A stretch of DNA of 40,913 nt from Chrysochromulina tobinii (lineage: Eukaryota): assembly GCA_001275005.1 (NCBI GenBank), contig JWZX01002640.1, positions 1 through 40,913 on the forward strand, in the 5' to 3' direction. Position 1 is the stretch's first letter. Every line of letters starts with the position of its first letter. A model generated the notes under the pieces. That model made no database searches. It was not told where the DNA came from and saw only the letters and a list, made by a program, of their open reading frames with translations. The translations under genes were made by a program, and so were the position numbers. Positions 1 to 40,913 of the stretch are shown here, piece after piece.

Positions 1-85
1 ACCCTAACCCTAACCCTAACCCTAACCCTAACCCTAACCCTAACCCTAACCCTAACCCTAACCCTAACCCTAACCCTAACCCTAA
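1..85 (-). repeat. Telomeric repeat (CCCTAA)14, i.e. TTAGGG on the minus strand; chromosome end
   Basis: Perfect CCCTAA x14 at 2-85 at the window edge, C-rich strand on +, as expected for a left chromosome end. Confidence 0.97.
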
Positions 86-3000
86 GCGCAACGGCAAAAG
101 CGAGGCCGCCCGCATCGCCCAGCTTGTTGCTGTTAAGGCTCAGCTGCGTCAGCGTCGTGTTCGTCTGAAGCGCAACGGCGAGCGCCTGGCTGCTCTCCGC
201 GCCGAGACTGTTGCCACCCAAGTCGAGCTGCGTCAGAGACCGGTTACGTGTGATAAGGTATGCAATCACGAGCCCGGACGCATCACCCAAGCGCTTCCCC
301 GAAAGCACAATACTCGCCGCGCTGGTGAGCTCCGCGATCGAGAGAACATCGCCGTCCAACGCGATCATGTGAAGAGTCGTGTTCGTCTTGAGCACCTCGA
401 CCAGCGCCTTGCCACTCTCCGTGCCAAGCTGGTTGCCACCCAAGTCGAGCTGCGTCAGAGATCGGTTCCCTGAGATCAAGTGTGCAATCACGAGCCCGGA
501 CGCATCACCCAAGCGCTTCCCCGAAAGCACAATACTCGCCGCGCTGGTGAGCTCCGCGATCGAGAGAACATCGCCGTCCAACGCGATCATGTGAAGGGTC
601 GTGTTCGTCTTGAGCGCCTCGACCACCGCCTTGCCACTCTCCGTGCCAAGCTGGTTGCCACCCAAGTCGAGCTGCGTCAGCGTCGTGTTCGTCTGGAGCG
701 CCACAGCAAGCGCACAGCCACCCGCATCGCCAAGCGTGTTGTGGTTGAGGCTCAGCTGCGTCATCGTCGTGTTCGTCTTGAGCACCTCGACCATCGCCTT
801 GCCACTTTCCGTGCCGAGCTGGTTGCCACCCAAGTCGAGCTGCGTCAGCGTCGTGTTTGTCTGGAGCGCCACAGCGAGCGAACAGCAACCCGCATCACCC
901 AGCTGGTTGCTGCTGAGGCTCAGCTTCGCAAGCGTCGTGTTCGTCTTCAGCATCTCGACCAGAGCCTTGCAGGTACCCGTGCAAAGCCGGTTGCCACCCA
1001 AGTCGAGCTGCGTCAGAGACCGATTCCCTGAGATCAGATGCGCAATCATGAGCCCGGACGCATCACCCAAGCGCTTCCCCGAAAGTACAATACTCGCCGC
1101 GCTGGTGAGCTCCGCGATCGAGATAAAATTGCCTTCCAAAGCGATCATGTGAAGGGTCGTATGCGTCTTGAGCATCTCAACCACCGCCTTACTACTCCCC
1201 GCGTTGAGCCCGATGCCATCCAAGCCGCACTGGTTGAAAACCAAGTTAAGCTTCTTTAGCGTCGTGTTCTTCTTTAGCATCTCAACCACCGCCTTGCCGC
1301 TCTCAGTGCCGAGCTGGTTGCCACCCAAGTCAAGCTGCGTCAGCGTCGTGTTCGTCTGGAGCACCACAGCAAGCCAATAGCCTACTGCATAGCCCAGCTT
1401 GTTGTAGTTGAGGCTCAGCTGCGCAAGCATGGTGTTCGTCTTGAGCACCTCTACCATCGCCTTGCCGCTCTCCGTGCCAAGTTGGTTGCTGCCCAAGTCG
1501 AGCTGTGTCAACGTCATGTTCGTCTGGAGCGCCACAGCGAGCGCACAGCCACCCGCATCGCCCAGCTTGTTGTTGTTCAAGCTCAGCTGCGTCAGCGTTG
1601 TGTTCGTCTGGAGAACTACAGCAAGCAAACATCCAACCGCATCCTCCAACTGGTTCTTGTTGAGGCTCAGCTGCGCAAGCTTTGTGTTCGTTTTGAGCGC
1701 CTCGACCATCGCCTTGCCGCTCTCCGTGCCAAGCTGGTTGTCACCCAAGTCGAGCTGCGTCAGCGTCGTGTTCGTCTGAAGCGCAACGGCGAGCGCCTTG
1801 CCACTTTCCGTGCCGAGCTGGTTGCCACCCAAGTCGAGCTGCGTCAGCGTCGTGTTCGTCTGGAGCGCCACAGCGAGCGCGCAGCCACCCGCATCGCCCA
1901 GATTGTTGCGGATGAGGCTCAGCTGCGTCAGCGTCGTGTTCGTCTGGAGCGCAACGGCGAGCGCCTTGCCGCTCTCCGTGCGAAGCTCGTTGCCACCCAA
2001 GTCGAGCTGCGTCAGCGTCGTGTTTGTCTGGAGCGCCACAGCGAGCGCGCAGCCACCCGCATCGCCCAGATTGTTGTGGTTGAGGCTCAGCTGTGTCAGC
2101 GTCGTGTTCGTCTTGAGCACCTCTTCCATCGCCTTGCCGCTCTCCGTGCCAAGCTGGTTGCCTCCAAAGTCGAGCTGCGTCAACGTCGTGTTCGTCTGGA
2201 GCACCACAGCAAGCCAATAGCCTGCAGCATCGCCCAGATTGTTGTGGTTGAGGCTCAGCTGCGTCAGCGTCGTGTTTGTCTTGAGCATCTCGACCAGAGC
2301 CTTGCAGATACCCGTGCAAAGCCGGTTGCCACCCAAGTCGAGCTGCGTCAGAGACCGGTTCCCTGAGATCAGATGCGCAATCATGAGCCCGGACGCATCA
2401 CCCAAGCGCTTCCCCGAAAGCACGACACTCGCCGAGCTGGTGAGCTCCACGATTGAGAGAACATCGCCGTCCAACGCGATCATATGAAGGGTCGTGTTCG
2501 TCTTGAGCATCTCGACCACCGCCGTGCCGCTCTCCGTGCCAAGCTGGTTGCCACCCAAGTCGAGCTGCGTCAGCGTCGTGTTTGTCTGGAGCGCCACAGC
2601 GAGCGCGCAGCCACCCGCATCGCCAAGCGTGTTGTGGTTGAGGCTCAGCTGCGTCAGCGTCGTGTTCGTCTGGAGCATAACGGCGAGCGCCTTGCCACTT
2701 TCCGTGCCGAGCTGGTTGCCACCCAAGTCGAGCTGCGTCAGCGTCGTGTTCGTCTGGAGCGCCACAGCGAGCGCGCAGCCACCCGCATCGCCAAGCGTGC
2801 TGTATTTGAGGCTCAGCTGCATCAGCGTCGTGTTCGTCTTTAGCATCTCGACCACCGCCTTGCCGCTCTCCGTGCCAAGCTGGTTGCCACCCAAGTCGAG
2901 CTGCGTCAGCGTCGTGTTCGTCTGGAGCGCCACAGCGAGCGCGCAGCCACCCGCATCGCACAGCCTGCTGTTGTTGAGGCTCAGCTGCGTCAGCGTCGTG

Positions 3001-6000
3001 TTCGTCTGAAGCGCAACGGCGAGCGCCTTGCCGCTCTCCGCGCCGAGACTGTTGCCACCCAAGTCGAGCTGCGTCAGAGACCGGTTACGGGAGATCTCTA
3101 TGGCGAGCGTGCGGCCGTCTGCATCGCCCAACTGGTTGCTTCTGAGGCTCAGCTGCGCAAGGGCCGTGTTCGTCTTGAGCACCTCGACCAGCGCCTTGCA
3201 GGTCTCCGTGCTGAGATTGTTGCCACCCAAGTCGAGCTGCGTCAGAGACCGGTTACGTGAGATCAGATGCGCAATCACGAGCCCGAACGCATCACCCAAG
3301 CGCTTCTCCGAAAGCACAATACTCGCCGCGCTGGTGAGCTCCACGATTGAGAGAACAACGCCGCCGCACGCGATCGTGTGAAAACTCGAGTTCATCTTGA
3401 GCAACTTAAGCACAGCCTTGTCCCTCTCCGTGCTGAGATTGTTGCCACCCAAGTCAAGATGCCTCAGCGTGGTGTTTGTCTGGAGCGCCACAGCGAGCGC
3501 GCAGCCACCCGAATCGCCCAGATTGTTGTGGTTGAGGCTCAGCTGCGTCAGCGTCGTGTTCGTCTGAAGCGCAACGGCGAGCGCCTTGCCGCTCTCCGCG
3601 CCGAGACTGCTGCCACCCAAGTCGAGCTGCGTCAGCGTCGTGTTTGTCTGGAGCGCCACAGCGAGCGCGCAGCCACCCGAATCGCCCAGATTGTTGTGGT
3701 TGAGGCTCAGCTGCGTCAGCGTCGTGTTCGTCTGAAGCGCAACGGCGAGCGCCTTGCCGCTCTCCGCGCCGAGCCGGTTGCCACCCAAGTCGAGCTGCGT
3801 CAGAGACCAGTTACGTGAGATCAAGTGTGCAATCACGAGCCCGGACGCATCACCCAAGCGCTTCTCCGAAAGCACAATACTCGCCGCGCTGGTGAGCTCC
3901 GCGATCGAGAGAACATCGCCGTCCAACGCTACTATGCGAAGGGTCGTGTTCGTCTTGAGCACCTCGACCATCGCCTTGCCGCTCTCCGCGTGGAGCCTGT
4001 TGTCACCCAAGTCGAGCTGCGTCAGCATCGTGTTCGTCTGGAGCGCCACAGCGAGCGCGCAGCCACCCGCATCGCCCAGCCAGTTGCCGTTGAGGCTCAT
4101 CTGCGTCAGAGACCGGTTACTTGTGATCAGGTGCGTGATCACGAGCCCGGACGCATCACCCAAGCGCTTCCTCGAAAGCACAATACTCGCCGCGCTGGTG
4201 AGCTCCGCGATCGAGAGAACATCGCCGTCCAACGCTACTATGCGAAGGGTCGTGTTCGTCTTGAGCGCCTCGACCATCGCCTTGCCGCTCTCCGCGCCGA
4301 GATCGTTGCGACCCAAGTCGAGCTGCGTCAGCGTCGTATTCGTCTTGAGCGCCTCGACCATCTTGACGCTCTCGCCATGAGTCAACTTGTTCTCTCGCAA
4401 GCCGAGCGACGCCAGCCCATGCATCAGCTGCACCACCACAGCGACCATCGTCGGCCGATCTCCCCCAATCAGTTTCTGGCTCAGGTCGAGCTCATCACCC
4501 ACCCCCCCGGCTGTCTGCTTCAGCCCCTTGCCAAAGGCGTCGCCCATCTCGTTGCCGAGCATGACCACGTTGGCCCAAAACGCCGGCCACTGCCAAGGTG
4601 GCGGCGACCCCTCAGGGAGACGGTACTTGCCCGAGCAGATGGCCTGCGCTGCAAAGAACTCCTGGAAGGAGAGGTGCGCCGACTGCATCTGGAGCGGCTC
4701 GACCTGCAGCAGGCTGAGAAGAGGGAGCCTATCCTGCCCCACGCGTTCGCGCACCTCCGCGACTGCCGCCCGCTCCTCATCGCGCAGCGCCTGGACCGCG
4801 CCGTCCAGGGCAGGATGGCTCGCCGCATCTGCTCTCGCCATCTGCGCCCGGCAAGCAGCTTTGTCCAGCCCAGACGATGCGAGCTGCTCGGGCTCCAGCC
4901 GCTCTATTGTGGCGCCGTCCTCCAGCTTGACCCTGTAATGAATGGAATGAGATGTTTTATAGATATCGTCGATAACGCCGCGTTGGCCCTTCCCCTTGCC
5001 GTCCAGCAGCTCCACGTAGTGGCCCTCCTCCGCCCGGCCCTTGAACGTCTGGAAGGGGTACACCACCTTCGCATCCAAGTCGGCGAGCGTCCCCGGCGGC
5101 GCAAAGGCGCCCAGCGCCCCGCGGAGTAGCTGCACGTCGGTGATCACGCGCGCCTGCGCCACGTGCGCCTCGAAGAACACAACTTCCAGCAGCGTGCGCA
5201 CTTCTGCCGTCACGACGCCGCCGCGCGCGAGCATCGCGTCGGATGCGCTCGCGTACAGCTCCACGACCGTCTTCGGCATGCCCAGCCCTTTGCGGATCTC
5301 GAAGACCGACGCGACCATCGAGAGCATCAGCGGGTTGGCCGTGACGCGATGCTGCATCGTCGGCGCAGCAGGGTCCGTGCTCGTTGGCATGCGCTCGACA
5401 AAGGCCATCAGCTGCCTCACGTCCCCCTCATTCCCCAGCCGCTGCAGCAGCGCCTGCTCCTGCTGCGCCTCCGTCAGCGGCGCCAGCTTCAGCAAGCGGA
5501 AGCCGGAAAAGCGCGCCTCGACCACGCCCGCCGGCCGCGAGGTGCAGAGCATCACGTGGCCCTGATGTGCCAGCACCTTGACAACGTGCTGCTCGATCTC
5601 GGCGCGCTTGGCGCCGGCCTCGTCGAGCCCGTCGAGGAGGAGGAGCGCTCGGCGCGCCATCATCGCCTGGCGCAGCATGCGGTACACCTCGGGCCTCTCA
5701 GCGTACGTGAGGCAGAGGTACGCGTCGACCCAGTTCCAGTGCGACGTGAACGCGTCTGGTGCATCGCGCAGCTTCGCCTGGAGCAGCTGCACCTTGATCA
5801 CGATGGGCACCAGCTCGGCACAATCGAGCGCCAGGACCACCACCTGGCTGATGAGCGTCGTTTTGCCCGCTGCGGGGGGCGCGGTGAGCAGCGCGGCTCC
5901 CGGAGCAGTGATCGCCTCGCCAAGGCTTCGTGCAGCGTGTAGCGAGTGCAGCCAATCGCTCAGGCCGCGCACGTCGCGCACGCCCGCCAGATCGGCATCT

Positions 6001-8156
6001 CCCATCACCTCGATGGCCACGCACTGCTGCAGTGCATCCAGCCGATTGCCGGAGAGCGCATCAAAGATCTGCGTGTGCTGCTTGCGCAGCTCCCGCGTCC
6101 ACCACTCGCGCATTGCCTCGTAGGCGGCGTGCGGCAGCTCGCGCGGCGCGTGGTTCCACGGGTGCAGCGTGAGCGTGGCTGGTGGCTCGCCGCTGCCCTC
6201 CAAGAAGGTGAGGCGGTGGCCGAGGCCATCGGCGCCCGTCGAGGCCACGTCGGCATCGCGCCAGCCGCCGGCCGTACACACGGTGAGCAGCTGGCCGGCG
6301 GCGTAGCGCCGGGCGCCGCTGGCGCCGCTGGCGCGCAGCGCCGCAGTGAGCGCGGCCTCGAGCGCGACAGGCTGCAGCCTCTCGACCGCCGCGCGCACCG
6401 TGCCGAGCGCGGCTTCGAGCTGCGTAAGATCGCCCTGGCTGAAGAGCGTCGCCGCCGCATTCACGCACGACTGCACGGCGCTGCCCACCTCGCGCACCGC
6501 GTATGCGATGCTTTGGCACCGCGCCGCACGGTCGGCGATCTCGCGCGCCCGCTCGCCGACGGCGCGCAGAGCCGACTCCGACTGCATCCGCCGAGCATCC
6601 TCCTCCAGGCCGCGTGCGGGCTCGACGAGGTCTCGAAGCGCACGCGCATCGCCGACGAACGCGGCGTCCCAGCCGGCTGCGGGCGGCCGCCACGGCAGCA
6701 ACGACTGGCTGCATCGGTCGTAGGCGAGCTCGGCGTCGTCGACGCCCGTGACGGCGGCGGCGACGCGCCCCCCGGTCGCATCGACGACGCCAAAGCGCGG
6801 ACCGCCGCCCGTGCCGCTGCCCTGCCAAGAGAGGAGCAGCAGCGGCTGTCCCTCGGCGAGGCGCAGCGGCGCGGCAGCGGGCGCATCGACCTGCGGCAAC
6901 GGCTCCGCCGGCGCGGCCATCGCGCTGCCGGACGCGAGCGCGAGCACGGATGTCACCACGCCGACAATACGCCCGACGTACTCGCGGTAGAGGGCGGGCA
7001 CCGTCTCCTTGTCGCCCTTGCCGGTGAAGGTGGCGCGCTCGATGCTGGAGACCACCTCGGCGACGCGCGTCTCCAGCTGGCCGATGGGCGCTACGCCCGG
7101 CTCGGTGGGCTGGCCGCTGCGCAGCACGAGCACCTTGGACGGAAGCGCGTCGAGCGCCTCCCTCACGCGCGGAACCACACGCAGCCGCGCGAGCAGCTCA
7201 TAGCTCACAGCGTTTTCAAAGACGCACCAGCCGCGCTCGTCGTACGGGCGCTCGTTGTACAGTGTGTCGACGCCGTCGCACAGCTCGGGCCACGGCCCCG
7301 CGCGCTTGGCGGCGAGCGCCGCCTCGTGGGACGCGAAGCGCACGACGGGAGGGTTGCGCGTAGGCTCGAACGCGACGATGGCGCCAAAGCAGCCAAGCGT
7401 CTCGCGGATGGAATCCTCGCCCGTCGTGGGCTTCAGCCCGAAGAGGCACAACGCACCGTCGAACGCCTCCGGCCGGGGCGGGATCTCGCGCGACTGCAGC
7501 ACGGTGGTGCCAACGGCGGAGGCGTACACGTCGGCCATGACCTTGATCGCGCGCTTGAAGGCGTCGCTCTCGTCGGGCGTGCGCTCGCGGTCGGGCAGGG
7601 TCTGGAAGAGCGAGGCGTAGTCCCAGAAGACGCCCTCGATGTGCAGGTGCTCCTCGAGGGCGGCGAGCATCACGTCCAGGCGCGCGCCGTCCGGGTCGCA
7701 CTCGCCGGGTGACAGCCAGCCGTGGGTGAGCGCGCCCACGCCGCGGTTGCCGCGCCGGAGCAGCGCGACGGCCTCCTCCGCCGAGAGGAAGGGCGACTCA
7801 GCCTTCAGCGCCTCGAGCTCCTGCCTCCGTTTCAGCCGTCTCCCGTCTGGCTGCCGCCGCAGCCGCCGCAGCCGCCGCAGCCACGAGACGCGCAGCAGCT
7901 TGATGTCGCCGGCGCGGAGCGCCTCGGCAAGCCGGTCGTCGAGTCCCGAGAGGACGCGAATCATCTCGGGTGGGCCAATTGCCACGGTCGGCCGCTCAGC
8001 GTCGTCGTCGTCATCGATGTCGTCGAGGTTGGTATCGTCCAAGGCATTGGGCTGCGTGGCGCCAACGGACGGTCCCGATGAAGACGGCCCACGCGGCGTG
8101 GTGGTCATCTCAATCGCGTCAACAATGGAGTTCCCGATCACGACATTCGGGTTCAT
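3..8156 (-). CDS. NLR-like STAND protein (HET-like domain, NACHT NTPase, RI-like LRR array); ~2690 aa before the telomere, no stop codon, runs into telomere as (RV)n
   Basis: Hand translation of the minus frame. In-frame TAG upstream at 8262-8264, first ATG at 8156 (MNPNVVIGNS). HET-like motifs ALTHGW, FWDYASL, YDERGWCVFE, ATFTGKGD. Walker A APPAAGKTT (5856-5882), Walker B LLLLDGLDE (5619-5645), CTSRP, ANPLMLSM, winged-helix HLSFQEFFAA (~4647-4676), then 28-aa LRRs. The ORF track lists no minus-strand ORF in this frame below 8200, consistent with no stop before the sequence edge. Confidence 0.92.
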   Translation of the reverse strand, partial: MNPNVVIGNSIVDAIEMTTTPRGPSSSGPSVGATQPNALDDTNLDDIDDDDDAERPTVAIGPPEMIRVLSGLDDRLAEALRAGDIKLLRVSWLRRLRRLRRQPDGRRLKRRQELEALKAESPFLSAEEAVALLRRGNRGVGALTHGWLSPGECDPDGARLDVMLAALEEHLHIEGVFWDYASLFQTLPDRERTPDESDAFKRAIKVMADVYASAVGTTVLQSREIPPRPEAFDGALCLFGLKPTTGEDSIRETLGCFGAIVAFEPTRNPPVVRFASHEAALAAKRAGPWPELCDGVDTLYNERPYDERGWCVFENAVSYELLARLRVVPRVREALDALPSKVLVLRSGQPTEPGVAPIGQLETRVAEVVSSIERATFTGKGDKETVPALYREYVGRIVGVVTSVLALASGSAMAAPAEPLPQVDAPAAAPLRLAEGQPLLLLSWQGSGTGGGPRFGVVDATGGRVAAAVTGVDDAELAYDRCSQSLLPWRPPAAGWDAAFVGDARALRDLVEPARGLEEDARRMQSESALRAVGERAREIADRAARCQSIAYAVREVGSAVQSCVNAAATLFSQGDLTQLEAALGTVRAAVERLQPVALEAALTAALRASGASGARRYAAGQLLTVCTAGGWRDADVASTGADGLGHRLTFLEGSGEPPATLTLHPWNHAPRELPHAAYEAMREWWTRELRKQHTQIFDALSGNRLDALQQCVAIEVMGDADLAGVRDVRGLSDWLHSLHAARSLGEAITAPGAALLTAPPAAGKTTLISQVVVLALDCAELVPIVIKVQLLQAKLRDAPDAFTSHWNWVDAYLCLTYAERPEVYRMLRQAMMARRALLLLDGLDEAGAKRAEIEQHVVKVLAHQGHVMLCTSRPAGVVEARFSGFRLLKLAPLTEAQQEQALLQRLGNEGDVRQLMAFVERMPTSTDPAAPTMQHRVTANPLMLSMVASVFEIRKGLGMPKTVVELYASASDAMLARGGVVTAEVRTLLEVVFFEAHVAQARVITDVQLLRGALGAFAPPGTLADLDAKVVYPFQTFKGRAEEGHYVELLDGKGKGQRGVIDDIYKTSHSIHYRVKLEDGATIERLEPEQLASSGLDKAACRAQMARADAASHPALDGAVQALRDEERAAVAEVRERVGQDRLPLLSLLQVEPLQMQSAHLSFQEFFAAQAICSGKYRLPEGSPPPWQWPAFWANVVMLGNEMGDAFGKGLKQTAGGVGDELDLSQKLIGGDRPTMVAVVVQLMHGLASLGLRENKLTHGESVKMVEALKTNTTLTQLDLGRNDLGAESGKAMVEALKTNTTLRIVALDGDVLSIAELTSAASIVLSRKRLGDASGLVITHLITSNRSLTQMSLNGNWLGDAGGCALAVALQTNTMLTQLDLGDNRLHAESGKAMVEVLKTNTTLRIVALDGDVLSIAELTSAASIVLSEKRLGDASGLVIAHLISRNWSLTQLDLGGNRLGAESGKALAVALQTNTTLTQLSLNHNNLGDSGGCALAVALQTNTTLTQLDLGGSSLGAESGKALAVALQTNTTLTQLSLNHNNLGDSGGCALAVALQTNTTLRHLDLGGNNLSTERDKAVLKLLKMNSSFHTIACGGVVLSIVELTSAASIVLSEKRLGDAFGLVIAHLISRNRSLTQLDLGGNNLSTETCKALVEVLKTNTALAQLSLRSNQLGDADGRTLAIEISRNRSLTQLDLGGNSLGAESGKALAVALQTNTTLTQLSLNNSRLCDAGGCALAVALQTNTTLTQLDLGGNQLGTESGKAVVEMLKTNTTLMQLSLKYSTLGDAGGCALAVALQTNTTLTQLDLGGNQLGTESGKALAVMLQTNTTLTQLSLNHNTLGDAGGCALAVALQTNTTLTQLDLGGNQLGTESGTAVVEMLKTNTTLHMIALDGDVLSIVELTSSASVVLSGKRLGDASGLMIAHLISGNRSLTQLDLGGNRLCTGICKALVEMLKTNTTLTQLSLNHNNLGDAAGYWLAVVLQTNTTLTQLDFGGNQLGTESGKAMEEVLKTNTTLTQLSLNHNNLGDAGGCALAVALQTNTTLTQLDLGGNELRTESGKALAVALQTNTTLTQLSLIRNNLGDAGGCALAVALQTNTTLTQLDLGGNQLGTESGKALAVALQTNTTLTQLDLGDNQLGTESGKAMVEALKTNTKLAQLSLNKNQLEDAVGCLLAVVLQTNTTLTQLSLNNNKLGDAGGCALAVALQTNMTLTQLDLGSNQLGTESGKAMVEVLKTNTMLAQLSLNYNKLGYAVGYWLAVVLQTNTTLTQLDLGGNQLGTESGKAVVEMLKKNTTLKKLNLVFNQCGLDGIGLNAGSSKAVVEMLKTHTTLHMIALEGNFISIAELTSAASIVLSGKRLGDASGLMIAHLISGNRSLTQLDLGGNRLCTGTCKALVEMLKTNTTLAKLSLSSNQLGDAGCCSLAVALQTNTTLTQLDLGGNQLGTESGKAMVEVLKTNTTMTQLSLNHNTLGDAGGCALAVALQTNTTLTQLDLGGNQLGTESGKAVVEALKTNTTLHMIALDGDVLSIAELTSAASIVLSGKRLGDASGLVIAHLISGNRSLTQLDLGGNQLGTESGKALVEVLKTNTTLHMIALDGDVLSIAELTSAASIVLSGKRLGDASGLVIAYLITRNRSLTQLDLGGNSLGAESSQALAVALQTNTTLTQLSLNSNKLGDAGGLAFAVALRVRVRVRVRVRVRVRVRVRVRVRVRVR
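86..4428 (-). repeat. Coding tandem array of ~47 LRR modules (~40 of 84 bp/28 aa and 7 of 138 bp/46 aa)
   Basis: Type A TNTTLTQLDLGGNQLGTESGKAxVExLK, type B TNTTLTQLSLxxNxLGDAGGCALAVALQ, type C TNTTLHMIALDGDVLSIAELTSAASIVLSGKRLGDASGLVIAHLISG followed by NRSL. Units are near-identical at DNA level. Confidence 0.93.
4640..5900 (-). other. NACHT NTPase plus helical/winged-helix domains of the NLR-like ORF
   Basis: ALLTAPPAAGKTTL, ALLLLDGLDEAG, MLCTSRP, LAPLTEAQQ, ANPLMLSMVA, HLSFQEFFAA in canonical NACHT order. Confidence 0.88.
6985..7935 (-). other. HET-like N-terminal effector domain of the NLR-like ORF
   Basis: Motif order ALTHGW...DPDGARL...VFWDYASLFQ...VMADVYAS...YDERGWCVFE parallels the HET domain motifs ALSYxW, WIDxxCIxQ, MxxIY, RxWxxQE. 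Confidence 0.6.
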
Positions 8157-8373
8157 CGACACGGCCGCCGCCCCCCTGGAAATCCTGTCCACTTGCCTGC
8201 TGCTCGTCGTGATATGAAACCACAATCGCGCACACACTCCGGACCTCAAGCACGAGGACCTCTATCGCAATGGACGGAGGTATGGCCGACACAGCCTGTT
8301 ACAGAACAAGTTTCCCAAACTATTTTAGCGTACTGTAGTTGATCTCTACACTATAGCCGACGGTCGCGACACG
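8157..8373. promoter_or_regulatory. Probable bidirectional promoter between the NLR-like gene and its divergent neighbour
   Basis: 217 bp, less GC-rich gap between two divergent ATGs (8156 minus, 8374 plus). Confidence 0.5.
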
Positions 8374-9678
8374 ATGGGATGTGCCCCGTCCAAGGCCACG
8401 GCAGCTCCCGCAGAGACCGATGATGATGATGAAAGGGATGTCAAGAGGCTCGCTGCGCAGTATGCAGAACGGCTCGAGCAGGAGAGTCAACGTATGGCAC
8501 TCGAAGCAGCAGCAGCAGCAGCAAAAAAAGCACCGAAGTCCAAGTCCCAGCCCAATTCTAAGGCTCATACGGCCTCGTCGGGAGTATCGGATGCCTCAAC
8601 GCTCAAGGTCGCCCGGTGGCTCTCCGATGGAACTGGCCACGTTGCTACGGTCGAAACCGCTAGTCAACGAGAACCGTTGGCCAACGCATTGGCGCCACCC
8701 TCAGCCCCAGCGCGAGTAACAGATCTGACGACGCTCATGGTCGCGCGTTGGCTTACCGAAGGAGCTGAGCCCGTAGCTCCTGTCCATGCCGCTCCAGCCA
8801 CTTCCACGACCGCCGCCGGGCGCGTCTCAGATGCCCCAACTCTCAAGCTCGCGCATCAGCTCTCTTCAGGAGCTGAAGCTACTGCTGAAGGAGCTGAACC
8901 GGCTCCAGCCGCCGCCGCGCCAGCCCCAGCCGCGGCGCTCCCACTGACGAGGCGCTTGGACACTGATGAGTCGCTCCCACTGACGAGGCGCTTGGACGCG
9001 GAGAACCACACCTTGATGAGCCAGTTGGTGGAGACTTGGGGGGCGGAGGATGCGAAGCTAGAGCGCCTGGCCGCGGAGCGGGCGGCGGCGGAGAAGGCGG
9101 AGACAGAGCGCTTGGCCGCGGAGATTGGGTCGTTTGAGGTAGGCGCTGGCGCGCTTCCCGACGGCGACGAGAGCGACGAGGAAATCTACACCGAGATGAG
9201 AAACAGAAGCCAGATCATCTCGCTACAGCAGCAGCCAGTGAACATGCTTAGCCTCCAGGAGTACATGCGATACGGCGAGAGCGCAATGCTGCGCGACGCG
9301 CGGGCACGGCGCGACATGGCCCTCGCCGAGGAACGCGTCGTCAACATCGAGTACTATCGGGATCTGCTCAATAGCAGCCCTTCGAAAGGCAGCCCGTCTC
9401 CCGTGCACGACTCTGGTGCACCCTCAACAGGCTCGACTCTGCCGACCGATCGGTCGCCATCTCAGCTGCTCAAGAGCACGCCAAGCAAGATCACGCCGCC
9501 TGCGCTTAAAATCCCCACGGTGTTGCCATCACCTGGTACGGAAGGCATGGATTTCATCGATACGGCTCGCCTCCTCTTCAAGAAAGCCAACGAGGCCATC
9601 AGCAGCGTGATGGTGGGCGATTATCTACAAGCTAGCACACCGGCGGCGGACACTGTCGAGAAACGGCTCGTTTTCTAA
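8374..9678 (+). CDS. Hypothetical protein, 434 aa, with predicted N-myristoylation/palmitoylation signal and internal repeats
   Basis: Begins MGCAPSK (MGCxxS acylation consensus). Three VxDxxTLxxAxxLxxG repeats, a duplicated LPLTRRLD and an S/P/T-rich tail. Confidence 0.75.
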   Translation: MGCAPSKATAAPAETDDDDERDVKRLAAQYAERLEQESQRMALEAAAAAAKKAPKSKSQPNSKAHTASSGVSDASTLKVARWLSDGTGHVATVETASQREPLANALAPPSAPARVTDLTTLMVARWLTEGAEPVAPVHAAPATSTTAAGRVSDAPTLKLAHQLSSGAEATAEGAEPAPAAAAPAPAAALPLTRRLDTDESLPLTRRLDAENHTLMSQLVETWGAEDAKLERLAAERAAAEKAETERLAAEIGSFEVGAGALPDGDESDEEIYTEMRNRSQIISLQQQPVNMLSLQEYMRYGESAMLRDARARRDMALAEERVVNIEYYRDLLNSSPSKGSPSPVHDSGAPSTGSTLPTDRSPSQLLKSTPSKITPPALKIPTVLPSPGTEGMDFIDTARLLFKKANEAISSVMVGDYLQASTPAADTVEKRLVF

Positions 9679-10086
9679 CGAGCCGTTTCTCGTCCGGTCG
9701 CGGGAGCCGTAACGGGAGCCGGACAGCGTGGTCAGCCGGAGGGACGAGCGAGATAGTTTTATTCGCGAACGCGCCCCGCGAGGTCCGAGGACGCGAATCG
9801 ACCCGGCCCCCCCCCAAAGCCAAACATAAAGCAACCCTGCTTGAACAGATAGCAGTTTTCACTCCATGGAGTCACACATAACTACGAGTTTAGGCTAACT
9901 GTGGGCCCGCCAGTTAGAGCCCAGCAGCACAGGCGATTGCACACACGACCTGCGAGCTGCGTGGTTCAGGGGCGCGATCGCCGCTCCGATGCGCAAGCTG
10001 TTCGGGCGGGGGCCACCCGGGCCTCCGAGAGCTAAGGATCGAACATCGCGTCCTCTGCGACTCGCCACGCGCAGGCGCACGCTCGC

Positions 10087-10845
10087 TCACACCGCTGCGG
10101 CGATGCGGCCGGTATCGCCACCCGGGATGGAGCCGGTCATGCCGCTCGCAATGGGCGCGCCCGCGTGGGCGGCGCTGACGTCGTGCGCGCCGGCGCCGCT
10201 GCTGCCGCTGCTGCCACCACCTAGCGCGGCGGCGGCGAACGACTGCACCGACGGGTTGCTGGCAGCGCCGAGGCCGGCCCCGAGGACCTCAGGGCTGTCC
10301 GAGATGACCTGCTTCATCAGGCCCGCCCAGCTCACCTCGTTGTCGTCAGCCGACGTCTTCAGTCCGCTCATCTCGTAAGACTGTTTCGTCTTGTCCATGT
10401 TAATGAACTCATTGTCCGTCACGGCGCCGCAGCGTTTGCACGCGAAGAGGTGGATGACGCCCACACAGGACACGATGAGCGTGCAAATCGAGGAGAGTGA
10501 CCACCCGGACTCGGCAAAGAAGGAGAGGAAGCCAATGAAGCAGTAGAAGCCGCCCTTGCCACGCGGCGACGACAGCAGGTGGAAGTAGACGTCGATACGC
10601 CTTTGGAAGGTGCGGATGATGGGCAACGTCTTGAGTTCCGTGAGCACGATCAGTATGCCGAAGCCAACGTTGTACAATGAGATGATGATCGCGAGTGGGT
10701 TGATGGTGAAGACGCCGACGATGCCGCCGAGCATGAGCAGGAGGCCGGAGATGGCCGAGGCCCAGCGTAGCGTTCGCGGCGGGTCCTTGGACATCACCGC
10801 ATACGACGTCCTGCAGCAGCTGATCGCGTTTCTGATATGCTCCAT
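10087..10845 (-). CDS. TVP15: COPI-associated / Golgi membrane protein TVP15 family
   Basis: ATG at 10845 (MEHIRNAI). Four hydrophobic segments and family-like motifs YNVGFGILIVLTE and YFHLLSSPRGKGGFYCFIG. Confidence 0.75.
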   Translation of the reverse strand: MEHIRNAISCCRTSYAVMSKDPPRTLRWASAISGLLLMLGGIVGVFTINPLAIIISLYNVGFGILIVLTELKTLPIIRTFQRRIDVYFHLLSSPRGKGGFYCFIGFLSFFAESGWSLSSICTLIVSCVGVIHLFACKRCGAVTDNEFINMDKTKQSYEMSGLKTSADDNEVSWAGLMKQVISDSPEVLGAGLGAASNPSVQSFAAAALGGGSSGSSGAGAHDVSAAHAGAPIASGMTGSIPGGDTGRIAAAV

Positions 10846-10981
10846 GGTGCGGCGAGGCGAAGCGACTCCGCGCCACTTCACGTTCACTCACACGTTGACC
10901 GCAAGGTTGGACATAATAGTGCTCCCTCCGAGCAAACGCCTCCCTCCATTTCAATCGCGCCGTTCCGGGCTTCCGTTTGCA

Positions 10982-13900
10982 ATGTCCTCCTTGGACCGTC
11001 GCGTGGCGCACCTGCTCGACGGCTCGGGTCTGACGGCGGCGCAGCGCGAGGAGCAACTCGTCGCCGCCGTCGCGCTGCTCCGCGCGGCCGAGGCGGGCGG
11101 CAGCGCCAAGCCCGAGACGGCCGCGCCCGAAAACTTCCTGCTGTGCTCGGAGGTGGCGCTCACGCTCGACGTGGTGGGCAAGCCGGCGGTGCTCGAGCTC
11201 GCACGCAGCTGCGTCGAACACTTTCTCCGCTCGCGCCCGCCGCGCACGCAGTTCCTCGTGCGCGCCTATTTCGCGCTCGGCTCCGTGCAGGCTGCCGAGG
11301 CGGCCCCGTGCAAGCTCGAGGAGCTTGCGGCACGGCTGCTCGCGGCGGCAAAGGTGGCTAACAAGGGGCTCACGCTCGCGGCCGAGCTGGGCCGCGCGCA
11401 CCGCTTCCTCGTGTACAACGCCTCGGTGCACCTCTACCGGATCCTGCGGCCGCTGCTCGAATACAACGGCGAGACGGCGGCAGCGACGACGGCGCTGCTC
11501 GAGGGCGTGCTCAAGGCCCTCGCGGCAGCAGAGGAGCCGGACGCGGCGTGGCGTCTGCAGCTCTCGATGCAGCTCGCGCGCTGCATGGAGCGCTGCGGCC
11601 GGCGCAAGGACGCGGGCGCCCTGCTGGGCACGTGCGCGCCGCTCGCCGCCGAGGCCAAGAAGCGCGAGGACGAGGAGTCCAAGCTGGGCGGCGAGTCCAA
11701 GCTGGGCGGCACCAAGCGGACGGGGCCGCCGCTGCAGGAGCTGCTGCTGCAGCTGCAGGCGCACATGGTCGGCGACGACGCGGCCGCGCTCAAGAAGCTG
11801 CGCGACGAGTGCCAGCCCGACCCACGCAAGCGCTGCCTCGTACTCACGCAGCTCCTATGCGACGGCGGCCCGGCGGGTCCACCCGACCCGAAGGCACCTC
11901 CCTTTTCGGCCGCGCAGGAGGTGGCGGACGCGGTGGCGGCGCTCGACCCGGAGCTCGGGGCGGCGCTCGCGACCAAGGGCGGCGAGGCCGCCATCAAGCG
12001 CGCCGTCGCCAACGTGCCGCTCAACTCGTGCCCGCACGACGACGTGCTCGTGGCGCTCGCCTCGCAGGCAGCACGCCTCGGGCTCCTCGCGATCGCGGGC
12101 CACTGCGCGCAGCGGTGCGCGGCGGCGCCCCGGCTGTCGAGCCGCGTGCGCTCGGCGTACATCAAGGCGGTGTGCCTCGTGGGCTCGCTCGACGAGGGCG
12201 ACGGGCCCAAGCAGGCGGGCGTGTACACCAAGCTGATGGTGAACACACGCATCGACGCGCTCAAAGTGCTCGAGGAGGCGCTCACCTCGGCGCGTCGCGT
12301 TGGCGAGCCCGAGCTGATCCAGGATGGATGCGTGCTCATCTGGAACGTGGCGCTCCCGCTCCTCCAGCCCTCGCTCCTCGGGCACGCCGAGCGCGCGCTC
12401 TACCTCGCCGCCGCCGCTCTCGAGGCCATCGGCTCGCCGCTCGCGCAGCTGCGCGCCTCAGTGCACCTCGAGCTCGCGCGGCTCGACGCGTCTCGCGAGC
12501 TTGTGGCCAAGGCGGCGGCGCACGTGGGGAAGGCCGAGGGGCTCAACATCCCCGCCGACGCGGGCACCGGCGCTGCCGTCAACCCGATCTCGCGCCCGCT
12601 GAGAATGCTCGGCACCCGTCTCGCTCTCAAGCTCGATGTGTTCCGAGAGCCCGCCACTGCATCTGAGCGCGCGATGGTCAAGCTCGAGCAGGCGCGCACG
12701 GACAAGCGCGCGCCCCTCAAGCGCACACTGCTCACCCAGGTTCTCGAGGAGCTGCAGGCCGCCGACCCCGACCCCGAGGACGACGCCAAGGGCGGCGACG
12801 ACGAGAATGCCAAGCGCGAGCGCGCTGTACTGTGGGAAGAGCTCATGAAGGCGGGCTGGGCGCTGCGCATGTCCGCCGTCGCGCGCGCCGCCGCCGCTGC
12901 GCTGCTCGCGCCGCAGTGGACGCCCGCCACCGACGGCCCGCTCGTGAGCGCGCAGGCCGAGGCGTACTTCACGCTGGGCGAGACGTATATCTCCGAATTG
13001 GGCGAGATGCAGGAGCAGGCGGCCAAGGAGGCGGCCGCGCTCGAGGCGGCGCGCGCCACCGCGGCCGAGCGCGGCCTGCCGCCGCCGGTCGCGCCGCCCG
13101 GCAAGGCGGAGGCAGCCGAGGCTGCGCGCGAGGCCGTGCGCCAGAAGGCTCTCGACTCGTTCAAGCGCGGCATTGGGGTGGGCCTCTCTGTCAAGGACGA
13201 CCTGCTCGTGCACAACGGGTGCATCTACGTACTCAACTACAACCGCTCGCTGCTGCGCGCGGCGCAGTACGAGCCGCTCGTGCCCACGCTGCGCGCGTGC
13301 TTCAGCGCTCTACAGCAGTGCGATGCCAAGTCGATGAAGGCCGACGGGCAGCAGCTGCGCATCGCTCTCGCCACCTGCTGCTCGTTCGCCCTTGCGCTCG
13401 AGGACGCTGCAACCGAGCCGCCCGCGTCTGGCAGCGGCCCACGCGTCGCTCTCAAGGACGCGGACGCGGCCGCGTGGCTCAAGGAGGCGCTCGACGTGTG
13501 CAAGTGGGGCTGCGAGCTGTGCGCGGGCCAAGCCCAGCTCAAGGCGCAGCTGACCGCGTGCTGGGCTCGGCTGCAGGGCTACGGCGGCGCCAAGGCTGCG
13601 CAGTTGAATGTGGGCACGGAGCCCGAGGCGACTGCGCTCGCGCTCCTCGAGTTGCTCGCCTGCGGCATCCTCGACACGGGCCCCGCGGCGGACAAGGCCG
13701 CCGCGCTCGGCAAGGCGCGCGAGCTCCTCACCACGAGTAGCGGTTCGCCCAAGCCCGAGCCTGAGCTGTGGGTGCGTGTGGCGCAGCAGGCGCTCGCCCT
13801 CGGCGACCTCGCCTCCGTCGTCAAGGCATGCGAGGCGGCGCTCCAGCCGCTCAGCGCCAAGCGCGAGGCCAATGCGACCATCCTGAAGGAGGAGTGGAAG

Positions 13901-16900
13901 TGGTTTGCGCTCGCCGAGACGGTGCACGCCGAGGCGATCGCTCGGCTGTTGCGCGACGGGCAGGACGTGGCTCTGCAGCAGCAGCTGCACGCGAACGCGC
14001 TCACACACCTCGCCGAGGGCATGGCGCACGCGGCGCGCGCGTCCGAGTCGCCGCTGATCCTCTCGACTGCCCAGCGCACGTGGCGGCACGTGGCGCCCTT
14101 TGTGGGCGGCGGCAACGCGCCCGACGCGCGGCTGCGTGCCCCCCTTGGCGTGGTCCTCGCGGAGCTCGAGAAGCTCGACGCGCGCTACCAGCCGCAGGTG
14201 ACGGAGCTGCGGGTGAGGTTGTACGAGGTACTGCTCTCGGTGCTCGCGCAGGCACGCGCGTGGGGCGAGGGCCTGCAGCTCCTCTCGGCCGCCTTCCGCA
14301 CGCTGCCCGAGGCGAGCCAGGAGCCTCTCTGGCAGGAGAAGGTCGCCTTCATGTGCAAGGGTGGCGGCAAGGGGCTCGCGGGCGAGATGCACAAGCTCAA
14401 GGACTTTGCACCGTCGGTGCAGGCGGCCGTGTGGGCGGTGCTCGGCAAGCTCGCTCCCTCGACGGGCGAGCAGCTCAACGGCCAGCTCAAGGCGGTCGAC
14501 TGCCTCTCGGCTGAGCCGCTGCTCAAGGTGCGCTACCTCATCGGTCTCGCGCAGTGGCTCTATGTGCACGCCTTCCCTCTGCGCGACTCGGAGGATCAGC
14601 TGATGGCGGCCATCGATGTGCTCATGGACTATGAGGAAGTGCCTGATGGCGGCGACGACGACGACGATGCTCTCTCGTCGGTTGGTGGCTCCGAGTACGG
14701 CGGCTCGAGGAGCGGGAGCATTGCGCGCTCTGGCACCGCCGGCGGTGCGTCGACCCGCGGAGGCGGCTCGACCGCTGGCGGCTCGTCCGCTGGCGGCTCG
14801 TCCGCTGGCGGCAAGGGCGGCTCGGGCGGAGCTGAGGCATCCCTCTCGGTGCCCCAGTACGAGCAGCTCGCGCGCATTTACCTCATGAAGGCGATGATGG
14901 CGCCGACGATGAGCGCACGTGTCGAGTCGATTGTGGTGTCTCTCCATTACCTCACGCGGGTGTGGGGTGTCGCGATCACCGCGTGCAATGCCGCCGAGGC
15001 CGCCAAGCCGGGCGCCGACCCGAGCGCACCGCCCCCCTTTTCGATGCCGACCGAACAGCACGAGTGGGCCCTGTGGCAACCGAGCGAGGCGCTCCTCAAC
15101 GCCATGGTCGCCCTCGGCGGCTCCGATCGCGTCCTGAGCACTGCCGGTCTGCCGGAGGCGTCGCTCACCGCCGCCTACCTGTTCTACGCCGTCGAGCAGC
15201 TCCTCGAGAATGGCATGACGCTGCACGCGCTGCTTCCCCTCGGCCTGCTACGCGTCATCGCCAAGCTCGTCCTCAAGTCACCTGCGGGCGAGCGCTCGGC
15301 ATCGCTCAAAACCGCCCACTGCCTGCACCAGCTCGGCCTGCCTGAGGCGGCGGCCGCCATGCGCGCCTCCATCGACTGCCTGCGCCCCACTGTCGACATG
15401 AAGCGCAAGAACGCCATCCGACTCAAACAGCTCACGCACGCCGACGCTGCCGTCGTCGCCGCCGCCACAGCGCCCAAGGTCGCCGATGTGGCGGCGCCCG
15501 CAACCGACGGCGCGCCCCTCGGCGCCACCCTCAGCTCCACCAGCCGCGGCAGCACCCGTGGCGCCGCCGCGGCGGCGCCGCCGCCGCCCGCGGCGCGCAT
15601 CAAGTCGAGCGTGCGTCCGAACGAGGCGGAGTGGGTAGAGCTCGCCTCCTTGCTACTCGAGGAGGGCGAGTGGGGCGCCGCTCGCGAGTGGCTGCTCGAG
15701 GCGGCGCCTCTTCTACGAGCCCTCGGTGAGAGGGAGCACGAGGCGCGCTGCCACCGGCTCCTTGCACAGATCGCGAGCCTGCACGGACAGCCAGCCGATG
15801 CGCTCAAGACGGCGCTCGAAGCGCTCAGCCTGTGCCCTCTCGAGCTACCCGAGTGGTGCGAGGCTGTTGGCTGCCTCGCCACCTATCGTGCGGCCGTTGA
15901 CGAGCAAGCCGCGATCGCTACCCTCAATGCCGCGGTCAGCCTCGCCGCCCAGCTGGCTGCCGAGCACCCCTCGTCCGCCTCGGACGCGCGTCTCGCGATC
16001 GCCGCCCTCCAGACACGCCTCGGCGACGTGCACGGCCGCCTCGCACGTGCGGGCTCCGCCGATGATGCAGCGCTCGCGACGGCGGCCCTCGAGGCGGCGA
16101 CGGCCACGTACGCCGAGCTCGGCGCGCCGCGTTGGGCGGCCAAGGTCCTCCTGGCGCGTGCGGCATTGCTCGAGGCGATGCCCGAGCCGCCGGCCGAGCC
16201 CTCTCTCGTCCTCGAGGCGAAGGCGAATCGGCTCGAGATGCTCGGTCAACTCCTCGAGGCCGCCCACGCGCAGGCGGAGCGCTCCCTCTTCATCGCGGCC
16301 CCGCGCGCTATGCCGGCCGACCTCTCGCTGCCGGTGAGCCGCGAGCTCTCCAAGATCAAGGTGGAGCTCTCAGCCCTCTCGCTTCGGCACGCGGAGCTCC
16401 AGGCGGAGGTGCTCGCCGCCAACCCACCCGCGGGTCCCCTCTTCCCGCGCGTCGAGGGCGGGGACTCGGACATCATCGCGGCTTATGTGCAGCCGCCGGT
16501 GGTCGTGCCGCCGCCCCCTCACATGGAGCAGGAGGGGCGGGCTCTGCTGCACGCCGCGTCCGCCATCGCACTCGCGGGCGGTGGCGCCACGCGCGCACGC
16601 GCTCTCCTCGCCTCCGGCGAAGCTCTGTACGCCAAGGCAGCGGCGCTCGGCTGGGGCAAGTCTGCCGACCGGTGGGCGGCACCCCAGCCGCCACCCGCGG
16701 CCGAGCGACGTGAGGGCGTTCTCGCCGAGGTGCTGAGCGCGGCGCCGGCCACCGAGGCGCCGGGGCCCGAGCCGGGTACGGCTGAGGCAGGCGCGGGGCA
16801 AGCCGCGCTGCTCGAGGCAGTCGAGCTCGCTCTCGCCCACGCCGACCTACCAACTGCCGAGCGCGCCGCGCGTGGGCTCGCCAAGGCGATTGGCCTGAGC

Positions 16901-18757
16901 GACCCGGCCGTTTGCAGCCGCTGGCTGGCGCTCTGCCAGGCGTGCGCGTCGCACGCGGAGTGGCGGCAGCGCTGGATGGGTGCGTGCTTGCCCTCGGAGC
17001 GTCTTGCACTCCTCGGACAGCTCGCTACGTTGCTGCCGCAGCGCTGGACGCATGCCGCTCAGCTGCCCGCGCTCAAGGCGGCCTATGCGGCCCTCGACGA
17101 CAGTACGAGCGGCTCGGCGGCATGGCGGGCCCTCGGCGTGCCCTCCGACCCCTTCGCGAAGCTCACGGCGTCGCTTCCGGCCGGGATGCGCGTCGTGCTC
17201 CTCAGCGTCGACGAGGCGTCGGGCGATGCGTACGCGAGTGCGGTCGGCATGGTCTCCACCGAGCCACCGCCGCCGGTCGATCCGAAAGCCAAAGGTCCTC
17301 CCCCAGAGCTGCCGCCGCCCAAGCTCCTCGCGCGCGTGGCTCGTGTCAAAGGGGCGGCCGCGCGCGTCGCCGCCCTCGCAGCCGAGGCGGAGGAGGTGCG
17401 AGCCGCCCAGAGCAAGGCAGCGCTTCAAGATTCGAAGGACGCCATCTTCGCCATGCAGCCGGGCACCGCGGCCGCCGCTACCAAGGAAGCGGCCGCGGCC
17501 TCGTTTGCTGCGGCGATGGCCAAAGGCGCGGTGCCGGAGGGCACTCTCGCCCTCGGACTCGCGCCCGCGTCGTACGTGGCTGCCTCAGCTGCCGAGGGGG
17601 CGCTGCGCTCGCTCGTCACGGCGCTCGACGCGCTGTTTGGGCCTCTGCTCGCGCCCCTGTTGCCGTTGCTTGGCGCGGAGTTTGAGACGGGTGGCGGCGA
17701 CGCACTGAGCGTGGTGCTCATCGCCGACGGCGCGCTCGCGGCGCTGCCACTTGAGTTGATGACGCCGCTGCGCCAGCCCAATGTCAAGGCGGTCAGCCGC
17801 GACCTATCGACCGCGCTCCTGGCCAAGCGCCTCAGCCCCGACCCCGCTGCCGCGCCCGCCGCGCCCGTCGACCCTAAAGCCAAGGGCAAGGCCGCCGAGC
17901 CCGCCGCGCCGATCCCAGGTGTAAGCTCGGCCAAGAGGTCGGGCTTCCTCGCCGCCGTCGATCCGCGCGTCGAAGTGATGCTCCCGCCTCCCCCGAACGA
18001 TGCCGCCGCCCCCGTCGACCCCAAAGCCAAGGCCAAGGACAAAAAGGCAGCCGCGGCGCCCGCCGAGGGCGCTGACGGCGGGCCACGCACCCTGTGCGCC
18101 GCCTTCCGCGCCGAAGTGCTCGACGGCGCGCGCGTCGCTTTTGGCAAGGAATGGAGAGCGGGGGCCTCCATCATCGGGGTGGAGCGCGTCCCTTCGCTTG
18201 CGGAGTGGCAGCGGCTCGCCAAGGGATGCGCCGCCTTCGTGTACGAAGGGCCGGGCGCGCTGTACGAGCAAGTGGAGCCGTCGACCCTCGCGCCCCTCGC
18301 CCTCGGCGGCTGCGCCGCCTGCCTCCTCTTCGACCGTGCGGGATCGGATGCGGCGGCGCGCCGGCTTGCACAGGCTGCTAACGCCAAGAGCGCCGCGCGC
18401 ATGGCTCTCGAGGGTGCGCACGCCACCGCCGTCCTTCTCTCGCTTGCTGGAGTGAAGACCGTCCTGACCAACCAGTGGGCGGCCGCTGCGCACACAAACC
18501 ATGAGATGCTCGTGGCGACGCTCAACGGCCTCGGCGGCGGCGCCACGCTCGCGCAGGCCCTCCATGCATGCGCGCGTCGTGCCCTCGTCGAACCGCCGCC
18601 GCTGCCGCCGCCCGGTACTCCCGGTGCAGCCGCGCCGGCGGCCGCGCCCGCTGCTGCGCCCGCGGCGGCCCCCGCCCCCGAGAAGGCCGAGTGCCTATGG
18701 ACGGTGCTCGCCAATCCGATCGTCTACGGGCTTCCCGGCTTCTCCGCCACCGCATAG
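10982..18757 (+). CDS. CFAP46: Cilia- and flagella-associated protein 46 (TTC40), ~2590 aa, intronless
   Basis: ATG at 10982 (MSSLDRRV). N-terminal motifs FLLCSEVAL, TQFLVRAY, FLVYNASVHLYRILRPLL, CVLIWNVALPLLQ. CHAT/separase-like C-terminus (LIADGALAALPLE, VSRDLS, LAGVKTVLTNQW, IVYGLP). Size fits CFAP46. Confidence 0.85.
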   Translation: MSSLDRRVAHLLDGSGLTAAQREEQLVAAVALLRAAEAGGSAKPETAAPENFLLCSEVALTLDVVGKPAVLELARSCVEHFLRSRPPRTQFLVRAYFALGSVQAAEAAPCKLEELAARLLAAAKVANKGLTLAAELGRAHRFLVYNASVHLYRILRPLLEYNGETAAATTALLEGVLKALAAAEEPDAAWRLQLSMQLARCMERCGRRKDAGALLGTCAPLAAEAKKREDEESKLGGESKLGGTKRTGPPLQELLLQLQAHMVGDDAAALKKLRDECQPDPRKRCLVLTQLLCDGGPAGPPDPKAPPFSAAQEVADAVAALDPELGAALATKGGEAAIKRAVANVPLNSCPHDDVLVALASQAARLGLLAIAGHCAQRCAAAPRLSSRVRSAYIKAVCLVGSLDEGDGPKQAGVYTKLMVNTRIDALKVLEEALTSARRVGEPELIQDGCVLIWNVALPLLQPSLLGHAERALYLAAAALEAIGSPLAQLRASVHLELARLDASRELVAKAAAHVGKAEGLNIPADAGTGAAVNPISRPLRMLGTRLALKLDVFREPATASERAMVKLEQARTDKRAPLKRTLLTQVLEELQAADPDPEDDAKGGDDENAKRERAVLWEELMKAGWALRMSAVARAAAAALLAPQWTPATDGPLVSAQAEAYFTLGETYISELGEMQEQAAKEAAALEAARATAAERGLPPPVAPPGKAEAAEAAREAVRQKALDSFKRGIGVGLSVKDDLLVHNGCIYVLNYNRSLLRAAQYEPLVPTLRACFSALQQCDAKSMKADGQQLRIALATCCSFALALEDAATEPPASGSGPRVALKDADAAAWLKEALDVCKWGCELCAGQAQLKAQLTACWARLQGYGGAKAAQLNVGTEPEATALALLELLACGILDTGPAADKAAALGKARELLTTSSGSPKPEPELWVRVAQQALALGDLASVVKACEAALQPLSAKREANATILKEEWKWFALAETVHAEAIARLLRDGQDVALQQQLHANALTHLAEGMAHAARASESPLILSTAQRTWRHVAPFVGGGNAPDARLRAPLGVVLAELEKLDARYQPQVTELRVRLYEVLLSVLAQARAWGEGLQLLSAAFRTLPEASQEPLWQEKVAFMCKGGGKGLAGEMHKLKDFAPSVQAAVWAVLGKLAPSTGEQLNGQLKAVDCLSAEPLLKVRYLIGLAQWLYVHAFPLRDSEDQLMAAIDVLMDYEEVPDGGDDDDDALSSVGGSEYGGSRSGSIARSGTAGGASTRGGGSTAGGSSAGGSSAGGKGGSGGAEASLSVPQYEQLARIYLMKAMMAPTMSARVESIVVSLHYLTRVWGVAITACNAAEAAKPGADPSAPPPFSMPTEQHEWALWQPSEALLNAMVALGGSDRVLSTAGLPEASLTAAYLFYAVEQLLENGMTLHALLPLGLLRVIAKLVLKSPAGERSASLKTAHCLHQLGLPEAAAAMRASIDCLRPTVDMKRKNAIRLKQLTHADAAVVAAATAPKVADVAAPATDGAPLGATLSSTSRGSTRGAAAAAPPPPAARIKSSVRPNEAEWVELASLLLEEGEWGAAREWLLEAAPLLRALGEREHEARCHRLLAQIASLHGQPADALKTALEALSLCPLELPEWCEAVGCLATYRAAVDEQAAIATLNAAVSLAAQLAAEHPSSASDARLAIAALQTRLGDVHGRLARAGSADDAALATAALEAATATYAELGAPRWAAKVLLARAALLEAMPEPPAEPSLVLEAKANRLEMLGQLLEAAHAQAERSLFIAAPRAMPADLSLPVSRELSKIKVELSALSLRHAELQAEVLAANPPAGPLFPRVEGGDSDIIAAYVQPPVVVPPPPHMEQEGRALLHAASAIALAGGGATRARALLASGEALYAKAAALGWGKSADRWAAPQPPPAAERREGVLAEVLSAAPATEAPGPEPGTAEAGAGQAALLEAVELALAHADLPTAERAARGLAKAIGLSDPAVCSRWLALCQACASHAEWRQRWMGACLPSERLALLGQLATLLPQRWTHAAQLPALKAAYAALDDSTSGSAAWRALGVPSDPFAKLTASLPAGMRVVLLSVDEASGDAYASAVGMVSTEPPPPVDPKAKGPPPELPPPKLLARVARVKGAAARVAALAAEAEEVRAAQSKAALQDSKDAIFAMQPGTAAAATKEAAAASFAAAMAKGAVPEGTLALGLAPASYVAASAAEGALRSLVTALDALFGPLLAPLLPLLGAEFETGGGDALSVVLIADGALAALPLELMTPLRQPNVKAVSRDLSTALLAKRLSPDPAAAPAAPVDPKAKGKAAEPAAPIPGVSSAKRSGFLAAVDPRVEVMLPPPPNDAAAPVDPKAKAKDKKAAAAPAEGADGGPRTLCAAFRAEVLDGARVAFGKEWRAGASIIGVERVPSLAEWQRLAKGCAAFVYEGPGALYEQVEPSTLAPLALGGCAACLLFDRAGSDAAARRLAQAANAKSAARMALEGAHATAVLLSLAGVKTVLTNQWAAAAHTNHEMLVATLNGLGGGATLAQALHACARRALVEPPPLPPPGTPGAAAPAAAPAAAPAAAPAPEKAECLWTVLANPIVYGLPGFSATA

Positions 18758-19282
18758 GGCGCGTAGACGCAGCACGTTGCCCCCACCTGCACCTCGCGAG
18801 GTCAGGCGTCCTCCTCCTTGTACCTTGATGAGCGTCGGCATCCGGGTGCATGGGCTAGTATCCGCTGGGGCCTGCGCTGCGCGCATGTGGCGGTGGAGCT
18901 GGGAGGGTGGTGGATATCGCGTCGATTCAGGATAGAGGATTGTGTCGTGCACGATAAATGACGACACGAACTTTCTGTGCCATACTGATAATATCGAAAT
19001 TCGTAATTTTCCTAGGTTGGTGTAGGGATTTCCCTAGCACCCAGCTGCGTGTTGCTTCTGTACACTCTGGTAACCCTACTATAATTAGAGCTGATATCAC
19101 TTCGGAGAGTCTCTCCCTTGCAATGGCCTTGCCCTCTCGCCGTTGGCAGCACCCCAGCATAATTATCTTGCGTTGAGTATCCAGTGCTGTGCGTTGATGG
19201 CGGCGGCCTGAAGGACGCGGGCGTCTCAAAATAGAAAGGTCATAACTGGGGTATTGGTGATAGCCACGTCCATGCGCGGCGT

Positions 19283-19406
19283 TCACCTCGACCAAGGCTT
19301 GCGTGGGCTTGCGCCAGGCGCCGCACGCGAGTGGTTTGCCGTCGAGAAGGTGGGGGGCGATGTGCCGTGGGCGACCGGCACTGGTGTGGCTGACGGTGCG
19401 CGCTGC

Positions 19407-19459
<53 letters not shown>

Positions 19460-22400
19460 TTGTGGCTGCTGCTGCTGCTGCTCGATGGCACCTTCGGTGC
19501 GATGGAGGAGCTCGGCGAGCAACGAGCCGCTCTGGCGCATGTGCATGACGAGCTGCGTGTTCGAGCGATGCAGCTCGCCCTCCTTGGCCTCGAGCTTCGC
19601 GCGCAGCTCGTCAGCCTGCCGAGTGCTGGCCTCGAGGTGCTCCTGCAGCAAGCTCACCTCATGGTGTGCCACCTGCAGCTGCATGGCCGTCTCACGCACC
19701 ACCGCCTCGGCGGCCGCCGCGCGCGCTTCGCCCTCCACCTCGATGCGACCCAACTCCTCAGAGAGCACACGCCACACCACACCGAAGGCCGCCTCCCCGC
19801 CGACGCTGCCGATGGCCACGCCTGCTCGGCTGGCCACGCCCGCTCGGCTGACGGTATCGGTCAGAGGCGGCGGGCGCGGTGGCGAGGGTACGACGCGCGC
19901 GCGGCGTGAGAACGAATCAGCACGGCGCGAGGGCGAGGAGGCGGGCGGTTTCTCAGGCGTGGCGGTGGGCGTGGCGGTTGGCGTCGCGGCGGGCGAGGGA
20001 GAGCCGATAGCGAGGAGACTCGAGAACGCGGCACGGAGCTGGGAGGGCGAGGCGGGGCGCGCGGCGCGGGCGTGGGAGCCGTCGGCACTACCGGTGGAGG
20101 CGAGCGAGGCGACAGTGCCAGTGGCGATGGTGGTGGTGGTGGTGGCGGGCGAAGGGGTCGCCATTGGAGGTTCCCGCCGAGCGCAGCCGGGAGCGCAGCG
20201 GCGAGGCGAGACGCCGCCGTGAGCAGCACCGCTCTGGGCAGCGGCGGCCACCTTCTTGGGCGATGGCATTGGGGGCGCGGCGGGTGGTGGGCTTGAAGGA
20301 AGGCCAGTGACAGCGGCGACGACGGCAACGAAGCGACGCAGCTCAGCGAATCCAATCGCATCTGTTGCGCCGTCCGCCTCGAGGAGGGCGAGTAGCGCCG
20401 TCACGCGCCTTGAGGACGGCAAGTCGGGCAACGCCTCGAGCGCCTCGCGCGGCGGTAGGCTCAGGGCGGTGCGCACGGCGACGTCCTCGCGGCAGGCGCG
20501 CACGAGGGCCGCGCGCGAAAGGGTGGTGCTGAGCGAGGGTGCTCTGTCGTACCGGCCGCTGACGAGAGCGATCACAAGCCCGCACAACGCATCTATCTGC
20601 TGCTCGTGCGCCCATGGCCGCCGCCGCCCTGAGGCGAGCGCCACTGAGAGAGCCCAGTGCGAAGGGACCGCCCGTCCCGCCCACGCCCCGCTGCGGCGGC
20701 CGTCGGGGGCGGACTGTGCTTGCGGTGTGGAGAGGCCCGCTCCGGCCGTGGCGCTCGCCACGCCGTTCGGCGCAGCCCTCAGCACGGCGCTCAGCGCGGC
20801 GCTCGGCTCGGCGCTCGACATGGCGCTCGACATGGCGCGCGGCACCTCGATGGTCATCTCGAAACCTCGGAAGCTCGCTGGTGGGGCGGCGGATGTGGCG
20901 GCGGCGAGTGAGGCATCACGGAGGCGGGAATCGAGATTACGTGCGGCGGAGGGCGGCGCAGCGGCGGGGGGCGAGGCAGAGAGGGCGGGGGGCGAGGCAG
21001 AGTGGGGCATGTTCCGAGGCGGTGACGGCAGCGGCAGCGTCGCACGGTGCGTCGGCGACAGGTGGCGCTCGCTTTCCATCTCGAGTGCACGCATCGACTC
21101 GGCGTCCGCCACAAGAACGCGCCGCATCGCCTGAAGCTCATGTTGCAAAGCCGCGTCCTCCGCGCCCTCAACCTCTGCCTCCACTGCCGCCGCCACCGCC
21201 GCCGCCGTCACTGCCGCCGTCGCGCACTTCCTGTCCGCATCCCTCTCTGGAGAGAGAGAGGGCTTGAGCTTAGCGCGCACGTTGCCGCCCGCGCCGCCCG
21301 TCTGATGCAAGAAGCCGCTCAGCTCGCTGATGAGCTGATCCTTGAGCGCTGCTGGCTCCTTGCTGTTGGAGGGCAAGATGCGGCTACGCGCGTGCTCCTC
21401 CGCCCGAGCCGTCGCAGCCGCAGCCGCCACCGCCGCCTTCGCTCGCCTATTGGCGCTCAGTGGAGGGTGTGCCGCCTGTGCTGCCTCCGCCTCCACACCC
21501 GCACTGGAATCTGCCGACTCAATTGAGGATTTAGAAGGCAAACTGGTTGCGGACTCGGCTCCCGCTTCCGTCATAAAAGACAAGAAGGCGAGATCGCCCC
21601 TCGCAGCCGCCTCCTTCGCGGCAGCTTCCCTCACAGCCAATTGCCTGGCGGCCGCATCCCTTGCTGCGGCCTCCTTCGCGGCTACCTTCATCTCAGATGT
21701 CTGCAAGGAAGCCGCCTGCCTGGCCTCCGCCTCCCCTGCGGCAGCCTCGTCGGCCTCCGCCTCCCTCGCAGCCACCTCCCTTGCGGCCGCCTTCCTCGCG
21801 GCCGCCTGCATGGCCGCCGCCTCCTCGAAGTCCGCACTCGCCTGATCGAGCGCCTTGAGCTCGCTCTCGGAGCCAGTGACGCAAGCCGTCCGTGCCGTCT
21901 CAAGAGCATTCTTGGCTCGCTGATAGTCTGCCATTCGCAACTTGAGCTCCTCTTGCACGCCGCGGCCCGAGTCGGAGGCGACCATCTGCTCGCCGGCTGC
22001 ACCCTCGCCGGCTGCACCCTCGCCGGCTGCACCCTCGCCGGCTGCACACTTGCCGGCTGCACCCTCGCCGGCTGCACACTTGCCGGCCGCACACTCCTGT
22101 GGTGCGGCAGCATCCTTTGTAGAGGCCTCTGCGGCGGCGGCCTCTTCGCGCTTCTTCTTCTCGAGCTTCTCCTGCTGGAGTTCCCAAAACGGGCGTGATT
22201 TGGTGGTCAACTTGCGCGGAGAGGCACGAGGAGTGGAACTGGTCACCTCGTTCCTCTCCGCTGCGAGGCTGTCGACGCTGCTGCTGCCCGGATCGGAGCT
22301 TGCACGATTCTCAGTCTTGGTTTCCGTCGCGACGTCCGCCGCAGCAGATGGTGCAGCTGCCGCCAGCTTCTGCGTATGCCCCTCCTTGCGGTCCTGCTCG

Positions 22401-25373
22401 CTCGAGGCGAGCTCCGCGCCCAAACCCCAATCATACGCCTTGATCGCGTCGCTGAAACTCGGCTTCGCAGCCGCCGCCACCTTGGGCGTCGGCGACGGCG
22501 GCGCAGACTTGGGCGTCGTCGCCTCGACAAGCTTGCGCGTGCCGCCCTCGACATCGCCCGACTGCATCTGCTTGACCGCTGCCTCCTCAACAGGCTTGAT
22601 CGCGAGCTTGAGGGCGTCGGCATAGTTTCCTTCGACCGCTAAGAATCGAAGCCACTCTATTCGCCGCACCTCCTCCTGTGAGTCGCGTGTCTGGTGCCCT
22701 CGAACAAAGGACTGCACCCTGACTGCCGCCTTCTCGACCGCTGGCTCGACCGTTTGCACACACCGCTCGTACAGCGCAAGTGCCCCCGGTGTCAGAGACA
22801 CCGGGGCATTCTCTAACGACGGTGGCAATCCCGGCGGCAGCGGTGCACCCGGTCCCCGAGACCATGCAGGAGGCAGACCTGTGGGGATGGGGTCCCTGCG
22901 AGCGCGCCCCTCGTCGATACCAGGGCTGGAGTGCCTACGCGGCTGAGCGGCCGGCACGATCAAGGGAACAGCCCTCACTACCACCTCCTTCTTCTCCATG
23001 GCCGCCGGTGAGGCTGCCGAAGCAGAAGCTGCGGTCGCGGCAGTTGTTGCGGCATCGCCAGGGCGGACGCGCTGGCCAGCCTCGCGCGTGGGAGGGAAAG
23101 AGATTGAGTACGGATCGCTTCTCGAAAGATGGCCGCGAGCGGGCTGGCGCTCTGGTGAGCGATCTGGTGAGAGAGACCTCTCTCTTCTAGGGGATTTATC
23201 GCCAACGAGCTCGTCGAGCTGTTTTCGGCGAGCAAGGGCAGTCGCGGCAACGCTCGCAACTTCGTTCGCCGCAGCGTTCATGGCCGCGTCGGTAGCATCT
23301 GTCAGCACTGCGGACAAGCTCTGGCTATGGCGCAGGGCCTCCTTGTCCAACTTGAGAGCCGCGCGAGGGTCGCCAACGAGCTCGTCCAGCTGCTTTCGTC
23401 GTGCAAGGAGCTCGTCCAGCTGCTTTCGGTGCGCCAGCGCAGTCGCGGCAGCGGGTTTGACAGCGGGTTTGACTGTGGGCACGGGTGCGTCGGCAGGGGC
23501 CGAAAACACGCGGCGGAACTCGTAGAGTGTGATCAACTTGGAGTCGTCGGCATCGAGACGCTGGAAGACCGCCTCGAAGGCATCGCGCGTACCGTCCTCT
23601 TGGCGGATCGTCATCGGCAGGCCGAGCAGCGCACGCACGCTTTCGCTGGTGCGGCACGCCTTGATCACCTCGGCACGCGAGAGAACGCCGTCGCCGTTGG
23701 CATCGATCAGGCTGAACGCCTCGGCCACATCATCGAGCTCCGGCAGCGATGACCTCTCTTTCGCCGCTGCCGCCTCGGCGGCGGCCGAAGCCGCCGCCTT
23801 CACCTCCTCCGCCCACGCTGCCGCGTCCCTTGCCGCCTGAGCCTCCTCCTGGGCCGCATCCTCATGGAGCGCCGTGTAGGGCGCGTCGTCGTCATCATCA
23901 TGGAGCGCCGACGGCGGCAACACCAGACGATACTCGGGCGTGCCAGGGACCGCCGCCGGGTAACCGCCGCCGCCACCGCCCTGTGTGGAAGTAGCTGTGG
24001 AAACAGCTCGAGGGGGCGTATCCAAGGCAGCACCATCGGCTACACGACTCGAGATGACTCGGCGAACGATGGCGCGTGGAATCGATGCTGCAGAGGAAGG
24101 CGGCGCCCTCATTGCTTGCTGCGAGGGGGGCATTCTCTCTGCCGCCTGCGCCTCTGCCTGCCTCGTGCTCGCTTCCCTCGCGGCCGCCTCCCTTGCTGCC
24201 GCCTCCCTCTCGGCCGCCAAATCTCCCCAATCTCCCTTCGAGGCGCTCTGGGCAGTGTGCGGCTCGTCAGCACACCCAGGGGCCCATCCGTGGCGAGAGC
24301 CCCCATACTCGCCGCCGTAGCCGCTGCCGTAGCCACCGCCGTAGCCGCCGAAGCCATGGCTGCGGCCAGCCACGGCCATGGCAGCCGCGGCTGCCATGGC
24401 ATGGGGCACAGGGGGAGGGTTATCATAGTAGGCGGCCACATCCGCCTCCGTCCACTCACCGTAGCCATCGTCCCAGCCGACCTCGTCGCCCTCGACCCAC
24501 CCATCGCCCTCGCCGTAGCCCTCCTCGCCGTAGCCCTCTTCGCCATCTTCATCTGCTCCTGAGGGCGGCAGCGTGTACGCGCGGCGCCGTGTCGGGTGCG
24601 CGCGCTGCGGCGAGCGGAACTGCACGCGCCGACCGCCGCGCCTCGGCGGCGGCTGCGACGCAGAGACGTCCCCACCGTCCGTGCGGCCGGCTGAGCAGAC
24701 CTCGGGCACTGACTTGGGCGGTGGCAGGGGATCAGACAGATCGGGCTCGGACTTGGGCGAAGCCCTCTCTCTCACCGCAGCCGCCTTGGCGGCCGTCGTT
24801 GCCGCCGCCGCCTTCACCGCCTCCGCCCACGCCGCCGCCTCCCTCGCCGCCTGAGCCGCTGCCAGCTCCCTCTCGTGCTCAGCCCACATGGGCGGCGGCG
24901 GGATCAAGTCACCGCGCGACACAGTGCGCGAGGTCACCGGATCGGAGTGCGGAACAGGCGCGAGCCGTGGCGCCACCGAAGGCGGCGAGGGCTGCACGCC
25001 GTGGAGGGCGAGACCCAGTCCGGCGACGGCGAGCCCGCAGCTCTTGCTCGCTCTCTCGAATGTTCCATATCAGCCGCTGCTTGCTCATGTCGAGGGCGAG
25101 TAACGCCCGATGCAGCGTGCCATGGCCTTCCAAACTCTCGCCGCTCTCGGCGAGCTGCTGCTGCAGCTCTGCGCGCTGCTGGCCGACTTCTGAGAGCTGC
25201 ACGCGCCACTCGGTGATGTCTTGCTCGAGCAGCGCAACATCCCGAGCGTCAAGCTCCTGCGCGATCTGAGCGAGCTCATCCGCTCGTGTCCACTCCCACG
25301 TCTCGGTCCGTGCCGGCCCGTCTGCGCTGGGTGAAGCGGGTGGTAGGCGTGGCCGAGTGCACGGACCGATCAT
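19283..25373 (-). CDS. Large low-complexity protein with EF-hand pair, IQ motif, coiled coils and polyQ; probable 1-nt frameshift near 25035
   Basis: ORF 19283-24997 has EF-hands DANGDGVLSRAE and DADDSKLITLYE (~23510-23725), IQ-like VQSFVRGHQTR and a C-terminal coiled coil/polyQ, but only a GTG start. An upstream coiled-coil ORF (ATG 25373) joins it if one base of CCC at 25034-25036 is removed. Confidence 0.7.
19409..19480 (-). repeat. Coding CAG microsatellite, (CAG)5 and (CAG)16, encoding polyQ
   Basis: (CTG)16 at 19409-19456 and (CTG)5 at 19466-19480 on the + strand. Confidence 0.95.
21990..22095 (-). repeat. 15-bp coding minisatellite (~7 copies) encoding AAGEG/AAGKC
   Basis: Tandem cgccggctgcaccct / tgccggctgcacact units. 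Confidence 0.9.
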
Positions 25374-25527
25374 CGGCCGCGACAATGACGACAATGCCCC
25401 TTCCGCGCGATCGTTCCGCGGTAAAAAAAATCGCGACGAAATCGCGACGAGCCGCGGCAGGGACGATTGCGGGGAGCTTTCCTAACCTTTACAGTAATTG
25501 GTTTGGAGATGCTCAGACTCTCCGAAA

Positions 25528-25554
25528 TGACTTGACTTGACTTGACTTGATTGA
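25528..25554 (+). repeat. (TGACT)n pentamer tract immediately upstream of the ADH start
   Basis: tgacttgacttgacttgacttgattga. Confidence 0.8.
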
Positions 25555-25559
25555 TCTCC

Positions 25560-26927
25560 ATGCGCTCCATCACACGCTACGCTCACGCTCACGCTCGCTC
25601 GCTCTCGCCTTCCTGCGCGGCGTTTGCCTTCGCCGCTAAGCGATCTTTAGCATCGCGATCTTTCGCATCCTCGGCGCTGCACGGCTCCGGCTGCGCGTGC
25701 TGTGCACCGCCCTCGGGGGCCGCGTCATGGGTGGCACCATCGAATGGTGGCGCGGGCGCGGTGCGCCGACCAATCAGCTTCTCGGCTTCTGGCACGGGCG
25801 AGACGATCGAGTGCGACGCGGCGGTCGCCTTTGGAGTCGACGACGTCCGAATCACCAAGGTCAAGGTGGCGCCGCCGCGCCCTGGCGAGGTGCGCCTCAA
25901 GGTCGTTGCTAATGCATTGTGCCATACGGACCTATACACGCTCGAGGGCTCGGACCCCGAGGGGCGGTTCCCATGCATCCTCGGGCACGAGGCGGGTGCG
26001 ATCGTCGAGTCCGTCGGCGAGGGCGTCACGTCCGTCAAGCCAGGGGACCACGTGATCCCGTGCTACACACCCGAGTGTCGACAGCCCGATTGCATCTTCT
26101 GTGCATCGTCGAAGACCAACCTATGCCCGCGCATCCGCACGACGCAAGGGCAGGGCGTGATGCCCGACGGCACGAGCCGCTTTGCCATCGCATCCGATGG
26201 CACGCCCATTCATCACTTCATGGGCTGTTCGACCTTCTCCGAGTACACGGTCGTCGCCGAGATCAGTTGCGCCAAGGTGGACCCACGCGCCGACCTCGCG
26301 ACCGTGTGTCTTTTGGGATGCGGCGTGACCACGGGGGTAGGCGCCGTGCGTAAGACGACCGCCGTCGAGCCAGGTTCCACTGTGGGTGTCTTTGGTTTGG
26401 GAGCGGTCGGCCTCGCGTGCGTTCAGGCTGCCAAGGCTGCTGGTGCTCGGCGCATCTGGGCGATCGATACGAACCCAGACAAGTTTGGTGCGGCGCTCGA
26501 GTTCGGGGCGACCGACACGCTCAACCCGAGCGAGTGCGAGAAGCCGGTGCAGCAAGAGCTCGTCAGCCGCACCACCTGGGGGCTCGACTACACCTTTGAC
26601 TGCACGGGCAACACCGCCGTGATGCGCGCGGCGCTCGAGGCAGCCCACCGCGGCTGGGGCACTTCGTGCGTCATCGGCGTGGCGGCTGCTGGGCAGGAGA
26701 TATCGACGCGCCCATTCCAACTCGTCACCGGCCGCCGCTGGGTGGGCACTGCATTCGGCGGCATCAAGTCGCGTACCGAGGTGCCCAAGCTGGTGAACGA
26801 GTACCTCGACGACAAGCTGCCGCTCGCGCCGTACATCACGCACCGCTTCCAGGGCGTGGGTGCCATCATGGACGCAATCGACGCGATGCACTCGGGCAAG
26901 GTTCTCCGGGCAGTGGTCACCTATTGA
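25560..26927 (+). CDS. ADH5: Class III alcohol dehydrogenase / S-(hydroxymethyl)glutathione dehydrogenase (GSNOR) with N-terminal extension
   Basis: LCHTDLYTLEGSDPEG, ILGHEAGAIVESVGEGVT, structural Zn cysteines, KTNLCPRIRTTQGQGVMPDGTSRF, GLGAVG, GQEISTRPFQLVTGR, GTAFGG. Confidence 0.95.
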   Translation: MRSITRYAHAHARSLSPSCAAFAFAAKRSLASRSFASSALHGSGCACCAPPSGAASWVAPSNGGAGAVRRPISFSASGTGETIECDAAVAFGVDDVRITKVKVAPPRPGEVRLKVVANALCHTDLYTLEGSDPEGRFPCILGHEAGAIVESVGEGVTSVKPGDHVIPCYTPECRQPDCIFCASSKTNLCPRIRTTQGQGVMPDGTSRFAIASDGTPIHHFMGCSTFSEYTVVAEISCAKVDPRADLATVCLLGCGVTTGVGAVRKTTAVEPGSTVGVFGLGAVGLACVQAAKAAGARRIWAIDTNPDKFGAALEFGATDTLNPSECEKPVQQELVSRTTWGLDYTFDCTGNTAVMRAALEAAHRGWGTSCVIGVAAAGQEISTRPFQLVTGRRWVGTAFGGIKSRTEVPKLVNEYLDDKLPLAPYITHRFQGVGAIMDAIDAMHSGKVLRAVVTY

Positions 26928-27165
26928 TGGCGTGAAGAAAGGGGCTAGGGGGATACGATTCGGGGTTGGGGTGCGTGGTTTGTCGAATGACGAATCAACC
27001 ATGCGAAGGGGAGCACAATGCCGTGGAGGCTCAGGCTGAGGCTGTGAGTCCGTGGTCCTGGCCTTTTTTCGTCGAAGTGTTGACAAAGTTTGTCGAGTAG
27101 GAAACCGAGCGTCCCAAGAACAAGCGGGAAGTAATCAAGCACCTCGACAAGAAGAAAAGCGAGCC

Positions 27166-28737
27166 ATGCCCTTCTTGCCATTCTTCAACGCGCCCATGGC
27201 GCCCCCGCCCGCGCCGACACCGCAGAGCCAGCTCGAAGAGGAGTTCATGCAGGTCGACATCATCGCTCGCCCAGTCGACCAATCTCCGGCGACTGTAGAG
27301 CCGCCTGCCCCAGATCCGCCCACCGTGATGCCGCCGTGCACCATCACATCCGCCATTGAGAAGCCCGCCTTCGCCTTTGGAAAGGATACCACGCTACTAG
27401 CCATGGCCAGCCTCACAGCACCCGCCGCTCCCGTGGCCGTGGCCGCTCGACCCCCGCTCGACCTCATCGCCGTGGTGGACCGTTCCGGCTCAATGTCAGG
27501 CGCAAAGATCGAGCTCATGCGGAAGACACTCACGCTACTCGTCACACGCGCCGGCCTGACGAGCGAAGATCGATTTGGGTGCGTCTCATTTGACAACACG
27601 GCCATCGAAGAGATTGCGATGCAGCCAATGACCGCCGCCGGGTGCCAGCACGCCCAGGAGGTCATCGGTCGTTTAGCCCCGGGTGGCTCGACGAACTTGA
27701 GCGGCGGGCTGCTCAAGGGCGTCGACATGCTCAGCCAGCTGCCGAACGGTGGCGGTCAGGGGCGCACGCGCGCCATCATGCTCTTCACCGACGGCCTCGC
27801 CAATCATGGCATCGTCGAGACCGCGCCGCTCGTCAGCGCGCTGCAGGGCGCGCTCGGCTCGGCGGCCACAAGCGCGGCGTGCTTCACCTTCGGATTCGGC
27901 GAGGAGCACAATGAGGACATGCTCCGTGCCGTCGCTGAGGCCACCGCCGCCCAGTACTATTTCATCCAGGGTGTCGATGACATCCCCAACTCGTTCGCCG
28001 ACTGCCTTGGTGGCCTCGTGAGCATCGTGGCACAGAATGCCACACTCACCCTCGAGCCAATCGACACTCCAGAGGCCCCCTACGCGATCGCAAAGGTGCT
28101 CGGGCAGTACAGGATGTGCGCGGCCCCGAGCCCGGCGGCGCACCGTCTCGAGCTTGGCGATCTGTACGCCGAGGACGCGAAAGACGTTCTCTTTGAGCTC
28201 CGGGTGCCCGCCCTGGCAGCGAGCATGGAGGCGGATTTGTCAGCGCCCACCCCAGTGGTGCGGGCAACGCTCCGCTACTTCCACGTAGCGAACGCGCGCT
28301 TCGAGGAGGCAACGACCACGCTCGCACTCGCGCGCCCCGCGGCAACGCCCCCTGACCAACCTTGCGATCTCAAGCTCGACGCGCAGCGCAACCGGATGCT
28401 TGTGGCGGAGAGTATGGAGAGAGCGGCTATGCTTGGGGATGCGGGCCAGCTGGCCGAAGGTCGCGCGGTCCTCGAGCACTGCGCACGGGTTGTCCAGGGC
28501 TCACCGAGCGCTAACTCGGCGCTCTGCGGTGGCCTCGTGCTCGAGGTACAGCAGCTCCACATGCAGTATGATGAAGAAAGGGTCTACCGGTCGCTCGGCT
28601 CGAAGATGAGCAAGATGAGCGCGATGTCGCATCAGATGCAACGCTCCAACCACACGAGCGCGCCCATGTATGAGGCTGGCGCCTCCTCCAAGGCCGCCAT
28701 GAAGCGTGCGTTTGCCTCCGCACCACATAGCGGCTGA
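27166..28737 (+). CDS. von Willebrand factor type A domain protein
   Basis: First ATG at 27166. MIDAS VVDRSGSMSG, PGGSTNL, LFTDGLANHG, FTFGFG, and FADCLGGLVS typical of the vWA/Vwaint-type family. Confidence 0.88.
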   Translation: MPFLPFFNAPMAPPPAPTPQSQLEEEFMQVDIIARPVDQSPATVEPPAPDPPTVMPPCTITSAIEKPAFAFGKDTTLLAMASLTAPAAPVAVAARPPLDLIAVVDRSGSMSGAKIELMRKTLTLLVTRAGLTSEDRFGCVSFDNTAIEEIAMQPMTAAGCQHAQEVIGRLAPGGSTNLSGGLLKGVDMLSQLPNGGGQGRTRAIMLFTDGLANHGIVETAPLVSALQGALGSAATSAACFTFGFGEEHNEDMLRAVAEATAAQYYFIQGVDDIPNSFADCLGGLVSIVAQNATLTLEPIDTPEAPYAIAKVLGQYRMCAAPSPAAHRLELGDLYAEDAKDVLFELRVPALAASMEADLSAPTPVVRATLRYFHVANARFEEATTTLALARPAATPPDQPCDLKLDAQRNRMLVAESMERAAMLGDAGQLAEGRAVLEHCARVVQGSPSANSALCGGLVLEVQQLHMQYDEERVYRSLGSKMSKMSAMSHQMQRSNHTSAPMYEAGASSKAAMKRAFASAPHSG

Positions 28738-29249
28738 TCACAAGTCCTCGGGGCGCCAGCCAGCCGCGAGAGGTCGTCGTGATGACTGTGAGGGCGGCGG
28801 ATCGGTGAGGCTGACTGCGGTGGAAAGGGCTGTGTACGTTCCCCAGCCCCCAGGCGCGGGTCGTTCGTGTCATTGGTCGAGATGGTTGCGGGAGGGATGG
28901 GGTCGCCGTGACGACAGCTTACAGTGAGGGAACAAGAGACCTTCTGTGTCGGGTCTGTGTCGTGTGACTGTGCGTCAAATAAGTTCTCGCGAGATCGGAA
29001 CAACTCTCTTCTCGAACCGCTCTTCTCTCTCTCGGATTGTGCTTTCAATATTTCCGTGTCCGGCGAGATACTGTGTGTGACTATTCGTACTCTGAGCATC
29101 TGCTTATTGTCTGAGTATAGGGGGCGACAGTAAGCGCGACGACGACTACCTCAACGAACCCCAAATTTATCTCATTGGAGGCCCACGCCTCCTCAACACC
29201 TTTTTCCTTTGCACTACGCACGGCCGAGTGTGAACAGCCAGTTCACAAA

Positions 29250-30194
29250 ATGTGCTCGGCCGTCCTCCTAGTCGTGGCCGCCCTCGCGCTGCGCGCTCCA
29301 TTGGAGGATCGCGCCCTCGGGCGGGCCGCCGTTCTGCGCATGGCACTGGAAACGACGGGGATCCTCGGCGGCGTCGCGGCGCTCGCAACGGCAGCGGCGG
29401 CCCTTGGCGCGCAGGGAGCGCTGCTCCGCCGGCCACTCGAGTTCGAGGCGGACCCACTCGCAGCACAGCTGCGCTCGTCCAACGAGCTCGCGCCATCACG
29501 GCGGCGCCTAGAGGCGGAATGGCACGCGCTGCGCCGCGAGCCGGCCGGGCGCGAGCAGACGGCCGCCGCGGCCGAGCGGCTGCTGCGCGTGCGGTTGGCC
29601 TTGGTTGCGGCGGAGGCGCTGGCGCGCGAGGATGCGCGGCTACGCGAGCTCGACGCGGCGGTGCCGGCGGCACTCATTGGCGAGCTCGAGGCAGCCGCGA
29701 CGGTCCTCGCGAGCTCGCGCGTGCTCAGCCACGAGGCACGCGCCGCCGTCGGCTGGCAGTGGGGCGCATGTGGCTGGCGGCATTGCGGCGCGCAGGCGGA
29801 CGCGTCTCAGGCGCTATGGAAGCTACGTTCAAACCTAGGCATGCTCGCGGCGCTCGAGGCGCGCTTCTATCTCGACGTGGCCGTGCGTGCCCTCGACGAG
29901 GTGCTCCAGCTGTGCGCGGCCGAGGGTCTCCTCGAGCGCAGCCGGCTGCCACGGAGCGAGTACGTGCCGCGGCCGGCGCTCGAGCGGCTGCTGGCGATCG
30001 ACGAGGAGGACACGGGGTACGACGGCGCGCACAAGGTGCTCGGCACTCGACTGCGTGCCGAGAAGCAGTACGAGCTCGAGGAGCGCGTCCTGCTCGAGGA
30101 GAACGAGGAGGCTGCGGAGGGGCTGAGAGACTCTCATTCGATGATCGAGCTAGGGGAGGAAGACGATGGGGCGGACGAAGGGCAGGGCGGTTGA
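29250..30194 (+). CDS. Hypothetical protein with signal peptide, possibly plastid-targeted
   Basis: ATG at 29250 (MCSAVLLVVAALAL), a second hydrophobic stretch, and a conserved-looking core WQWGACGWRHCGAQADA. Confidence 0.7.
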   Translation: MCSAVLLVVAALALRAPLEDRALGRAAVLRMALETTGILGGVAALATAAAALGAQGALLRRPLEFEADPLAAQLRSSNELAPSRRRLEAEWHALRREPAGREQTAAAAERLLRVRLALVAAEALAREDARLRELDAAVPAALIGELEAAATVLASSRVLSHEARAAVGWQWGACGWRHCGAQADASQALWKLRSNLGMLAALEARFYLDVAVRALDEVLQLCAAEGLLERSRLPRSEYVPRPALERLLAIDEEDTGYDGAHKVLGTRLRAEKQYELEERVLLEENEEAAEGLRDSHSMIELGEEDDGADEGQGG

Positions 30195-30388
30195 CACCGG
30201 GAGTTGGTAGGCATTCACACTTTATGCTGGGATTATAGCCCTCTCTTCGTCAACACCGCACCCCTCTCCGCCCCCTTGCCCGCCGCTGACCCAGCCGGCA
30301 CATCATCGCCTTACCGGCGCCTGACCGGCGCCCCCGAAAGACAGCATGAGATCCTGGTTTCGTCAGCCGAAGACGCGCCGAAACTAAA

Positions 30389-31621
30389 ATGTCTTCCTGC
30401 ACCTCGTTCCTGGCGTTGTTGTCGATTGGTCACGCCGCAGCTGCGGGCCCGCGCGACCCGTTCACCTGGGAGCCGATCCGTCAACTCCTCAGCGGCTGGA
30501 AATTCACGACGGAATATGCGGTGTCCATCGGCACTGCCGAGCACGGCCAGCTGTTCCAATACGAGGGCGGCAAATTCAGCATGGAGACGCAGATTCCAAC
30601 GGGCTCGACGTCCAAGTGGCCATCGGCCATGATGTTTGCCGGCCTCGTGGCTGACGGCACCATCGCCTCCCTCGACGATCCGGTGCACAAATATCTGAAA
30701 TACTGGACATCCAATCCGCTGGACATGCGGTCAGAGATCACCCTGCGTCATTTACTCACATTCACCTCCGGCTTCGGCAGCGGCGATCCAGGTGACGATG
30801 GAAATGGCCGTGCGGCGCGAAAGTGGCGCATGATAAAATACGGTTCAGCTGAGCCACGTGTGGGCAACACCACCACGGCCTGCAATGAGGAAACCGGTGA
30901 GATCTCAGAGTGCGCTCGCTCAATCTATGAGGAGGTGCCGCTGATCGGCCGTCCGGGTCATGTCTGGTCTTACAATTCGAATCATCTGCAGGTGGCCGCC
31001 GGGCTGGCCGTCGCCGCATCCGGCCTCTCGATCGAGCAGGTCATCCACAAGTATCTTTTCGATCCGCTCAACATGACGCAAAGCCGCTATTCGGGTAAGT
31101 GCCCCGAGTTTGCTGCTGGACTCAGGACCACGGGTGCCGATTACGCCAGGTTCCTGCGCGGCGTGGTTTCGTACAAGTTCCCCTCGGCCCAGATTGTCCT
31201 CGAGTCCGAGAAGGACGCGACGCCCTTCAACTCGGACAAGTATGGCCTCTACGGCAACTATGCATTCGGCCACTTTCTCCTATGCTTCGACTCGGTCGAC
31301 GGTTTCACCGACGCATGTGCGGACGCGCGCTCGCACTTCGACCCAGGCGCCTTTGGCTTCATGCCCATCATCGACCGCAAGTACGGCTACTGGTTCGAGG
31401 TGGTCGCTGCTGAGTTCCCGCCGACGGGCTCGTACCCTCTTTCCGGCATCCCCGAGTACCTAGCGGTGGCGCTCAAGCCCCATGTGGAGGCGATCTTCAG
31501 CCAGCACCCGCCCGAGAGCCAGGCGCACCTGCATCACACGCCAAGCTTCGGCACGGAGATGTCGATTGCGGATGTGAACTACTGCCTCGACTGCAAACTC
31601 AATCCCGACAACTGCTCGTGA
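30389..31621 (+). CDS. Secreted serine hydrolase, beta-lactamase/PBP-like family
   Basis: Signal peptide, catalytic SxxK (GSTSKW), LDDPVHKYL, ITLRHLLTFTSG, WSYNSNHL. Confidence 0.87.
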   Translation: MSSCTSFLALLSIGHAAAAGPRDPFTWEPIRQLLSGWKFTTEYAVSIGTAEHGQLFQYEGGKFSMETQIPTGSTSKWPSAMMFAGLVADGTIASLDDPVHKYLKYWTSNPLDMRSEITLRHLLTFTSGFGSGDPGDDGNGRAARKWRMIKYGSAEPRVGNTTTACNEETGEISECARSIYEEVPLIGRPGHVWSYNSNHLQVAAGLAVAASGLSIEQVIHKYLFDPLNMTQSRYSGKCPEFAAGLRTTGADYARFLRGVVSYKFPSAQIVLESEKDATPFNSDKYGLYGNYAFGHFLLCFDSVDGFTDACADARSHFDPGAFGFMPIIDRKYGYWFEVVAAEFPPTGSYPLSGIPEYLAVALKPHVEAIFSQHPPESQAHLHHTPSFGTEMSIADVNYCLDCKLNPDNCS

Positions 31622-32190
31622 GCGAAGGCGCACAAAGGAGAGGAGAAGCGCTGAAGCGGACCATGGTTCACGCTCGGAGTATGTGGAGGGCGAGACCTGG
31701 TGCGACTGAAACGCGTCCGCTGCAACACACCGAGGCGCGAGGCTGCAACAAGATTCAAGATTGGACTCTCTGGTGGAGGTGTTTGGGGGGTCGTTCGGTT
31801 GTGCTTCAATTCTCGCAGGCGCAGTGCTTTCTTGCTGCTTGCAAATTGCATGTGTCGCAATTAAAGTAACGTATGCGAACGGTACTAACATATGGCGTTC
31901 ATCCCGCGTCGTGTTGAGCGCGCTTCTTACGCGCTTCAGGTGAAGACGTGAAGTTGGTCCGGAGGTTATTTGGTCGTTCGTCTTGCCTCGTGGCAAATGA
32001 ATGTGAATGTGAACGTGATTGAGCGTTGTGTTGAACAGCAGAACTAAACTCCATGGTTATAGTTCACAGGCAATTGGTTATAATTCACACTGCAGGTCCA
32101 AGAACGCACAGCAGTTGAAGTTGCTCGGACGCATCGGGTTCAGGTCCGAGCCTTCGTCTGGCACGCCTTCGTCTGGCACGCGCAGCAGCC

Positions 32191-33219
32191 ATGGCGAGCG
32201 CGGCCTTGGGGAGCTCCTCGTCGGCCCCGCAGCTGCGCGACTCGCCGTACGCGGCGCCGGCCTCGTCCGGTCTCAAATCCTCCGCCTCCATGCGGCGGAC
32301 GCCAACGAAGTGGACGCCACCACCGGGAGCATTCAACAACCCGGACCTGCCGCAGTTCGCCGGACCCGGGCCCGGACGGTACACGCCGTCGGCAGAGCCG
32401 ACAAAGTCGCGCATCGTGGGCGCGCGCTTCGGCTCTGAGGACCGCTTCAAGTACCTTGGCCCGCAGCAGCCGCTCGAGGTGACATCGTCGGGCATGGCGG
32501 GCATGTACAACCCGCAGTCGTCGACGAGCCCCGGCCCGGGGTACATGCCGCGGTACGACCTGGTGCACACGTCCTCGCGCAAGTCAGCCTTCACCGTGCA
32601 GCGGCGCGATACCTCTGGCGTCGATCCGGGCTCGGGCGCAGCGATCGCGCCTGGACCGGGACTGTGCACACCGAATGACAAGTTCGCATCGGGGAAAACG
32701 AACACGACGGCGGGCGGCGCCTTCCTGGCGGACGACCGGCACAAATACCTCGGGCAGGTCGATCCTGACACGGGCGGCCTCAGGCAAAACTTTTCGCCAG
32801 GTCCGCTGTACAAGCCGTCAGACGCCTCGGCCAAGCCGCGCGCGCCGACAGTTGCCTTTGGCGGACGCGGGCCAGGCACAATCAAGAAGCCACCAATGCT
32901 CAAGCAGGAGTCGCCCGGGCCGGGCAGCTACAACTTAGGCGCCACGCTCTCCGATGGCGCCGTCCTCGCTGGCAGACGGCGCGCGCCCGCCGCCTCATTC
33001 GGCTCGACACAGAGAGGCGACTCGGCGTTCGTCGACTCCGTCCACTGCTTCCACGGCAAGGTGCCTGTGGACATGACGAACGCGACAAACACGTACATCT
33101 CGCCCGGCCCGGGCTACAAGCCCAACGTCGAATCCGTCAAGGCCGCCTCTGCCAAAGCCACCTTTGGCACCGCCAAGCGCTCTACGCCCGGTCTCGGCCT
33201 GATGCCCTCGGCATGGTGA
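32191..33219 (+). CDS. SHIPPO-repeat (ODF3/STPG-like) axonemal protein
   Basis: Multiple PGPGxY repeats (GPGPGRY, SPGPGY, SPGPLY, SPGPGSY) each followed by F(G/S/T)xxxR motifs. Confidence 0.8.
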   Translation: MASAALGSSSSAPQLRDSPYAAPASSGLKSSASMRRTPTKWTPPPGAFNNPDLPQFAGPGPGRYTPSAEPTKSRIVGARFGSEDRFKYLGPQQPLEVTSSGMAGMYNPQSSTSPGPGYMPRYDLVHTSSRKSAFTVQRRDTSGVDPGSGAAIAPGPGLCTPNDKFASGKTNTTAGGAFLADDRHKYLGQVDPDTGGLRQNFSPGPLYKPSDASAKPRAPTVAFGGRGPGTIKKPPMLKQESPGPGSYNLGATLSDGAVLAGRRRAPAASFGSTQRGDSAFVDSVHCFHGKVPVDMTNATNTYISPGPGYKPNVESVKAASAKATFGTAKRSTPGLGLMPSAW

Positions 33220-33900
33220 GCGAGCGTTAGGCAACGAGACCGAATCGGCGTGACGGGTCGGTGGTGGCGCACGCGAGGGAGAGGACAGAGGTGGGAGGGA
33301 GGCGAGCCGCTGCGCGCCGCGAGGGCTGCGCGCCACCTCGCTCCCGCCCTGCATGTGAGAGAGTAGAGTGCAGATATGCCCCTCGAGAGCGCCCCCTGAA
33401 CCAGGCTGGCTCTCTGAGACCGGACGACTTTGACGAGACTGCACATGAGACCCAGTAGCTCTGACAGTAGCTCAAGGCATCCAAGGCGCGCGCACATCAT
33501 CTTGCCCCGTCTGCGTTCACCTAGCCTTAAGCCACGTGTGCGCAACTTGATACCGTTGTAATTTTACCTCAACCGCCTTACGCTTAACGCTAATACTCGA
33601 CTTAAGCGGACCTCCTCCCGGCTGGGCGGGCCGGGGCAGGCCACGGGGCCCGCTGGCCCCGCGCGCGGCCACGCCCGCGGGCGGCCCCCCAGCGCAGTGG
33701 GCGAGCAGGCTGCGTCTTATTACATCCGCGATCCGGGCTGCCTCGTAGAGAGAGTGCTCGACCTGAGACAGAGAGCGCCGGAACCGACCGACGCAGGCTG
33801 TGCGACGACCAGCACCGGCATCGTGGCGGGACACGCCGCTGAAGACCGGATCCGACTGAGGCGTGTCTGATCTCGCATGATCCATGATTCAGAGCGAGAT

Positions 33901-35151
33901 TCAGATCTTCGCGCCGGTGGAGCGCCAGAGGCGCGCGCTGGCAAACGGGCCGTTCCATCGGTAGTCCGGGTCCCAGCGCAGCAAGCCGTCCAGGAGCTCG
34001 AGCAGCGTACGCCGCTCGTCCTCGGCGTAGTGGCTGAGCACGTGTGCGAGCAGCGGCGACAGTTCCGCGTACGGCAGGTAGTGCACCAGCTCGGGCTCGT
34101 CCACCGCGCGGGTTGTGAGGAGGACCGGCGGGTGGCGACCCGTCGCGTCGGCGACGAAGAAGGGCTCGACGCGATTCGCGCGGCGCAGCAGCGCTTGAGG
34201 CGGCGCGCCGAGCATCGCGGTCGCGCGTGCGAGCTGGTTGAACTCGGACTCGCCAGGCAGCAGGGGCACACCGAGAGCGACCTCAGCGACCACACAGCCC
34301 ACACTCCAAGCGTCCGCCGGGTACCCAACCGGCGCCCATAGAATGACCTCGGGCGCGCGGTACCAGCGCGATTGCACATAGGTGACGCGGCTGGTGGTTC
34401 CGCTCAGCTGCTCGCGCCCGAGGCACGAGCCAAGGTCGATGAGCACCACGCGCGTGCCCCCGTCCAGTGTGCTGCCCTCGCCCCCCTCGTGCAGTAGGAT
34501 GTTCTGCGGCTTGATATCTGCATGTACCAGCTCGACCTGCTCGAGCGCCGCGAGCGCGCCGAGCAGCTGGCGCGCAATGCCCCATACAAAGGAGCTCGGG
34601 AAGGGCCGCCGGTCTCGCGCCTTCTGTAGCTGGTACAGGTCTGGCCCGTGCAGCGACAGCGCGAGCCCTGTTCGGCTTCCCAGCCGCACCGTGCCGAGCA
34701 GCGCCGGAAAGAGGTCCGCGCCCTCGCGCGTCGAGCGCAACGCCTTGAGCGCGTTCGCCTCGCGCCGGAGCGCGTTCGAGTCTTCATTATGCACCTTAAG
34801 CGCGATCATGCGCGGCTCGCCTTTCCGCGTGCCCACGCGCTGGCACTTCCACACGACGCAATGCGCGCCGCGTCCCGCCTCGACGCCAACCGTGTAGCGC
34901 CCACCACGAAAACTTAAGGCAGACCCGCCCTTTAGCGTGAGCTCCGCGTCCGACGCCTCGATGGCCATGGAAATGCCGCTCGCAACCCAGCTCATGCGCA
35001 GCCTCGGCCGTGAATTCGGCGTGCGCGCCTTGCCGTTGCCGTACTTGCCCACGAGAGGCCCTCGCTCGTCACGCGAGGAAGTCGTGCCGCTCCAGCACAT
35101 GCAGCACGAGGCGCAGATCGTCGAGTCTCCCTCGTCATCGCTCGAGGACAT
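33901..35151 (-). CDS. DYRK/Yak1/HIPK-like CMGC protein kinase
   Basis: First ATG at 35151. GRGAHCVV, IALK, HADIKPQNILL, LIDLGS, TYVQSRWYRAPEV, LGVPLLPGESEFNQL. Confidence 0.9.
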   Translation of the reverse strand: MSSSDDEGDSTICASCCMCWSGTTSSRDERGPLVGKYGNGKARTPNSRPRLRMSWVASGISMAIEASDAELTLKGGSALSFRGGRYTVGVEAGRGAHCVVWKCQRVGTRKGEPRMIALKVHNEDSNALRREANALKALRSTREGADLFPALLGTVRLGSRTGLALSLHGPDLYQLQKARDRRPFPSSFVWGIARQLLGALAALEQVELVHADIKPQNILLHEGGEGSTLDGGTRVVLIDLGSCLGREQLSGTTSRVTYVQSRWYRAPEVILWAPVGYPADAWSVGCVVAEVALGVPLLPGESEFNQLARATAMLGAPPQALLRRANRVEPFFVADATGRHPPVLLTTRAVDEPELVHYLPYAELSPLLAHVLSHYAEDERRTLLELLDGLLRWDPDYRWNGPFASARLWRSTGAKI

Positions 35152-35338
35152 TATTTCCAAACCTAACACGCTCGCTGCCGAAATAGGTGTGAAAAGTTCC
35201 GGAGTTTCAGATTGAGGAATTTTATTTCTAAAGTTTGTTGCCAATTCTTTCTCCTCCGTGCCGGAGCTCTTTCGGAGATTCACTTCCTAGAGGGATGCTC
35301 TCTGCAACTGTGCATCTCTTCTGTGCCGGTGCAGAAGT

Positions 35339-37061
35339 ATGTCTTCAACATTCCGCCGATGGGCGCTCGTGGTCTCCGCGGCATTTGTCATGGTGATCAG
35401 CGGCTCCGTCTACTCCATGGGCGCGTGGCAGTCCAGGCTGCGCGACGACCTGGGCCTCTCAACGGCGCAGGTCTCGTCCATCGGCGCGGCCACGTTCGGC
35501 GGATCGGTTGTGGCGGTCCTCGGCGGGCGTGCCTTCGACATCCTCGGCCCACGCACCGCGTGCCTCCTCGGCGGCGTCATGCACACGGCCGGTTACCTTC
35601 TCATCGCCGCCGCGCTCGCCTTTGCCGACGTGCTGCCCGAGGCCGCTCGCATCGGGCTGCCCGCGATTGGGTGTGCGCTCGCCGGCTACAGCTCCGTCTC
35701 CCTCCTCGACAACGTCGTGTGCATGTCGTGCTCGCTCTCCTTCCCGAACGACCGCGCCGCCATCGTCGGCTACCTCAAGGCTGTGCTCGCCGCGGGCGCC
35801 GGGCTGTGGGCGCTGCTCTGGGTGCACGTCTTCGCGCCTAATTTCGGACTCATTTCATACGTGCTCTTCGTGGCGGCGGTGGCCTTCTGTGGCACGGCGC
35901 TCGCGCTGCTCGGCGTGCGCGTCCTCCCCGAGGGCCCCGATCGGCGCAAGTTCGACAGCGCGGACGGGAGGCGGCTCGGGCTGGCGATCGGCTTCATCGT
36001 CTTGTTGGCGCTCTTCTGCGTGGCCACGTCGTTTTGCTACTCGTCCAAGATGATCGGGCCGACGGCGGGGCTCGGGGCGGTCGGCGTCGCGATCTCGCTC
36101 CTGCCGCTAACCCTCCTCTTGGGCACCTCCGACGATCTGCCCGCCGAGCTCAAGGAGCCAATGCTCCCCACAGCTCCCCAACTCGAGAAGAAGGTGATTG
36201 CGTCCGATGGTCCCTGATTGCCTCGCTCATCAGGTCCCTTCAGCTCCCCAACTGGTGACGAAGGCGAGGGATGCCTCTGATGGCCTCTGACTGGCCGCGG
36301 ACTGCCTCCCTCATCAGGTGAGCCTCCTCCAGTTTGGCCTCGAGCTCGGTCTCCAAGCTGTCCACGAGAATATGAAGACCGCGCCCGCGCCCGTGGCCGC
36401 GCCGCCCGCCGGAGTGCCCCTTCGCGCCGCCCTCGCTGGGCTCGACTTTTGGCTCCTCTTCTTCATGCAGCTGGCCGTCTTCGGCGGGGGTGTGGGCGCC
36501 AATCAGAACCTCGCGCTCATCTTCGAGTCGGCGCGCTCGCCCGCCTCGAGCGGCCTGGGCGTCGCTCTCTTTGCCCTCGCCTCGACCGTCTCGCGTGTCT
36601 CAGTCGGCGTCCTCTCGGACCGTTATTCTCACGTGCTCAACCGCTTCGGATGGCTGTGCGTGGTCGCCGCGATCGCGACGGTAGGTCAACTGCTCCTCTC
36701 GCCCATGATTGCGGGCTTCATCCTGTGCGGCACCTTTTGCCTTGGCCTCTCGTTTGGCTCCTTCTTCACCCTCGTCGTGCCGATCGTCAATGAGATGTAC
36801 GGCCGGAAGGACTTTGGCGCCATCATGGGCGCCGCGCTGAGCTGCCAGGCGCTCGCATCCTTCCTGATCTCTGTGGAGCTGTTGCCGACCGTGTACCGGA
36901 TCGCCGCGCACGGCCTTGGCGTCTGCTATGGCGCCGAGTGCTTCCTCGACTCCTTCCTCGCCCTCGCGGCACTCAACGCGCTCGGCTTTGGAATTGCGAT
37001 CTGGCTCGCGCGACGCAATGCCAACGGCATGCCCATCGACCGGTACGTCGAGAGCAAGTGA
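35339..37061 (+). CDS. MFS transporter, nodulin-like/NFD4/MCH1 type; exons 35339-36193 and 36318-37061, with a possible 21-nt micro-exon 36234-36254
   Basis: Two hydrophobic ORF halves joined in frame by a phase-0 GT..AG intron. Motifs SGSVYSMGAW, GRAFDILGPR, SFPNDRAAIVG, DFWLLF, GVLSDRY, EMYGRKDFG. Confidence 0.88.
36194..36317 (+). other. Spliceosomal intron region: one 124-nt intron, or two related introns 36194-36233 and 36255-36317
   Basis: AAG|GTGATT donor, two CTCATCAG| acceptors, in-frame stops inside. Both models preserve the reading frame. Confidence 0.8.
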
Positions 37062-37402
37062 ACGGCCGAGGGCGACGAGCGCCTCTCGGGCAGGCGCGCG
37101 GGGACGCGCTCGTGAGAGATCGCCACCTGCATGTGCGTGCGCCATGCATTTATCTACTTCTCCAACGCCATGATGTGTGCTGAACGCGCCGGCAGATGCA
37201 CCTTTCGGCCCGGCTTGCCCCACGCGCGATTGTGCTCCGCGGCCCCGTCGATGCAGAATGCAGCGCCTCAAGTTATTAGACCGCTTTTCGCTGACGCACT
37301 TGCTGTTTCGTCAACTGTGTTAAGTTCTTTCCGAGATCGCTTGCTTTCCTGCAAGAACGATCTACGAGAAAGGAGAGACGCTCCTTCTTAGGTTTGGGTT
37401 AG

Positions 37403-39565
37403 ATGGCCACGACCGTGATCGTCGACTGCACCGTCCAGACCACTGAATCGCCTACGCTGGCCGCGTTGCAAGCCCGACGTGAGACTCGCGAGCAGCGCCA
37501 GGCAGGGCTCTTGCAGCGGCTCAGCAACCTGCGCTCGCTAAGAGCGCAGCTATTCGACATCAAGAAAAAACACAGTGTTGTGTTGACGGGTGGCGAGGAC
37601 GACTTCCAAAAGGAGGTGGACTTGATTGTGGCCGAGATAGCAAAGCTCAAGGCTTTGCGCGAGCGAGAAGCCCACACGACCGAGCCCCGTCCGCTGCCGC
37701 CTTGGCTGCAGTTTCCGGCACCCGCTGCTGCCGACGACTTCCTGCGCCGACTCCAGCAGGCGGAGCTGCGCGACGCGGCTGCTGCGGCAGAAATTGCCGC
37801 CATCACCTTGGCAACGAGTGGGCCACCATCGCTTCGAAGACAGGGCTCCCTTTCCAGATTGGGTGGCTTCGTTGGCCATGCTGCCCGTGCCGTCTCCGGT
37901 CGATTGAGCCGCGCCTCGATGCAGCTGTCCGGTCGACTGAGCCGTAAGAACAAGGAGGGCACGTCAGAGTCGTGGCGCAGTGAGGACTCCGAGCACGAGC
38001 CGCCCTCGCCTGCACCCCGCCCATCGCCTCCACCCCACTCACCCGACCGCTCACCCGGGCGGCTGCCGAGGTTCGGCTGGGCCGCTCGCGCTCCACCGCT
38101 CGAGACGGCACTTGAGGGCACTGGCGAGACGGGGGCTGCTCGCTACCAGCCGCAGGCGATGCGCCCGGTCGTGACAGCTCAGTCTGCGAAACCCGACTGG
38201 CATGCAAACCTCGCGCCGGCCGCGGCCGCCGCCATGTTGGCTGCGGCCCTCCCCGACGCGTCCTCGGCTACCAAGCTCGAGGCCGCTCGCGTCGCGCGCA
38301 TGCCCAAGCACAAAGGGGTGGCGAATGCCGCCGCGCCATCATGCGCGCCATCCGCCGCACTAGCCAGGCCACGCTGGGGTGGGCCCACCGCCAACGGAAA
38401 TGGAACCGCCAAGCCGCCGGCGAAGGGTAAGCGTGTGCCCGAGGGCAAGGAAGCGGCAGGCCATGAGGATACGCAAAGTGCTCCGGCCTCGGTGGTGCGA
38501 GACGCCCCGCCATTGCAGCGGCTCGCCTCACGCAGCACTCCCGTCTCGCCGAACACGTCATCGATCGCTGATGATCGATGTATCTCCCTCCGTATCTCCG
38601 CATCGCCGCTTGAGGCGTTGGACTTAGCGCACGTGAGTCGTGTGGCAGTCCGGTCCAAAGCGCGCCGTGGCTCAGCCGATCCTCTGTCCGTGTTTGGGTT
38701 GCAGACCGTGGGGCCGATCGCGGCGGGCGCCTTTTCGATGGTCGTGCGCGCCACCGACGTGGAGACGGGCTGCACAGTCGCCGTCAAGACGTTCAACAAG
38801 GCCAGGTGTTCACGAGACCCAAGGCTGGCCTCAGCGAGTGCGGCCGAGCTGCGCGTGCTCAGGCTGCTCGCGCCGGATGCCCATCATCATCTCGCCAACC
38901 TGGTGCGCGTGCATGAGAACGTCCAAAGCGTGCACCTCGTGCTCGAGTACTGCGCGGGCGGCTCGCTGCAGCGCCGGTTGCAGGGGCTGCAGCGCAAGGG
39001 CGTGCCAGAGGCAGAGGCTGCCATGATGAGCCGGCAGCTCTGCAGCGCAATCGCCCACCTGCACGCGCGCGGGGTTGCCCACCGCGATGTCAAGCCGGCC
39101 AACGTGCTGTATGTGGACGGTACCACCGGCGGCGAGGGCTCGACTGGCATTCACATTCACAGCGGCCGCGGCTCGTCGCGGCTCAAGCTGTGCGACTTTG
39201 GGTTTGCGACCTTCGTGCCGGCTCCGGGGCGCTGCCACACTCGCTGTGGCACTCCGATCTATATGGCCCCCGAGCTGCACAAGGATGGCAAGGAAGGCTA
39301 TCTGCCGGCTCCCATTGATTGCTGGGCGTTAGGTGCCCTGGTCTTCGAGCTGCTGCATGCAAAGCAAGCCTTTAGCGCTGAGACCATCGAACGACTCGTG
39401 AGCCGCATTCGCAACGCGAGCCACGCGTCATTTACCCCGACGATCTCGACCCAAGCCAAGGACTTCATCCAGGCATTGCTCACCATCAAGGCCGCCGCCC
39501 GGTGCACTGCGAAGCAGGCCCTCGAGCACGCGTGGCTGGTGACAACACCGTCCGGGGCCACGTAG
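37403..39565 (+). CDS. Ser/Thr protein kinase (CAMK/AMPK-like) with long N-terminal extension
   Basis: IAAGAFSMV, VAVK, LVLEYCAGG, HRDVKPANVL, KLCDFG, CGTPIYMAPE, DCWALG. Confidence 0.9.
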   Translation: MATTVIVDCTVQTTESPTLAALQARRETREQRQAGLLQRLSNLRSLRAQLFDIKKKHSVVLTGGEDDFQKEVDLIVAEIAKLKALREREAHTTEPRPLPPWLQFPAPAAADDFLRRLQQAELRDAAAAAEIAAITLATSGPPSLRRQGSLSRLGGFVGHAARAVSGRLSRASMQLSGRLSRKNKEGTSESWRSEDSEHEPPSPAPRPSPPPHSPDRSPGRLPRFGWAARAPPLETALEGTGETGAARYQPQAMRPVVTAQSAKPDWHANLAPAAAAAMLAAALPDASSATKLEAARVARMPKHKGVANAAAPSCAPSAALARPRWGGPTANGNGTAKPPAKGKRVPEGKEAAGHEDTQSAPASVVRDAPPLQRLASRSTPVSPNTSSIADDRCISLRISASPLEALDLAHVSRVAVRSKARRGSADPLSVFGLQTVGPIAAGAFSMVVRATDVETGCTVAVKTFNKARCSRDPRLASASAAELRVLRLLAPDAHHHLANLVRVHENVQSVHLVLEYCAGGSLQRRLQGLQRKGVPEAEAAMMSRQLCSAIAHLHARGVAHRDVKPANVLYVDGTTGGEGSTGIHIHSGRGSSRLKLCDFGFATFVPAPGRCHTRCGTPIYMAPELHKDGKEGYLPAPIDCWALGALVFELLHAKQAFSAETIERLVSRIRNASHASFTPTISTQAKDFIQALLTIKAAARCTAKQALEHAWLVTTPSGAT

Positions 39566-39786
39566 CTCGGCTGAGGCTCTTTTGTGATAGATGTAAGAAT
39601 GTAAGATGACCTACGATTTGGAGGGGTGCGTGATACTGTGATATACACGTCCTCGGTCGTGTCCGACCGTGCCGGCGGCGACCGGGACCTCACAAAAAGC
39701 CTCATGCATGTTGAATTTTGATCCGCCGAGAATTCACAGCCAATTCACGTCATCATTCACAGCCAATTCCGCCCCGCCGCGCCGCC

Positions 39787-40725
39787 ATGTCGCATGCGTT
39801 GCTGGTGCTGATGGCGAGCGCGATGTTAGTAGAACCATTTAGATCAGGCAAACATACTGCGGTCGGGCAAATATTTGCCAGATGTGCGCTATGCAACATG
39901 ATCGCACGGCCAGGCACGCTCAACTTCTCCAACTTCAAAGGATATTTGGTGGTTCTGGACGACGGAGGTGAGGAGGTGTTGATTCCTGTTGCGCGCGTCG
40001 GCAAGGGCCTCATAAAGGGTGACGCGGTGGTATTCGATGACTCCGCAGCGCCTGATGAGCCTCTCGTCAAACTCGCCGCCTCTGTCGCCGAGGCAGCGGA
40101 GGCCAACGCAGCAAAGGAGGCCATCGAAGCCAAAGCAGCAGCCAAGGCGGCCGAAGAGGCAAGAGAGGCGGCAGCGCAGGTGGCATCGGCAGTGGAAGAG
40201 ACGGAGACGGCGTCGGGTGCTACTCGGGCCGCGACTCTGAGTGAGACGTCCAACCGTCGACAAGTGGCCACGTTCCTCGTGTTGGTCTCCATGGTCGCGC
40301 TGCTCAGTACCGCCGGCGTGATTCCGGAGCCGCCTGCTGCTCCCGCCGATGAGCTCGCAGCGAGGGTAGAACGTGAGAAAGCGAAGGCGACCGCGAAGTC
40401 AGAGGCCGAGCGTATGAACAAGCAGCGGGCGGAGGCCGAGAAGGCGGTGGCAGATGCGAAGGCGGCCGCGGCGGCCGCGGCAGAAGAGGCGGCGGTGGCA
40501 GCTGCTTGGATTTTACAGTGGTCCATCCCGGGCGAGGCTCCGTACTTTCTGAATACCCGCACGGAGGCGGCCACGTGGGTCGAGCCGCGCAAGGGACTGC
40601 TGACGGAGGAGGCTCTGAAGCGGGCCATGGACGCGGCAGAGGAAGCTCGAATTCAGGACTCGTTCTACGCACAGAGGGCTTACAACATGCTCGAAAGGCT
40701 CAACGCCGGAGGTCGGCTACGGTAA
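39787..40725 (+). CDS. Membrane protein with signal-like N-terminus, degenerate cold-shock-like domain, TM helix and WW domain
   Basis: ATG at 39787 in a GCCGCCATG context. GTLNFSNFKGYLVVLDDGGEEVLIPV...LIKGDAVVF, TM FLVLVSMVALLSTAGVI, WW WILQWSIPGEAPYFLNTRTEAATWVEP. Confidence 0.75.
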   Translation: MSHALLVLMASAMLVEPFRSGKHTAVGQIFARCALCNMIARPGTLNFSNFKGYLVVLDDGGEEVLIPVARVGKGLIKGDAVVFDDSAAPDEPLVKLAASVAEAAEANAAKEAIEAKAAAKAAEEAREAAAQVASAVEETETASGATRAATLSETSNRRQVATFLVLVSMVALLSTAGVIPEPPAAPADELAARVEREKAKATAKSEAERMNKQRAEAEKAVADAKAAAAAAAEEAAVAAAWILQWSIPGEAPYFLNTRTEAATWVEPRKGLLTEEALKRAMDAAEEARIQDSFYAQRAYNMLERLNAGGRLR

Positions 40726-40880
40726 CCTGATTGCGTCAGACCCGCCCGCACAGTTTTGCGAGGAGAGAACCTTTTAATTCACAGTTCACAGATATGTCAG
40801 AGCTTAGAGGATATTTAGAGGATATATTGAGGCCACATGCACATCCCCTCTCGTCTAGCCTCTTCGCCCTGCGGGGACCG

Positions 40881-40913
<33 letters not shown>
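40881..40913. repeat. Terminal poly-C homopolymer (33 nt), probably a contig-end feature or artefact
   Basis: Uninterrupted C run to the end of the window. Confidence 0.8.

What the first reader, a model, noticed from the sequence alone, without database searches (positions are those of the whole stretch)
1..250. Immune-receptor-like ORF has no stop codon: its LRR array is capped directly by the telomere and reads in frame as (Arg-Val)n
Seen: the minus strand reads ...GGC CTC GCT TTT GCC GTT GCG CTT|AGG GTT AGG GTT..., i.e. GLAFAVAL-RVRVRV. Sister repeats continue GCG CTT CAG ACG (ALQT), so the telomere replaces the array mid-repeat. The TT at 84-85 is shared by LRR and TTAGGG. There is no subtelomeric spacer, C-terminal cap, stop codon or 3'UTR. 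The junction avoids the TAG-containing telomere frame. Established: short microhomology to the repeat is typical of telomerase-mediated de novo telomere addition, and UUAGGG RNA can encode VR or GL dipeptide repeats. Inference: either a one-off break healed by telomerase, or an undescribed system in which NLR genes point into chromosome ends and breakage, healing and end-recombination reset the number and identity of LRRs. Stop-requiring gene finders miss such genes, as the supplied ORF track did.
Basis: partly seen in the sequence, partly recalled or inferred. Interest (0 to 1): 0.92.

Follow-up and report, generated by a model that had tools for sequence, protein, structure and literature searches.

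The report
Telomere-capped broken algal NLR-like gene
In a Chrysochromulina alga, an immune-receptor-like gene runs with no stop codon straight into telomere repeats, and two assemblies show the same join; it is likely a one-off chromosome break repaired with a new telomere, a known kind of event, with an untested hint that a sister gene was capped the same way.

Summary
Observation confirmed. A NACHT-LRR ORF (ATG 8156, 2,691 codons to the junction) reads without a stop into 14 perfect TTAGGG repeats as (Arg-Val)n. A separate 55-kb contig (L130) has the identical junction, so misassembly is unlikely. The organism is a Chrysochromulina and the gene belongs to a large family.

(1) The open frame is chance: 654 of 1,075 equally good 2-nt seeds would also give one. 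(2) The last repeat has the signature of terminal repeats in paralogs, so the break probably removed a ~200-aa C-terminal domain rather than cutting mid-array. (3) A gene model of this ORF is in public databases.

A targeted metagenome scan found no second junction (partial sensitivity). Of 49 relatives, 34 keep a cap or a C-terminal extension. Best reading: telomere healing of a break in a dispensable multigene-family member, as in Plasmodium var genes, probably leaving a nonstop, dead allele.

One untested lead: a paralog ends exactly at 'LDLG', the array's commonest strong telomere seed, where a telomere would itself supply TAG. Transcription was not shown.

The parts
1..85 (-). (TTAGGG)14 perfect telomere-type tract, G-rich strand pointing to the contig end; reads as (Arg-Val)n in the ORF frame
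   Evidence: same tract ends contig L130
84..85 (-). TT shared by the Leu codon CTT and the first repeat (2-nt seed)
86..158 (-). Last, incomplete LRR unit (25 aa), of the G-L-A type that in paralogs precedes a Cys-rich C-terminal domain
86..4415 (-). LRR array: 47 segments of mostly 28 and 46 aa (53 segments in L130), 83-89% mean nucleotide identity within each repeat type
   Evidence: (LRR_6 E 8e-122)
3561..3635 (-). Site where L130 carries 687 extra in-frame bases; the window is probably collapsed here
   Evidence: the window's longest exact repeat (134 bp) lies here; a variant contig of run X1 matches L130's extra part with 0 mismatches and the window with 4
4914..5018 (-). Small inserted KOW/SH3-like module; paralogs carry larger insertions (e.g. 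DUSP) in this region
   Evidence: E 0.15-0.22, weak; DUSP E 4e-16 in P0029
5436..5867 (-). NACHT NTPase domain
   Evidence: E 2.7e-4, 21.2 bits, below the 26.7 cut-off; homologs P0037 and P0065 pass the cut-off; Walker A, Walker B and downstream motifs visible (motif names recalled)
6900..7982 (-). N-terminal alpha/beta domain of a haptophyte family with an inserted RRM fold at about 7254-7481
   Evidence: pLDDT 90; RRM Z about 10, rmsd 2.1-2.6, about 70 residues; nearest clusters haptophyte, score under 0.8
3..8156 (-). Whole ORF from the likely ATG; single open frame, 2,691 codons to the junction
   Evidence: paralog P0031 starts at the same MNPNVVIG
10087..18757 (.). Context: single-copy conserved neighbours (COPI-associated protein gene on -, CFAP46 on +) 10-19 kb from the telomere
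   Evidence: 3.6- and 7.2-kb contigs at base depth with 0 differences in runs X1, X3

Best explanation
An NLR-like NACHT-LRR gene of Chrysochromulina is joined in frame and without a stop to telomere repeats, likely because the chromosome broke at or near the end of the LRR array and telomerase likely added a new telomere on a short seed, which would have removed the gene's C-terminal domain, stop codon and everything distal. Shown: the junction, the frame, its reproduction in a second assembly, and the multigene family. Inferred: that the tract is a true chromosome end; that telomerase made it; that the lost part was the ~200-aa Cys-rich domain seen in P0010, P0124 and P0141; and that the allele is tolerated because many paralogs exist. 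If transcribed, the mRNA would be a nonstop message, which would probably be removed by nonstop decay and ribosome quality control (recalled knowledge), so the allele is likely null or nearly so. The Arg-Val frame is a by-product.
For: Identical junction and contig end in L130. Perfect repeats (14 and 18 copies) against at most 6 in the intron-type arrays of L131; 1 telomere hexamer in the other 40.8 kb of the window against 80 in 2.6 kb of L131. Haptophyte telomerase makes TTAGGG (PMC3622300, passages). Conserved single-copy genes lie within 10-19 kb, with no subtelomeric repeat block. Terminal-unit signature: in 29 relatives, 70 of 70 G-C units are followed by another LRR, and 3 of 3 G-L/M-A units precede the Cys-rich domain. 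The family is large (at least 35 clusters at 77-93% identity over the NACHT region) and mostly complete: 26 capped and 8 extended of 49. The frame is at chance level. Precedent: 4 of 28 P. falciparum 3D7 ends have telomere repeats inside a truncated var coding region (PMC5550746, passages).
Against: The seed is only 2 nt, against the 3-6 bp quoted for yeast (PMC5550746); the array offers 57 seeds of 4 nt or more that were not used. The ORF is intact over 2,920 codons, so the break is recent or the gene is still constrained. Both assemblies may come from one strain, and both could stop at an internal tract longer than their reads; interstitial TTAGGG is pervasive in another haptophyte (PMC13518057, passages). 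9 of 49 relatives also end shortly after an LRR without a cap, and their DNA could not be seen. The terminal-unit argument rests on 3 proteins.
Confidence: 0.68

Rival explanations
1. Recurrent system: members of this NLR-like family sit at chromosome ends pointing outwards, and breakage with telomere healing repeatedly trims their LRR arrays or swappable C-terminal domains; in the commonest outcome the telomere itself supplies a TAG stop and a shorter, translatable receptor results.
For: 46 of 57 seeds of 4 nt or more in the array would give an immediate stop, 22 of them at LDLG. Four proteins (P0029, P0030, P0033 and P0127 = Ctob_015332, not flagged partial) end exactly at LTQLDLG, where P0006 and P0154 go on into a Cys-rich domain. 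C-terminal modules and LRR numbers vary widely in the family. One repeat type is hypervariable at two exposed positions (pN 0.354, pS 0.022; 15 non-independent units). Subtelomeres favour NLR turnover in bean (PMC6102362, abstract).
Against: The scan of the metagenome collection for an LRR anchor followed by (TTAGGG)3 gave 2 hits: this same junction and one unrelated gene. None of 349 other proteins has an RV or GL tract. 34 of 49 relatives have a cap or extension. The LDLG ending could be an ordinary stop; its DNA was not seen.
Confidence: 0.12
2. The tract is internal: an interstitial telomeric insertion, or the start of an intron built of TTAGGG repeats (AGG|GTTAGG as donor), at which both assemblies stopped; the gene continues beyond it.
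For: L131 shows introns beginning AG|GTTAGGG and ending CCTAACCAG in another alga-like gene. Interstitial TTAGGG is frequent in Calcidiscus and is reported for Phaeocystis reads (PMC13518057; PMC3622300). Tract lengths of 85 and 113 bp are what short reads would leave either way.
Against: This genome region has no such intron style: 0 CCTAACCAG sites and 1 hexamer in 40.8 kb, long single-exon ORFs, and about one intron per gene reported for C. tobin (PMC4580454, passages). The tract is perfect, whereas the L131 arrays degenerate within 6 copies. The repeat register starts within the Leu codon, not after a CAG exon end.
Confidence: 0.12
3. The end is real but was made by telomere capture (break-induced replication or end joining that copied a telomere from another chromosome) and not by telomerase.
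For: Short 2-nt seed, with stronger seeds unused. Homologous recombination also rebuilds ends in P. falciparum (PMC5550746).
Against: No foreign spacer and no variant repeats at the junction.
Confidence: 0.05
4. Assembly artefact: a chimeric join of an LRR repeat to telomere reads.
For: The array is demonstrably hard to assemble; the window probably lost 687 bp at a repeat.
Against: A 2-nt overlap cannot join a k-mer graph (general knowledge).
Confidence: 0.03

Closest known systems
Telomere healing inside var and other genes of cultured Plasmodium falciparum (Calhoun et al. 2017, PMC5550746; passages and section 8 read)
   Same: Telomere repeats fused directly into the coding region of a member of a large variable multigene family, with no subtelomeric repeats between; treated as creating a pseudogene.
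   Different: Here a haptophyte NLR-like gene whose 3' end points to the telomere with the frame left open; 2-nt seed; one event, not nine; no read-level proof of terminal position.
Fungal NLRs with high internal repeat conservation (HET-E / HNWD family; Dyrka et al. 2014, PMC4986451; passages read)
   Same: Tripartite N-terminal domain + NACHT + highly conserved repeats, variable repeat number, modular domains, hypervariable exposed repeat positions.
   Different: Repeats here are LRRs rather than WD, TPR or ANK. The N-terminal domain has an inserted RRM and gave no HET match. No immune function has been tested. The word 'telomer' does not occur in that paper's main text.
TERRA-derived VR and GL dipeptide proteins (Al-Turki and Griffith 2023, PMC9992779; abstract and outline read)
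   Same: UUAGGG RNA encodes (VR)n in this frame.
   Different: There, non-ATG translation of telomeric RNA in mammals; here a potential ATG-initiated fusion to a 2,700-2,900-aa protein, with no evidence of translation.
Subtelomeric NLR clusters of common bean (PMC6102362; abstract read)
   Same: NLR-type genes near chromosome ends with rapid turnover.
   Different: Those are clusters within satellite DNA; here one gene abuts the telomere with conserved single-copy genes behind it.

Membership tests
De novo telomere addition (chromosome healing) | Telomere repeats joined directly to non-telomeric DNA without subtelomeric spacer | tested here: met
De novo telomere addition (chromosome healing) | Repeat of the lineage's telomerase type, G-rich strand running towards the end | tested here: met
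   TTAGGG on the outward strand; haptophyte telomerase makes TTAGGG, shown for Pavlova, not Chrysochromulina (PMC3622300)
De novo telomere addition (chromosome healing) | Short seed homologous to the telomerase template at the junction | tested here: inconclusive
   2 nt at minimum; the true seed could be longer, because the pre-break sequence is unknown
De novo telomere addition (chromosome healing) | Tract is at a physical chromosome end | not testable with these tools
   two contigs end in it; needs long reads or BAL31
De novo telomere addition (chromosome healing) | An unbroken allele or ancestor exists | tested here: inconclusive
   paralogs with complete ends exist; no unbroken allele of this locus was seen
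NLR (NACHT-LRR STAND protein) | Central NACHT domain with Walker A and B | tested here: met
   Pfam NACHT E 2.7e-4, below the cut-off in the window's protein but above it in homologs P0037 and P0065; motifs visible
NLR (NACHT-LRR STAND protein) | C-terminal LRR array | tested here: met
   LRR_6 E 8e-122; 47 segments
NLR (NACHT-LRR STAND protein) | N-terminal signalling or effector domain of a known class (TIR, HET, CARD, CC and the like) | tested here: inconclusive
   confident model with an RRM insert; the flanking domain gave no Pfam or fold match; a HET-like motif resemblance is recalled only
NLR (NACHT-LRR STAND protein) | Immune sensing function | not testable with these tools
   only indirect: hypervariable exposed positions
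Telomere-repeat introns / interstitial telomeric sequences of haptophytes | Frequent, degenerate TTAGGG/CCCTAA arrays in the surrounding genome | tested here: not met
   1 hexamer in 40.8 kb, perfect tract; L131 has 80 in 2.6 kb
Telomere-repeat introns / interstitial telomeric sequences of haptophytes | Unique DNA on the far side of the tract | not testable with these tools
   both contigs end in the tract
Proposed recurrent LRR-telomere diversification system | Several independent LRR-telomere junctions in the family | tested here: inconclusive
   no second junction among the 2 hits; the pattern misses junctions more than 80 bp from the anchor, including the LDLG candidate (111 bp)

The most novel reading that the evidence does not exclude
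In Chrysochromulina, telomere addition repeatedly edits the 3' ends of NLR-like genes. The LRR unit carries a built-in GGGT seed at LDLG where a new telomere supplies an in-frame TAG, so healing yields shortened but properly terminated receptors (candidate: Ctob_015332 and its relatives), while off-seed healing, as here, gives a receptor with an open (Arg-Val)n tail. Telomerase would then be a source of immune-receptor variants, and of stop codons.
Probability: 0.12. Interest if true: 0.78.

Novelty: new member of a known kind. Interest (0 to 1): 0.32.

Why it matters
As a single healed break it is a tidy example of a known repair event in a new lineage. It also gives a natural locus for testing whether a nonstop mRNA running into telomere repeats is made and translated into an Arg-Val tail. 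It points to a large, modular NACHT-LRR family in Chrysochromulina that my paper searches did not find described. If the LDLG lead held, telomerase would be completing genes by supplying stop codons and diversifying immune-like receptors, which would be new.

Tried and rejected
No whole genome is held for the window, and L130's record is not searchable by handle, so telomere-bearing ends could not be tabulated.

Read laying (contigs only): in 4 of 4 runs no contig ran over position 86. Telomere-bearing contigs may be filtered as human-like, so this says nothing either way. RNA runs X11 and X14 cover parts of the gene, including pieces with 0 differences (7299-7541 at depth 3.8; 1354-1722 at 4.5), but neighbouring genes are covered at similar depth (2-7) and DNA may be present, so transcription is not shown. 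The X14 bin 86-236 had no cover, which is also uninformative.

Viral collection: the LRR 21-mer, NACHT peptides and the LDLG-telomere motif gave 0 hits; a telomere-only scan gave 129 loci, none related to the gene. Prokaryote genomes: 120 loci shown of about 660 estimated 15-mer hits, none related.

Protein searches with the RV-tailed end found no other tailed protein; this is weak, since the window's own database entry lacks the tail.

HET/TIR identity of the N-terminal domain: no Pfam hit at E up to 10, no Foldseek hit at E 0.001, best Z 2.9. PDB sequence search of the NACHT region gave 0 hits. PMC12258605 had 0 hits for telomere terms.

Rejected: selection for the RV frame (chance level); misassembled junction; a real LRR-number polymorphism between the window and L130 as evidence for the system (collapse is more likely, though a true deletion allele is not excluded).

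Full report
OBSERVATION. Window 1-85 is 14.2 perfect copies of CCCTAA, the only such site in 40,913 bases. On the minus strand one frame is open from 8261 to the edge. From the likely ATG at 8156 it encodes an N-terminal domain, a NACHT domain (aa 799-942 of P0001, E 2.7e-4), an LRR array (E 8e-122) of 47 segments and then RVRV.... The TT at 84-85 is shared with the repeat. The core observation is right.

ORGANISM AND FAMILY. A search with the NACHT region gave 176 hits (120 listed). At least 35 clusters are 77-93% identical, among them a C. tobinii protein (86%) and a C. parva model, so the window is from a Chrysochromulina. Public runs X1 and X3 hold the same genotype (3.6- and 7.2-kb neighbouring contigs with 0 differences) and many diverged copies of the gene. 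The family is modular. P0029 carries a DUSP insertion, P0031 ends in a PH domain, P0006 ends in Hint and Fic domains, and several end in Cys-rich tails. In the window's protein the N-terminal domain models well (pLDDT 90) and holds an RRM insert (Z about 10); the rest of it matched nothing, and its likeness to HET motifs is from memory only. Repeats of one type are 83-89% identical, and one type is hypervariable at two exposed positions (pN 0.354 against pS 0.022; 15 units, not independent, few synonymous sites). This is the pattern of fungal NLRs with high internal repeat conservation (PMC4986451, passages). 'NLR-like' is justified by architecture; function is untested.

IS THE JUNCTION REAL? 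It returned 2 loci. L130 is a 55,446-bp contig with the same locus and the identical junction, ending in 18 perfect repeats. It differs from the window by 2 substitutions and a 687-bp in-frame insertion in the array, and the 3,477 bases before the junction are identical. The window's longest exact repeat (134 bp) lies at the discrepancy, and a variant contig of run X1 matches L130's extra part exactly (0 mismatches against 4 for the window). The window is therefore probably collapsed, and the gene has about 53 segments and 2,920 codons. The two assemblies may be of one strain, so they confirm the sequence and not its spread.

IS IT A CHROMOSOME END? The second hit, L131, is an unrelated gene whose introns are built of degenerate TTAGGG/CCCTAA arrays, and interstitial TTAGGG is pervasive in Calcidiscus (PMC13518057, passages). 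This is the serious rival. Against it: the window has 1 telomere hexamer in the other 40.8 kb (L131 has 80 in 2.6 kb); the tract is perfect for 14-18 copies (L131 at most 6); orientation is outward; and C. tobin averages one intron per gene (PMC4580454, passages). Haptophyte telomerase makes TTAGGG (PMC3622300, passages). A true end is likely, not shown.

WHAT WAS LOST? The last unit is the most diverged of its type (14 of 73 bases from its nearest sister among the 10 units compared, against 0-11 for the others). Among 29 relatives with this LRR type, 70 of 70 units with G-C after LGDxx are followed by another LRR, whereas 3 of 3 units with G-L/M-A are the last before an SGR..WLDLS Cys-rich domain of about 200 aa (P0010, P0124, P0141). 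The window's last unit reads G-L-A. The break therefore probably fell at the natural end of the array and removed a C-terminal domain, rather than cutting an arbitrary internal repeat. This is inference from 3 proteins.

FRAME. Placing a telomere at every possible seed in the L130 array gives, for 2-nt seeds, 417 RV, 237 GL and 421 stop outcomes. An open frame is the more likely result, so nothing needs explaining. The strong seeds behave differently: 46 of 57 seeds of 4 nt or more give an immediate stop, 22 of them at LDLG.

ONE-OFF OR SYSTEM? Of 49 relatives (picked from the 213 proteins then held, by NACHT identity of 75% or more or by LRR type; these are clusters, partly the same gene from different assemblies), 26 have a capping motif, 8 a longer non-LRR tail, 9 end soon after an LRR without a cap and 6 do not reach the LRRs. 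None of 349 other proteins has an RV or GL tract; this is weak, since the database model of the window's own gene (P0002, NCBI and MetaClust) stops at GLAFA. The scan found no second junction, but it cannot see junctions more than 80 bases from an anchor, short tracts, or other LRR types if my guess at their codons was wrong. One lead remains. P0029, P0030, P0033 and P0127 (Ctob_015332, not flagged partial) end exactly at LTQLDLG, the commonest strong seed, where P0006 and P0154 continue into a Cys-rich domain. A telomere there would itself supply TAG. That end lies 111 bases from the last anchor, outside my scan, and its DNA could not be fetched. An ordinary stop is equally possible.

EXPRESSION. 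Not shown; see Tried and rejected. There is no AATAAA in the array, though the haptophyte signal is not known to me.

MECHANISM. Most likely (0.68): a break near the end of the array, resection, telomerase extension on a short seed, and loss of the distal DNA. C. tobin is reported as probably haploid (PMC4580454), so the lost segment would have to be dispensable. The intact frame suggests a recent event. A transcript would be nonstop and probably degraded (recalled knowledge).

COMPARISON. Calhoun et al. (PMC5550746, passages and section 8) report 5 healed ends among 28 in P. falciparum 3D7, 4 of them within var coding regions. VR translation from telomeric RNA is described in mammals (PMC9992779, abstract and outline). 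Earlier notes of this scan list the same pattern in Giardia, a chytrid, Naegleria and a rotifer (unchecked). Ten paper searches (listings only, except the papers named) showed nothing on this locus, on Chrysochromulina telomeres or on haptophyte NACHT-LRR families. The C. tobin genome paper has 0 occurrences of 'telomer' or 'NACHT' in its main text. I did not open any supplements, and the library lacks most subscription journals, so these could bear on that claim.

VERDICT. Real feature, new member of a known kind; interest 0.32. The recurrent-system reading stands at about 0.12 and can be tested by reading one contig.

Noticed in passing
proteins P0029, P0030, P0033, P0127 (Ctob_015332): End exactly at LTQLDLG, the commonest strong telomere seed of the array; a telomere there would supply an in-frame TAG. 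DNA not seen.
   Followed up: partly
window 3561-3635 and L130 5850-6536: L130 has 687 extra in-frame bases in the LRR array; the window is probably collapsed at a 134-bp repeat.
   Followed up: yes
window 7254-7481: RRM fold inserted in the middle of a haptophyte-type N-terminal domain of an NLR-like protein; the host domain has no fold match.
   Followed up: partly
proteins P0029, P0033, P0031, P0006, P0154, P0010, P0141: The family swaps inserted and C-terminal modules (DUSP, KOW/SH3, PH, Hint + Fic, Cys-rich tails), reminiscent of integrated domains in plant NLRs (comparison recalled).
   Followed up: partly
L131 1-2579: Gene of an unidentified eukaryote whose introns are built of degenerate TTAGGG arrays at the 5' side and CCCTAA arrays ending in CCAG at the 3' side.
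   Followed up: partly
proteins P0003, P0026, P0027: Same LRR type, ending mid-repeat at DGDVL followed by 17 unrelated residues; another uncapped ending of unknown cause.
   Followed up: no
window 8329-9678 (+): 449-aa open frame with no Pfam hit, divergent from the NLR-like gene, beginning MGC after its first ATG (possible myristoylation signal, recalled).
   Followed up: no
window 40881-40913: The other end of the window is a run of 33 C, probably an assembly break.
   Followed up: no
window 10589-18757, 19283-25069: Very long single open frames (CFAP46, 2,722 codons; EF-hand protein, 1,928 codons); the region is intron-poor.
   Followed up: no

Follow-up and report, generated by a model that had tools for sequence, protein, structure and literature searches.

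A haptophyte family of NLR-type genes with a probable TIR-like, insert-bearing effector and exchanged modules, including a probably telomere-truncated copy

The combinatorial assembly of NLRs is already known from fungi, in which effector, NOD and repeats are joined in various combinations and the number of repeats varies (PMC4986451, PMC10197012; here and below, such sources are cited for the parts of their text that were accessible). Podospora HET-E/D/R and the wider fungal NLR repertoire combine a TIR-related effector, a NACHT domain and internally similar repeats (PMC4986451, PMC10197012). As far as the accessible text of PMC4986451 goes, LRR sensors are absent from that repertoire; the same source reports HET homologues in the Haptophyceae. 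Animal NLRs of the NLRC3/NOD type and choanoflagellate proteins have a NACHT followed by 28-residue LRRs of the LRR_6 type, the NACHT and LRR proteins of choanoflagellates being described in PMC6040629. Plant TIR-NB-ARC-LRR proteins (RPP1, L6, RPS4) join a TIR effector with a conserved glutamate to a C-terminal LRR and may harbour extra integrated domains. The TeTIR-NACHT-WD40/TPR proteins (TEP1, NWD1/2) carry an extended TIR-like domain upstream of their NACHT, and extended TIR on NACHT proteins has recently been shown to be a glutamate-dependent NADase (10.64898/2026.09.21.753143).

Giant viruses end haptophyte blooms, and microalgae have no established antiviral receptor pathway. In virus-resistant Gephyrocapsa huxleyi, TIR, LRR and NACHT genes are up-regulated; according to the accessible text, TIR-based antiviral systems were previously undescribed in microalgae, and the TIR genes of that study are devoid of NBS and LRR (PMC12489294). 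In brown algae, the repeats of NB-ARC-TPR and LRR candidates are shuffled (cited in PMC13449251). The accessible part of PMC8195603 holds nothing on the family presented here. Neither this haptophyte family nor an RRM within a TIR/HET domain was found described in the literature searched, most subscription papers and supplements lying outside the search.

We analysed a stretch of 40,913 nucleotides from Chrysochromulina tobinii (the window). On its minus strand, an unbroken frame runs from an ATG at 8156 to base 84 and encodes 2,691 residues (Table 1). Over the whole protein, Pfam finds LRR_6 at E=4.8e-122, as the initial annotation had expected, and NACHT at E=2.7e-4 (21.3 bits, under the cut-off of 26.7). 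The closest named relatives are proteins of C. tobinii and C. parva (84-89%). Because the frame is open over 8 kb, its domains are ordered and its dN/dS is below 1 relative to its paralogues, it is not a chance frame. The effector-NTPase-repeat order is found within a single chain, also in paralogues. The initial annotation had placed this layout in a probable microalga, which is borne out for a Chrysochromulina-type haptophyte; it had also reported an intronless ORF ending at base 86, of which the single open frame holds and the end does not, as the frame runs on into the telomere repeat. The 2,691-residue ORF is a real NLR-type gene of a haptophyte family whose effector is probably TIR-like and bears an insert and whose modules have been exchanged. 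An automatic name, RanGAP, was rejected since it only mirrors the LRR type. PADLOC gave no defence-system match for eight proteins. In the Atlas, no named match was found, and the nearest clusters (0.77-0.78) are haptophyte proteins, which we take as a lead only.

Table 1. Features of the NLR-type gene and of the telomere junction (positions in the window).
Feature	Position	Strand	Evidence
Perfect telomere array, (TTAGGG)n with 14.2 units, joined in frame to the final LRR with an overlap of two T bases	1..85	-	Repeat and LRR-position comparison
NLR-type STAND protein ORF without stop codon	84..8156	-	ORF translation, Pfam
LRR array (aa 1226-2691), 28-aa units, two alternating types and irregular units, C-terminal cap missing	84..4481	-	Pfam, repeat analysis
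Site of an extra in-frame LRR block of 687 bases (229 aa) in L001	3561..3636	-	L001 compared with the window
Presumed winged-helix end of the NACHT module, HLSFQE motif	4482..4739	-	Motif alignment
KOW/SH3-like insert inside the NACHT module	4857..5039	-	Pfam KOW E=0.033, weak; LRR-type rows only, 4/10
NACHT NTPase and the helical domain after it (aa 700-1030)	5067..6059	-	Pfam, motifs
Linker (aa 425-690), in LRR-type paralogues, not in WD40/ankyrin types	6087..6884	-	Paralogue alignment
Probable TIR/HET-like effector, an N-terminal alpha/beta domain (aa 62-408) interrupted by the RRM	6933..7973	-	AlphaFold pLDDT 93; insert-free homologue fold matches Z 3-4.8
RGWCVFE motif, E314 candidate catalytic glutamate	7215..7235	-	E in 114/117 homologues continuing past the motif
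RRM-fold insert (aa 226-303), without the usual RNA-stacking aromatics	7248..7481	-	VIA Z 10.2; Pfam RRM_1; residue counts

Compared with fungal HET-NACHT-WD40 proteins, the haptophyte effector has no Pfam HET match and is split by an RRM-fold insert. Unlike fungal NLRs, the family has LRR sensors and a unicellular algal host, and it spreads one effector over several NACHT clades. Like the plant proteins, it has a C-terminal LRR, extra integrated domains and an effector that is predicted to be TIR-like and whose glutamate is conserved; in contrast to them, its NTPase is a NACHT and not an NB-ARC, its LRRs are of the 28-residue type, identity is ~10% and the extra domain lies within the effector. 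It differs from animal NLRs by the absence of a CARD/PYD/Death domain and of sequence matches to solved NLR NACHTs. The TeTIR proteins are described with WD40 or TPR and, in the accessible text, without LRR or RRM insert, the likeness to the haptophyte proteins being by description only (10.64898/2026.09.21.753143).

As initially annotated, the NACHT motifs follow in order: Walker A (5891-5856), Walker B (5648-5619, minus strand), CTSRP, NPLMLSM and HLSFQE. The stretch that carries the last of these is presumed to be the winged-helix domain typical of NACHT proteins. In the window copy, the first glycine of Walker A is missing. When the region was searched alone, NACHT (PF05729) was indeed the best Pfam family (E=2.1e-5), yet at 24.9 bits it falls short of the 26.7 cut-off, which the paralogues L002, L004, L006 and P0123 pass. 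A PDB sequence search with the NACHT region gave nothing, and the NACHT profile matched no solved NLR in the PDB (best E=0.064). No animal-type death fold (CARD, PYD or DD) was matched in Pfam at E<=0.1, and the N-terminal domain is modelled as alpha/beta. With a dN/dS of 0.22-0.23 for the NACHT relative to the two closest paralogues, and values for the effector given below, the gene is under purifying selection relative to its paralogues. We have little doubt that the family represents a STAND/NLR-type switch. The linker that precedes the NACHT in the window protein has no Pfam match at E<=10.

The LRR array spans ~1,460 residues. Positions 9 and 11 of the repeats are the most variable, with pN about twice the mean pS; across all positions, pN/pS amounts to 0.62-0.65, and the compared pairs are non-independent, so positive selection on the LRRs is not shown. 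The additional block of repeats in L001, a locus from a second assembly, reflects either real variation in repeat number or an assembly collapse.

The N-terminal domain had initially been annotated as HET-like. The Pfam HET profile (PF06985) is unmatched in the 2,691-residue protein and in every homologue scanned. Neither HET nor TIR was matched by the N-terminal domain of the window protein, of 67 alignment members (best 25 of 35 families), of 69 proteins (best five each) or of nine insert-free proteins at E<=10, nor was HET in 22 scanned proteins. PDB sequence searches with profiles of the domain returned RRM or MORN matches only, and Foldseek searches of PDB and viral libraries gave no match at E<=0.001. 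What remains of the initial claim is a weak resemblance to the TIR superfamily together with a conserved glutamate.

That resemblance comes from structure models. Residues 60-420 are modelled by AlphaFold with a pLDDT of 93. A structure search with the window's own domain gave RRM matches only, and we therefore modelled L031, a natural homologue devoid of the insert (pLDDT 93). Against 48,161 chains its highest Z was 4.8, none reaching 5, with rmsd values of 3.4-5 Å over ~95-115 residues. TIR, SEFIR, ThsB and nucleoside deoxyribosyltransferase entries make up 9 of the best 14 and 20 of the best 50 rows, as grouped by entry title and known family, and glycosyltransferase-type Rossmann folds make up 14 of the best 50, at Z values (4.5 and 4.3) level with the TIR rows. 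In a second structural look, TIR proteins were 7 of the best 10 (18 rows), with RPP1 in the lead (Z 3.7).

The sequences of the homologues contain four conserved blocks, (T/S)YGW, FxDxxSLxQ, MxDxYAS and RGWxxxE, together with W, D, Q, Y and E positions that are almost invariant. The blocks appear to resemble the HET consensus, a series of ordered blocks ending in RxWxxxE. The glutamate of the last block is present in 114 of the 117 homologues that have both the upstream and the downstream motifs, a set that includes near-identical paralogues; under a looser filter it is found in 117/157, the misses being chiefly short proteins that may result from intron read-through. In the AlphaFold models of the window domain and of L031, E314 sits at the start of the helix that follows the third strand. 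TIR NADases require a glutamate on helix alpha-C (PMC9153377).

On these grounds, the models make a TIR/HET-superfamily fold likely for the N-terminal domain, which is best described as probably TIR/HET-like, although not proven and not a member of Pfam HET. Whether E314 supports the predicted hydrolysis of NAD+ or of another N-glycoside appears evenly poised. The domain might instead be another Rossmann-like enzyme or a scaffold, not a TIR/HET NADase, in a family devoted to non-immune signalling. The modest top Z score, the glycosyltransferase folds level with the TIR rows and the unmatched HET and TIR HMMs agree with such an interpretation, as do the many scanned homologues that join the N-terminal domain to MORN repeats and have no NACHT, because of which the domain is not NLR-specific. 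Nevertheless, TIR-superfamily entries outnumber every other group in each of the two structure searches, the five residues are near-invariant, and the effector position and module shuffling are like those of fungal NLRs (PMC4986451). We thus consider a non-TIR enzyme or scaffold unlikely and retain the TIR/HET-like assignment.

The initial annotation had overlooked the RRM-fold insert of this domain, as well as the loss of the stop codon at the telomere junction. The insert follows the third core strand and precedes the helix with the glutamate. Its fold is supported by VIA (Z 10.2, rmsd 3.1 Å, 74 residues), and Pfam RRM_1 is found at E<=1 in 34 of the 67 alignment members. At the positions that we take to be RNP2-2, RNP1-3 and RNP1-5, the window protein has C237, P269 and V271 in place of aromatic residues. 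Cysteine occupies column 237 in 57/63 rows, tyrosine is found at column 269 in 4/61, and none of the six commonest residues at column 271 is aromatic. Among 154 distinct homologues with both flanking motifs, the insert is RRM-sized in 130, absent in 15 and larger in 9. C1 or PHD-like fingers account for larger inserts in P0160, P0163 and P0243, and P0136 has a PDZ domain in the same slot. Relative to 11 paralogues, dN/dS is 0.14-0.40 for the RRM and 0.34-0.52 for its host domain. As a regulatory design, an insert that sits within an effector and beside its predicted active-site helix would be uncommon. Natural insert-bearing and insert-free versions are available for comparison, and E314 offers a defined residue to mutate.

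The initial annotation had also proposed a lineage-specific receptor, in agreement with our findings, but had missed that the gene belongs to a multi-copy family. In 40 metagenome loci, from which the paralogue counts are drawn, 19 match the N-terminal domain at 77-100%; these correspond to 14 distinct loci, with six under one assembly prefix. Their C-termini are LRRs (L002, L006, L008), ankyrin repeats (L009, L013, L014, L015), WD40 repeats (L005, L012, L016), a PUB domain with a weak OTU match (L007) or, in P0122, a PH domain. The initial annotation had framed the gene as an animal-fungal hybrid. This framing is superfluous, because HET homologues are already reported in the Haptophyceae, NACHT occurs with LRR in choanoflagellates, and the LRR is one exchangeable C-terminus among others.

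Across NACHT clades with different ends, the common N-terminal domain is 77-94% identical. WD40 and ankyrin paralogues are 77-90% identical to the window protein in the N-terminal domain and 46-49% in the NACHT, and P0021 has the reverse pattern (49% and 91%, respectively); the comparison covers 28 of 29 proteins, L004 being left out for short coverage. The N-domain and NACHT trees conflict, as each data set rejects the other's clade (AU p=7.9e-7 and 5e-57, quick trees of a 17-protein subset). In 5/7 WD40/ankyrin loci, DNA similarity breaks at base 6934, which is the end of the N-terminal domain. Thus, the effector and NACHT modules of the paralogues have conflicting histories. P0122 has the same start as the window gene and is 91-96% identical to it across the first 500 residues before its PH-domain end. 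Its contig is equal in size to that on which the neighbouring gene has a copy with 99.3% identity, and P0122 may be an allele of the window locus.

A profile search at E<=1e-30 retrieved 768 clusters, the profile including RRM and MORN columns. A pattern-limited scan of viral and prokaryotic contigs found no relatives, which is weak evidence of absence. Several homologues have other arrangements. In L031 (9761-11386), the insert-free effector is joined directly to MORN repeats in the absence of a NACHT. In L007 (7463-18152), the similarity to the window gene halts at residue 1093 and resumes ~6.2 kb further on at residue 1113; PUB domains (E=3.6e-32) and the weak OTU match are encoded in the DNA between, which may represent either a ubiquitin/p97-related module integrated into the protein or an insertion that disrupts the gene. 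In L004 and L019, a TGA at a short tandem duplication near 13009 stops the NACHT at the same place, and the gene is likely a pseudogene. In the ankyrin-type L013 (8078-14680) and P0128, the effector domain is preceded by Mind bomb SH3 repeats. In the distant homologues P0259, P0270 and P0148, the effector is fused with a bromodomain and BET, a weak TIR_2 match, or EF-hands and LRR.

We turn to the 3' end of the window gene. The frame has no stop codon and enters the (TTAGGG)n repeat midway through an LRR unit. After the matching LRR positions, CAGAC is found in 17/18 cases, and AGGG occurs solely at the telomere junction, where the LRR and the telomere repeat share a microhomology of two T bases. 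The intact LRR paralogues L002, L008, P0049, P0123 and P0126 have a common C-terminal cap and a stop, and the window copy has neither. The array is the sole one in the window. Among the 40 fetched loci, only L001 and L002 have telomere arrays; both are contig-terminal and in telomere orientation, and none is internal. L001 harbours the same junction at the end of its contig, and is identical to the window over 14,338 bases upstream and over the 3,476 bases preceding the telomere. The two assemblies may derive from one culture and for this reason are not fully independent. L002 is an intact paralogue whose gene stops 2 kb short of the array.

A telomere-healed break would leave a junction of this kind, where terminal repeats adjoin the coding part of a gene and share a few bases with it, and the junction very likely arose by de novo telomere addition to a broken chromosome. 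Such events after a break have been described for Plasmodium var genes (PMC5550746). As in the P. falciparum var pseudogenes of that source, telomere repeats directly join the coding region in one member of a variable, multi-copy family; the organism and gene family differ, and in the DNA examined a telomere is seen beside 2 of the 14 distinct close haptophyte loci. The fusion might alternatively be an assembly join, or the start of an intron with telomere-like repeats in a gene that is intact. The junction sequence would allow a GT splice donor, LRR arrays are easily misassembled (the 687-base block separates the window from L001), and read mapping skips bases 1-98 as a repeat, so that the reads begin beyond the junction. 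However, the junction is identical in the second assembly after 3,476 identical bases, and the contig-terminal position and orientation of both arrays among the 40 loci, with no other array in the window, also argue against an intact gene, which we hold to be very unlikely.

The window gene is therefore probably a telomere-truncated copy of the family. Having lost its terminal repeats along with the cap, the stop codon and the 3' UTR, it is probably non-functional or weak. Conceivably, the truncated copy remains active, and breakage at chromosome ends together with recombination among repeats creates new or auto-active receptors. Every motif is intact across 8 kb, the paralogue L002 is intact with a telomere 2 kb away, and P0122 may be an allele of the locus with another C-terminus. 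RNA-library contigs match the window copy with 0-1 differences over 222-352 bases; however, these contigs are shallow, their depth being too low to show expression, and DNA carry-over is possible. Moreover, mRNAs that lack a stop codon are usually degraded, and a recent break would equally leave the frame intact. Plasmodium fusions of this sort are termed pseudogenes (PMC5550746). Continued activity thus appears improbable to us, and we favour a disabled copy. Summed over contigs, depth across the N-domain and NACHT is ~1,000-2,500 compared with 80 for adjacent DNA (X1), a figure that is not a copy number. A telomere-cut copy represents one route for the loss or remodelling of such genes. For assays, the window copy is unsuited and the intact L002 or L008 is preferable.

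By analogy with known NLRs (PMC10197012), an intact member would be closed at rest. Its repeat domain would bind a ligand, upon which the NACHT would oligomerise; the N-domains would then cluster and switch on their predicted TIR-like NAD+ cleavage, and the loss of NAD+ would kill or arrest the cell. The RRM insert, beside the glutamate helix, might act as a regulatory gate or a decoy rather than as a classic RNA binder. Taken as a whole, the explanation that best fits, and that we hold with some reserve, is a haptophyte STAND family of ligand-driven NACHT switches with a predicted NAD-cleaving TIR-like domain, of which the window copy is likely disabled. A defensive role, in which death or arrest of the cell would stop viruses or other invaders, seems somewhat favoured. 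A bolder and doubtful proposal is that haptophytes have their own NLR immune system. It would consist of a TIR-like NADase cassette with a slot for swappable decoys (RRM, C1/PHD finger, PDZ) that recombination joins to various NACHT clades and to C-termini of LRR, ankyrin, WD40, PH or ubiquitin-related type, also among alleles of one locus, with chromosome ends as a site of turnover; its receptors would kill virus-infected cells. In a unicellular alga that can be cultured, the family provides candidates that unite effector, NACHT and sensor in one protein.

As for the remainder of the window, a divergent 434-residue ORF without Pfam match lies on the plus strand (8374-9678), 218 bases from the start of the NLR gene, and belongs to a cluster of 30 members. 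Two genes neighbouring the NLR cluster with C. parva proteins. Between 10610 and 40725, Pfam identifies a CFAP46-like TPR protein, an EF-hand/IQ protein, a zinc alcohol dehydrogenase, a VWA protein, a beta-lactamase-fold peptidase, two protein kinases and a Nodulin-like/MFS transporter, all ordinary eukaryotic genes. The telomere, the CFAP46 match and the matches to Chrysochromulina led us to reject the idea that the window is bacterial. A 33-base poly-C run (40881-40913) closes the window and is probably an assembly break, and the L001 contig extends further.
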